Below are positions 1 through 64,000 of a DNA stretch of 64,000 nucleotides, in pieces. The DNA is taken from assembly GCA_965637545.1 (NCBI GenBank), contig OZ281496.1, forward strand, positions 6,882,001-6,946,000, read 5' to 3'. Source of the stretch: Phallusia mammillata (lineage: Eukaryota). Positions within the stretch are counted from its first letter, which is position 1. Each line of letters begins with the position of its first letter. A program made the translations under genes and the position numbers. Under the pieces are notes generated by a model. It did no database searches. It was given only the letters and a program-made list of their open reading frames with translations, and was not told where the DNA came from.

Positions 1-2066
1 TGTGATTTTGTTTACCGCAAAAACAAACTAATCAAAGAAATCATAAACTGTTGTGGCACTGTAATAAATACATCCGCGTCACAAAGACAAGAAAAATATG
101 TATTTCTGTCAAAAAAAAAAGTTTATGTGACGCGTAGTATAATGGACATGTGTATAAGGTTTTAGTAAGTTATGGTACATAGTAGTTCTTAAGTTTTATA
201 ATAGAAGTGCCACACAACCAGTTTGCTGCGAAAGGATGCTTGGTGTGGGGCAGTGCAACTGTAACCGAAAAAAATCGAGATAATCAATTCACAACCAATG
301 TAACAATACAACATATGGACAATTATTGCAGCAGTGCTCAATAGTGTTTTGTGTTTCCTACTCATTTTCAATTTAGTTCATTTGTTTCGTGGATTCTTAA
401 ATTATTGTAAGTGTGACTTCAGTGCATTAAAACGTACACAGCCTAATAATTCAAATCAGTACTCTTTAAACTTTTTAGTGACACGGACCCATAAGGTGTT
501 TTGTCAACCCCCCCAAAAAATATTATGACCATTTTAGTTTTACTGAAAATTCACTGAAGTGCATTTCCATGTTGCTTGGATTGTTTTGTTTTTTTTTCTC
601 GCAATTCGTATACAGGGTAGCGAGACTTTGGTTATTATGTCACAATTGATCATTTATCTAGAATTTAGATTGCACATGGAGCGTTACTGTCCGTAACAAT
701 ATATTATGAATCATTTCTGTTTAAATTGTTGCATCAAACCTCGTAGAAGCACTGCGGATTCCTTAGAATTCCCGAAAACCCTGTAACCGTTACATGATAG
801 AACCCCAAGGAGCCTGGGGTTATTGAACACGCTTGTTCTACGATTTAGAAAACATTACTCAGAAAAGTTGAGTGAGTCAACGCCAGTCTTATATTTCCCA
901 CGTCCACGCGGAGATAAATCAACTGGAATCAAAAAACCCCTTCCAAGCTTGCTTCCTGCTTAATATTAATTGAGATGCAATGCACAGGAGCACGAACTGG
1001 GAACTACCCTGTTGGTGCATTAAGTTTGCCTCCTGGTTCAACTTTCGCTTAGACTGTGATGTGATTTTGTTTACCGCAAAAACAAATTAATCAAAGAAAC
1101 TGAAGTAGCCTATATACATCCGCGTTAAGGGCTGTGATGTCAATTGTTTACTGCAGACAAAAATTAACAAAATAAAAAATCTATACATCGTAATAAAGTG
1201 CGACAGAAAATGTGGAAATCTACTTAAATTTAACCGTTGAACTATTTGACTTCCTGGCGAGATTTGAGCGAGCTCGTCGAAACAAGCTAATTTCGTAAAC
1301 AACAGTTGCCAAATTTCTACCGTTGCAATTGCTGCATGGTAATATTAACTTGAGTTCACTTGTATTGTTGAATGGAAACAACGGCCAGCTAATGGTGTAG
1401 TGAAAACTCATCAGTTTGTAATTTATGTGGGCGTTAACACTTGGCTACATAAACCAATCGGTGGCCTTGAAATGAAAGCCGACTAATTACCTGGCAAAAT
1501 ATGTTGCACACACTTTTGTTTTCATGGTACAACTGCAGCTTACAGCATTTTCTTTGCAGTCCTTATGAAGTCACAGTGGTGCTTTATTGGAGATGAAAAC
1601 GATCCAATTTTGTAATCGCCCCATCCAAGCACCCCTGATTGATATTAATTGAGGAGCAAGGCACGGTAGCACGAACTGGGAACTACCCCGTTGGTGCATT
1701 AAGTTTGCTTCCTGGTTCAACTTTCGCGTAGACTGTGATGTGATTTTGTTTACCATAAAAACAAATTAATCAAACAAAATTTAAACTGTTATGACACTGG
1801 AGTAAAACAAGAAAATTTAAAAATCAAAAAACAAGAAAATTTAAAAATCGGTATCGAATTGTTGCTACAACTAAAAATCAACTGAGATGCAAAATGTGGC
1901 GCAAATTATGTATTTCTATCAAAAAAAAAGTTTATGTGACGCGTAGTATAATGGACATGTTTATAAGGTTTTAGTAAGTTATGGTACATAGTAGTTCTTA
2001 AGTTTTATAATAGAAGTGCCCCACAACCAGTTTGCTGTGAAACGATGCTTGGTGTGGCGCAGTGCA
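1..2066 (+). repeat. Local direct duplications: 99-257 ~ 1908-2066; 1-60 ~ 1041-1098 ~ 1741-1800; ~935-1100 ~ 1620-1775
   Basis: Near-identical blocks read directly, e.g. gtttatgtgacgcgtagtataatggacatg at ~121 and ~1930, and agcacgaactgggaactaccc at ~990 and ~1668. Confidence 0.85.
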
Positions 2067-2179
2067 CACCCGTGCATTTAAACATTCGTTTAGTTCGACG
2101 CACCTAAGCCCCCCAGTGTCAAATAAAAAATAAGTGGTGATTTAATTGGGTCGTCCATTACAGTAGTTCACAAAGCTTT

Positions 2180-2497
2180 TTAAGAACTGAGTACCGCTTA
2201 TTGTGTATTTGTTTGACGGTTTGGCTTACGTATTCGTGCAGATTCTCTTTACTTAGATGACTGTAATGACTTTACAAGTATCAAAGTTTTCTTAATGTGT
2301 TGTTCAAAACAAATAAAAAAGATTATAAGTTTTCATAGTTTGTCCTATTCAACATTTGTTTGTCCAAAAATTATTATTTTTTCTTTAATCTATATCGGAA
2401 CGAATTGCGAGGAACCTTGTCGAACGAAACGACTCCATTTGAATATGCTGATTCGTTAAAAAACTTGGATTCAACACTTATGATATTTTCTCGCTAA
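2180..2497 (+). pseudogene. Last two exons of an intelectin-like (fibrinogen-related lectin) paralog
   Basis: ~2240-2277 gives RIRADSLYLDDCNDFT. ~2390-2497 gives ...GTLSNETTPFEYADSLKNLDSTLMIFSR*. Both are homologous to exons at 6239-6327 and 6397-6500 and resemble the intelectin C-terminus (CGDF...AVLLFYR). Confidence 0.65.
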
Positions 2498-2624
2498 ATG
2501 GATCTTAAATTGGGTCACTTTTACTGCTTTTCATGGCAATATTGATCAGTTTCTCCTTATGTGTAAAAATTTTGCTGATATATGTCGTTGATATGAAATA
2601 AGCTATTGCTGCCAGGCATAATGT

Positions 2625-2702
2625 ATGACCAAGTATTGCTCATCCAGCAGTTTTATTGTAAGTAATTACAATAAAACTGCTGGATGAGCAATACTTGGTC
2701 AT
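2625..2702. repeat. Perfect 37-bp inverted repeat (GTAA loop) made of a Penelope-like element terminus
   Basis: Arms 2625-2661 and 2666-2702 are exact reverse complements. 2628-2661 is identical (34/34) to 10127-10160. Confidence 0.9.
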
Positions 2703-2829
2703 GTCGTTGATATGTTTGACCGTCCGTGTTTGCAATACTTAATTCTGTATTCTGTTCTGTTTATAATGGAGAGTCGATAATCACGACTTTATGCGGAATA
2801 TGTTATAATACATTCACAATGTTGATTAT

Positions 2830-5800
2830 TTCAAATACACCAATGATGGCTTTGCTATTAACAGACTGTGTTTGATCACTTCTGTGACCATATTTTATCA
2901 TTTTCGCAAGCAAAACACGCAACGTAATTTAGCGCTAAGATCTACCAGGGTCAACTAAAATAAAAAGGCCTGTCATACAGATCGTTTGAATTAATTCGTT
3001 AAAAGGAGGCAAGCTCTTTATACACCGAAACGAAACTTGCAACTATTGTCATACTACTATCAACGACAACTTCAATATAACAGAAACATATGAGGATTTG
3101 TGGTTTCTCACGGCGTCAAACAAAGACAAAACCTATCTGAGTAAGCAACATTTCTGCTTGTATTCTAAAAAAAACACTTCTTTGCAGATTACCAAAATTG
3201 GATAAACACAAACACATTCAGGACATTTGATACGCGCACACAAGAACGGACTTGGTCCAGTTTAAGTCGTCGAGTTTATTATGAAATATCAGAAAGTCGA
3301 GTTTATTATGAATATCAGGCGAGTATCCTGTGGTGACTGCACTGTGTTGATAATCCGAATGTTACGTGTTTAGGGAAAAGACATAATGTTAAGTCATGTG
3401 CAAAACCACTGGACGTCAGTAGAGAGCAGAGTTTTCTGCAGTATCAAACTGAAAACGGATTTTGGCCAATTTATGGAGGAAACTTGCATGAAACGTTCAA
3501 CAATCATTATCCACTTGAACCTGCAAACAGTAGGACAAATATGAGCTTTGTTCATTAGTTTGAAACACGAATCAACGAAGTATAAACAAGGCAACCAGGG
3601 CTTGTTTTTGGCTGTTGTACATGCAAAAAACACGTAAGCAATTAATGTGATTCCAGCCCACTAAACGCCAGTCTGTGAAGATCTGAAACAATAACTATTT
3701 CAATTATTTTCAACAATTTTATTTCCAAATATCTGTTTGTATCTCGGGCCAACATCTTGTTACCATCTGCACTGAACCCGTGCATGTCGAAACAGTGTGC
3801 ACTACCTCTGCATATTACCTATATTTCAGTTTTTACATTGCCAGTTTTTTATCCCGATGTGACGTCGATGTTGGAGCGACTTGCGGCAAAATCCATAGAG
3901 ATCACAAATTTAATCACTGATTTCTATTTTTACGATTATGGTACTGGTGTTGATCGTCCTTATCAGCTGCCCGATAGCAGTTTATTTATGTATTCTGGAA
4001 TGCGGCTAAGCAATTAAATCGCCATTTGTTTGTGTAATTAGGATAAAACTGTTGATTTAGATTGAAAGCGTCACACGGCGAGAGCGTTATCCAGATATAG
4101 ATCAAATTGTTGAAGAATCTATTTTCATAACGGAGAGGATTATAGGTTGGTAAAAGATATGATGATTTTTGTTGTACTTATTTTTTTTGGGGGGGTTCTA
4201 AACAATACAGATGTGATTTTGGTAATTTCGTGTGATCTAGCCGCAAAATGCATCCCCTTTTGCCTTGTTTGCTGTGGGAAACTTTGATCACTGTTACGAC
4301 TTTTTCTTTTTTGAGGTAAATACATAATGCGTTGATATATTGTCCAATTCAAAGGTTTCCTTTCTCCTTAATTTATTAGGTTTATGCTTCTTGACCCCAA
4401 AATGATTTTAAAGTTGTATACATAGGAAAATCACACTCTCAACAATTTATTTTTACATTATGAAGCAGGATGTAGATATGGGTCAACAATGAATACCAGC
4501 TTGTGTGATGTTTTGTTTTTCGTCATGAATACTAAGGTAAGTGCGGTCTTTAGGAACTTACTTTAGTTCTTCATTGACTTCTGTAAGATGTGGCGTAATG
4601 AAATTGGCTGACCAGTTGTTTGTGAAGTTTAAGATAATATTTAACCACGTATATATTTTTTTTCACACAATAAAAAGGGAACGTTCAGAAGACCATGGCT
4701 TCAGCCCCTTTACATAATGGGTGTATTTGATTTTAAGACTTAAATCAGGAAACCTGATCGAAACATCTTTTGCATCAATTAAGAAATCTTAGTGCACGAT
4801 CAAGATTTTCCATAATTATCGAACTTGTATCTATTTATTTATAGGAGTAATTCGAAAACCCTATTATAGAATTGTACAACTACACACACAGAACTAGCTA
4901 TGATTTTGGATGGAGAATTAATGAAGCGGTCTCCAACACACTTTTGGGTTACACACTGGTTGCAAGGTGCACTTCTTGTCAAGTAATATGAAATTATTGA
5001 TTTTTTGATGTTTGACTCGATAGGAAAAATGGAGTTTTAATACCAGAATCAGAGGTCAACGCTTTCACCTACAAAATATTGGAAATTATGTCGGACATAA
5101 CCTTTTGTGAGTATTGTTTTGGTAGCAACACATTCAGTACAATTATACTGTTTTTATATTTATGGCTTGTTGCAAAAAATAATCAACCATCAATGTTAAA
5201 TTATTTTTCAAATCTTATCTGCATTTCATAACTGAAGCTTTCTGGCACTTTTTGTCACTTCAGGTCCAAATTGTTTCTATGGTGACGACGTACTTTCAGT
5301 ACCAGTTCAACTTTCCATCGGAAACGATTCAGTGGTTAACTCGATGATGCCACCAAGTGTAAAACCTCTACCGACCGGATTTGTTCAGTTTCGTGCTTGT
5401 GGAAGACATGGGAGCAGTGGCGTAGCAGCCACTTGGCGGTTCTGGCTCTGCGCCAGGGGCGGCAGGCTGCAAGGGGGCGGCAAAATGAGATAAAAGTCAA
5501 TATTTTTCAAAAAACGTTGTTTTGTTCTTATAAAAAAGGAAATTTTATCAGGATTCTGAATTTGTAACCTTTTTTCATAATTCAAATTATTTATTTTCAA
5601 ATCTCACTTCAAAGTGAGGCACCAAAGACCTTTAGGGGCACCCCCAGTTGTAAAGCACACAGAACATGGTTGTCTCTTACAAACACAAGTCCCTTGAGGA
5701 AAAAAATAACTCAAACAGCTAGATTCAACCATTTCCAACAGGCTTTCGCTGGAGCGAGAAACTAATCTTTGTTTTTCCAGTGAACTCAGTATCAGTGAGG

Positions 5801-6500
5801 TTGTGGTATGAAAAGATGTTGCTCTTTGTGCTAGGAATTCTGAGACGCGGCACATTATTTGTAATTATTTTTATTGAAAAGATTGCTTGAACATGAAACT
5901 ATTTCAAAATTTGCTGCAGTCTACTTAGGGCGGCATTTTCAACGAAAGCCAGGGGCGGCAGCATATGCTCCTACGCCACTGCATGGGAGCGTATACGCAA
6001 TGTGTCCTGCTGTTGTATAAGTACTGTATATTCAACAGTATCAGGAACCCAATCGTATTACTAGGTTATTGTTATAGTTGCAGATCAACATTTAAAAAAT
6101 TGTTTCAAAAAAATTTCACGATTTTCGTGCCGCGTTTGTTTGTGACTTCATAGGTGATCATTAAATAGGGGTAAAATTCATCTGATATAAGCACGGTTTT
6201 TTTTAGAAATCAAACACTAACTGGTGTGAATAGTCTAGAGTGAACCATTGGAGAAGCGAATTTGTGTGTATTGGTGGAATGAAGAATCCAGACTATCGCT
6301 ACTTGGAAGACTGTAGTGATTTTACTCGTAATTTGTTGTTGTTGCGTTTTTATTATGAATAATTTTCGTTTTAATTTTTTTTTTGTTTAAAAATAGACTG
6401 AAACGGATTACATGGAACCACGTTAAACGAAACGACTCCAGTTGATTATGCTCATTCTCAGAGAGATTTGGATTCGACAATTATGATATTTTATCGTTAA
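2830..6500 (+). pseudogene. Multi-exon intelectin-like pseudogene
   Basis: Exon translations track intelectin motifs in order: DYQNWINTNTF (~3190); KPLDVSREQSFLQYQTENGFWPIYGGNLHETFNNHYPL (~3403-3530); GPNCFYGDDVLSVPVQLSIGNDSVVNSMMPPSVKPLPTGFVQFRACGRHG//SVYAMCPAV (5264-~6012, split by a MITE); WRSEFVCIGGMKNPDYRYLEDCSDFT (~6239-6327); D*NGLHG...DSTIMIFYR* (6397-6500). Lesions: TGA at 6399-6401, the MITE insertion, frameshifts. Confidence 0.8.
5415..5981. mobile_element. hAT-type MITE inserted in an intelectin coding exon
   Basis: 11-bp TIR CAGTGGCGTAG...CTACGCCACTG; perfect 8-bp TSD CATGGGAG (5407-5414, 5982-5989). Confidence 0.93.
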
Positions 6501-8642
6501 TAAGATTTAAATAACAATTAGGATGAGAAGATTTTGTAAATTGATTAAACAATCTATCCCACCAAAGTAATGATGATAACCTTTCACGTATAATAATGTG
6601 ACATTATGTAGTGTCAAGTACTTAAACATAATATTTAAACCTTTTTATTTGTAACTTTGCAAAAATGTATCAAAAACAAGCACTGGACGGTAAAACCTTT
6701 ATACAAAAAAATTCTCACTAGTTTAATAAAGTTTGGCATCGAATAAACTAGTATGATTCTTTTTATACGTTTGCTAATTCCCTACTATAAAATTTTCATT
6801 CGCGTTAATATTAAAACTCTTTTTGTGTGTGATGATGTTACGCTGTAACTCTTTGCTTATTTCTTAAATAATCGGATCGTGCCGGCAAAAAATATACTGA
6901 AACATTCTGCCAGGACACTGTCCACAGTTTAAGGTTTATTGTAAGTGATCCATCATTTCAACTCAAGTCTGTAAAGAAAAGTATAACCAATAAGATTGTT
7001 TGAATAGTGCTTTGGAAAAATGCTTCTCTGTTACATGCAAAGGGATCTTTAAAAAACAAACTTAACCTAATAATAAAATAACTTGTTTTTAGTTTTCCAG
7101 AATTTTTTTGTTCTAGTACTTTGGAATCCGTTTGTCAACTAAATGATTTGAAACAAAATCAATGTTCTCGATTCACACGACCTAAAAGGTCCCCATAATG
7201 TTGCTGGTGATAAGAATTGACCGTATAAGGTCGTATTGCTGCAACCAAATCTCTACAGAATCTTCAAGGACCTATTTATAATTTGTTGGTGACTTTTCAA
7301 CAAATTTAGGGGATTTGTGGTGGGAAAACAGCGTCATTAATGCTTAAATGCGCGTTAGTATGTCACGATTACGAATCATGATGATGAGTCACATCGCGTA
7401 TGATCTGGTGGTACGTTATTTGTAGGTTTAAATTTTAAAGATTACATCAACACATAGCTGATGCAAAACTGTTCATTGTTCTATTGTTAACACAGTTTTA
7501 TTAAAATAATTTGCGTACTAACTCTTTGTCTAGTTTTTTTGAAACTCTGTTTCCTACTGGTGTTTTCGGAGAAACTTCTAATGTTACCTTTTACTCCCAG
7601 TTTCACTCTGAAATGAAAAAGCAGGTTGGGCATCTCTTCATTACTGCGAACTTTTTAAAAATCTTATTTATTCCTAAAATTGTTTGCAAGGTAGTATATA
7701 TTTATGCAAAAATAACACGAAATGGCTGCATTTGAAGGGTATTGCTCTCTGTGGTTTATTGCACTGCAAACATAAATTTGAAAAACAAAGTTGACACATA
7801 ACTATTTTGCAACGCTACCCCCCCCCCCCCCCCCCCCTGTCATCTGCCATCCGTGCAACGCGTGACAAGGGTTGTCGACACCTGTGTTGAAGGAAGTACG
7901 CACTTGTTTGGATTGACAGCAGTATGTAGTTGAGGGACAAAGAAGGTGTGCTATATTAAAAAGTTAAGTTGATAGTATGAATACTATTCGCTTCTGTTAA
8001 TCTTTTCGATGCACAGATGGAAGTATTTACTTTTAAAACACTGGTTATTTCACTTATGTGCAAGAAATAAGGAAGCAGATGCGCTTAGCAAACTGTCAAA
8101 TGTCGTTAAGACCACCCTGTTTTTAGCTTATGGTGATTTGATTATAGTGGTGATCTTTACGTTCACAATATTTTTAACAGATTTTCTTAGTCACTTAGAT
8201 ATTTCAACCTGCATACCCCAGTATACTAAGGTGTCGCGAGTGATTGCCAAGTGTGCCTTGAAGAATATTTATTTCAGAATCTTCTTGCATATGTTCGAAA
8301 TGCCTTGCACATATCAAGAATTTTACTTTAAATTTCTTACCAAAAGCAATGTCATTTTATTTTTGATACTTTTTTCGTTTCGATTAAACACATATTTTAA
8401 GTTTCTGTTTAAGCTAACTGTTGTTGGCTGATGAAGTGGTTGTGTCATGAGTCATAGCAGCCAGTCATAAGTCTTAGCAGCCATGGGGCGTAGCAGCCAG
8501 AGCTTGTACGATTACATAGCAACACGTGATGTGAGAGAGTGCAAGACAAAATATATACTAGACCAAACTAACTAAATCACGTAGCTAACGATGAAATCCA
8601 GTAATTGTTTTTACGTTTAGCAGATTTTGGCAGGAATTAAAC

Positions 8643-9270
8643 ATGAATCATGATTATGAGAATAATGATGCTGGTGCTTACAAAAATATTGGATTGAATC
8701 GAGGTGACATTCGACAAGCTGCAACTAACAAAAAGAAAACAGGTACATTGTTCGAAAAAGACATTTAAACAATCGTTGTTAAAAATATTTTTAGATGTGC
8801 AAAACGATTCCATATTAACTGATTTTTATTAATAAGCTTTAACAGGCCCACTATTTTGCACTATAAAAACGTAATAAAGGATTAAGTAATAAAAACTTTA
8901 TTTATGAAGTATTTTACACAGGGCTTATTTTTCAGATGAATATGTTCCAATGAAATCTACAGTTGAAATTGTTCATGATTATGGTAAGTGAGTTTTTAAA
9001 ACCCCTAAAACAAAAAAACAAACAATTTAGGCCATAAGTTTAATTTTCACTACCCTTCTAAGTTTGTTAACGTTTTCCCTTTTTCCTGATGAACGTTTTT
9101 ATGTTCATTGTGTATACTACGCAGAACCTGTTACAATTTCAAGTATTCAACCTCAAGAAAAGTCTTCAAAAACTGTAATCATCGTCTTAGTTTCTGTAAT
9201 CGTACTCCTTGTTGTTTTATTATTAGTTGTTGCATTAGTCTTTTCCCTTACAAATTTTAACGCGAGTTAA
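8643..9270 (+). CDS. Three-exon gene for a small membrane protein with N-terminal Tyr motifs and one TM helix; exons 8643-8742, 8936-8983, 9125-9261 (or to stop at 9270)
   Basis: Phase-consistent GT-AG splicing gives MNHDYENNDAGAYKNIGLNRGDIRQAATNKKKT-DEYVPMKSTVEIVHDY-EPVTISSIQPQEKSSKTVIIVLVSVIVLLVVLLLVVALVFSLTNFN(AS*). The exons are conserved in copy B. Confidence 0.7.
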
Positions 9271-10126
9271 TCACTGATTCTTGATTCTGTTGTTTATCTG
9301 CATTGCATTTATATTGTTTGATTTGTTTTTTGTATAATTTTTATAATTTCTCATGTTTTTAGCAATTGTCTATTGTCACATTTGATGCGCTTTAATCTTA
9401 ATTTACTTGATCAATAACAATAATGTTGTGTTGTAAAAGCTTGCTACATTATTGATTAATTCAATTGTAAATGCATCAAGGGCGTTCGTACTAGCAAACA
9501 AATGCTGTGGTATTTCTGCTGTTTCTATTGCATGTTAGATTGCAAGAGGCGTGGTTTTTCGTGCACTTAAAAAGTGGTACATCGAAATGATTAGTTTACA
9601 TCGATATTTTGGTGTCTGTTTGTTTGTTTGCTTCAGTTATCTGTTTGGTACTAGCCGAAAACGACGAAAACGCTTAGTGCACAAAATCATTTATTAACTA
9701 ATATAGTTAGTAGATAATAAGTAAGCGTTTAATGCACATTGATACAGTGGTATGATATTGTTATATGCGCTCAAGCAGCATATTCCTGCTTAAAATCAAA
9801 TCCATTGTTTCAAAGTATTGGTAGCTGATCCCATGAACAGTATGGGTTGCAATGCACATGAGTAAGTGCAACGATAAACAAATTTGGGACCATCCAGTTA
9901 AATTGTTTGTTACATTTCACTGAACAAAAATCTAACCCAATTAAAATAAAGATTTATCATGAGCAGGTCAGCGTTTGTAATGTATCAGATACAGTTCGTG
10001 TGCAACCTTATGTGAAAATTATATTAGAGGTATAACGGTACACTTGCAGAATGAATTTCGATTAACTTGTTAATGATACATTTTCTTAAAATTGCTTCTT
10101 CTTTCTGTTGGACATGTTATTGTCTT

Positions 10127-10555
10127 ACCAAGTATTGCTCATCCAGCAGTTTTATTGTAAACAATCGACGTTTCGGGGGGTGCAAACTCGCACCACCGTA
10201 GCGATAAAACAAGCTCAGTGGTGTAAAAGCGACCGATAATTTATCGGCATTAAAACATCTGTTTTAACTTTCATTGTGTTGGCGCGTGAATGGATGTTCC
10301 AGGACTCTAGGAAACTTCGCTTGTGATAATCAGTTTCCTTCACCAACACCTGAGCAGCAGAAACATTAATGCTGTGGTGGTGAGTCGTTGCATGGTTTGC
10401 CAACGCTGATTTCTTTGCATCATTGTTGCACACATCCCTTTCGTGCTCCTTCCGGCGCGTATTTAGACTTCTACCAGTCTCACCAATGTATATTTCGTCA
10501 CACTCCCCGCACGGTATAGCATACACCACACCCCTAGTTGCAGTAGCATCTAGAG
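10127..10555 (-). mobile_element. Penelope-like element 3' fragment (GIY-YIG endonuclease plus terminus); continues at 19623-~19655 beyond the MITE
   Basis: GVVYAIPCGECDEIYIGETGRSLNTRRKEH...KSALANH...LESWNI is a PLE GIY-YIG domain. Removing the MITE restores LSHPKYPLDATATRGVVY. Confidence 0.9.
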
Positions 10556-10930
10556 CAGGGACGGGCAACTTCTCCAGTTGGCGGGCCTGATATGGGAAAA
10601 AGAAGTACTTGGCGGGCCGGATTCCTGAATCGATACATTAATCGCGTATTTATCCAGTGATTTAAAACCGATTTTTGACCACCTAAACCAAATACATTCA
10701 AGAACATCACAAATACAATACAGTCCAAACAATCTAACTGATGTAACATAAAATTATCCACCACAGCAAATTTAATTCATACACCACAGACTTGCTGAAA
10801 CACTAACTAGGCTACGCGTGTTGAAACAAAGGAATCCGTGAAAGCAGGCCACACACATGGTTGGCAGTTATGTCGTAACAATGGACTTATGGTTTAATGG
10901 TAACAACGGTGGGAAAGTTTTTACTATTGG

Positions 10931-11657
10931 TGTTACGGACAAATTCACAATATTTAAATGTGATTTTTATGCTTTCTTTCCCAAGTGCAACCATGCTTAA
11001 CGTCTATTCCCAAGTGCATTGTTCTTTGTTAGTTTTGGGCCAATCCTAACTTTTATATGCGGTCATGTGACTAAAACGTGCTTGGACTTAGCCACACCTT
11101 GTTCTAAAAGTGCAGTTTGTATGTTTTAGTGCAGTAATCTGTTAGAATCGACTTAGTTTAAATGTTTGTGTGTTAACCAAATGTCAGCAAGTTTACAAGT
11201 ATGTTAATGTATAGCCATGTGAAGTGTTTCTAGTAACTTTTCGTTTGTTATTGTTGTTTGAATGTTTAGACGATAAAGCCAACACCATAATGTCAAACAC
11301 CTAGGTACTGTGAACTTCAGAAATCTCAACTGCTCAAGTGCTTAACTGCTCAACTGCTCAACTGCTCAACTGCTCAACTGTCTCAATTTCCTCTATTCTG
11401 TATAGTCTTGACATCCACTGTGGCGCAATTCAGCTGTTTTGGATCTTGGATACGAACTGTATTTGTTGTCATTCGTGCACTGTTCTTGCACCTTCATCGC
11501 CATAATATAACACTGAAAACCACAGTTTGTGCAGTCTAGAGGGCAGTTGTGAATTACTGACTCATTGTACCTGATGATGGTACCAACGAAGGCATTAGCC
11601 TAGGTTTGCCTAAAGTGAGCTTAGGCCGTGACTAGTCCTAAAATTTTGGACGTCACA
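10931..11657 (+). repeat. 5' LTR (727 bp)
   Basis: TGTTACGGAC...GGACGTCACA; four AACTGCTC units. Confidence 0.97.
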
Positions 11658-11741
11658 TCATTTCTGAAGAAGCCAGACCCCTTTCTATTAAGAAAGGGTG
11701 TCTGAAATCTGCTGTCTGGCATTAGTGGTGTTGCAAATACA

Positions 11742-14700
11742 ATGCCTGGATCAAATTCTAGCACATCCTCTCATGAGGATGTGGACGGAGTGCTTCAAGA
11801 AAAGTTGCATTCCTTGAAATCATCTCGGAGTGGGCATTTGGGTGCTGTTACCAAAGCCGAAAATATTGTTTGTAACTTGATGCTAGATGTTTCTAATATC
11901 AAGGAAGTACCAGCTGCAAAGGAAGCTTTTGATAGTGCACTGACAAAGTGCTTGGACTGTTGCAAGGAATACCATTCTGTGATTCCAGATTCACTCTACT
12001 CTCAGAAACAAGAGGCAGTGGACAAGATCAAGTCCCTGGAGGAAAAAGGGGACAACATAAATTCTATGTATCAAACATTTCTACAAAATGCTGCTGTGGA
12101 GTTGGGTTCTACTGGTGGGCATTCGAAAAGCTCACATCACTCAACTGGGTCAAGATTGTCCTCTAAATCCAGTTCACATCGTTCTAGTAGAACAAGCTCA
12201 AGATCTTCACACCACTCACACCATTCCAAGGCTCCTAGTTTGAAATCATTCCACTCTTCTTCTTCAATATCAAGCAGAAGCACTACATACTCAATGAGGG
12301 AGGTGCGGCGTGCTCAGCTAGAAAACAAGCTGACAGAGTCAGAGGCACAATTAACTCTCCAAGCATCAGCTGATGCTGTTAATGATGCACTGATGAAAGC
12401 TGAGGAGATAAAACGTAAGGCCAGAGAAGACGAGGAGGCCTTAAAGATGATGCTTGAAGATGAAAAGGAAGAAAATGCCCAGCGAAGAAGGGCAGAAGAA
12501 GAGGCAAATGCCATGCGTAAAAGGGCAGAAGAAGAGGCCATAGCCAAAAGAAGAAGAGAAGAAGCTGATGCAGAGAAAAGGGCGATTAGAAGAAAAATGG
12601 AACAGGCTGCAGCTCGACGGAAAAGAGAAGAGGAAAGGGCTGAAGCAATTTTAGCCAAGGCAAAAATGGAACATCGACAAAAATCTTACAATGCACAGTT
12701 GAAAGTGCAGCGCAAGAGGCATGAGGTTGACCTGGTTGTACTTGAGGCTGAACCAGTGGGATCCTGTGATTCTCGTCATGAATACAGGTTGGATATGCCC
12801 CCACTAAATCAGATAGATGACGCCACGGTGGGAAGCTCTGCTTGTCTACAGCAGTCTGCCCATGACCTAGCTCCGATGGACTGTCCAATGCCTGGTGAAA
12901 TGCATACCATTTCTGGTTTCACCCCTCTAGCCACAGCAAAGCTGCCACAGCCTGAATATCCTGTCGCTCATCCAGCAGAACAGCTAAATGTTTCTGCCGA
13001 TCCATACTTGCCTGTATGTACACAGACTGACATAAAGCAGGAGACTCACAGTCCTTCTATGGGGCCGGTCTCCAAGTACAAACCTCAGCCAGATGAGAGC
13101 TTCACCAAAGATGACTTTCACTATGGAAAGGCCATGGTGGACTTGGTGGAGAGTACGAAAACCATGCTGCATGGCTTTACACTGCCCAAAAGGGGGCTCC
13201 CAAAGTTCTATGGGAATCCAATGAATTACCACAACTTTATGAAGAAATTTGATGAGATGATCACAAGGCATTTTCCTGATCCTGCTGTACAACTTCAGTA
13301 CCTTGTAGACATGTGTGAAGACAAAGCCTATGATGTTGTCCATGGATGTTGTGCCACGAGCCCACCTGAATTGGGTCTTGCTACTGCTCGGGAGTTGCTG
13401 AGAGATAACTTCGGGCGCATGGACTTGGTGGTAAATGCACATGTCAAAGAGTTGACCAAGGGTCCACCAATTAGGACTGGGGACAATGAAGGTCTTCGTT
13501 CTCTTGCTACAAGTATGACAAATGCTTTAATGGTTTTTCGATCTTTGGGTTGTGAGTCACAGTTGGACTATTCCCAATTCCTAGTGGACATATTTCAGCA
13601 ACTACCCAAGCACATGCAAAATACATTTGTCACAGAGGCCAGTTCACTCTACCGAAGGAATGGAAATGTGACATTCAGCAATCTGACATCGTACCTCAAC
13701 CAGAAGGTGATGGATTCCAACAACATGTTTGCGGATGCATTGACAACAGTTAAGGAAAGGGATCCAAAGAAGGACAAGCCCCAGAAGAAGAAAGAACATG
13801 CTGTGTTCTCTGCACAAACTACTTTGGGCTCCACATCATGTGAACATGTTGACAAACCTAAACCTCCAGATCAAACAAGGAAGAAGAAGCCACAACCATG
13901 TGTGGTTTGTAACAAACCTCATCCATTATGGGTATGTGATGAGTTCCAGAAAAAGAAACAGTTTGACCGTTGGACAACAGTCAAGAATAACAACTTATGC
14001 TTCAACTGCTTTTCACCAGACCACATGGCAAATGAGTGTGTCTGCTCCAGAAAGTGCAAGTCTTGTGAAAAACCACATCATACTCTACTTCATCGTGATG
14101 AACAGCGAAATATAGAAAAAACATCCACATCGACTGAGGAAAAGAAGAATGCTGAAAGTCCCAAGGAAAGCTCAACGACATATGTAGCCACTGTTACTAC
14201 ACCCCCTGCAGGAAGGGACAGGGTTAGACTCAAGGTGGTGCCAGTACATGTGTGGGGAAGGGATCTGAATCGTGTAGTGGAGACATATGCATTTCTGGAT
14301 GAGGGATCTGACACCACATTCTGCACGTCAAATCTGAAACAGAGACTCAAGCTTGAAGGAAAACAAGTTTCCAGAAGACTTAATGGCATAAGTGGCAGTA
14401 AGGATCTGCAGGGATACGAGGTCGGACTGTCCCTACAGGGGATTCAAGAAACAGATTCAATCCGTATTGAGAATGTACTGACGGTGGATGCTCTACCAAC
14501 ACTGAAGAACAGTATACCTACAATGGAAGATGTAAAGCATTATTCTCATCTGAGGGGATTGGACTTTCCAAAGTTACCTGATGCAGAAGTGGATATTCTC
14601 ATTGGGGCCGGTACGCAGGAAGCCCATTCTATCAGGGAAGTGCGAACCGGGAAGCCAAGACAGCCAACAGCTATTCACACTGGACTTGGGTGGACCTTAG

Positions 14701-17700
14701 TTGGCACTGATGCATCAGATGCATCAGAGGACAGTTGCAATGTTAACTTCGCCACAATTGGCAATAATGAACTACATGACATGTTCCAGAAGATGTATAA
14801 TCATGACTTTATGGATGACAAGTGTTCAAATGATGTCTCTCTATCTATGGAGGACAAAAGGGCACTCGCCATGATGAATTCGACTGTGCAAAGGAAAGGC
14901 AAGCATTATCAGCTTGCGCTACCATGGAAGAATAAAAATGTAAAGCTACCTTATAACCGTGGAACAGCCGAGAAACGCCTTCTTGGTTTAAAGAGACGAT
15001 TAAAGACAGATCAGTCACTGTTCCAGAAGTACAGTGAAAAGATTAATGACTCGCTGAAGAATGGTCATGCCAGGAAAGTACCAGATGGAAAGGATCCACA
15101 CCCGGGAAAGACTTGGTACATTCCACATCACTGCTGCACTGGTGGAAAGTTTCGGGTTGTGTTTGACTGCGCTGCCAAGTATGCAGGCACATCCCTCAAT
15201 GAAAATCTCTTACAAGGACCTGATTTGACCAACAACCTTGTTGGTGTTCTTCTTCGTTTTCGCCAGGAGAAGATTGCATTGATGGCTGACATTAAAGGAA
15301 TGTTCCATCAGGTTTTTGTGGACCCAGATGACTGTGATGCTCTGAGGTTTTTGTGGTGGCCAAATGATGACTTGTCCAAGCCACCTGAGGATTACCAGAT
15401 GCTGGTGCATCTTTTTGGGGCAACTTCTTCTCCAAGTTGTGCCAGCTTTGCATTGAGAAAGGTTGCTGAGGATAATGAGAGCAATGCAACAAAGGAAACA
15501 ACGGATACTGTCCTGCGGAATTTTTATGTAGATGATTGCCTGAAGTCGGTCAAGACTTTAGAGGAAGGTTCCCAGCTAGTCAAGGAACTGGATGAGCTAC
15601 TTAAGTGTGGAGGATTTCACCTTACCAAGTACCTGAGTAACAGCAAAGAACTGTTAATGTCTATTAATGAAGATAACCTTGCTCCATCAGTGAAAGACAT
15701 GGACTTGGATGGATTGCCAATCGAGAGAGCTTTGGGAGTGTACTGGAACACTGGTACGGACTGCTTCGAGGTCAAAGTGAAGTTGAAACCAAAGCCCTGC
15801 ACAAGACGTGGAATTCTGTCAACAATAAGTCAGTTGTTTGACCCCATGGGGTTTGTGCAACCCTTTATCTTGCCAATCAAAAAGCTTATGCAAGAATTAT
15901 GCAAAAGAAACATAGGATGGGATGAAGCTATTCCCACCGAGTTTGAGGTTGCCTGGAAAAAGTGGCTGGGCAATTTATCACTGCTGGAATCAATTACTAT
16001 TCCTAGATGCTTTAAAACAATGGACTACATAAGTGCTGAGCTCCATTGCTTTTGTGATGCAAGCGAAACTGGTTATGGAGCTGTTTGCTACCTTCGCCTG
16101 GTAACTGGTGGTTCCTACCACTGCTCATTTGTGATGGGAAAGTCCAGAGTTTCCCCTTCAAAGGCAGTTACCATTCCCCGGCTTGAACTCACTGCTGCAG
16201 TGGTTGGTGTTAAACTAGCGCAGTTTGTGATTCGTGAGTTGGATCTTGAGTTGGAAAAGGTTGTGTACTGGACAGACTCCACTTCTGTGCTTCAGTACAT
16301 CAGAAATACATCACGCCGCTTTCCGACGTTTGTTGCCAATAGGCTGGCTGTGATTCAAGCAGCCACAGAACCAGAACAGTGGAGACATGTGGATACAAAG
16401 CAAAATCCTGCAGACATTGCATCTAGGGGTTTTTATCCTGACCAGGTGGACAAGGCAAAGGCATGGTTATCCGGTCCATCATTTTTGTGGAAAGAAGAAA
16501 GTTGCTGGCCAGAACAGCCAGCTGTGTTACAATTGCCAGAAGACCATGAAGATGTTGAAGCCAACACAATTGTAGTAGAAATTGTGCAAAATGGTTTGGA
16601 CAACTTGCTAGACAGATACTCTTCATACAATGCTTTACTCAAGGCCACTGGTTGGTTGTTGCGGTTCAAGCAGTACATGATGTGTAAGTTTTCAGAGAAA
16701 TTACGCAAACCTGCACCCAAGGCAGGTCTGCTGACGGCAGAGGAAATGGAAACAGCTGTCCATCAAGTGGTGAAGCTGGTTCAGCATCAAGCATTCGGAT
16801 CTATGTCATCGGATCTTAAGGAATACCAGAGCTTTTCCCACTACTTGGAATCTCAGCATTCGAATGGATTACATATTCGAAACCGGGCTCTTGGTAGACT
16901 TAGCCCTATGAAAATAAATGGCACTATGAGAGTGGGAGGTCGCCTACAACATGCAACTCTGCCGGAGGACATGAAGCACCCTATGATCTTGCCTAGTCGT
17001 CACCATGTTACTGGGCTGATTATACATCATTACCATCAGCGAGAAGGACATAGTGGAACTCAACACGTTCTAGCAGCCACCCGTGAGAGGTACTGGATTC
17101 TCAAAGGCCAATCATCTGTTCGTCACTACTTGAAGGACTGCAGAAAATGTCGTTTTTGGAAAGCACAAGCTGGTAGGCAGTTGATGGCACCCTTGCCGGT
17201 TTGTCGTGTTGAGTCTGGACAGTTACCCTTTACTCATGCAGGGGTTGACTACTTTGGCCCTCTAATGGTAAAAATTGGACGCAGTCATGTGAAACGATAT
17301 GGCTGCATTTTTACTTGTATGGCTACAAGGGCTGTACATTTAGAGCTAGCTGGCTCACTGGACACTAGTTCATTCATACAGGCACTTCGTAGATTTGTGC
17401 TGAGAAGAGGATCTACCACTAAACACATATATAGTGACAATGGAACCAACTTCATTGGAGCTGACAGAGCACTCCGCGAAGGGATTAAAGCATGGAATCA
17501 ACAACAGATACATACAGAGCTACTACAAAAAGGAATTGAATGGCATTTCAATCCCCCAGCTGCCAGCCACCAAGGTGGTGTATGGGAGAGAATGATTCGC
17601 TCTGTGCGAAAAATTTTGCAGTCACTGACTGGAGACAAGATATTGTCTGAGGAATCTTTGAACACCTTCCTGATAGAAGTGGAATCGATCTTAAACAACA

Positions 17701-18119
17701 GACCACTGACACCTGTCAGTGATGATCCAAAGGATGGGTCTGCTTTGAAGCCCATTACTTTGTTAGCTGGTGGAATTGAAGCTACATTGCCACCTGGAGA
17801 ATTCATCAAAGCAGATGGCTACAAGAAATCCTGGCGGGCAGTCCAATGGTTGAGCGACCAGTTTTGGAAGCGCTGGGTGAAGGACTATTTGCCACTTCTG
17901 CAAAAACGCCAGAAGTGGTTGCAACCTGAGAAGAACTTTGAAGTTGGAGATGTTGTGTTGGTAATGGATGCCAATACAAAACGAGGAGTATGGCCCAAAG
18001 GACTGGTCGAGGAGGTCTTTCCAGATCATGACGGGATGGTGCGGAGAGTTCGAGTCAGAACTTATGACTCAACTTTGATGAGGGACATTCGAAAGCTGTG
18101 TTTACTTGAATGTGGCTAA
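11742..18119 (+). CDS. Bel/Pao Gag-Pol polyprotein, 2125 aa (Gag with Zn knuckles, aspartic protease, RT, RNase H, integrase)
   Basis: CFNCFSPDHMANEC...CEKPHHTLLH; AFLDEGSDTT; DIKGMFHQV and YVDD; FCDASETGYGAV, WTDS, NPADIASRG; H-H/C-C zinc motif, GVDYFGP, SDNGTNF, GGVWER; C-terminal VGDVVLV...WPKGLV. Order PR-RT-RH-IN. Confidence 0.97.
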   Translation: MPGSNSSTSSHEDVDGVLQEKLHSLKSSRSGHLGAVTKAENIVCNLMLDVSNIKEVPAAKEAFDSALTKCLDCCKEYHSVIPDSLYSQKQEAVDKIKSLEEKGDNINSMYQTFLQNAAVELGSTGGHSKSSHHSTGSRLSSKSSSHRSSRTSSRSSHHSHHSKAPSLKSFHSSSSISSRSTTYSMREVRRAQLENKLTESEAQLTLQASADAVNDALMKAEEIKRKAREDEEALKMMLEDEKEENAQRRRAEEEANAMRKRAEEEAIAKRRREEADAEKRAIRRKMEQAAARRKREEERAEAILAKAKMEHRQKSYNAQLKVQRKRHEVDLVVLEAEPVGSCDSRHEYRLDMPPLNQIDDATVGSSACLQQSAHDLAPMDCPMPGEMHTISGFTPLATAKLPQPEYPVAHPAEQLNVSADPYLPVCTQTDIKQETHSPSMGPVSKYKPQPDESFTKDDFHYGKAMVDLVESTKTMLHGFTLPKRGLPKFYGNPMNYHNFMKKFDEMITRHFPDPAVQLQYLVDMCEDKAYDVVHGCCATSPPELGLATARELLRDNFGRMDLVVNAHVKELTKGPPIRTGDNEGLRSLATSMTNALMVFRSLGCESQLDYSQFLVDIFQQLPKHMQNTFVTEASSLYRRNGNVTFSNLTSYLNQKVMDSNNMFADALTTVKERDPKKDKPQKKKEHAVFSAQTTLGSTSCEHVDKPKPPDQTRKKKPQPCVVCNKPHPLWVCDEFQKKKQFDRWTTVKNNNLCFNCFSPDHMANECVCSRKCKSCEKPHHTLLHRDEQRNIEKTSTSTEEKKNAESPKESSTTYVATVTTPPAGRDRVRLKVVPVHVWGRDLNRVVETYAFLDEGSDTTFCTSNLKQRLKLEGKQVSRRLNGISGSKDLQGYEVGLSLQGIQETDSIRIENVLTVDALPTLKNSIPTMEDVKHYSHLRGLDFPKLPDAEVDILIGAGTQEAHSIREVRTGKPRQPTAIHTGLGWTLVGTDASDASEDSCNVNFATIGNNELHDMFQKMYNHDFMDDKCSNDVSLSMEDKRALAMMNSTVQRKGKHYQLALPWKNKNVKLPYNRGTAEKRLLGLKRRLKTDQSLFQKYSEKINDSLKNGHARKVPDGKDPHPGKTWYIPHHCCTGGKFRVVFDCAAKYAGTSLNENLLQGPDLTNNLVGVLLRFRQEKIALMADIKGMFHQVFVDPDDCDALRFLWWPNDDLSKPPEDYQMLVHLFGATSSPSCASFALRKVAEDNESNATKETTDTVLRNFYVDDCLKSVKTLEEGSQLVKELDELLKCGGFHLTKYLSNSKELLMSINEDNLAPSVKDMDLDGLPIERALGVYWNTGTDCFEVKVKLKPKPCTRRGILSTISQLFDPMGFVQPFILPIKKLMQELCKRNIGWDEAIPTEFEVAWKKWLGNLSLLESITIPRCFKTMDYISAELHCFCDASETGYGAVCYLRLVTGGSYHCSFVMGKSRVSPSKAVTIPRLELTAAVVGVKLAQFVIRELDLELEKVVYWTDSTSVLQYIRNTSRRFPTFVANRLAVIQAATEPEQWRHVDTKQNPADIASRGFYPDQVDKAKAWLSGPSFLWKEESCWPEQPAVLQLPEDHEDVEANTIVVEIVQNGLDNLLDRYSSYNALLKATGWLLRFKQYMMCKFSEKLRKPAPKAGLLTAEEMETAVHQVVKLVQHQAFGSMSSDLKEYQSFSHYLESQHSNGLHIRNRALGRLSPMKINGTMRVGGRLQHATLPEDMKHPMILPSRHHVTGLIIHHYHQREGHSGTQHVLAATRERYWILKGQSSVRHYLKDCRKCRFWKAQAGRQLMAPLPVCRVESGQLPFTHAGVDYFGPLMVKIGRSHVKRYGCIFTCMATRAVHLELAGSLDTSSFIQALRRFVLRRGSTTKHIYSDNGTNFIGADRALREGIKAWNQQQIHTELLQKGIEWHFNPPAASHQGGVWERMIRSVRKILQSLTGDKILSEESLNTFLIEVESILNNRPLTPVSDDPKDGSALKPITLLAGGIEATLPPGEFIKADGYKKSWRAVQWLSDQFWKRWVKDYLPLLQKRQKWLQPEKNFEVGDVVLVMDANTKRGVWPKGLVEEVFPDHDGMVRRVRVRTYDSTLMRDIRKLCLLECG

Positions 18120-18718
18120 ATTTCTACTTTCTGTGCATGCTCTTTCATATTTGTAACCTTTTCATTCTTCATTACACCAACATATATGCCTCTTCACATG
18201 TCATTCTTGCTAAGTCTGTACTACCTATATGTCTTTCATCTTGCCTTATAGCCTTATCATGCATGTTAGTGTTGTGTAGTGTGTTCTTCATAAATTGTAA
18301 ACATTCCGAATACCTCTTCAACTAAACATTGTAATGTCTGTACTGATAACAACCAAGTATTGTGAAAGTGTTTTGTTTTCTAAGCCTTTCTGTGTTTTTT
18401 ACCTTGCCAAAATCTGTCATTGTTTTTTACCTCCTAGAACAATATTTGGTGCAAAATTTGTAGTTAATTGTGAAGCATTTGAAACTGTGCATTTGATACT
18501 ATTCTTGTCAGTATGTAACATATTCACTCAGTCATAGTTGTGTCTTTGTTTTGTTTTTAAGCCCAGGATGGAAATGTTTGTGTGGGTACTTTGGTTTGGG
18601 TCAGTTACCAAATTTGTAATCACAGCTCTCTCTGTGACCAACCTTCCTGTGCCTTGTTCTTTGTCCGTTTTTGTTTTGAAAAATGTTTCCATGCTGTCTG
18701 ACATTTTTGGGGCCGGAA

Positions 18719-19437
18719 TGTTACGGACAAATTCACAATATTTAAATGTGATTTTTATGCTTTCTTTCCCAAGTGCAACCATGCTTAACGTCTATTCCCA
18801 AGTGCATTGTTCTTTGTTAGTTTTGGGCCAATCCTAACTTTTATATGCGGTCATGTGACTAAAACGTGCTTGGACTTAGCCACACCTTGTTCTAAAAGTG
18901 CAGTTTGTATGTTTTAGTGCAGTAATCTGTTAGAATCGACTTAGTTTAAATGTTTGTGTGTTAACCAAATGTCAGCAAGTTTACAAGTATGTTAATGTAT
19001 AGCCATGTGAAGTGTTTCTAGTAACTTTTCGTTTGTTATTGTTGTTTGAATGTTTAGACGATAAAGCCAACACCATAATGTCAAACACCTAGGTACTGTG
19101 AACTTCAGAAATCTCAACTGCTCAAGTGCTTAACTGCTCAACTGCTCAACTGCTCAACTGTCTCAATTTCCTCTATTCTGTATAGTCTTGACATCCACTG
19201 TGGCGCAATTCAGCTGTTTTGGATCTTGGATACGAACTGTATTTGTTGTCATTCGTGCACTGTTCTTGCACCTTCATCGCCATAATATAACACTGAAAAC
19301 CACAGTTTGTGCAGTCTAGAGGGCAGTTGTGAATTACTGACTCATTGTACCTGATGATGGTACCAACGAAGGCATTAGCCTAGGTTTGCCTAAAGTGAGC
19401 TTAGGCCGTGACTAGTCCTAAAATTTTGGACGTCACA
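18719..19437 (+). repeat. 3' LTR (719 bp)
   Basis: By eye identical to the 5' LTR except three rather than four AACTGCTC units. Confidence 0.97.
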
Positions 19438-19654
19438 ATTGGGGAGCGTTACTGTCCGTTACAACTGTAATTTGACGCAGTAAGCATATAGGGGGAATTA
19501 CGGCAGACTGTGGCCGCGGGCCACATTATCATGTAAGACCTGAAGCTGAAACTGTCTGCGGGCCGCTCAAAATCCCGTCGCGGGCCGGATCCGGCCCGCG
19601 GGCCGTATGTTGCCCGTCCCTGATCTAGAGGGTATTTTGGGTGCGACAGCATCT

Positions 19655-20138
19655 GACAGTTGCGCTGGTGGTGGCTTGTATACGTTCACGATGTAATTAC
19701 CACGGACGTTGGTGCAGAGCCATTCGATCTCCGATGGTGTTGTAGATTGACCTTTAGGCGTCCAGCTCAGGTTTTCTCGTACGAACGTGGCAAGGCCGTG
19801 TGTTCTGCTCGGGATAAAGTTTGGGAGTGTTAGCTTGTCTGATGTTGTCCGATGTGTTTCCTGGAGCAGGATTATCGAGACTTTGTTGTTATTAGCAAGC
19901 TGCTCGACGATGTTAAGCTTGCATGAAGCGAGTCCTTCCACATTTAGCTGCATGATGTTAAACCCAAGGCTATTGCTACAAGGGCTTTGTCCTGGGCTTG
20001 ACACCTGGCTGTTTTGTGGACGGTTCTTCGTGGAATTTGGACGGTGGTCCTTATGACTGCATCTGTTCGGCATCAGAGATCGTCTTTATGCAGAGAACTT
20101 AATGCCTTAACAGGAGGGGCCGCGTGCAGGCTGCTGTA
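19655..20138 (-). mobile_element. 5' fragment of an I-group (Ingi/Vingi-like) LINE: 5' UTR plus truncated AP endonuclease
   Basis: IMQLNVEGL...IILLQETH...HGLATFV...VNVYKPP are APE motifs. The clade assignment is from memory of motif style. Confidence 0.8.
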
Positions 20139-20829
20139 AAAATGGCTATTTTACCTAAACAATCTTAAACCATATCAAACTGATATTCAATCTTTTGATA
20201 TAAGTTTGAGTTTAGTGCAAGGCAGTGTTACCAATTATTTGTTAAATTTAGTTTGGTGTTTTGGCAATATTCGCAAACACCTCATTTCCAACCTTGCATT
20301 GGTTAAACAGTCTTTAATTTCGAACCCTGCGTTGCTATCGAGCGCAGAATTTAATTGCACTAAATATGTGTGACGTAATAATAGAACAGGAAGGCTGGAT
20401 TGGCGCCGATCGTTGACGTCAGATGCTTGCTGCATAGCTGAACAAATTGCCTGTTGCTGCCATCCTTATTAATCAGTGTTTAGAAAGCGAAATTATTGTT
20501 CCAAATTAAAGACTAACGCTCAACACTGAACATCTTTTTTAAGGTTTGCTCGGTCACTCGAGTGACCGCCATACACACTTCTAATCATATTGTATGTAAA
20601 CCTGATGCCACAAAACAAACGGACAGACCGACGTAGCCTGTGTAATCTCCCATATCAGTTTATAATGTTACAGTTTGTGGTAATATTTAGCATGACTCGT
20701 AAGTAGCAGAAAAAGTTAGTACTTACGAAAGCAAGTGTAACTCAAACATAAGATAAAACTCAAGTTTATTAAAAATACAAGGTTACAAGGTTTTTGACAG
20801 TTATTTGTGTTAAAACGGTTCTTTTGATC

Positions 20830-21900
20830 AATAAATCATCTGCAAAGTCATTACTACCCACATTATGTATAGTTTCCAAACTTTTTTATTAAAATGCTCC
20901 AACCAAACTGATCCTCTTCAACTATTTTGTTAAAAATAAGTGAAAATAAACAAAAAAGCACTTAAGTGTCAAATTGAGTAGAATTAGGGAATTACCTTAC
21001 CCTACAGGATGAAAGCTAAAATGTGTGGCATTTAGTTTGTTTTTTGATCATTCTACTAAACCCCATGTACTGTTTGGTCAAACAATGACCGTAACTCTAC
21101 GTTTACACTTGTATTACAGGCTTACTGTGACATGAAAGCTGCTGGTGGTGGACGCATTCTCGCGGCCCCCATCAACGTTTTCTGGGTGAAAAAAAAAACT
21201 TTGCTGTAATTTACAGTAACTTGTAGTTTCTAACGACGCATGACAAATTAATCTTTGGTAAACTAAAATGTTTTGTTTAAGTTCGCAAAATGTATGCTTG
21301 CTTAGTTTTCCAGGTAACCAAAACTAGAACATTTGCTACATGCGCAAGATCAGAAAAGTCACGGTTATTTCGAATACAAGGCAAATGATTTTCTGAAAAA
21401 TGTACATTTCACAAATGGGCGGTTTAGTGAGGCAAATACATTATGTCATGTCATTTTAAAACAAACATCACTAGAGACCAGCAGAGAGCAGCGTTTTCTG
21501 TAATATCAAACTGTAAACGGATTTATGCAATATGAAAGAATTTTTTAATCACTATTTTTTTAGAGGTAAAAAGTCAATTAATAATAATAAAAACTTCTTC
21601 AAAAACTCATAAGCTAACCTGCATTACGAGTAACGACGTTTTCCGTGCTATTAATGAGAGATTGAGCATTGTGAGTTTTGCAAAGTGAGGCATATTCGTA
21701 ATTTCTTTTTGAATTTGTCAGCGTTTATCCTGTTGATAATTCGATGTTGGATTGCTGCAAAATCTACAGAAATTATAAATGTAAATACTGATTTCTATTA
21801 TTATCAATTTGGTTATTACCCTAAAGAGCTGCATGACACCCTGATGAGCTGCATGAGTAAATTGTTTGATGAAAAATATAGAATGAGGGTAGATTATTTA
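20830..21900 (+). pseudogene. Intelectin-like exon remnants in copy A, plus the unassigned VYP exon
   Basis: cag/AYCDMKAAGGGRILAAPIN (~21120); QDQKSHGYFEYKANDFLKNVHFTN (~21343); TSLETSREQRFL*YQTVNGF (~21465). Stops and frameshifts are present. Confidence 0.7.
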
Positions 21901-24052
21901 AATCGCCATGCTTTTTTTTATGAAATTTAAATGAAAAATTGTTGGTGCAGGTGTATACCAATGTTACGCCTTTTCTCGGTTCTGCTGTCATAACGGGCTG
22001 TCAGTACCCAATACAAAACTTGTATTTATAAGATAAAAGAGCAAAACGATAAAAGCAGCGCAGGCACACACTCGCGACAGAACCACCGCTCAACACCAGC
22101 TCCAACTCCAACTGCCGGCTTCCCAGCCGCGTGGGGCCACGTCCCCTCGACAATTCGTTACAGCAAACACGACATAGAGATATGTTATGACGTCATATAT
22201 AGGTGACAAAATAAAAACGTAACACCAACACAGGTCAAGATTGTTATCCAGACTGATTTGAGAAAAAAAGAACAAGTAAAGCAAAAACAGTTTTTTGTTA
22301 AAGCTGGCATGCCCTTAGTACGTGTCTTAGTATTACTACCTGATTGGACTTATGCCTATATTGTCACGGTAATTAAAATGTTTATTGCTTCACGGTTCAT
22401 GTTATTTCATCCCAGATAGCAATAATGCAACAGTTATTGTTTATTACCTCGGCAGGTCGTATGATCTGGTGACTATCAAATACCTGTTGTCGGACGCACA
22501 ACGATATCCGCAGATACAACGTTTCATGTTAAGCAATAATGGTAGCTGCGACGTTAGCACTCGTATATTAGCCAATATTACACAGCATAGAGCTTTACAT
22601 AAGTGGACTTTTTCGCCTGTCTATAGGCCATCTTACCGTTGTTTACCGTTGTTTTTGTCAATCTATTATAACACCCATCGGGTACAAATTAATATTGTCT
22701 GAAATCTGTTGATAGTTATAGGTGTACGAAATTATATAGGTATAGAATACAAATTGAACCAATTTTGCAACCGTTCGCAATTTTATATATCGTTTCATTA
22801 AACTTTCACATTTTTGTAATCTTAAATTTTGCCAAGCACTACCACATATTCACTCATGCTTGACTTTTCTTATATTTTAGACATTTCGAACATACGACTG
22901 ATTTTTATTAAGTGGAAAAATGTGTGGAAACTTGGGTTAGTTTGACAAAGTTAGCATTGTTACCAGTAACATTCGGACCGAATTAGGAGGGTGTCAAAAA
23001 ATATTTAAAATACAACCGTGCCCTTTTTGCCTATCGTGATGTTATTCGTAGCTGCAATGTAGTCAGTCACCTTCATTTATTAATTGTGAACAGGCCCAGT
23101 TATCATATCTGCAATATTTTATTATGGGTAAATAAGGCATTTACGCAATGCAATAGAGCTATCAATAGCAACAGCAGGCGTCTTGATATGGAATCAAATC
23201 AAAACAAATCTGTTCACCTTTAACTATCTCTATGCAATGGTTGTGACGTAATAGAGGAACAGTGACGTATTTCGAACGCTTTGGTCGATTTTCCATCTTT
23301 TCTTGCGGAAGCCGACATGTCTACACCTCTACGTAGGCGCAATCTGCTCAAATTCCTTCTAAATAACAACAAAGGATCTATTATAAGCGTTTGTTGGCCT
23401 ATGCATTAAACGTACTTAACAGCGTTGGGTTTAGTATGACTTGTTTGCAATTGCGATAGGACGTGATAAATTTGCAGGCAATAAGACAACAGGAAAAATG
23501 TGCATTTAAAGCCTAATTGCTATTTTTTGTCTAATATTGCAAATTTAGAAATGTGACTTAACGGAGCTCGTTGGGGTAACCGCTTTAGGCTTGTAAGTCG
23601 TGCATGTAGCAAATGCTATGCCGATTGACTGCACGAAGCACTTTTATATTACGAAGTAGTGCATTGTGTAGGCGGTATTCTTGCTTGCCTTTAAGCTTTT
23701 TAGTTAAACAGCGTAAAGCATACGCTCTTTTTAAGTACTAAGCTACAGTTGACTGCACGAAGCTCGCTAGGGAACCCGCTTTAAGCGTGCGAAGTGCTGT
23801 ATGCAATAAGCGATATAGTTGCCTGCACGAAGCTCGTTAGAAAATTTCGTTTAAGCGTGTCCAGTCGTGAATAACAGCATATCTTGGTGCAGAAAGTTTA
23901 TGATAACAAAAAATTTAATTAGGGCAAAGTCGAAAAATTATACTTAATACGTGTAAGCTTTACACAAATTACACCTGATCACACCATTAATAACTGCTTC
24001 TGTTTTTCGTACTTGGAAAAGAAAAAATGAATGGTTTGATAAACTAAGCAGA

Positions 24053-27000
24053 ATGAGAAAGTTGATATTTCATCTTTTTCTTGTTTGCTGTTTTCTGGAA
24101 ATCAAAGGTCGGTGCTTATATAATTTATAGTTCGAATAACAGTCTGCATAACTTTCAGAAATGATATTATGCTTGCTACTTTAAGTGGTTAGACAAAAAA
24201 ATAATTATATATTGTTGCGTACTACATTACTGTTAACTACATAAAACGACACACTTATTAATTTTTAACCAATATCTGTTCTATAAAAAAAGATTTAAAT
24301 AATATTTTCACTTCATTGTTAGTTTCGGTGGTGATGTTGATTATGGGTGATATATTGAAGCTTTTTTTGATAATTCATTTCATTGCTGCAATGCTAAATT
24401 CTTTACTATAAGAAGTAAGTTAGTAAAGTTTTTTGTTTGATTTTCAGGGTACAAGATAACTTACTGCACAAAACACACTTTAATTCCAAGCATCAAGCCC
24501 ATACCGTGCATGTCAGGAAGTGATTGTACTGATCTAACCGGTAAACTTTATGTGCATACACTTTACTTACTACACTGATGCACATTGTCTTAACAGACTA
24601 TTTCAATGTCAACCAGAATGACAAATCTAAAGATAGTTATGCAATCAAAAACAACACCCAATCGACAAAGAAAGGCAAGAACAAAATTATACTCTGCATA
24701 TTCTCCGCCAGATGCACGTGTATTTAGGGTATAATTAAAACAAAAATCCGACATCTGAAAATTTGTATCAAAGCGGTAAAAAATTATAAAGTTCCAAAAT
24801 GTCTGGTATGAGGTTCACTGGAAAAATGCTAGCTTTTTTAAGATTAGGATGGGGCGCATTCGCCGATAATGTGACAATTTGATTTCCGTTGTTATCAATG
24901 AATAATAATCGGAACACTATTTGAAAAAAATCAGGTCTGATATTTTTTTAAGAGATTAAAAAACTCCGCCAGAAAGTTTTATTAAATTTTTATGTCATTT
25001 TAACATGATTAATTTTGTACTTTTCAGAATGTTGCTACACGTATTACCCCAAGGCATGTTACGATTCATCAGCGACTGGAATAATTGATAGCGGTAATTT
25101 ATTTTATGCATTCTGAAGAAAACCAGTTATTCTTCTCAGCTAGAAACAAACTAAAAAATCGACAGTAGGCTTGGTATGTTTAAATCGTACACATATCAAG
25201 TAAAAACAATTTTTAACTTTCAAAGTTTCATTTGTTTGGCCTAAACCTTGTTTTTCTTGTATAAATTGCATAAATCGTTTATCCATTTCTTTTATCTTTC
25301 ACAGTTGTAGGACAAACTCTGTAAATAATTGTGTTTGTCCAATAAAAAATACTATTTGTTGCATTTAGAAAATGTTCCAGAATGCAAACTTAAAGGTATA
25401 GAAGAATGGAAATCTGCTAATAAAACATATTATAACAAGTTTAGAATCTCAGAAACCTGGAAAGAAGAGGAAAGTAAGAATGTTAATTCTAACTCTATGA
25501 CCTTAGTTAGTAGGTTGGGTGGGCGCTGGCAACAAAATATCCATATATTGCAGTTTTCAAAGAAAATAAAAATCTTAGGTATTTACAAATAACTCCACGA
25601 TCTGGTTCGTACCTGTATCTCAAACAATGTGGTATCATTTTATATTAAAATTCAATATTCGTCTTTTCCTACTAAAAAAACTAATTTTATGTAGGTGCAC
25701 AATTACATCCATAAGACAGTTTCTTACATTTACACTAATAACAACAAAACTGAAGTATGGTCATTAGCATTACTAAATTTCTGCAAAGAATTGTTTCCGT
25801 AGGGTATTGGTTAACTTTTTTAAAAGTACCCGTAAAGTTATTTGAATTGTACTAGTGGGATTCATTCGACACAATTGCACTCAACAACCACAGCGCCAGA
25901 AATATCTGCCCAGTGTTAAAACATTATTGCGCAAAACTGCAAATAGCACAATTCGTAAAACATGGCTAAACGTGTTGCAGCCAAATCGCCGAACCACTAG
26001 TGTTGGATAAAAAAGTTATGGCAGTTTAACAACTGTATGGTTATTTAAATCTTAGTTGACTGGTTTGTTTATATCTTTTGTTTTGTAAACGCCTTGTTGT
26101 TTTTCGCCTTATTAGCGATTATGGATCGTTTTTTAATTATGATTTATCTTGAATGTTGTGTTTGTAGATGGAAACTTAACTATGGACTTTGACGTGAGCC
26201 CCTGTGACCTTGAGGAAAGCGAAACGATTGAACGTAAAAATTGCCATATTTCAGCATTATCTATGGAAATGTGAAACTGCAGTTTCTTGTTTCAGAATGC
26301 CCCAAACTTCAGAGTTACGACGGGACTTCAGAGTGTTACAAGAAACATAGCTGCCATCAAGGTGGAAATGTTTGATGATATTTTACATGCGCTATATAAA
26401 CTACCTTTGTGCAAAAAATCACAAATTTCGAGTAACGCTGCCGCAATTACTGAGGCACTCTGCATCATCTGTTTACCAAAAAAGTTTTTTTTGCAAAAGA
26501 TTTCGCTACCCATTTTTTGGTTATGGAGACTTAGCCCAGTTGCCCCAAACATACTTTTTTAGTTTTTAAAAAAATGTGTTTTAGGCGAAGATATTAACTA
26601 CTCTAAACGAAGTGCATTTATCGAGCCACTGAATGGAAGTACCATCGTTTGCAATGGTTAGTGACATGCATAAAACAAAAGCATTCATTGCTTTTTAGTT
26701 TATATTGTTGGTTATAATAAAGTTTACTCCAGAATAACCGTAGTTTTTAACCCTTTGGAAGATACTAATAAATTATGACAAAGGTTGGGCAAACCCTGTA
26801 ATAGTGCGTATGAATTTTAAGTACAACTTCTTTACTAATTAGCCAAATGGTTAATAGTTCGCATCCCGCCTCAACCAGATACTTAAACTATCTCAAAACA
26901 TTTTTTTCAATCACGACCGCAAGCCTTTATGTGTTGTTTCGTCAATAAAAACGTAAAAACAACCAACCAACGAAATATTCCTGTTTTTGCTCATTAAAAT

Positions 27001-30000
27001 ATATTTTATGTGTGTGTTTTAGATACAAAGACGGGAATGGAACACACGGGTAAGTGTAATTAAACTACAACACCTTTATTCCCATGTACAAAATATTTTA
27101 AGCTTGTCCTGTTTAATGTAGTTGAATTCCTAAACCCTTTGAAAACAAACTGATAGCGGTCTACACGAGTTCTTTAGCTCTAAATTATACATACAAAGCC
27201 GAAAACAAATTTGTACTTGGGCAAACCCCTTAGAAAAGTATTTCCCCAACAACTACTTGCTACTACCGCCGAAATCACTTTACGAACCCGAAAGGGAGAT
27301 CCTGTTACCCCATTAGCTTTAATTTGCACGTTAGCAAAATAGTGGGACCCAAGTTGAATAACGCTGGTACTCGCAAACTTTACTTACTCGCTGAGCTTTC
27401 ATTAGTATTTTTCAAACTTATAGTTATGTTCCCGTACATTTCCCTAACTGTGTGTCAGATATGAGGTTAACTTTGATATTCTGTGCAGGACCCAGATGTG
27501 GACCAGGATTTGGCCTTTAGAAAACATTCTGCTTTGATGACTGCACCAAGGTGATTGGTAAGTAGCTGATTTGTGCATAAACAGTCTGAAAGTAATATTG
27601 ACTCGTCTACGTTTGACATGTGTAAGTTTTATTTCTGACAAAATCTTGTGTTTCGTACGGGGACGGAACGAAACGAGATTACGATGGTTCTGTGCAAATT
27701 ATTTATTTCGTGATATTGTTCCTGACCCATATTTTCATTTCCTTTCGGTTTGACCGAAATAAGTTTACAACGTTTTTCTTCAGTAATTCGGCGAAATTAG
27801 TCAGCATTATTTTCATGTTAAATTTGCAGGTCGAAAAAAAAGGAATAGTGAACAACGCTATTTCGTTCCGGTATTTAAGCCAAAATGATGATTGAAAATA
27901 ATAATGATAGTTATAAATAATTATTTATTTCGTTTCCATGTGCCGCTCCGTTCCGTTATGAAACGCTTCCATAACGATGCTAACAATGACGCACTTTGAT
28001 GCAGAAGTTTCAATTGTAATCAATAATACAGCCCTTTTTATACATTTTGTTCCTACTAGGATTGCGACTACTCTGTATTGACGAAAACATTATTATATAT
28101 TATCATAAAAAATCTTCTACATAAGGACTTTACTAATTTATATTCACATCTTTTGGACAAATACAGTATTTACCTTTGAAGGAAACGCATCTTTAAAGGA
28201 AAGTAGACTCGCAACACAACTACAGAACAATTTACAATTTTTAAAACAAAAAAATTTACTGTTTTTTGACAAAGGGAATCGGGTGAACTTCGGGTGAGTT
28301 CAAAATAGCGATTATTTTCAATTTTGATAGCTGCGAAAACGAAACAATTTAAACGCCAGTTATACCTGCCTGTAAGCGGCTCTAACTTCATTACGTGAAT
28401 CTGACAGTACAGAACCGCTCCAAACCAGACAATTTTTGAAAACAGTGGCCGAATTAAGCCCTTGAGTTATATTGACTATCGTATAATTATAACAAAACAT
28501 TCAGCGTTAAATCATACCAAAACACGACCTGTCTTCTTAGGCGATTTGAATAAATATCTAATATAAGTAAGCTGCGGACAGTGTAGGGTAAATTGATCCC
28601 GACTGAAGGTCTTATCAGCGTAGCTGGTGACAAGAATGAAACAGAATTGGCGAGGCATGGCTTTTTAGCGTGTTACTCCCAAAAACTGTGGTTTGAGAGT
28701 GCTGTATGGCTACACTGGCCAAAATGCCCAATGTCTTCTCACCAGCCGCACAACTTGGGCCTTGTAAGTGGAAACAGTGTGTGCTATCTGCGGCTTACTT
28801 ATAATTAATTATCTGGGTGCTTGTATTACCAAAATTCTTTTACAGATCCAAAATGTAGAAGATTTGTCAACGAAACTTCAGCCGAAGCATTTTGCAAACT
28901 AAGATACAAGAAGACCAATTTTTCAATTAGTTCATCATTTGAAGATGTGATCGCCAGCAGTCTTAGTAAGTTTTGTTTTACACACGTTAACACCATGATA
29001 TCAGAGTGTATAAATATATATTTTCAGGTTTTGTATTCATCGAATACGACGATTGTCCAGTTCCAATTGAAGGTAACAATTGGTAGCGTGTTTCCTAATT
29101 GGATAATTGGTAGCGTGTTTCTTCAAAACATATGTTAATTCGATTTGTTTTTAAGATGTAAGTTTGCTTGAGAAAAGGTCAACGTTTAAAGTGTTCTAGA
29201 ACATTTTATTCAACAGTTCCCGTTTTACCTATGCAAGCAGCAGAAAAGTTCTAGACTTTCAACATGTTTTCCTGAGAATACATGCTACAAAAATTAAATC
29301 CAAATTAAAAACGGGTTAAAGTTGAAACCATTGTATTTAAAATTGAAATTTAAACCAATCGGGTTGAAAACTCCTAGTTTGTGCAAATGTTCCAAAGGGT
29401 CTGTAAATGTAAGTGTTTGAAAAGGTGCAGTTGTGCATTTGATGAACCCATAAAAGTGTTTTTTGACTTGTTACATTCTTGCAGAAGTTTTACAGAAGCT
29501 ACAAGTTCAGAAACCGACTGACTGGGTTGGGTTCGATAACCTCGAATACATCATTGAGAAGTTTGGCCGAAATCATCCCGATACCTACGGAACAACCTAC
29601 AACCTGACAGATGCCCAGTTACATGTCGTGGTTACCGATATTGATAAAGAGACATACAACTCCCTTCTCGACCTTGAATTAGCCCACATCGATTTTACGC
29701 TACAAACAATTAACGTTAGTCGAATCGTTGTTGCTGTGTTTGTCTATCAGATCAATCAAACCAAAACTGTAGATACCGAATCACCCAGTCGAAGTTCACT
29801 CGCTATCACGCGGTACATTGCTATAGATAACTCATCGTTTATTGTTATTGCTGGTTGGGATGCCCATAGCTTCCTGCCTGCATCCAACTACACTGCAGGA
29901 AGCGATCAGTTGCCAGGAAACGCAAGCTTTGTCGTAACCCCACCATCGACACAACCAGTCTGCAAGCAGATCGAAGAAGAAAAGAAAAACACAAGCAACC

Positions 30001-31851
30001 TGAGGATCACAAAGCTTCAACACGTCTGTCGCTTCTTCGATACAGCTTTAAGGAAATATTCAGGTTTAGGTTGCGCCACAATTACTAATGACGTAACAGG
30101 TGACGTCACTTGCGTGTGCAACCACCTGACCGTTTTTAGTGTTCTCATGGCAATGGAAACAGTCACTCTCCCTCATGGCGTAAAGGTAACAGCAGTATTG
30201 CAAAAAAAGAATTATTTAAGGTTGATGATGTTATTAGGCTGATGAGCTGTTACCAAATCAATTTAGCTCAAAACAAATGTTTTAAGGTTTTATGTAATGC
30301 AGATCACATCTTACACCACTGAAATTGCCTCCATTGTGGCATTGATAATCACAATAGCAATCCTTCACCATTTCAAAGGCGAAAACGATCGGGTTCCAGT
30401 TCAAATCAACTTGTCAGTGGCTCTTCTGCTTCTTCACGCAGTGAACATATCCCATGACCTTGTCGTCCTGCATGAAACCTCATGCATGGTATTTACAGTG
30501 GCTAACCATTATTGCTTGTTGTCATTAGGTAAGATGCATGTAATCATAAACTATTAGGTAAGATGCATGTAAATCATAAACTAACGACAATAGTGCGCCA
30601 GCCTTTTTAAGGGTTTATACCAATTCAAGCTTATTTCCCAAGCATGTCGAATATCATGTAAATGGGCCTGCCGTACTGTGATTTGTGTATAATGGTAACG
30701 TGCTAGTTGGTCTACATGAACCTTTCAGGGTAACTTCATCTGTTCATCTTCGTTAAACGACAATACTCATACGTCTAAGTTACAGTATACCTTTGAACAA
30801 AAATCTATTAAAGCTCATCTTGAAACTTGTTTGTGTTTAAGGATTCTGGTTTCTTGTGGAAGGCATCCGTCTTCTGATGGCCACCTCATTTCCCTACACA
30901 TTCAGAACCCAAGAACCCGATAAACGTCTCAAAATCTTCATTCTGATGGGCTGGGTCATTCCAGCTTTCATCGTGATGCCATCTGCGGGAGTGGGATTTC
31001 ACTACGATATCTATATGAAGCACCAGCCATTCTACGAACAGTGTCACAAGTATTCAAACCAGTCTTCATCCATTCCCAAGTATGACAGATGCTGGTTGGA
31101 TCCCGGTACCCCGATATTTTATTCAACGGTCGTCGCTCCTCTTGCACTCGTCCTCCTTATCAACTTGATGATCATCGTGAAGACGACTCATGTGATTTTC
31201 AACTCACGAAGGATGCGCAACAGAGGTGAAGATCCTGGAACGGAAGACGCATTGAGGGCAGCAAAATCGTTCATTATCTTTTTCCTCATGCTGGGTGGAA
31301 CATGGACTTTGGCATTTTTCACAGGTTTTGGTTTTATAATACACAACTTTTTTCTAAACTTACTTCCCAAACTGAAGTGTGGAGCGTAGTATTCGTTTTG
31401 GCAGAGTGCAATTTTAACTCCCGTTTATGGCAAGATGCGTAACGTCTGTGTACATTACAACGCTATATCCTCTTTTTGTTAGATAACCAAACGTTTACAT
31501 CTTAGGACAACTTTTGGTTTTTCAGCCTGTAAAATGTACCTTAAAACATATTTTGCTATGTCGCAGCAAACCTATTTACCAACTTTGAATTAAATGGTTT
31601 AGTGAATGTCACGATGCACCCCTAAAAGAAAAGCTTATTTTATATATCATAGTTTTATTTAAATTTAATACGTGAATCACTGCTGTAAAAAGCATATTTG
31701 TTTCTGCAACGACACTTCAAACGTGACGTTTATGTACATGCACAGCTTAGTGAACGGGTTGCAGGGAATCGTCGTATTCCTCCTGTACTGCGTCATGGAT
31801 GACGTCATCAGAAAGAAAGTCTTCCCATGCAAGAGTGACGGATCTGGGTAG
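24053..31851 (+). CDS. Adhesion GPCR (signal peptide, Cys-rich modules, GAIN/GPS, secretin-like 7TM), copy A; one in-frame stop in a skippable exon
   Basis: Exons 24053-24107 (MRKLIFHLFLVCCFLEIK), 24448-24540, 24597-24674 (GC donor), 25028-25093, 25369-25473, 26168-26233, 26296-26361, 26585-26656, 27023-27049, 27489-27557 (TAG 27518-20), 28846-28965, 29028-29072, 29485-30185 (GPS ...TCVCNHLTVFSVLM), 30303-30528, 30842-31324 (WFLVEG, GWVIP, CWL), and ~31710-31851 (LVNGLQGIVVFLLYC). Phases agree throughout except the last acceptor, which is unresolved. Confidence 0.85.
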
Positions 31852-32712
31852 CAACCCAATACTGTTAAAGGACGTAGGAAGAAACCACCTGCGCAACCCT
31901 TTGTATTGGAACGAATTGAACACTTTGAGCCACCAGATTCAAATAATGAGTAAATGGGGAAGTTGGGAATGGCAGTTAATTGGTGGTTGCATCATAAATA
32001 TATTTGCATATGTCTTGTATCTCGTTTGATTACGTCTTACGTGACGACCAGGCTTAAATTATAAGTTGGTCATAAATGGCCGATTGCAATCATTCTCAGG
32101 TTGACTGCGTAAACAATAAGAAATGTATTTCAATTATTGAAGCATTTGTATTGGCTTTTTTCTCGTTTGCATTGTCTTTTTTTTCCTAATTTGCGGTAAT
32201 ATCGTGTTGTACTTTTATTAGAAGAACAACTTAAAGCTTGCAAAATGCGTTTTTTGCTGTCACGCTATTCCTGCGAAAGTAGTAAGTAAAGTGTGCGGTT
32301 ATAGTTAAACCAATCACAAAGTAGTTTTTTTTATTGGGTATGAAATTTGTCAGTAGTCCTGAATATTTACAAACATGTAACTCTTACTATATTAGTTTGA
32401 GTTTTTATTAAGCTTTCGATTTTACTTTATCTCATCAGGGTTTGTGTGTTTCACATTTTATAAAAAATTGTCGCAGCTTTAAACGACATAAGAGGTTTAA
32501 TAAACTGGGTAAATATGTATTATGGTTCGTGTGTCATTTTCCTTGCCTTTTTTCTGGCATTTTTTGTTTTCGCTAATTTTCCGCATTTTATTCCTTAGTG
32601 TATCACATCGTGAACTCATCACATGAAATGCATAAAGTAAACAAATTGTGGCATAAAGTTGGGCTCACCAATAATATATTTTAGCTATGTGATACTGTAT
32701 AATGCTTTAATG

Positions 32713-33190
32713 CAGCGCTTCCCAACCGGTGGGCGTGGGCCGCGAAGCTTTTCAAATTATTACCATACCAGTATGGAAGTTTAAAAAGTTACACAGTTCG
32801 TAAGAAGTTCTCACTGAAAACGTACTTTCAAGGTATCTATATTTTTCTAAAATATAATATTGCTTGCTATGAAAGCCGCATAAGATTTCACGTGAAAGAA
32901 AGCTTTGTCACGCTAACAAAATGCAATTGTCACGTCACAACAGTAATTAAACTGCGATTGTTGCTTCACAACACTACTTGTATTAGTAACTATAACGGAA
33001 TCGTCTTATCTTGTCAAATCATCAAGCTCAGGCTTCACATTAACAAAAGTATTGCCTGTGCGGTTATTATTTTTCTTTCTTTATTATAATTCTCTTTCCA
33101 TTGTGATTTTGTCGCAATATTAAACGGTGGTCCGCCAAAATTTTTTTTTTAGGAAGTGGGCCGTGAGTTGGAAAAGGTTGGGAAGCACTG
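32713..33190. mobile_element. hAT MITE (478 bp)
   Basis: TIR CAGCGCTTCCCAACC...GGTTGGGAAGCACTG; perfect TSD CTTTAATG (32705-32712, 33191-33198). Confidence 0.92.
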
Positions 33191-34157
33191 CTTTAATGTA
33201 TACTGACAACTAAGTTTCGAGGGTGCACTATTTTCTCCATTTCTGCATTTTTTAGTCGACCGCATACCGCACAAACAAGAACTTTCGATTGCAAGAAATT
33301 TATGCTAACATGTGTGTTTGAAACGTACGTACTTGTTGCGGTGCATTTATGCACTTAAACAATGCAGTTGTGCTTAATATTTCAACTGAACTTGTTTTTT
33401 GAATGATCCTTGATTTGTTTAACAAATTATATTACATATACACACTTTACTGCATACAATACTACATAACGAGAAACAAACAAGCCAATATATTTGTGTA
33501 GAACATGACGTTTCGAAAGCAAATTGCGAAATAATTCAGCAAACTAAATGTAATAACTAAGGCAATTATTTTTTGACTTGTCCAAAAAAGTCAAAAAAAT
33601 GTCAAAATTTATCGAATAGGTCAAAAATTGTTTACAAAGTCAAAATTTTTTATAAAGTCAAAATTGTTTACAAACTGCATTGTTGTGGTGTTGTAGAGGT
33701 TGCACTGTTAGTTATCTTTTTATTTTACACTTTGTAACCTACTTTATACTGTTGTAAATGGCCCATTGTCTGCTTATTGTGAATCATAAACCAATAAGTG
33801 AAATAATTAGGTTGATATGGTGTGATGCTGAACACACGTGTAAAATTTTTGGCTGGTCCTAATTAAATTATTTTAAGGCAGATATGGGTTTGGTGCAGCT
33901 TTTGTTTTGGTTTTGCATTAGATACTTCATGTATCTTCAGTTTAGAACAGTTTTCGTAGTGTCTTAGCTGCAGTTTTTTGGTAGTGATTGCAATTAGCTC
34001 ATTTTCCTTTTCAGAATAGGCTAGGTCTGTGTTCAGATTAAGGTAGTTAGACTTTTGCACATTAACTGTTTACTCAGCAATTTGATTCGAGCATAACCAG
34101 GATCTTGTTGTTTTAATAAAGGCTGCTGAATTTTTATAGCTGTTTGTAATTTTCGAA

Positions 34158-35060
34158 ATGCCGAAAATATCAAATACACACAAAAACAAAACTAGGATTT
34201 ACATGCAAGAGTGTCCAAAAGAGATTTGCAGGAACCCGAATGGCGAACTGTTTTGCGTCCTCTGCTGCCAATTAGTAAACTGTGAAAAGCGTTTCATAGT
34301 GTAAAGCCACCGTGCTCAGCAAAACATCAAAAACTGCTCCAAGTGACGGAGCCTGCCGACACAAGTAAACCAATGCAGTCTTTTATTCAAAGTTCAAAGA
34401 AGGACTTCATGACTAAGTTGGTTGGGGCCTTCCTAGCGGCAGACATCCCTTTGTAAAAGCTACAAAACTTAAAGATTAAACAGCTGTTCACCGACCTTGG
34501 GCAGCCAGTGCCGTCTGAGGAATCCTGTCGTGCGCATGTAGACAAGTTAGCTGTAGGCGAGGTAAATCTAATCAAGGAGCACCTCTATGACAAGCAAGTA
34601 TTTCTAGTAGTTGACGAGAGCGAAGATGTCGGCAGAAAATACTTTAATATACTCATTGGTGACATTGCAGTTCCAGAAAAGACACACATCTTAGATTGCA
34701 GACTTGTGGAGACAGTGAACCAGCACGTAGTGGCAATGAAGATTGACGACGCACTGAAGAAGCTGGACATTGAAAGAAACAATTTCGTTCTTCTGCTTTC
34801 CGATGCAGCCAGGTATATGACTGCTTGCACTACCGCAATCAAAATCCTCTTCCCGCGACTCTTCCACGTCAACTGCTTGGCTCATCTTCTGCACAATTGC
34901 GCTGAGAAAGTGCGCGGTAACTTCCCAGAGGTTGACAACATCATTGCAACAGTCAAGGCGGTGACAGTGAAGAACAAGCACCGGCGCTACAAGTTTAATA
35001 TGATCAGCAGTCCGCCACAGCCAGTGCTTACTCGCTGGGGGACGTGGCTAAAGGCTGCAG
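34158..35060 (+). pseudogene. Decayed, 3'-truncated hAT-superfamily transposase (CGGBP/DUF659-like)
   Basis: N-terminal Zn-finger-like GELFCVLCCQLVNCEKRFIV*SH; core VFLVVDES...LLLSDAARYM...HVNCLAHLLHNC...VLTRWGTW. Internal stops; no TIRs found. Confidence 0.75.
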
Positions 35061-35327
35061 AATGGCGAATAGTTACTTGTATGTTTACGTTTTTCTGAAC
35101 AACAGAATATGTGAACTTGGGCAACACGATGCGATTAAGCCGATCAAGCCGAAAAACGCATCCCATAATTGCCTTGTTTGCTGTGGGAAACTTTAACCGC
35201 TGCTTTTACGCAAAATACCTTCTAGTAACGGAATACTCATAAATAAATTATCTGTATATATTTTTTTATGATTAATGTGCACAAGACACAGACTTAAATA
35301 GAAGCTGACAAAAAAACGGTTGTCATT

Positions 35328-35425
35328 ATCAGTGAAAATAGAATGTACAAGCAGAAACAAGCGGGTTTATATTACAGTTAATATAAACGCGCTTGTTTCC
35401 GCTCGTACATCTTATTTTCACTGAT
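35328..35425. repeat. 98-bp imperfect fold-back
   Basis: 47-bp arms with about 5 mismatches around a CAGT loop. Confidence 0.85.
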
Positions 35426-35619
35426 GTCTGTTTCATAAAATGAATACGTTTTGTTTTACATCGCTGGAAATTTGTTTTTTTAGGATCATCAATGTGTTCA
35501 GGTTGTTTCTTATTGACAAAATACGGAATTAAGTGTTTGGTACAAGGGAAATCACACTCTCAACAATCACTTTTTTACACTATGAAGCACAATTTCGAAA
35601 TGAAAAGTAGAAACGATTG

Positions 35620-35810
35620 GTGAAAGACAACATAGCGACACAATTGCACTAAAACAATCACCGAGCCAGAAATAACTGCGCAAAGTTGAAACGTTATTGA
35701 GCGCAAATAAGTGGAGAGCACAAATGGTGGATGATGGCTAAACGCGCTGTAGCTACACCGTCACTATAAGGCGTTAAGTGTCTGGGGATCACAAGAAAGT
35801 GAGGTTGGCG
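35620..35810 (+). repeat. Dispersed repeat; also at ~57890-58260 (internal ~146-bp tandem duplication) and partly at ~25865 and ~61240
   Basis: Shared gtggatgat...cgctg(t/c)agctacacc...gcgttaagtg...cacaagaaa(g)tgaggttg. Confidence 0.75.
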
Positions 35811-36300
35811 CGTTGAGAATAAAAACAACTGGAGGTGGGACGTTGGTGGAACAAGTCGTGTGAGCCCTCTAAACTAACCACGCGTGTTAGGGAAAGAGGG
35901 TGGGGTTCCAATCTTAAGGTAAGCTTGCAAATGCGCCAAACGTTCTTGACCAATTGCGAAGCGATGGTGTTTGCCGTAATGGAACACTTTGCCGGGAGAG
36001 TTGACGACCTGCCAGTGAGTCTATTAATAATGATCCATGTTTTACGGCTGGAATGTGTAAAGTCAATGGACTCCACCGCTTCTCTCAAGCGATGTCGACG
36101 TTGCTCGTTAATATAGGACAGCTGTAGTGTGGCAGATGCTTCCGTCTCGTTACCATATGATGCAGTAAAAAAGGCTCTATAATAGCGTTCGCATTCGCTG
36201 TCCATACACGGCGTGTACGTCTCTCGATAGCCCCGTGGAATGCTCCTTATGGCCGTTCCCATACGAAGATTACAGAAGTCCTGGTACGCCAGATTGAAAT
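35810..36300 (-). mobile_element. Internal fragment of an Ingi/Vingi-like LINE (endonuclease-RT linker)
   Basis: SIPRGYRETYTPC...AVESIDFTHSSRKTWIIINRLTGR...CSITANTIASQLVKN. Confidence 0.75.
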
Positions 36301-36699
36301 CTGTTTTTGTTTAACTTGTGAAACTGGTAATTTAAGTCTTAGCTATGTTTAGTTATTGGAGTCAGTAAACAGTAGTGTTAAATATTGCATTCGCTGAAAG
36401 TGGACATATCGGCCATTATATAATATATACATTCACATTGTAAACATTCAGGGGAGCTTTAATTTACGTAACTTGAGGGCTTTAGATTATTTGGAAAACA
36501 AATTCGTTTCGTATTGCGAATATTATGAACATTGGTTGGATAAACTGTCTGCAAAAATCAAACGTTTGTACGTAATTTTCGCTACTCTCGCGCTTTTAGG
36601 ACAAAACCAACAAGCACCCATACTCGATTAAAAACCAACAAGCAATTCGGAAAGCATTTTGATTTTATCAGCGCCAGTGGACTGTGTCCGCTAAGTGGT

Positions 36700-36800
36700 T
36701 TGACCCAGTTCGGACCATCATGAATGACGCTTGTAATCGCGCTGAAAAAGGAAATTGTTATACAGCTGACTACCACATTGCAAAGCCAGTTGATGCCAGG
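36700..36800 (+). promoter_or_regulatory. ~100-bp cassette repeated five times upstream of ZNF genes (~36700, ~37575, ~49350, ~49920, ~50570)
   Basis: Consensus ...TATAA(A/G)T...GTAAT..ACACGCTGGAAAAGGAARTTGTTGCACAGCTGACTGCCACATCGC(T/G)AAGCCA, with a TATA-like box and CAGCTG E-box. The repeat is seen directly; the function is inferred. Confidence 0.45.
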
Positions 36801-38097
36801 AAGCTTGTGCCTTCAGTGGAAAATAAGGCTTAGCAAAAAGTTTATTGCATAAATGTTAGGCCTTTGTTTGATTCTGTAAACAATATAATGCGTTAGATCA
36901 ATGTCTTCATAAAAAAATACTTTTAATGTTAAGCTCTTCATTTCTTTTGGCAGTTTAAAAGCCGTAAGTGTATTCACGGAATAGTTATTATAAACTTAAG
37001 ACGTTTTTGCGTTTAAACCAACATGTTTGTTTATAACCAATTATAATTAGTTTCCTAACAATCTGAAACAAGGCGTCATGTACACCCGGGAGAAATCTCT
37101 GTGACGTAAACATTACCAAATTAGTCTACAAAACGTTGTGATTCAAATGAACGTGTCACTATTTTTGTGTAATTATTCAATCTTCTGCTGGTGCTTTACA
37201 TGCAATCGCCCGTTCTTGCGTTCGCATACCTACGATATAGTACTTATACGTTCCCGTTTTCGTTACGAAAAGAGAACGCGTTCTTCTCGGGACAGTCGTC
37301 CAGTGTGAATGCTGGGCTGATTGCACAGTGTTGTTTCCCGGAGAGTTGTACGGTTGTTGGATTTAGTTACTTTGAGCTGAGTGCCAGATTGCAGTTGTTT
37401 TGGCAGTTGAATGTTTTAGCCTTGTGTCTTGTGTGTCATAAAATTTACTTGGTGGAACTAGGTCATGTTTATAGATTGATTTTGCATTAGTTGGTTTGGT
37501 ATAGTTTCGGAGTCTTGTTATCGGACACATACAAAACACTATGTTTGGTACTGTACGAACTATTTTGCCGTTTTCGTCCGGTATAAGTTACAAACGTAAT
37601 CGGACACGCAGGAAAAGGAAGTTGTTGCACAGCTGACTGCCACATCGCGAAGCCAGTTAATGCCAGTTAGTTTATACCTTTAGGATTAGGCCGATTTTTG
37701 GTTTCGAAAAAACTTATTTTGCGCCGCACAGCAGGTTTGTCAAGTCATTTTGCTTAACGCCTAATCTGTGTATTGGGATTCAGTTTGAATTTACTTGATA
37801 TTGTTACATAGTGCTTCGTATTTTGGTCATTACTTCGTGGAAAGGAATATGCAGTACATTTATGGAATTTGTAGTATTACGTGAATATATTTTTGCCTCT
37901 ACGTTCTTGAGCGTAACAAGTTTGTTCAGTTAGATTTGTGACAAACGATTTTAAAGATAGGATTCGGATGTTCTAAACATATGAGCGCCAAACATAAAAA
38001 ATTTTGTTCCTGGTATCTTGTTTTAGCTGAAAACACAGTAGTCGCAAGTAAGACAAAACATTTTTTTATAATACCTAAAGAATAAACTTAAAAAAAT

Positions 38098-38788
38098 ATG
38101 TCATCTCCGGATTTGGTCTCAGAGCAAAGTGACATTTGTGATCAAAGGCTTATTGAAGGTGGAAAAGTAAAACGACATATGCTGAAACACAGCAATGAGA
38201 AACTTCAGCGATGTGATGTTTGTGAAAAAACTTTTGACCGAAGTAAAAATTTAGAAACATATGTTGACTCACACTAAGGAGAAATCACATCGATGTGATG
38301 TTTGTGAAAAATGTTTTGCTCGATGTGGAGATTTGAAAACACACATGTTGACCCACACTAAAGAGAAACCACATCGATGTGATGTTTGCGAAAAAAACTT
38401 CAGTTTCATTTCCAATTTGAAACAACACTTGTTAACCCACACCCAAGAGAAACCTCATCGATGTGATGTTTGTGAAAAATGGTTTGCTCGATGTGGAGAT
38501 TTAAAAAGACACATGTTAACCCACACCCAAGAGAACCCTCATCGATGTGATGTTTGTGAAAAAAACTTTAGATCAATTTCCAATTTAAAAACACACATGT
38601 TGACCCACACAAAAGAGAAACCTCATCGATGTGATGTTTGTGAAAAAGGGTTTGCTCGTATGGGATGTTTAAAAAGACACATGTTGACCCACACTAAAGA
38701 GAAACCACATCGATGTGATGTTTGTCGAAAGAGTTTCAGTGACATTTCAAATTTGAAAAGACACATGTTGACTCACAACAAAAGGTAA
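38098..38788 (+). pseudogene. C2H2 zinc-finger gene 1; about 7 fingers, frameshifted near 38258
   Basis: ATG 38098 (MSSPDLVSEQSDICDQRL...) is homologous to the other ZNF starts. A 2-nt loss in gaaaca(ca)tatg shifts the frame; ORF 38261-38788 holds six CxxC...HxxxH fingers with TKEKPH linkers. Confidence 0.85.
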
Positions 38789-39429
38789 CTTTATCTGTGT
38801 GAAGGTTAGTTGAAATTGCTTTATTTTGTATGGATTTTCTTTCTAAACAGTTTTTGAAAAACATGTACCACACAAAGTAACAATAAAAACGGTGATTCTG
38901 CGTACATTTAACGTTGTTCACCAAACCATTTAAATCTACTGTAGTTTAAGTTCGGCGCCAGTCGATGGGATATTCGACTCCTTTACATTAGTAATTTTTT
39001 CAAAATATTACAAAAAACACTTTGATCCGATTACGCTATGTTTTACTTGATGAACTCGGTTAAAAATGTTTTGTTAAAATCAATAACGACGAAATATTAC
39101 CTTGTTTATTTTTACTGACACAAATAAAACTCGAGTTTGTTTACACACCCGGGTAAGCTTCAGCATTGTGTATGTTTTCGTTTAATATTGTTTTGAATTT
39201 CAATTGGGCGAAAAAGTGATATTTTACTTGTATTGAACAACAATCAACACGTTGATGTACGTTACCTTTGGTTTAGAATTTGTAACACGTTGAGTCAGCA
39301 GGTCGCAGTCGTTTATAGTATTACATATAAGTTATGTTAAATTTTATATCGTATGATGATGATTCAGTGGTTATGAAAATATTGAAAGTGTTGAGTGTTT
39401 AATAGTTTAATCAAATCAACTCTAGAAAA

Positions 39430-39720
39430 AAATTGTTGCACAGTTTGCAAGCCGGTGCATTGTTCAGAAAACATTACAATGCTCCAACGAATCTGTATGT
39501 TACGTTTGCAAACTTTCGGTAAACAGACCACACAATCGGTAAACATGCGACTGATTATATTCGTTAACTTAGGAAGGTGAGGCAAAGTGACAAAAGCACG
39601 CTCTTTGGACTGAATCTTTTTCCGTGCAACCTTAGTTTTTCGGTCACTGATAATGCAGTTCGGGTAGCCGTTTAACTGCAGGGCCTCGTGTACCCTTCGC
39701 AATTCAGTTTTACTGCCCAT
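39430..39720 (-). mobile_element. Penelope-like RT C-terminal/linker remnant
   Basis: TELRRVHEALQLNGYPNCII...AFVTLPHLPKLT. Confidence 0.75.
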
Positions 39721-39899
39721 AACATGCTACCGTCCATAATTACACTATTAACTTTTCTGGTGCCAAGGTATTGACGAGGGAAAGGCGCCCGTTCGCTGAT
39801 CTGTCCGGCACTTTGATATACAAAGGCTTTGGTTTAAACCGTGGTAGGACTTCAACCGTATGTGCTGGTTAGTTTCTAGACTGGATGTGCTGGTTGGTT

Positions 39900-40240
39900 T
39901 CTAGACAAAAACGAGCATATTTTATCCTTGGATACAGAAATTTCGAGACTCCTGGACGGCACACTTTTGTTAAGCGTGCATCACAAACGAACCAGTATTA
40001 CAAGGCACCTACAGTTTAAAATGAGTATAAAAACAGATGTTCTAATGCCGATTAGCTATAGGTCGCATTTACAACACTTAACTAGGAATTTTATCCACGT
40101 TTTATCAACGTATTATCGCCGTTTTCGCGCCAGTGTCTTTTTATGTTTACTCGCGGGGTGCTATAAGAACGACTGTTTGGGTAGCTCACGTTACCCTGGT
40201 GTAGACCCCCGTATAAGCGGTCGAAACACCGTATGACTTG
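39900..40240 (+). mobile_element. Internally deleted Penelope-like remnant (RT fragment, GIY-YIG end, pseudo-LTR)
   Basis: LDTEISRLLDGTLLLSVHHKRTSITRHLQF is fused to KTDVLMPISYRS, which matches the end of the 10215 and 43030 copies. Confidence 0.75.
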
Positions 40241-40352
40241 TTCACATTTGCCAGGCAAAAGAAAAGTCTATCTTTTTTCAGCTCACAACGTACCAATCGC
40301 AGATCAGCATAACGATTTTTTTATAACACCTGAATAACTAATTTAAAGAGAG

Positions 40353-41129
40353 ATGACATCAACGGATTTGGGCGTGGATGAAGCTGATATTTGTGATCAG
40401 AGGTTTTTGGAAGGTGGAAATGTAAAACGACATATGCTGAAACACAGCATTGAGAAACTTCAGCGATGTGATGTTTGTGAAAAAACTTTTACCCAGAGTT
40501 CGACTTTAAAAAGACACATGTTGACTCACACCAAAGAAAAACCTTATCAGTGTACTGTTTGTGGAAACACATTTATTCGGCTTGGAATATTGAAACAACA
40601 CATGGTGACACACACCAATGAGAAACCTCATCGGTGTGACGTTTGTGAAAAACGGTTTGCGCGTAAAGATGTTTTGAAAAAACACATGTTGGTTCACATA
40701 GATGAGAAGCCTTATCGATGTGATCTTTGTGATACTGGATTTACACAGAGTGGAAATTTAAAAAGACACTTGTTGACTCACACTAACGAAAAACCTTATC
40801 GATGTGTTGTTTGTGAAAAGAGATTCAGGATTAATTCAAATTTGAAAACACACATGTTGACCCACACTAAAGAGAAACCTTTTCGATGTGATGTTTGTGA
40901 AAAAGGGTTTGCTCGTAGTGGAGATTTGAAACAACACATGTTGATTCACACTAATGAGAGACGATATCGATGTGATACTTGTGGTAAAAAAATCACTCAA
41001 CATGGAAATTTGAAGACACACATGTTGATTCACACTAAAAAGAAACCTCATCGATGCGATGTTTGTTACAAAACATTTACCCACTCTGGAAATTTGAAAA
41101 GACACATGTTGACTCACCAGAAAGTGTAA
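40353..41129 (+). CDS. C2H2 zinc-finger protein 2 (258 aa, 8 intact fingers, no effector domain)
   Basis: Uninterrupted ORF of tandem CxxC-x12-HxxxH units with TKEKPY/H linkers. Confidence 0.92.
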   Translation: MTSTDLGVDEADICDQRFLEGGNVKRHMLKHSIEKLQRCDVCEKTFTQSSTLKRHMLTHTKEKPYQCTVCGNTFIRLGILKQHMVTHTNEKPHRCDVCEKRFARKDVLKKHMLVHIDEKPYRCDLCDTGFTQSGNLKRHLLTHTNEKPYRCVVCEKRFRINSNLKTHMLTHTKEKPFRCDVCEKGFARSGDLKQHMLIHTNERRYRCDTCGKKITQHGNLKTHMLIHTKKKPHRCDVCYKTFTHSGNLKRHMLTHQKV

Positions 41130-42884
41130 CTTTACCGGTGTGATGTTCATAAAAATGTTTACTTGGGCTAAAACATTGCCTTTTTGTGCGGATTTTGTTT
41201 CCTAACAAGAAACATGTATCTCACAGAGCAACAATAATAAAGGTCACCCTATGTACAGTTAACGTTGTTCACCAAACCATTCAAATCTTGCATAAATTAT
41301 GTGGGAAATTTGGCAGCTGTCAATGAAATATCCGATTGCTTTAAATTAGGAATGCCTTTACAATATTACAAAAAAAATTCTCGTTTGGTGCTGTTTTGTA
41401 TTTTCAGTGGTCGTATTTCAAAATGACTTTTTACTGGGATTGAACAACAATAAACACGTTGTACATAATGTACATTACTTTCAAAATTTTTATAATATTA
41501 TAGGCGTTGAATGTTTAACAGTTTAAACCAATTAACTCTAGTTTGACATTGGGTAAAATGTTTAAACAGACAAACCTAAATAGAAAATTCAAGATTAAAT
41601 TGAAACACATTGGTATCAGAAAATTCTGGGATGAACAGTGAGAAGCTTTTAGGACATGGTCTCCAATGAAGCAAGTTCTTGTCGCTTCATACGCCTTCGG
41701 TTTATGGCAAGTTAAAGAATCGGTATGAGGTGTTGACTAATTTCTGTTCAATTCTTTTCAAAAGCGTTTTTGTTGGATTTTATGGAACCTGCCCAAGCTC
41801 GTAAAAAACGTTAAAATAATAAAATTACTATGTGAAATTAGTAATGGTCTGGACTATAGTATAAATAGACTATATTAAAAAACTGTAACGTAGTCAGACA
41901 CGTACATAAATATTGAACAACATAACCTTTTACAAATGGTTATCACTAGTTACTGCTTGGGTTTGTATAATTAGGGACTGAAAGATATAAGTGTGTGCAA
42001 TAAAAAAAAACTGTTTAAACATGATGCTAAAATTTTTTCCTCATGTTCGTTTTCGCAACAATATTAGTTTGATCAAATTAATATCTGACCGACAAAACGC
42101 ATTGACAATATGCTTGGTGGTCTATCCTTACCCTGTTACCCCTTTATTTTGCACTTCGATTGTCGGCGAGCACCTTAGTTTTCTAAATAAAATGCTCGAC
42201 GTCATTTTAGCTCACATAACAGTTTAGGGCTATAAATCATTAAATGTGTATTGTTATATAATTTCAAACCAAAATCGCTTTATATCACGTGGTTTTGTAC
42301 ATTGGTAATCATACAGGATTTTATTGGATGTTATTTCTTAGATTGGTGGAATGCTTATCATACATTCATGCGTTTATACCAAATAGTCCCCTGTGCTGAG
42401 TAGCATGCTGTAACACTGGCTAATTAAGCGCATTAAATTGAATTGTCGAACACAATAGATAATCATCATTTATTTTTGCCAACGAACCATGAACCACAGG
42501 TTCAAGCTGCTTGACACGCGAAAAAATGCACGGTAGTCAAACTCTCGCTTATTTCTGTGCGGCGATATGAGCGCCCGAAATCTGTTTAGCGCAAAACAAA
42601 ACAGGAAAAATAAAGCAAGCTAACTTTTTGTAGGTCTGAGTGCAACGTTTGTGCCTTTTTGGGTCCCATTTCGATACTGTTATCTAATTACGAACCCCCT
42701 TTGAGCTTTAATTATTTTTGTGCTTTTAATAGTTTAATTGATTATAATCAATCTCGTTATGCGCCAATTAACAAGTTGTCGCGGGACCCTTGATCTAAAC
42801 TTCAAGCTCCACACCTATTTCCTGGCTCAGTGCAAGCAAAATGCATCATTGGTAAAAAACGAGCTCAAAAATAAACTGTGGCCA

Positions 42885-43680
42885 AGAAGAAGCAAAAAAA
42901 TCGGCATTAGCAAAACATGCTACATAACGTTTCTGCTGTCAAGGTGTTAGCGAGTGAAACTGACTTCCACAAGCGAGGTTTTCTAGAGTCGCGGAACATA
43001 CATTTTCACACTAACACGATAAACGTTAAAACGGACGTTCTAATGCCGATTACTTATCAGTCGGTTTTGCACCATTGAGCTCAGTGTTATGTGATTATCA
43101 CTCGGCCATTGCGTTTTTACCACCGCGTTTGTGTGTGTTGTGCCGCCCTTGTCGTTATATAACACATTTGAGTTTTCAATTTTTGTCATTACCGTGATGA
43201 AGATGTCTCGTATTGGACTTTGAAGTGTCGGCATATTAAAATAAAAACTGCAGGAATAGCCAAAAATGTGTAAAACAATTGTGTATATCCCAACAACTTG
43301 TTTCAGTGAATATAGTGTTACTACCAGCACTAGGCACATTGCAAACACGTTTCTTTGAACATCCGGCTTCACCAAGATAATGTCTGCTATCCGATGCAGT
43401 CTTTAGCACCCCGAGAGTAAACACCAGAAAGACGTTGGCTCAAAAACGTATATAAAAACCTTTGTTCACCAGTTCCAAGCGACTGATAGCTAATTGACTT
43501 TAGAACATCAGTTGTTACGTTAATCTACGATTTTGACCCACGTTTTTATCTTCGTTTTCGCGCCAGTGTCTTCCTCATGTTCACTCTCGGGTTGTTATAA
43601 CAGCGACTGTGTTGGGAAGCTGACATTACCCTGATGTAGAGACAGCGCGTATATGACGTTGAAAGGTCGGATCAATTGCT
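42885..43680 (+). mobile_element. Penelope-like remnants: GIY-YIG C-terminus (+), an inverted pseudo-LTR piece (~43330-43430, -), and a pseudo-LTR (+)
   Basis: KKSALAKHAT...VLASETDFHKRGFLESRNIH...KTDVLMPITYQSVLHH*. 43500-43680 is homologous to 40060-40240. Confidence 0.78.
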
Positions 43681-43790
43681 TACATTTGTTAGATGAACAA
43701 AAAAGTCTATCTTGTTTCATCTTATAACACATAAGTCGTAAAACAGCATAAACATTTTTTATTTATAAAAACTGAATAATTTAAAGAGAG

Positions 43791-44495
43791 ATGAAATCAA
43801 CGGTTTTGGGCTTGGAATAAACTGATATGTGTAATCAAAGGTTTTTGGAAGGAGGAAACGTAAAACGACATATGCCGAAACACAGCATTGAGAAACTTCA
43901 GCGATGTGATGTTTGTGAAAAAACTTTCACCCAGAGTTGGATTTTAAAAAGACACATGCTGACTCACACTAACGCGAAACCGCATCGATGTGATACATGT
44001 GATAAAAGATTTGCCCAAAGTGGTGATTTGACAAGACATATGTTGACCCATACCAAAGAGAAACCTTATGGATGTGATTTTTGTAATAAAAGATTTACAC
44101 ACTGTGGAAATATGAAAAGACACATTTTGATTCACACTAAAGAGAAACGTCATCGATGTGATGTTTGTGAAAAAAAGTTTGCTCATGGTGGACATTTGAA
44201 AAAACACATGTTGATTCATTCAAACGAGAAACCTTATGGATGTGATGTTTGTGATAAAGGATTTACACAGCATGGAAATTTAAAAACACACATGCTAATT
44301 CATACTAAAGAGAAATCTCATCGATGTGATGTTTGTGAGAAACGGTTTGCTCGTGGTATAGATTTGAAAAGACATATGTTGACTCACACTAAAGAAAAAC
44401 CTTATCAATGTGATGTTTGTAAGAAACGGTTTGCTCGTGGTAGTACTTTGAAAAGACACATATTGATTCATACTAAAGAGAACCCTCATAGATAA
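43791..44495 (+). CDS. C2H2 zinc-finger gene 3 (7 intact fingers; possibly a pseudogene)
   Basis: The homologous ATG at 43791 is followed by TAA at 43818-20; ORF 43827-44495 is open; the 8th finger is broken by TAA; the upstream acceptor reads AT instead of AG. Confidence 0.8.
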
Positions 44496-45084
44496 GATGT
44501 TTGTGTGAAAAAGTTTGCTTATAGTGGAGATTTGAAAATTAACCACTAAAGAGAAGCTCCATTTAAGTATTGCGATTTGTTGTCATTTAACGTTGAACAA
44601 ACGCCATTTGAATCCACTGCAAATTATGTGAACATTAGGTGCCAGTCTATGGGATATTATGAGATACTTCCTATAGCTCTACGTCTTCATCTGTTTCCAA
44701 TCATTGGATCCGCAGCGAAATTTACATCTCGTAAGTGTTGCACAGCGAACCTTTTAGCAAACATGACTTAAAAATTGAGGTGCATCGTGTTGTTTGATGA
44801 AGGGATAAAATCTACAAATTTTCGTCTGTTTAAACAATAAGTATGAGATAGTTCACTTTGTGTTTGAGCTTTCCTATATTGCAATGGATGAATTGTCAGC
44901 ATTCAGTCAAAGTACTTGCCAAGTTTCGTATCCAATTGCATTGTAAGATAACAGTTGCACAAGTGTTTGTTCGATGAATCTTAAAAAAGTTGTTGAGATA
45001 CAAATAATTGAAGACAATTACCTAAAAACAAGCGTGTGGACGTTGAATTTCTTACTTTGCAGCAAATATAAATACTTCACCATG

Positions 45085-45800
45085 GTTTCGTTAGTGCGCT
45101 AAAGACAGGATTGCAAGGCCGTCGTTGTTTTTAAGATTTGTCCTTTTTTGAAGGCTTCAGAAATGGCCTTAACCACTTACCACTCATTTCCCTAAATCAC
45201 GTCTTTATTGTAGTTAGGTTTACTGTGACATAATAGCTTCTGGCGGTGGATGGATTCTCGCACCCACTATCAACGATAATGATTTAGGTTTGGATGAAAG
45301 TTATACTAATTTGTGGTTTGTTACGTCGTCAAAAAACAACAAAAATGTTATGGGTGAAAAAGATTATTTTCTCCACTCGAAAATTGTTCTTACGTGGTTT
45401 TTCAATTCCAGATTACATGTTTGTTATCAGCGATCGTTTAAAGCTTTTTAATGCAGCACCATGTAAAGTTAATTGACATTAAACCAAATATTTTCAGTGT
45501 TTTATCCCGATGTAAATTCGACGTTGGATCGACTTAATGCAAAATCAACAGAAATTATAACCCAGGCAAAAATTATCTACCCTTTACGCTCGGCCGTTGG
45601 CCTCTTGTGCACTGAACGGCAGCCCCTAACTTTTCCCATTCATATAAGTCAAGTTTTTCGATGGCATTTCCATACCTGGTCCTGACTTGGCATAATCATA
45701 CACCGCCCTCGTCTGATTAATTATTAATGGCGGTTTGGTGCAAAGGATTATGGTACAAAAAGACAAGCATGGCCATGTCACAATTTTGTACGGCGTCGTA
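45085..45800 (+). pseudogene. Intelectin-like exon remnants plus the VFYP exon
   Basis: QDCKAV (~45107); tag/VYCDIIASGGGWILAPTINDNDL (45218-45290), close to intelectin [45 protein letters not shown] (~45497). Confidence 0.7.
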
Positions 45801-47719
45801 GATGTTGCTTGTAAACACTACAGTTTTCATTGATTCGATGCACGTCACATAAAGACAGAAGTTTGACTATTAGGAAAAAAAAGTACTAATCTCTATTGGA
45901 ATAACATAACATATTGGCTAGTTTGTAATTAAATAATTGCTTAAAGAATGAATTTCATATTACATAAAGCTAGGTGTTGAATTGAATGGATGGTTTGCAT
46001 AAACGTAAAAAAGTTTTTGTTTTGACGTTCCGTCGACACTTATTACGAAATCGCGTGAATAGTGCCGAACTGTTAATGCAATTTTTAAAGATTTATTTAT
46101 CAACCAATTGTTCAGCTAAGGGCGTTATGTTTTGGCCGTAAGTGACGCACCCCGCTGGTAGCTACAAAGGCCGACCATCGCACAGTTTTGAGACGTCGAT
46201 CAATCATGCCTTTGAAGTTTTGCTCTCCCTTTTCGCGCCACAGTGCAACTTTCGAACAAAGGCGCGTTTAAGCTCAAGCAGTGCTATTGGCCAATCGACG
46301 AAAAAGGAACTTAGTTCAGTGGTATGACTTAGCTCTGTGAACACATTGTGTTAAAGTGAAAGTTAAGTTGTTGAGGCAGCATGCAGCTTTTCAGTTAAGT
46401 CTAGTTTTCGGAATAAACTTCAGGAATATACTTTATTTTGCCTAATCGAACTGCAACATGTTGCTGGACGTCAACTTATTTATGCATGAAAAGGTAAGCA
46501 CTTGTTGTCCTATAGATTTCGTTGTATCTTTATTTGTACCATAAAAATGTTTTGTAAAATCGATTATATCTATTTTACTTTTTGTTTAGATATCTTCATG
46601 GGGCGCACGTCAAACTCAGTTCAGCGGGGAAAGTAAAGATGTGAACGATTGACATTTTCCTAAAACCTTCATTAACACAACAAGGTGCAACCGCTCGTCT
46701 TTAGACAATTTGACGACTGCAGCGCTGCAAAATCGAATATTGTGCGTCGACTTTGAGTAACAGTATTTCGTACGTTTAATGTTGATGATTTTTCCTTTTC
46801 CGTTCGTATTTGTGGCAATAAAATTAAGATAAAAGCAATATGTGAGTCATAGTCCGTACTCATCCGGAAAGCCGATAGAAAAACTAGCAAGGTGGGTGTC
46901 CGGGGCATGTTAGGCAAAGTGTGGCGTAACGACGCAATAAGCTAGGGACTGTCAGGCATGGACCAGGCGAGGGTACCGTTGTATGGCCGTTGGCACGGGA
47001 CGTACATTGACCAAACATAATCCTGACGTACGCCCCATGCATGGGGGTGTTTCAATGTCAACCCTTAGCCATACATTCATATAAGGTTGAGACACGGTTG
47101 TCATGTCCGACCCAGACATGGTTGCACCAGTAAGCCATACGTATTTGGACACGGCCCGGTCATACATTTTTGCTTGGGAAGTTTACTCTCTGATTTCTAT
47201 CCTTTCGTCTATGGCACCCACCCTTCCAGGCTGCAGGATGGCAATTTGTTTGGAAACGATTACAGAATTGGAGTAAGTTGATTAAACGTTGATGATTTTG
47301 TTGAACAATTAACAAAGTGCGTAATGTACTGTAGATCTACTTTAACCCAAATCAAAATTGTTATCCATACGATTATGAATCAAACTGTCGAAAAAAGTAA
47401 TGTTAACGTTCGCAGCATTACGAACACTTTGATCTACACGCGGAATTAATGGGTTTAACGGCACGTGTTAACATAAAAACACTTTCGGCCTAAAACAAAA
47501 CGAAAACCGTAACCGAAATTGACATGGATGTGATATATTTTTATTTTCCAAATAATATTTTGTGACAGTTTATAATCGTATCAACAGCGTTGTAAGCTTT
47601 TTTTAATTTTAGCTGATAGCAAATTGCATATTTTATTTTGCCGTTCACGTGGTGTAATGCTAAACCAAATGCTAGTTGTTTTATTAAGAACTTGTATTTT
47701 TGCCAACGTTTCGCTCACC

Positions 47720-49040
47720 AGACCGGTCACCGTAGCAGCTGAATGAGTGTGTAACATCACGCCGCGTAGTTGATACCTAAATTGGAATTCAAAGCACAGG
47801 CTAAGTATACGCTGCTAAACGTTAATTGATTGACTGCATGCTCTGAGTCAAACTAGTCAATAGCTTACTGTAACACAAACTCGTACAAACGTCGGAGATC
47901 GCACCTACACAACTAATTTCTGTCTACATTATTTTGTGTACGCGCAACAACTGGTCATAGTAAGCCAGATTAAACGTCAGCTAAGAAATTTCACTTGCAG
48001 ATATAAGGCCGATGCTAGGCTTAGAAAACATTATAATGTAACGCAAAGGTCTCTTATATCTGTGAATTTGTTAAAACAAAGTATAATTAAATCCCTGTAG
48101 TGGGATTCCATCGCATGTTAGATTTTTCTGGTCTGCTCCTTGTGCAAATTTAAGCGAGATTGACAGATATTGCAATTAATGTCTTACAGTATTTCGTTTG
48201 ATTATGTTTCTTGATGGTAATATTTCCTAAAATTCAATTGTTTCAAAGTTTGCCTTAATTTCTATGTGGAAAATTTCTGAATTTCTTTTCCTTTATGCTG
48301 AACAATGTCGCATCATCAGTGTTTTAAAATATGGTATAGCTTGAAGCAGTTTTTCTTTGCGTTGTAAATATACTTAAGATTCGTGGTTCCGCTCGTAAGA
48401 ACATATCCTAGAAGCAACACTTTTCAACACTTAACTTTTAAATAAACACTAACAACCCTTAATTTTTCTGCATTAATAAAAGGCAAATGAACCCCGGCTG
48501 AGGATTCTCTGGTACTCCGATTTGTACACTTCTCGTCAGCAGTTTGGTGATGACGAGTAAATGACTTTTTCGTAACACACAAAGCAAAAACGTTTGAAAA
48601 TTAATTTTGCATAATATAAAAACGAATAAATGTAATCAAATAGTTAACATTTGGAAAAACAACTTGTAAACTACTTGTTGGCTTGCATCACGCAATTTGA
48701 GGTGTTAACTGACACTTTGTGCAATTTCGTTTCCCTATTCAGAAAAACGCTTCGTCCCACTGTTGTGTACAACCACATGCAAAGTGTTCACACGCGTCAC
48801 TGTAGCTGAATGAGTGTGTAACATCACGCATAGTTGACACCTAAATTGTCATTCAAAAACCAGTCAAAGCATACGCTGCCAACCGTTCTATTGGAAAAAA
48901 ACGCCACATATACCATTCGTCCCTGACTGCATGCATGCCCTTGGTCAAACTAGCTAATTGCTTCCTGTAATACAAAAAAGTGAAAACGTCGGAGGTCACA
49001 GCTGCATAACTGATTACTGTCTAAATTAGTTTGTGAACGC
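47720..49040 (+). repeat. Diverged ~280-bp direct repeat (~47720-48000 and ~48795-49040)
   Basis: Shared gtcac.gtagc.gaatgagtgtgtaacatcacgc...cctaaattg...tacgctg...gtcaaactag...acgtcggag. Confidence 0.75.
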
Positions 49041-50671
49041 GATGCAAATGGAAACAGTAGCCCTGTTGAGGGATTTTCAGTAGCGAGGCAAAGCAAGTGG
49101 AAAGTTTAATTGGTTTGTTAAGACGATTTTTTCACAGGCTTCATATTTGACCAGCAGTTAGGTTAATTTGAGTGTGTAATATGACTGCAGTTGTAAATAA
49201 AGCGAAAGTTAGTATTACTTGTAATATTTTCCACAAATGTAATAAAATCGGCGCAGAAGTGTTTTCACCGATGTGTTAGTACCTGACCAACTGAAATGAT
49301 TTTTCACATGTCTTAATTAACCGTTTTGACTAATCAGTTACCAGTCCCCAGGCCCAGTTTATGACCACTATAAATGACTCTTGTAATTGAACACGCTGGG
49401 AAAGGAAATTGTTGCACAGCTGACTGCCGCGTCGCTAAGCCACTTGATCAGATCAGCACGTATGAGACACAATGCGGTTAAGTAAAACCATGTTAATAAG
49501 CACACGCATAGTTATTTTACTGCCTTGTTCCACAAACAATATTTGTGACCGAAAGCGTGTGAATTAGGATTCTATTGAACACGATACTATCTACTGCACG
49601 ATAAAACGGTAAGTTAGAATAAATCTCATTAGCAAATAGTCAGGCAGCTTGATCAGCAACTTGTATGTCAGTTGTGTCACATTAGTTCACACAAACAAGT
49701 ATGTCGCAGTAAGTAAAAAAGTTTCTATGGTATATTAAAATAAAAATAAGAAAGACTTTGTCACGTGTGTTTAAAAACTTGGTTGTTTGTCACATTGGCT
49801 ACAGGGAGTTGCTTTAGGTTAAAGTTACACGGATATCGCGCATAATTAAATACCCGATTTATGAAAGTACTGAACAACGCATTTTGATTTTACCAGCGAC
49901 AGTGGACTGTATAACGGTTTGGCCCAGTTCGGACCCGGACCATTATAATTAACGCTTGTAATCTGACACGCTGGAAAAGGAAATTGTTGCACAGCTGACT
50001 GCTGCATTGCGAAGCAAGATAATGCCGATCGCTCAACACTTCAGTCGAAAATTAGTCCATACGTAATTAAGTGTTTGTTCTGTTTAAAACTTGTGTTTGG
50101 TTCTGTTAACTTTGTAATGTTTTCAACAAAGCAAGTCCAGAAATGGTCCACAAAAGTTTCGTTTCTTTGTTGTGATGGCTTACATTTTATTTTATTTTGT
50201 TAAATTCTGACATAAAAATATAAGCAGCTTGTTTCAAAATTGCTTCAAATCAGACTACCTTTTTTACTAAAAGAAGCATTGAGCTTTTAGTAACTGTACA
50301 CAAACATGAAAAATATGAAGTATTACGTTTTTGCTGTCAACAAAGTTTTGTTGTTTTGCTGCTTACGAACAACGCGCACAATGCTCTTTGTACGTCAAAA
50401 AAAATCTTCCAGTGTTTTGATAGTTAGAACAAAAATTGCCAACTTCATCGATTATAGAATCCTAAAGTTTGAAGAAATCGATTCTTTTTGTTATTGGATT
50501 TTGTTACTGGTTGAGTCTGACATATAATTAAGTTCTTGTCAAATAATTTTGATTTTCCCTCAGTTGGTTTGTCCTAGTTGCGAACCAATATAAGTGAGGG
50601 GTAATCTACACGCTGGAAAAGGAAGTTTTTAAATAGCTGGCTGCCACATCGCTAAGTAGTTGATACTAGTT

Positions 50672-50947
50672 TAGTGGTTCCCAACCTTTTTTGCTACATT
50701 CCTCCCTTTGCCCATTTTCGAACTATCCATTCCTCCCCATAAGACGAAAAACAAATATAACTTAAAAAATTATAACAATTTGAAATAGACCTTATAGCTA
50801 GGGATGTCCATTTCAGAATCCTTTACAACTAGTTTCAAATTTAAACCGGGTCCAAATTATAATGGACATAATAATGTATTAAAAAAACACTTCCCCTGAA
50901 CTCATTTCTTCCCTTTGGAGGAATTCCTCCCCGGTTGGGAGCCGCTG
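50672..50947. mobile_element. hAT MITE (276 bp)
   Basis: TIR TAGTGGTTCCCAACC...GGTTGGGAGCCGCTG; TSD TACTAGTT/TACTAGCT (7/8). Confidence 0.82.
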
Positions 50948-51327
50948 TACTAGCTAGTTGGAAATTCACTTGTGAATTATGCTTTGTAGATAGTTAATCA
51001 CATTAGTGTTTGTTCTGTATATTTGAATCTCATTACTCAAGTGTAGTATTATCCAATATATTTACCTTTGCACACATGTTGTTGGAAATTTGTAGTATGA
51101 AGTCGATATAGGTTTGCTTCTACTTTCCGGTACGTAGTAAGTTTGTTCAACTAAAATTATGTCAAACAATATTACACATAACATTTCCATGTTTTAAACT
51201 TCGGAACAGCAATTAAAGCATTCAGAACAATAGTAAAATTACTAACAACTTTCTTCAGGTCATAACATAGTACTCATGATTCAGAGAAAACTTTTTGTTA
51301 TAATACCTGGACAACTAATTTGACGAG

Positions 51328-52272
51328 ATGGAATTTCAGGATTTTAAAATCGAGCAAAGTGATGTATATGATCTGAGGTTAATTGAACGTGGAAATATAA
51401 AACGACATAAGCTGAAACGCTGTCTTCCGAAACTTCATCGATGTGATGTTTGTGAAAAAACTTTTATCCGAAGTGGAACTTTGAAAATACATATGTTGAC
51501 TCACACTGGAGAAAAAACACATCGATGTGTTGTTTGTGATAAAGGGTTTGCTCGTGGTGTATACTTAAAATCACACATGTTGACCCACACCAAAAAGAAA
51601 CTTCATCGATGTGATGTTTGTGAAAAGAGTTTCAATTTTAGTTCAAATTTGAGAAGACACATGTTGACCCACGCCAAAAACAATCCTTATCGATGTGATA
51701 CTTGTGATAAAAGATTTACACTAAGAGGAAGCTTGAACACCCACATGTTGATTCACACTAAACAAAAACCTCATCGATGTGTTGTTTGTGAAAAAAAATT
51801 CAGTATCATTTCAAATTTAAAAACGCACATGTTGACCCACACTAAACAAAAACCTCATCGATGTGATTTTTGTGAAAAGAGTTTCAGTGTCAGTTCAACT
51901 TTGAAAACACACATGTTGACACATACTAAAGCGAAACCACATCGATGTGATGTTTGTGAAAAGAAATTCAGTATTATTTCAAATTTGAAAAGACACATGT
52001 TGACTCACACTAAAGAGAAACTTTTTCGATGTGAAATTTGTGATAAAAAGTTTTCCCGAAGTGGAAATTTGAAAAGACACATGTCAACCCACACTAAAGA
52101 GAAACCACATCGATGTGATGCTTGTGGAAAGAGTTTCAGTGACATTTCAAGTTTGAAAAGACACATGTTGACTCACACTAAAGAGAAACCACATCGATGT
52201 GATGCTTGTGGAAAGAGTTTCAGTGACATTTCAAATTTGAAAAGACACGTGTTGGCTCACAACCTAAAGTAA
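51328..52272 (+). CDS. C2H2 zinc-finger protein 4 (314 aa, 10 intact fingers, no effector domain)
   Basis: Uninterrupted ORF; the last two fingers are a near-exact 84-bp duplication. Confidence 0.92.
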   Translation: MEFQDFKIEQSDVYDLRLIERGNIKRHKLKRCLPKLHRCDVCEKTFIRSGTLKIHMLTHTGEKTHRCVVCDKGFARGVYLKSHMLTHTKKKLHRCDVCEKSFNFSSNLRRHMLTHAKNNPYRCDTCDKRFTLRGSLNTHMLIHTKQKPHRCVVCEKKFSIISNLKTHMLTHTKQKPHRCDFCEKSFSVSSTLKTHMLTHTKAKPHRCDVCEKKFSIISNLKRHMLTHTKEKLFRCEICDKKFSRSGNLKRHMSTHTKEKPHRCDACGKSFSDISSLKRHMLTHTKEKPHRCDACGKSFSDISNLKRHVLAHNLK

Positions 52273-54148
52273 CTTTACCGTTGTGATGTTCATTAAAAGG
52301 TTAACGTAGGCTCCAAGTTGCCTTTTGTATGGATTTTGATTCTAAACAATGTGAAAAAAACATGTACCACACAAAGTAACAATAGAAACGGTAACTCCAT
52401 GTAGCCTACATTTGACGTTGTTCACCTAACTATTTTAATCTACAGTAATTTAAGTTCTGCCCCAGTCCGTGGGATATTCGATTGCTGTACATTAGGAATT
52501 TATTCACAGTATTACAAAAACAACACTTAGCTTCAATCACGCAATCATTTGCTTTATAAACGCTGTCGAAAATTTTTGAATAAAATCAATCATAACCAAG
52601 CAATGCATTGTCGGTTTTCACAAACGCAAGTAAACAACATATTCGTTTTGAACGTCATGGCAGACCAGCATTATTTTTGTATATAATGTGTATGTGTGAC
52701 CATCTCTATTTTCATGCAAAATAATGTACCTGATCTAATACATTGTATATCAAAATTATATCCAAAAACCAGTTTCGATAATCAATCCGTAGTTTGTTCC
52801 ATAAACGAAGGACAAAAATCAGCTCATCTGCTTCGAAAACAGAAATATTTTGTTTTCACAATTCATTCTCATGCTGTACAAAACTTTCCTATTCCGGTCT
52901 AGTTCAATATCTGTCTAAATCATTAATATGGAACGACAACCTGAACTGACGTAACGTATTTACATTGTTGAGGTGTTTTGATTTTTTGTAACAAAATCAA
53001 CCAGTTTAAAAGTGCTTTCATCAATAAACATCACTTTTCTTCACTTTGCAGCTGTCCAACATCGGTATTTGTTAAAAAAAGTTAAAGCATTTTCTTCCTC
53101 ATTGCTGCAGTGAGCATGGGCTTCTTTGCTGCACGGCGACATGGTAGCTTAAGATAGGGCAAAATTGTGCAAGACAGAAAAAATATTTGTAAGAAGGTTT
53201 CAAATGCCATCTAAATTACGTAAACTTGTAATCTTGTGTGTAGGAACTCCATGTTTTGCTTTTATTGACAAAAATTATTGGTTATTTTTCCTCAAATAAG
53301 CCATGGAAAAACCTCCAAAATACCAATTGGACCATCTAATCAAACAAAAGTTTTTACACATCTGCAAAATGGCAATCAACTCGACAAATGATGCAGTTTG
53401 AGTCCCACCAAACAAGTAGTTGTCAAATTTACCCAAAAAGAAAAAGTGAAACAACTTTTTTCTGTTCTTACCTGTTTGGATGGTGCACGGAAAATTCCTA
53501 TAAAACTCCCTACAAATAAGCAATATAATTTTGTTTTTAAGAACTCTTATGCAAACTTGACGTTGATAAGAAATGGAAATTATTTCATGGAAAATTAATA
53601 AACATTAAAACAAGTAATTTAAACATCAAAAAGTTATTAAAATTATTTAAAGAACAAATATCTCTATCATAAAAGATGATCTAAGGTAGCGGTATCCAAA
53701 TTAATGGTGTGGATTTTTTTTTTTTTTTTTAACTTTACTTTATGTTTCTTACCAAAAGCAATTTCATAAATATTAGGAAACACAACACAGACCAAGACCT
53801 AGACAACATTGCAGTTAGGAATCAAGTCGAAAAATACACAAGTTATTTCACTAATAAAGCTTGTTACTCGTATCGTATCTACAAACGAATTGTTGACAAC
53901 AAAATACAAAATGGCGTTTACACTCGGTTTCGATCAAACACATATTTTAAGTTTCTGTCTAAGCTGATAAAGTGGTTGTGCCATGAGTCGTAGCAGCCAT
54001 GGGCGTAGCAGCCAGAGCTTGTACTATTACATAGTATAACGTAATGTGAGAGAGTGTAAGACAAAATATATACTAAACCAACCTAACTAAACCACGTAGC
54101 TAACGATAAAATCCAATAACTGTTTATAAATTTTGGCAAGATTTAAAC

Positions 54149-54799
54149 ATGAGTCATGATTATCAGAATAATGATGCTGGTGCTTACAAAAATATTGGAT
54201 AAATCGAGGCGACATTCGACAAGCTGTAACTAACAAAAAGAAACCAGGAACAATGAACATTGTTCGAAAATGACAGTTAAACATTGAGTGTTAAAAATAT
54301 TTTAGATTTCCGAAACGATTCCATATTAACCGAGTTTTATTAATAAGCTGTGACAGGCTCACTATTTTGCACTATAACAACGTAATAAAGAATAAATCAA
54401 TAAAAATATTTTTTTAAAGTAGTTTACACAAAGCTTATAAGCTTTGTATATTATATTTCAGATGAATATGTTTCAATGAAATCTACAGTTGAAACTGTTC
54501 ATGATTATGGTAAGTCAGTTTTCAAAACCCTAAAAACCGAAACAAAAACAATTTAGGCCGTATGTTTAATTTACACTTAAGTTCTACGTTTGTTAACTTT
54601 CTACTTTTTCCCGATGAACTAAGTTTTAGGATCATTGTGTATACTACGCAGAACCTGATACAATTCCACCAAGTAATCAACCTCAGGAGAAGTCTTCAAA
54701 AACTGTAATCATCGTCTTATTTCTGTGATTGTACTCCTTGTTTTTTTTTTGTTAGTTGTTGCACTAGTGTTTTCCCTTACAAGTTCTGACGCGAATTAA
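54149..54799 (+). pseudogene. Copy B of the Tyr-motif membrane-protein gene
   Basis: MSHDYQNNDAGAYKNIG* (1-nt loss creates a stop); first donor GT>GA; middle exon DEYVSMKSTVETVHDY intact; TM exon has indels. Confidence 0.75.
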
Positions 54800-56199
54800 T
54801 TACTGATTTCTTTCCGTCCTTGATCAACATTGCATTTATGCTGCTCAATTTGTGCAATTTTGATAATTTCTCATGTTTTTACTTCACAATTTTACAATTC
54901 GCTTGACAGTAATAGAGCAATAATGTTGTGTTGTGATGGCTTGTTGTATTATTGATTAATTCCACTGCAAATGCATCAATGGTGTTCGTGTTAGCAAACA
55001 ACTGCTGTGGTATTTCTACTTCTTCTGTTACATGTTAGATTGTATTACACGGAGGAGGCGTGGTTTTTCGTGGACTTAAAAAGTTTTACATCGAAATGGT
55101 CAGTTTAGATCGACATTTTGGTGTCTGTTTGTTTGAGTTATCTGTTTGGTACGATCAAACCCTTGGTGCACAAAATCGTTTATTAACTAATCCAGTTAGC
55201 AGATAATAAGTAAGCGTTCAACGCAAGTTTTGTTCAGTGAAGTGTAACAAAAAATTTGACTCGATGGTGTCAAATCCCTTTACCGTTGTCCTTACTGATA
55301 TCCATTGCAACATATACTGTTCATGGGATCAGCTACCAATCCTTTGAAACAATGGGCTTGATTCAATGAACAATACCATACCATGTTATCAATGTGCCCA
55401 ATAAAAAAGTATTTATCATAAGCAGGCCAGGATTTGTAATGTAGGTACAGTTTGAGTAAATAATTTTTCGAGTTAGAGAGTTCCAATTGCAGAATGAGTT
55501 AAACTTGTTAATGATAAATTTTCGTATAATTTCTATTTTACCTAAGCAATTTAAAGCTATATCAAACTGATATTAAAGCTTTCGATAGTCGTTTGAGTTT
55601 AGTGCAAAGTAATTATTAAAAATTATCAATATTTGTCTAAAGACCTCATTTCGAACATTGCATTGGTTAATCTGGGTTTGATTTCGAACCTTGCGTTGCA
55701 GTCTAACGCCGTATTTAATTGCGCTACATATGTGTGACGTAATAATAGAACGGAAAGGCTGGATAGGCGCCGATCGTTGACTTTAGATGCTTGCTGCAAC
55801 AAATTGCTTGTTGCTGCCATCCTTAGTAATCAGTGTTGAAAAGCGAATTGATTGTTTATATTAAAGGCAAGCACTGAAAACCCTCTATAAATTTTAAGGT
55901 TTACTTGGCCACTTGAGTGACCACTATGCACACTTTCAATTACCTTTTATGGAATTCTCTTGCCCCAAGACACACAGACAATCAGATGTTAACCTGTGTA
56001 GTTTCTCATAATGATTCATAATGTTGCAGATTGTGGTAATAGTAAACATTTCTGATATGTACATCAACAATAAAGTACTTACGAATCTGCAGGTAACAAG
56101 CAAGCACAACAACATCAACAACAAACGATAAAACCAAGTGTTTCAAAGAAACAATGTTTACAGTACTTTTTTGACAAGGATCTTTTGATGAACAAACCA

Positions 56200-56900
56200 T
56201 CAGCAAAAGTCATTACATCCAACAAGTTCTTTACTAAAGTTCTACCCATGCTAAAATGTTTCAACATAACAGAATCAGCGCTCGGTAATTTATCTTTGGA
56301 TCCTATAAACTTTTGCTTAAAATTTGCCATTAAAATTCGCAAAATGTGTGCTGGCCATTAAAATTCGCAAAATGTGTGCTTCTTTACTTTCCAGATTATC
56401 ATACTCGCAAAAGATCAGATTTCAAAAGTCAAGCTTTTTTTTAATTTCAAAGCTAGGCAATATTGCAGGGAAAAAACATTATGTTACGTCATTCTCAAAA
56501 CGAACATCACTAATGGCCAGCAAAGAGCAGCGTTTTCTGTAATATCAAACTAATTTATGGAAAGGTAAGGTGGAAATATGCATGAAATTTTTTAATCACT
56601 ATTATCAATGAAATTAACAAATAGTTAAAAAAACACTTACTTTGCTGTCGTTTTTTCAGAGGTAAAAGAGTCAGTCATTAATAATTATTATAATAACAAG
56701 TTCGTACAAGACTCAAATACTAGCCTGCATTGCGAGTAAACGTTTTCAGTGCAACTTATTAAAGGTTCAGCTAAGGAGTTTTGCAAATTCAGGCATTCAT
56801 TTTTTTCAGCGTTTATCCAGTAGTAAATTCGATGTTGGATTGGCTTGCAGCAAAATCTACAGAAGTTATGGTTACAATATGGAATGTAGGTAGATTATTT
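56200..56900 (+). pseudogene. Intelectin-like remnants plus the VYP exon, copy B
   Basis: Homologous to 20830-21900: cagcaaagagcagcgttttctgtaatatcaaac (~56518) and VYPVVNSMLDWLAAKSTEVM (~56810). Confidence 0.62.
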
Positions 56901-59368
56901 AAATTGCCATGTTTTTTGAAAAATAAAAAAAAGTATTGGTGCCGGTTTATATCCACACAACTCAAGGTTGTTATCCAGACGGAATTGCAGAAAACCGTAC
57001 ATATGTGCATTACTTTTGGATATGGGTTTGTAAAGAACAAGTAAAATAAAAATAGTTTTTGTTAAAACTAATTAAGTGTCTTGGTATTACTACCCGATGG
57101 GATTTATGTCTATATTGCCACGATAATTTATGTTTAATGCTTCACAGTACGTCATTTCATAGCAGCTAGCAAAACAGGTCGTATGCTCTGGTGACTATTT
57201 AATACCTGTTGACGAGCGCACAACGATTTCCGCACATACAACGTCTCATGTTAAGCAACGCTGGTAAACGCTACGTTAGCACGCGTAAATTATCCAATAC
57301 TATACAGCTTTCATAAATAGATGATTATTCCTTTAAAACTGTTACGCCTCAAATCACCTGTCTATAGGAACCATCTTCGTACCGTTGCTTTTATCAATCT
57401 ATTATAACACTTATCGAGTATAAATTAATGTAATCTGAAATCTGTTGAAAGTTTAAGGTGTAGGACATTATATGGGTATGGAATACAAATTAAACCAATT
57501 TTGCGTCCGTTAACAACTTTATATATCGTTTTATCAAACTTCTTACTCATTTTATGTTGTCCTAAATTTTGCCCAGCACTAGCACACGTTCATTCATGTG
57601 TGACTGGACTCATATTTCAGACATTTCAAACCTACGAATGATTTGTATGGATCGTGCCGTTTTTTAGTAGCAAGGCACTCACCAACATTGGGTTGAGTTT
57701 ATTTCGCCGGGCAAAATCGTAGCAACACAGATGCGCTAAAAATTCACCAAGCAGGAAATAGTTCCACAACGTCCAGGCGTTGGAAGTTAAGGGCACAATT
57801 CATGGATAGATGTCAGACGCGCTGCAGCTACGCAGTTTCCTTCTCGTCTAAAACACTTGTTTAGATTTTCTTAGTCGAGTTGAGTTTATTTTGCTTGGTG
57901 AAAGACAAATTAGAGAAGCAATAGCACTAAAAACAACCACCAAGCTGGAAACATCCGCGCAACGTTAAAACGTTATTGAGCGCAAAAAAGTAAAGGGCAC
58001 AGTTAGTGGATGATGCCAAGTGGCGCTGCAGCTACACCGTATTATAAAGCGTTAAGTGGCTGGGGCTCACAAGAAAATGCGGTTGACGCAGTGTGTGGGT
58101 AAACACGACTGGTTGAGTGCCAAAAAAGTAAAGGGCACAATTGGTGGATGATACCAAAACGCGCTGCAGCTACACCATATTATAAAGCGTTATGTGACTG
58201 GGGCTAACAAGAAAGTGAGGTTGACACAATGTTGGTAAGCACGATTGATTGAGTGTCAAAATGTGTGGAAAATTGGGTTAGTTTGGCAAAGTTAGCATTG
58301 TTACCCAAAACATTTAGACAGAATTGAATAGGTGTCGAAAAAAATAATTTATATCTGTCTAATCATTGCCTCGCGATTCATACCTGCAATGTAGTCACCT
58401 TTTTATAAATTGTGAACAGGTCCAGTTATTATATATGCAATATTTTTATGATGGGTAAATAAGGCAACGCCCAATTACGCAATGCAATAGAGCTATCAAC
58501 AGCAGCAGCATGCGTCTTAATCTGAAATCAAAACAAATCTGTTCACCTTTAGTTAGCTCTATAGAACGGCTGTGACGTAACAAAGGAACAGTGACGCTTT
58601 TCTAACGCTTTGGTCGATTTTCCATCTTTTCTTGCGGAAGTCGACATGTCTACACATCTACGTAGGCGCGATTAGCTCAAATTCCTTCTAAATAACAACA
58701 AAGGATCTATTCTAAGAGTTTGTTGGTCTATGCATTTAACGTTATTAACAACGTTGGGTTTAGTACGACTCGTTTGCAATTGCGATAGGACATAACAAAA
58801 TTGCAGGCGCGAGATAACAGAAAAAATGTGCATTAAAAGCTTAATTGCCACTTTTTTGTCTAATATTGTAAATTTGGCATGATGACGTAACGAAGCCCGT
58901 TGGGGTAACCGCTTTAGACTTGCAAGTCGTGCATGTAGTAAGCGCTATGCCGGTTGACTGCACGAATCACTTTGATATTACGAAGTAGTACATTGTATAA
59001 ACGGTATTCATGTTTGCCGTAAAGCTTTTTAGATGAACAGCGGGGAGCAAATGGCCTATCTACGTACTAAGCTATAGTTAAATGCACGAGACTCGTTAGG
59101 GAACCCGCCTAAAGCGTACAATGTAGTGTATGAAATAAGCGATTTGGTTGACTGCCAAAAGCTCGTTAAAAATTTCTCTTTATGCGGAAATACAGAATAT
59201 CTTGTTGCAAAAAGTTTAGGATAACAAATAGTTTAATTTGGGCAAAGCATACAGTTATACTTAAAATACGTGTTAGTTTTACACAAATTACACCTGATCA
59301 CTCCGCACCGTTCCTTTGTTTTTCGTATTTAAAAAAGAAAAAATTAAACTTTTACTAAACTGAGCAAA

Positions 59369-62300
59369 ATGAGAAAGTTGATATTTCAGCTTTTTCTTGC
59401 TTGCTGTTTTCTGGAAATAAAAGGTTGGTGCTTTTGTAATTTATAGTTGCGTGAAATTTGGCGTCCGAAAACCAGTCTGCATAATGTTCACAAATTATAG
59501 TATGCTTACTACTTTAAGTGGTTATACCTTACTGTTAACTACATAAAACGAAACACTTAAAAAATTCAAATCAAAATCTGTTTTATAAAACAGATAAAAA
59601 TATCGACTTCGCTTTATTTTTAGTGCTGTTTGTTACGTTGATTGTGGATGTTACACTAAAACATCTTCTGATAATTCGTTTTGTTGCTACCACGCAAATG
59701 GTTTACATCAAGAAGTTAAAGTTGTGATTGTTTTGATTTTCAGGGTACAAGATAATTTACTGCACAACTGAGACTTCATTTCCAAAAACTACATCATCTT
59801 TACTTACAACACTGATACACATTGTTTTAACAGGCTACTCCAATGAGCGTTCGAACGGCAATTCTATTGACAGGAATGGCAATTACAAAGATAGTTATGC
59901 AATCGAAAACATCTTTGAATCGACAAAGAAGGGCAAGAACAAAATTTTATTTTGCATGTTATGCGCCAGATGCACTTATTTAGGGTTTAATTGAAACAAC
60001 AATCTGATATCTAAAACTATTGAAGCGGTAAAAATAATATTCTTCCAAAATGTGTGCTTTGAGGTTTACTGCAAAACTGCTAGCATTTTTTAAGGTTATG
60101 ATGGCGCGCTTTTGGCGAAAAAAAATTGTTTATTTGATTTTTTTCAAACAAATCAGTTTGATTTGTTTAATTATGCGAAAGAAAGTTTCATTGAATTTTT
60201 ATGTTATTTTAACGTCCAATTTTGCTTGTACTTTTAGAATGTTGCTACTCGTATTACCCCAAGGCATGTTACGATCCATCAGAAAATGGAATAATTCGAG
60301 ACGGTAAACTATTTATTGCATTCTGAAGAAAACCGTTTATTCTTCACAGCAGAAAACATACTTTAAAAATGTACAGTGTTTAAATCGGTTGTCTGGTTAC
60401 AAAAAAGAAGGGTTGCATTGAGGTTTTAAACCGTGCAAATCTGAAAAAACTGTTGTACCGTTAGGTGGCTACACTATCCCATATAGCCAATGTTTTGTCA
60501 CGGTCGGAACAGTGTTCACTTTCTGCATGTTCACAATTATATTCACAATTATAATTTTCACAATTATACCTACAGAGGAGTGTTAACTATTTTAAGTAAT
60601 AACTTTTTTACCTCAACTTTTGGTTTGTTTGGTCAAAACCTTGTTTTTCTCATGTAATTGAACAAATCGTTTATCTATTTTTTAGCTTTTAAAGTTTTAG
60701 GACAAACTCTGCACATTTTTGTTCAGACGGTTAAAAAATACAAATTGTTGCTTTTAGGAGAAGATCATCAGTGCAAACTTAAAGATATAAACATTTGGAA
60801 GTCTGTGAATAAAACACTTTATTACAAATTCAAAATCGCTGAATACTGGACAGAAGAAAAAAGTAAGAGTATTAATTCTAACTTAATGATCTTTGTTCAC
60901 AGGTTGCGTTTGAGGCTGGGAACACTTTTTAGTCAAAATGGAAATCTTTAGCAGTCTGGTTCATATCTGTTAAAAAATCTAAAATTTAATGTTAAAATTC
61001 AACTTTTTTCCTTTTTCACTAAAAATAGGTAATTTTAGGTAGATGCAAATTACTTCCACAACACAGTTTCTTGCATTTAACACTGATGGTAACAAAACCG
61101 AAGTAGGGTCTTTACGACTCATTAGCATTAACAAGTTACTGCAAAGCACCGTTTTGCACAGGGTATTGATTAACTTAAGTACTCATTAGATTGTTGAGTT
61201 GAATTATATTTGTGATGTGAATAAAAACATTGCGATACAATTGCACTTAAACAACCACTGGGGCGGAAATATCCACCCACGGTTAAAACATTATTGCGCC
61301 AAAAACAAAGGGCACAATTTGTGGAATATCTTTTGTTTTGTAAACGTCAACACATTGTTGATTTTAAGCCTTTTTACTGATCAAAAATCGTTATTTTGAT
61401 TATTTATATGGCATGTTGTGTTTGTAGATGGAAACCTAATTATGAACTTTCACGTGAGCCCATGTGACAGTGAGGAGAGCGCAACGATTGCAGGTAAAAT
61501 CCAGTTTCCAGCATCATGTACGAAGCGTGTAAACGGAAATGTAAAACTGCAGTTTTTTCTTCAGAATGCCCAAGTTTCAGAGTTACAATGGAAATTCAGA
61601 GTGTTTCAAGAAACACAGATGCAATCAAGGTAGAAATTTTTGACTACTTGCGATATTTGTAATTCAAACTAGCTTTGTGCAGAAAATATTTCTTATTTCG
61701 AGTTAAGCTGTTATAAAAACGCACTCTTAACAACCCGTTCTACAACGACATATATACTTGAAAAAACTGCTTTTGGTTTGAGGAAAGTCAGCTCTGCTTC
61801 AATATACTTGTGTTCCAATGTAAAAAAGTACATAGTTATAACTTACCAACAATGTGTTTAGGCGACCCCATTAACCACTCCAAACGAAGTGCATTTATCG
61901 AGCCACTGATAGGAAGTACCATCGTTTGCAATGGTTAGTTACATGTATTACATGTCAGTTACATGTGACATTTAACCTGTAAGATTGCACTATTACATTC
62001 TTGTGAACACTAGTAGTAAAAAGGCCGCAAGCATTCATTGCTTTTGGGTTTATATTGCTGGTTATATAAAAGTTTGCTTCAGAAAAAAACAGTAGTTTTA
62101 GACCTTTTAAAATATGTATTCACAGACGTTTGCCCTACCTTCGTGATAAATTATCGTACCAATTGACAATGCTGCGTGTCAATTTTGAGTAAAAACTCTT
62201 TAGTGATTAGTCAAATGATAACAAAGGGCGATGATTCGTCTCCCGACGCAACCATACACTAAAACTGTGTTAAAACATTTTTTGACCACTGCCGCAAGCC

Positions 62301-64000
62301 GCTGTTACATTAACGAAAATCGAAAAAAAAAACTTCGTTTTTTGTTCTTTAAACTATTTTTATGTTTGTGGTTTAGATGCAGAAACGGGAACAGAATACA
62401 ATGGTAAGTGCAATTTCTCTACCACACTCTTATTCCCATTTGAATAATATTTTGTGCCTGATTTGTTCCTTGCAGTTGAATTCATAAACCTTTTGGAAAT
62501 AAACTGATCTATCCCGGTTTTTCTGAGCACTTTTACTCCAAAATATACACACAATGTCAAAGCAAAATTAATATTTGGGCATACCAAATGTAATTAACAA
62601 AACATTTAAACTCTCAAAGTATTTTCCAATGCTGCTCGCTACTCCCGCCCAAATCGCTTCACGAACCTCTAAAGGGAGTTTCAGACCCGTTACCTCATTG
62701 GCTTTGAGTTGCATGTTAGCAAATTTGTGTGACCCAACTTGGAGAACGCTAGTCTTCGCAAACTTTACTTTGGGATTCGAATTTTACTTGCTGAGCTTTC
62801 ATTAGTGTTTTTAAACTTGTGGTTGTGTTCCTATACATTTCCCCCACATGTCAGATATGAAGATAAGTTTAATATTCTGTGCAGGACCCAGGTGCGGACC
62901 AGGAATTGGCCTTTGGAAAACAAACTGCTTTGATAACTGCACCAAGTTCATTCGTAAGTAGCTAGTTTGTTCATAAACTGTCCGGAAGTAATATTGACTC
63001 GTCTACGTTTGACATGTGTAAGTTTTATTGCTCACAACCTCTTATCTTGTTGTTTCGTACGAGGGCGAAGCGAAACGAGATGACGTTATTGGTTCTGTGC
63101 AAATTATTTATTTCGTGATATTGTTCCTGACCCATATTTTCATTTCCTTTCGGTTTGACCGAAATAAGTTTACGACGTTTTTCTTCAGTAATTCGGCGAA
63201 ATTTGTCAGCATTTTTTTCATGTTAAATGCGCAGGTCGAAAAAAAGGAATAGTGAACAACGCTATTTCTTTTCGGTATTTAAGCCAAAATGATGATTTAA
63301 AATAATGATAGTTATAAATAATTATTTATTTCGTTTCCATGTGCCGCTCCGTTCCGTTATGAAACGCACTTTGATGCAGAAGTTTCAATTGTAATCAATA
63401 ATGCAGCCCTTTTCATACATTTTGTTCCTAGGATTGCGACTACTCTTTATTGACGAAAATATTATTACATATTATCATAAAAAATCTTCTACATGAGGAC
63501 TTTACTAATTTATATTCACACCTTGTGGACATATACAGTATTTACCTTGGAAGCAAACGCATCTTTAAAGGAAAGTAGACTCGAAACACAACTACAGAAC
63601 AATTTACCATTTTTGAAACACAAAACATTTACTGTTTTTGACAAAGGGAATCGGGTGAACTTCGGGTGAATCAAAAATAGCGATTAATTTCAATTTTGAT
63701 AGCTGTGAAAACGAAACATTTTAAACGCCAGTTATACCTGCTTGTAAGCGGCTCCTAAATTTATTACCTGAATCTGAAAGTACAGAACTGCACCAAACCA
63801 GACAATTTTTAAAAACAATGACCGAATTAAGCCCTTGAGTTATATTGACTATAGTAGAATTATAACAAAACTTTTCAGCTTTAAATCATACTAAAACACG
63901 ACCTGTCTTACTAGGCGATTTGAATAAATATCTAATATAAGTGAGCTGCGGACAGTGTAGGGTAAATTGATCACGATTGAAGGTCTAATCAGTGTAGCTG
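59369..64000 (+). pseudogene. Adhesion GPCR copy B, N-terminal exons only (gene continues past the window); one frameshifted exon
   Basis: Signal-peptide exon 59369-59423 (MRKLIFQLFLACCFLEIK); homologous exons at 59744-59932, ~60238, ~60757, ~61427, 61565-61629 (65 nt vs 66 in A), ~61861, ~62377, 62885. Confidence 0.75.

What the first reader, a model, noticed from the sequence alone, without database searches (positions are those of the whole stretch)
11315..11690. Candidate self-priming Bel/Pao: no tRNA PBS, but the PBS position is complementary to the element's own LTR
Seen: after the 5' LTR the sequence is tcATTTCTGAAGaag with no TGG, so no match to a tRNA CCA end. ATTTCTGAAG (11660-11669) is the exact reverse complement of CTTCAGAAAT in the LTR (11315-11324). 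A primer there would point its 3' end toward U5, 2 nt from the LTR edge. A hairpin (CCTTTCT/AGAAAGG) follows immediately. Known: Tf1/sushi-type Ty3/gypsy elements self-prime with their mRNA 5' end after cleavage; I do not recall this being described for Bel/Pao. Inference: the TSS is near 11315 and AATATA at ~11503 is the polyA signal. Caveat: only 10 bp in AT-rich DNA.
Basis: partly seen in the sequence, partly recalled or inferred. Interest (0 to 1): 0.75.

Follow-up and report, generated by a model that had tools for sequence, protein, structure and literature searches.

The report
Self-priming Bel/Pao retrotransposon candidate
A young, intact Bel/Pao jumping gene has no tRNA docking site; the ten bases at that spot pair perfectly with its own terminal repeat, as they do with different letters in about half of its relatives, so this branch probably starts DNA copying with a piece of its own RNA.

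Summary
The element has a 5' LTR at 10931-11657, a 3' LTR at 18719-19437, a 5-bp target duplication ATTGG, and one 2125-aa Bel/Pao gag-pol ORF. ATTTCTGAAG (11660-11669) lies 2 nt after the LTR. It is the exact reverse complement of CTTCAGAAAT (11315-11324) inside the LTR.

The match is not chance.
- The same arrangement recurs with different letters in a second family of this genome and in Clavelina, Styela (two families), Diadema, Lingula, Haliotis and metagenome contigs.
- A 10-12 nt perfect match occurs in 9 of 20 elements with cleanly defined LTRs. It occurs in 2 of 156 mismatched PBS/LTR pairs.
- Compensatory changes are seen: one within the family and three against the Clavelina sister family.
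- Arachnid Bel/Pao controls carry ordinary TGG-type tRNA sites and have no self match.

A Tf1-like self-priming mechanism is the best reading (about 0.7). It is inferred, not shown. The transcription start was not resolved; one low-depth contig starts at 11300, not 11315. The tRNA scan was incomplete.

Self-priming is known in Ty3/gypsy and predicted in Ty1/copia. I found no description of it for Bel/Pao, which ICTV calls tRNA-primed.

The scan has reported this before on other DNA of the same genome.

The parts
10926..10930 (+). 5' target-site duplication ATTGG
   Evidence: Same 5 nt follow the 3' LTR at 19438-19442.
10931..11657 (+). 5' LTR, 727 bp, TG..CA
   Evidence: Direct repeat with 18719-19437. 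There are 0 mismatches and one 8-nt indel.
11315..11324 (+). Candidate primer sequence CTTCAGAAAT inside the LTR (LTR position 385-394)
   Evidence: Exact reverse complement of 11660-11669. A diverged subfamily carries C11315T together with G11669A.
11325..11380 (+). 8-nt CTCAACTG-like tandem repeats directly after the primer sequence; copy number varies
   Evidence: The 5' LTR has one more unit than the 3' LTR. Contigs of four runs lack 32 nt, 11344-11375. Short C/A-rich repeats follow the primer site in Styela2, Haliotis and Diadema too.
11504..11509 (+). AATATA, possible poly(A) signal (untested)
   Evidence: It is the only poly(A)-signal-like hexamer downstream of the primer site in the LTR. 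No read evidence.
11628..11656 (+). Predicted U5 terminal stem-loop (GTGAC..GTCC / GGAC GTCAC) ending 1 nt before the LTR edge
   Evidence: Present in the MFE and centroid folds. A comparable stem-loop using the last LTR bases is predicted in 7 of 9 positive elements. Copies vary only in the loop.
11658..11659 (+). 2-nt spacer TC between LTR and PBS
   Evidence: Sequence. The spacer is 2-3 nt in most positive relatives.
11660..11669 (+). Primer-binding site ATTTCTGAAG, complementary to the element's own LTR
   Evidence: The 10-bp helix is in the MFE with mean pair probability 0.94.
11674..11704 (+). Hairpin following the PBS
   Evidence: A hairpin after the PBS is predicted in most positive relatives.
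11742..18119 (+). Single gag-pol ORF, 2125 aa (DUF1759 gag, RT, Pao peptidase_A17 family, integrase H2C2, DUF5641)
   Evidence: Five further places in the genome encode a 99-100% identical pol region in open frames.
18709..18718 (+). PPT-like GGGGCCGGAA directly before the 3' LTR
   Evidence: GGGGCCGG followed by 0-3 bases, most often A/T then A, precedes the 3' LTR in all relatives examined; the Styela2 copy reads GGCCGGGAA.
18719..19437 (+). 3' LTR, 719 bp (its copy of the 10-mer is at 19103-19112)
19438..19442 (+). 3' target-site duplication ATTGG

Best explanation
This is a recently inserted, intact Bel/Pao LTR retrotransposon that most likely primes minus-strand DNA synthesis with its own RNA rather than a host tRNA.

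Proposed mechanism (inferred):
1. In the genomic RNA, CUUCAGAAAU from the LTR (R region) folds back over about 335 nt and pairs with the PBS, 2 nt downstream of U5.
2. The element's RNase H cuts after the paired stretch.
3. The freed 3' end (...AAAU) is extended through U5 and R. This is the Tf1 mechanism of fission yeast.
4. Plus-strand strong-stop synthesis copies the primer, so the PBS is re-templated from the LTR each cycle.

Step 4 would explain why the match is perfect and of fixed length (9-12 nt) yet not unusually stable.

What is shown:
- the anatomy;
- the perfect complementarity at the PBS position;
- its recurrence with covariation in relatives;
- the absence of a TGG-type tRNA site.

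What is inferred:
- the cleavage;
- that the RNA acts as primer;
- that the primer lies at or near the RNA 5' end.
For: 1. Position logic (established retroviral reverse transcription). The 3' end of the minus-strand primer defines the U5 edge, so whatever primes must anneal within a few nt of the LTR end. The sequence there has no TGG.

2. In the whole genome, exact matches to the reverse complement of 11658-11674 are only copies of this element. None of 20 near-match loci holds a tRNA gene.

3. Recurrence with different letters. Longest exact reverse complement between the post-LTR site and the element's own LTR:
- 10: winA (this window's element), famB (second family, same genome), Styela1, Diadema, Lingula, metagenome contig L134.
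- 11: Haliotis.
- 12: Clavelina, metagenome contig L125.
- 9: Styela2, L094.

4. Nulls.
- In mismatched PBS/LTR pairs, k>=10 occurs in 2 of 156, against 7 of 13 matched pairs. Fisher p = 8e-8.
- Direct, reversed and complement-only controls give <=8, with one exception.
- The combined p without the discovery case is 2e-10.

5. Compensatory changes.
- A subfamily copy has C11315T in both its LTRs and G11669A in its PBS.
- Against the Clavelina sister family, three helix positions change on both sides.

6. Phylogeny. All six elements of the tunicate clade are positive. Positives occur in every major branch of the tree.

7. Controls. Two arachnid Bel/Pao elements have GC-rich tRNA-type sites, one starting TGG and the other a degenerate TTG. 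Their self match is only 6 nt.

8. Folding.
- The helix is in the predicted MFE in 6 of 9 leaders.
- A U5 terminal stem-loop abuts the PBS, as Tf1 requires.

9. The element is young and transcribed.
- The LTRs have 0 mismatches.
- Contigs of four runs cover it, including the interior-to-3'-LTR junction.
Against: - No biochemical evidence exists for a cut or for an RNA primer.
- The TSS is unresolved. A low-depth contig begins at 11300, 15 nt upstream of the 10-mer. In famB the only strong TATA box lies 73 nt upstream of the primer sequence. A primer with a 5' flap would complicate the second strand transfer.
- About half of the sampled relatives show no perfect match. These are Lytechinus, Glandiceps, Ptychodera, Oculina, L111, L127 and L161; L107 and L120 reach only 8. 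Lytechinus does have a homologous LTR site with a 3-nt insertion.
- Duplex energy is not exceptional.
- Only four tRNA types of this genome could be compared.
- With a composition-aware null, single-element p-values are modest, 0.002-0.05.
Confidence: 0.7

Rival explanations
1. The pairing is a structural long-range helix that closes the R-U5 leader domain, for packaging, dimerisation or translation control. The real primer is an unidentified host RNA, such as a tRNA fragment.
For: - Retroviral and retrotransposon leaders do have U5-leader pairings.
- The tRNA scan was incomplete.
- Half of the relatives lack the perfect match yet look active.
- Oculina and L111 share GTTCGAATTTG, and Diadema and Lytechinus share GTTCGCAATT, at the PBS position. 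This could point to a conserved host partner.
Against: - The paired stretch occupies the only place where a minus-strand primer can sit, 2-3 nt from the LTR edge. That leaves no room for another PBS.
- Helices selected for stability would tolerate G.U pairs and mismatches and be unusually stable. These are perfect, 9-12 nt long, and not unusually stable.
- Each family, even within one genome, has a different AT-rich site unlike cytosolic tRNA.
- No tRNA gene lies at near-matches in the genome.
Confidence: 0.15
2. The complementarity serves another step of replication, for example RNA cyclisation or help with strand transfer. Priming occurs by some other tRNA-independent route.
For: If the 10-mer lies in R it is present at both RNA ends, so 5'-3' contacts are conceivable. 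The TSS is unresolved.
Against: No known strand-transfer step needs a PBS-to-R helix. The fixed 2-3 nt spacing from the LTR edge and the conserved A at primer position -2 fit a defined 3' end used for extension.
Confidence: 0.08
3. Chance match in AT-rich, repeat-rich DNA.
For: The match is only 10 nt. The composition-aware p for this element alone is about 0.008. One non-specific 11-nt control match was seen in the AT-rich Styela LTR.
Against: - The match recurs in 9 of 20 independent elements at k>=10, against 2 of 156 mismatched pairs.
- Compensatory changes are present.
- Only the reverse-complement orientation is enriched.
Confidence: 0.02

Closest known systems
Tf1/Tf2 of Schizosaccharomyces pombe and the Tf1/sushi and Tcn1 group (Ty3/gypsy chromoviruses)
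   Same: - No tRNA PBS.
- A PBS of about 11 nt complementary to the element's own RNA upstream.
- A U5 stem-loop next to the PBS.
- In Tf1 the first 11 nt pair with the PBS and RNase H cuts between nt 11 and 12 (PMC7175516).
   Different: - It belongs to a different superfamily: Bel/Pao pol and gag domains.
- It is not shown here that the primer is the very 5' end of the RNA.
- The loop closed by the helix is long (335 nt here).
- No biochemical evidence.
TAR lineage (Houba, Osr-1) of plant Ty1/copia, predicted self-primers
   Same: Self-priming was inferred from sequence in a superfamily otherwise primed by tRNA (PMC6317226).
   Different: Plant copia elements, unrelated pol lineage. Those too are predictions only.
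Classical Bel/Pao elements (Belpaoviridae as described by ICTV; Achilles of the olive fly)
   Same: Same protein domain set, LTR structure and 5-bp target duplication.
   Different: - ICTV describes an 18-nt PBS for the 3' end of tRNA-Arg or tRNA-Gly.
- Achilles uses tRNA-Tyr.
- The arachnid control elements have GC-rich tRNA-type sites, one starting TGG and the other a degenerate TTG.
- This element and its tunicate clade have none.
copia-type half-tRNA priming (internal cleavage of tRNA-Met)
   Same: The PBS does not start with TGG and the primer 3' end is made by a cut.
   Different: That primer is a host tRNA fragment. Here the only complement found is in the element's own LTR, and it changes with the family.

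Membership tests
Bel/Pao LTR retrotransposons (Belpaoviridae) | gag-pol with Pao-type peptidase family, RT, RNase H and integrase; DUF1759 gag | tested here: met
   Pfam hits: PF05380 at 3e-51, PF18701, PF03564 and PF17921. RVT_1 scores just under its cut-off.
Bel/Pao LTR retrotransposons (Belpaoviridae) | LTRs of 0.2-1.2 kb with TG..CA ends and a short target duplication | tested here: met
   LTRs of 727 and 719 bp, TG..CA, ATTGG duplication.
Bel/Pao LTR retrotransposons (Belpaoviridae) | 18-nt PBS complementary to the 3' end of a host tRNA (ICTV profile, PMC8742986) | tested here: not met
   No TGG follows the LTR, and no tRNA gene lies at near-matches in the genome. Control arachnid elements do show such a site. 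This is a descriptive feature, not a classifying one, so membership by protein phylogeny stands.
Bel/Pao LTR retrotransposons (Belpaoviridae) | Polypurine tract before the 3' LTR | tested here: inconclusive
   GGGGCCGGAA at 18709-18718 is conserved in relatives but is not purely purine.
Tf1/sushi-type self-priming elements (mechanism) | PBS complementary to the element's own transcript instead of a tRNA | tested here: met
   There is a 10-nt perfect match. It recurs with covariation in relatives.
Tf1/sushi-type self-priming elements (mechanism) | The complementary stretch is the first about 11 nt of the mRNA | tested here: inconclusive
   Only contigs were available. One low-depth contig starts at 11300. 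TATA-like motifs give mixed predictions.
Tf1/sushi-type self-priming elements (mechanism) | U5-IR-like stem-loop adjacent to the PBS | tested here: inconclusive
   Predicted at 11628-11656 and in 7 of 9 positive relatives. This is prediction only.
Tf1/sushi-type self-priming elements (mechanism) | RNase H cleavage of the RNA duplex creates the primer | not testable with these tools
   Needs biochemistry.
Tf1/sushi clade (phylogenetic membership, Ty3/gypsy chromoviruses) | Ty3/gypsy-type pol, usually with a chromodomain integrase | tested here: not met
   The domains are Bel/Pao, and the nearest proteins are Bel/Pao polyproteins of marine invertebrates. It works like Tf1 but is not a member.

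The most novel reading that the evidence does not exclude
Self-priming is the ancestral and widespread mode of a large marine-invertebrate Bel/Pao lineage covering tunicates, echinoderms, brachiopods, molluscs and probably cnidarians. The PBS is re-templated from the LTR at each cycle. The primer is cut from inside R rather than being the capped 5' end. That would be a mechanistic variant not seen in Tf1, and it would need a second processing step before plus-strand transfer.
Probability: 0.3. Interest if true: 0.75.

Novelty: new variant of a known kind. Interest (0 to 1): 0.62.

Why it matters
Self-priming has been shown for Tf1 and predicted for some Ty3/gypsy and Ty1/copia lineages. Bel/Pao, the third LTR-retrotransposon superfamily, is described as tRNA-primed.

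If this holds:
- tRNA-independent priming exists in all three superfamilies. This bears on the old question of whether the first LTR elements primed themselves (raised in PMC3601003).
- Annotation pipelines that demand a tRNA-type PBS will under-call or misjudge these abundant, active elements of marine animals.
- It gives a simple sequence rule to find them: a perfect 9-12 nt match between the post-LTR site and the LTR, with A at primer position -2.
- The model predicts that the PBS is copied from the LTR, which is directly testable.

Tried and rejected
1. Energy-based duplex score as the test statistic. It is not discriminating; even the discovery case gives p about 0.6. I used exact-match length instead.

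2. A 13-nt mismatch-tolerant window score. It is weaker than exact length for 10-mers, but it revealed the Haliotis match at offset 6.

3. Whole tRNA set of the genome. The RF00005 search scored only a huge tandem tRNA-Lys/tRNA-Glu array. Only Lys, Glu, Asp and Ser genes were at hand. Twelve 2-mismatch places were not inspected.

4. Other Bel/Pao families of this genome.

5. RNA evidence. All runs were Logan contigs of uncertain kind. U3-R-U5 merges into one contig, so neither the TSS nor the poly(A) site can be read.

6. TATA and initiator motif reading. The result is mixed and not decisive.

7. Elements left out.
- L114, L116 and L135: ambiguous or very diverged LTR ends.
- L132: the repeat runs into the coding region.
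- All contigs whose 3' LTR is cut by the contig end.
- Collapsed contigs L137 and L165 show 12-nt matches right after an ...ACA motif. Their LTR ends are inferred, so they are not counted.

8. The tree is the quick one; the careful search did not finish. All 13 rows were kept.

9. The protein alignment tool printed a majority line on its own. I used the alignment only as a search query. I built no consensus and repaired no copy.

Full report
**Anatomy**

The finding lies in a complete LTR retrotransposon.
- The 5' LTR is 10931-11657 and the 3' LTR is 18719-19437. Both begin TG and end CA. The 5-bp duplication ATTGG flanks them.
- The two LTRs have no mismatch. They differ only by one 8-nt CTCAACTG unit, so the insertion is very recent.
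- A single ORF (11742-18119, 2125 aa) carries DUF1759, RT, the Pao peptidase_A17 family, integrase H2C2 and DUF5641. That makes it Bel/Pao.
- The genome (240 Mb) holds at least five more places with a 99-100% identical pol in open frames, and many other Bel/Pao families at 51-58% identity.
- The nearest outside proteins are from ascidians: Clavelina at 61% and Styela at 54%.

**The observation**

After the LTR the sequence reads TC ATTTCTGAAG AAGCC, with no TGG. ATTTCTGAAG (11660-11669) is the exact reverse complement of CTTCAGAAAT (11315-11324, LTR position 385 of 727). The helix cannot be extended at either end. A hairpin follows at 11674-11704.

For this element alone, allowing offsets 0-8, a match this long has these probabilities:
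- p = 0.002 against decoy sites in the element's interior;
- p = 0.008 against dinucleotide shuffles of the LTR.

**Why the position matters**

In all LTR elements the 3' end of the minus-strand primer sets the U5 boundary. The two or so bases between LTR and PBS are those trimmed by integrase. This is established knowledge of retroviral reverse transcription. Whatever primes this element must therefore anneal at 11660 onward.

In the whole genome, exact matches to the reverse complement of 11658-11674 are only copies of this element. The 20 one- and two-mismatch loci I could read hold no tRNA gene.

**Within-family evidence**

Eight copies keep both 10-mers.
- One diverged subfamily copy (87% identical) has C11315T in both of its LTRs, and in a third LTR, together with G11669A in its PBS. 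This is a compensatory double change.
- Another old copy has a single T-to-C change in the PBS that breaks one pair.

**Other families and species**

I fixed one procedure in advance:
1. Call the LTR pair by alignment.
2. Check the TG..CA ends and the target duplication.
3. Take the longest exact reverse complement between the 45 nt after the LTR (offsets 0-8) and the LTR.

Results for the elements read from genome assemblies:

| Element | Primer sequence in the LTR | Match (nt) | Offset from LTR end |
|---|---|---|---|
| famB (second family of this genome, L091, 56% pol identity) | CCGTTTTAAA | 10 | 3 |
| Clavelina | TTTTGTAGAAAT | 12 | 2 |
| Styela1 | TATTTGTAAT | 10 | 2 |
| Styela2 | TTTAGCAAC | 9 | 3 |
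| L094 (ENA contig) | TGCAGATAT | 9 | 4 |
| Diadema | AATTGCGAAC | 10 | 3 |
| Lingula | AATGTTTCAC | 10 | 2 |
| Haliotis | GGTTTTTCAAC | 11 | 6 |
| Lytechinus | CCAATTGC | 8, not significant | 7 |
| Glandiceps, Ptychodera, Oculina | none significant | 6-7 | - |

Seven metagenome contigs with clean LTR pairs added the following:
- two more positives, of 12 and 10 nt;
- two marginal cases of 8 nt;
- three negatives.

**Controls**
- PBS of one element against the LTR of another gives k>=10 in 2 of 156 pairs, against 7 of 13 matched pairs. Fisher p = 8e-8.
- One of those two cross hits is the Lytechinus PBS on the Diadema LTR, because the two share the same PBS.
- Direct, reversed and complement-only matches stay at 8 or below, apart from one 11-mer in an AT-rich LTR.
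- Fisher's combined p without the discovery case is 2e-10.
- Two Bel/Pao elements of a pseudoscorpion analysed the same way have GC-rich tRNA-type sites and only 6-nt self matches. One site starts TGG; the other is a degenerate TTG version. From memory, they resemble the complements of tRNA-Arg and tRNA-Phe 3' ends.

**Covariation**

Across the 11 elements with k>=9, every helix position but one shows two to four different Watson-Crick pair types. The second position from the primer's 3' end is always A-T, so primers end ..AT..AC or ..AA. Between this element and its Clavelina sister family, the last six primer bases are shared and three further positions change on both sides.

On a protein tree, the six tunicate elements form one clade and all are positive. 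Elsewhere positives and negatives are sisters: Diadema with Lytechinus, Haliotis with Oculina, and Lingula with the hemichordates (quick tree). Lytechinus has the same PBS as Diadema and a homologous LTR site interrupted by 3 nt. Some negatives may therefore be imperfect rather than different.

**Structure**
- An RNA starting at the primer sequence folds with the helix in the MFE in 6 of 9 positive elements, with pair probability about 0.9.
- For this element the helix is in both the MFE and the centroid, and the leader has z = -2.9.
- A stem-loop formed by the last bases of U5 abuts the PBS here (11628-11656) and in 7 of 9 positives. A hairpin usually follows the PBS. Tf1 needs such a U5 stem-loop (references listed in PMC7175516).
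- The duplex energy of the primer-PBS helix is ordinary compared with decoys. The signal is perfection and position, not stability. That pattern is expected if the PBS is copied from the primer during plus-strand strong-stop synthesis, as happens with tRNA primers. It is not expected from selection for a stable stem.

**Transcription**

All runs offered were Logan contigs of uncertain kind.
- In three runs the contigs cover the LTR and the junction from the interior into the 3' LTR, but not this window's flank. This fits transcription of other copies.
- All four runs lack 32 nt of the 8-nt repeats.
- Because U3-R and R-U5 merge in such assemblies, the start cannot be read.
- In one low-depth run, coverage begins exactly at 11300 and continues to 12504, with nothing over U3. 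This hints at RNA that starts at or before 11300. It matches a GATAAAG motif at 11272-11278 better than a start at 11315.
- In famB the only strong TATA box is 73 nt upstream of the primer sequence. In L094 a TATAAG lies 31 nt upstream.

Whether the primer is the very 5' end, as in Tf1, is therefore open.

**Literature**
- ICTV describes Belpaoviridae as primed by host tRNA, with an 18-nt PBS for tRNA-Arg or tRNA-Gly (PMC8742986).
- The insect element Achilles has a tRNA-Tyr PBS (PMC4580426).
- The main Bel/Pao survey and the Sinbad paper do not mention priming at all.
- Self-priming is documented for Tf1 and predicted for Tf1/sushi, Tcn1 and plant TAR elements.
- Four full-text searches found no report for Bel/Pao. 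The library is incomplete.

**Earlier notes of this scan**

Three notes describe the same idea on other DNA of this genome. One is another copy of this very family, 5.27 Mb away. Two follow-ups reached the same reading. I re-derived the evidence independently. My share of positive relatives (9 of 20 at k>=10, 11 of 20 at k>=9) is lower than theirs.

**Verdict**

Self-priming is the best-supported mechanism (about 0.7) but remains an inference from sequence. It is a new variant of a known kind: a known priming mode in a superfamily where it is not described.

No copy is singled out.

Noticed in passing
G000:C1:30.95-31.02 Mb (loci L061-L090): There is a very large head-to-tail array of alternating tRNA-Lys(TTT) and tRNA-Glu(CTC, some TTC) genes with a period of about 324 nt. 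The tRNA family search counted some 35,000 first-look candidates in the genome.
   Followed up: partly
window 11325-11380; G000:C2:788017-789232: The 8-nt CTCAACTG repeats right after the primer sequence vary in number between the two LTRs and between copies. One LTR copy on C2 carries the same stretch expanded into more than 20 units of 32 nt.
   Followed up: partly
window 18709-18718 and the same place in L092-L102 and L107-L134: GGGGCCGG, followed by 0-3 bases (most often A/T then A), sits directly before the 3' LTR in Bel/Pao elements of tunicates, echinoderms, hemichordates, a brachiopod, a mollusc and a coral; one Styela copy reads GGCCGGGAA. This plus-strand primer site is strikingly conserved and is not purely purine.
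   Followed up: partly
post-LTR leaders of L096, L098, L099, L100, L095, L097, L102: A short (C)GTGA motif recurs about 17-45 nt downstream of the LTR end in many relatives. It is not obvious in this window's element. Its meaning is unknown.
   Followed up: no
window 38000-52300: Four blocks of 84-nt tandem repeats, 6-8 units each at 60-76% identity, probably belong to a repeat-containing gene or gene family.
   Followed up: no
L100 (Oculina) and L111 (metagenome contig); L095 and L097 (sea urchins): Elements without a clear self match share their post-LTR sites across hosts: GTTCGAATTTG in Oculina and L111, and GTTCGCAATT in the two sea urchins. This could reflect common descent or a conserved partner RNA.
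   Followed up: partly
L103 (pseudoscorpion, GCA_030710605.1): The 3399-aa gene model spans at least two Bel/Pao elements, an 8.1-kb duplication and an assembly gap. It is an annotation fusion, not one protein.
   Followed up: partly
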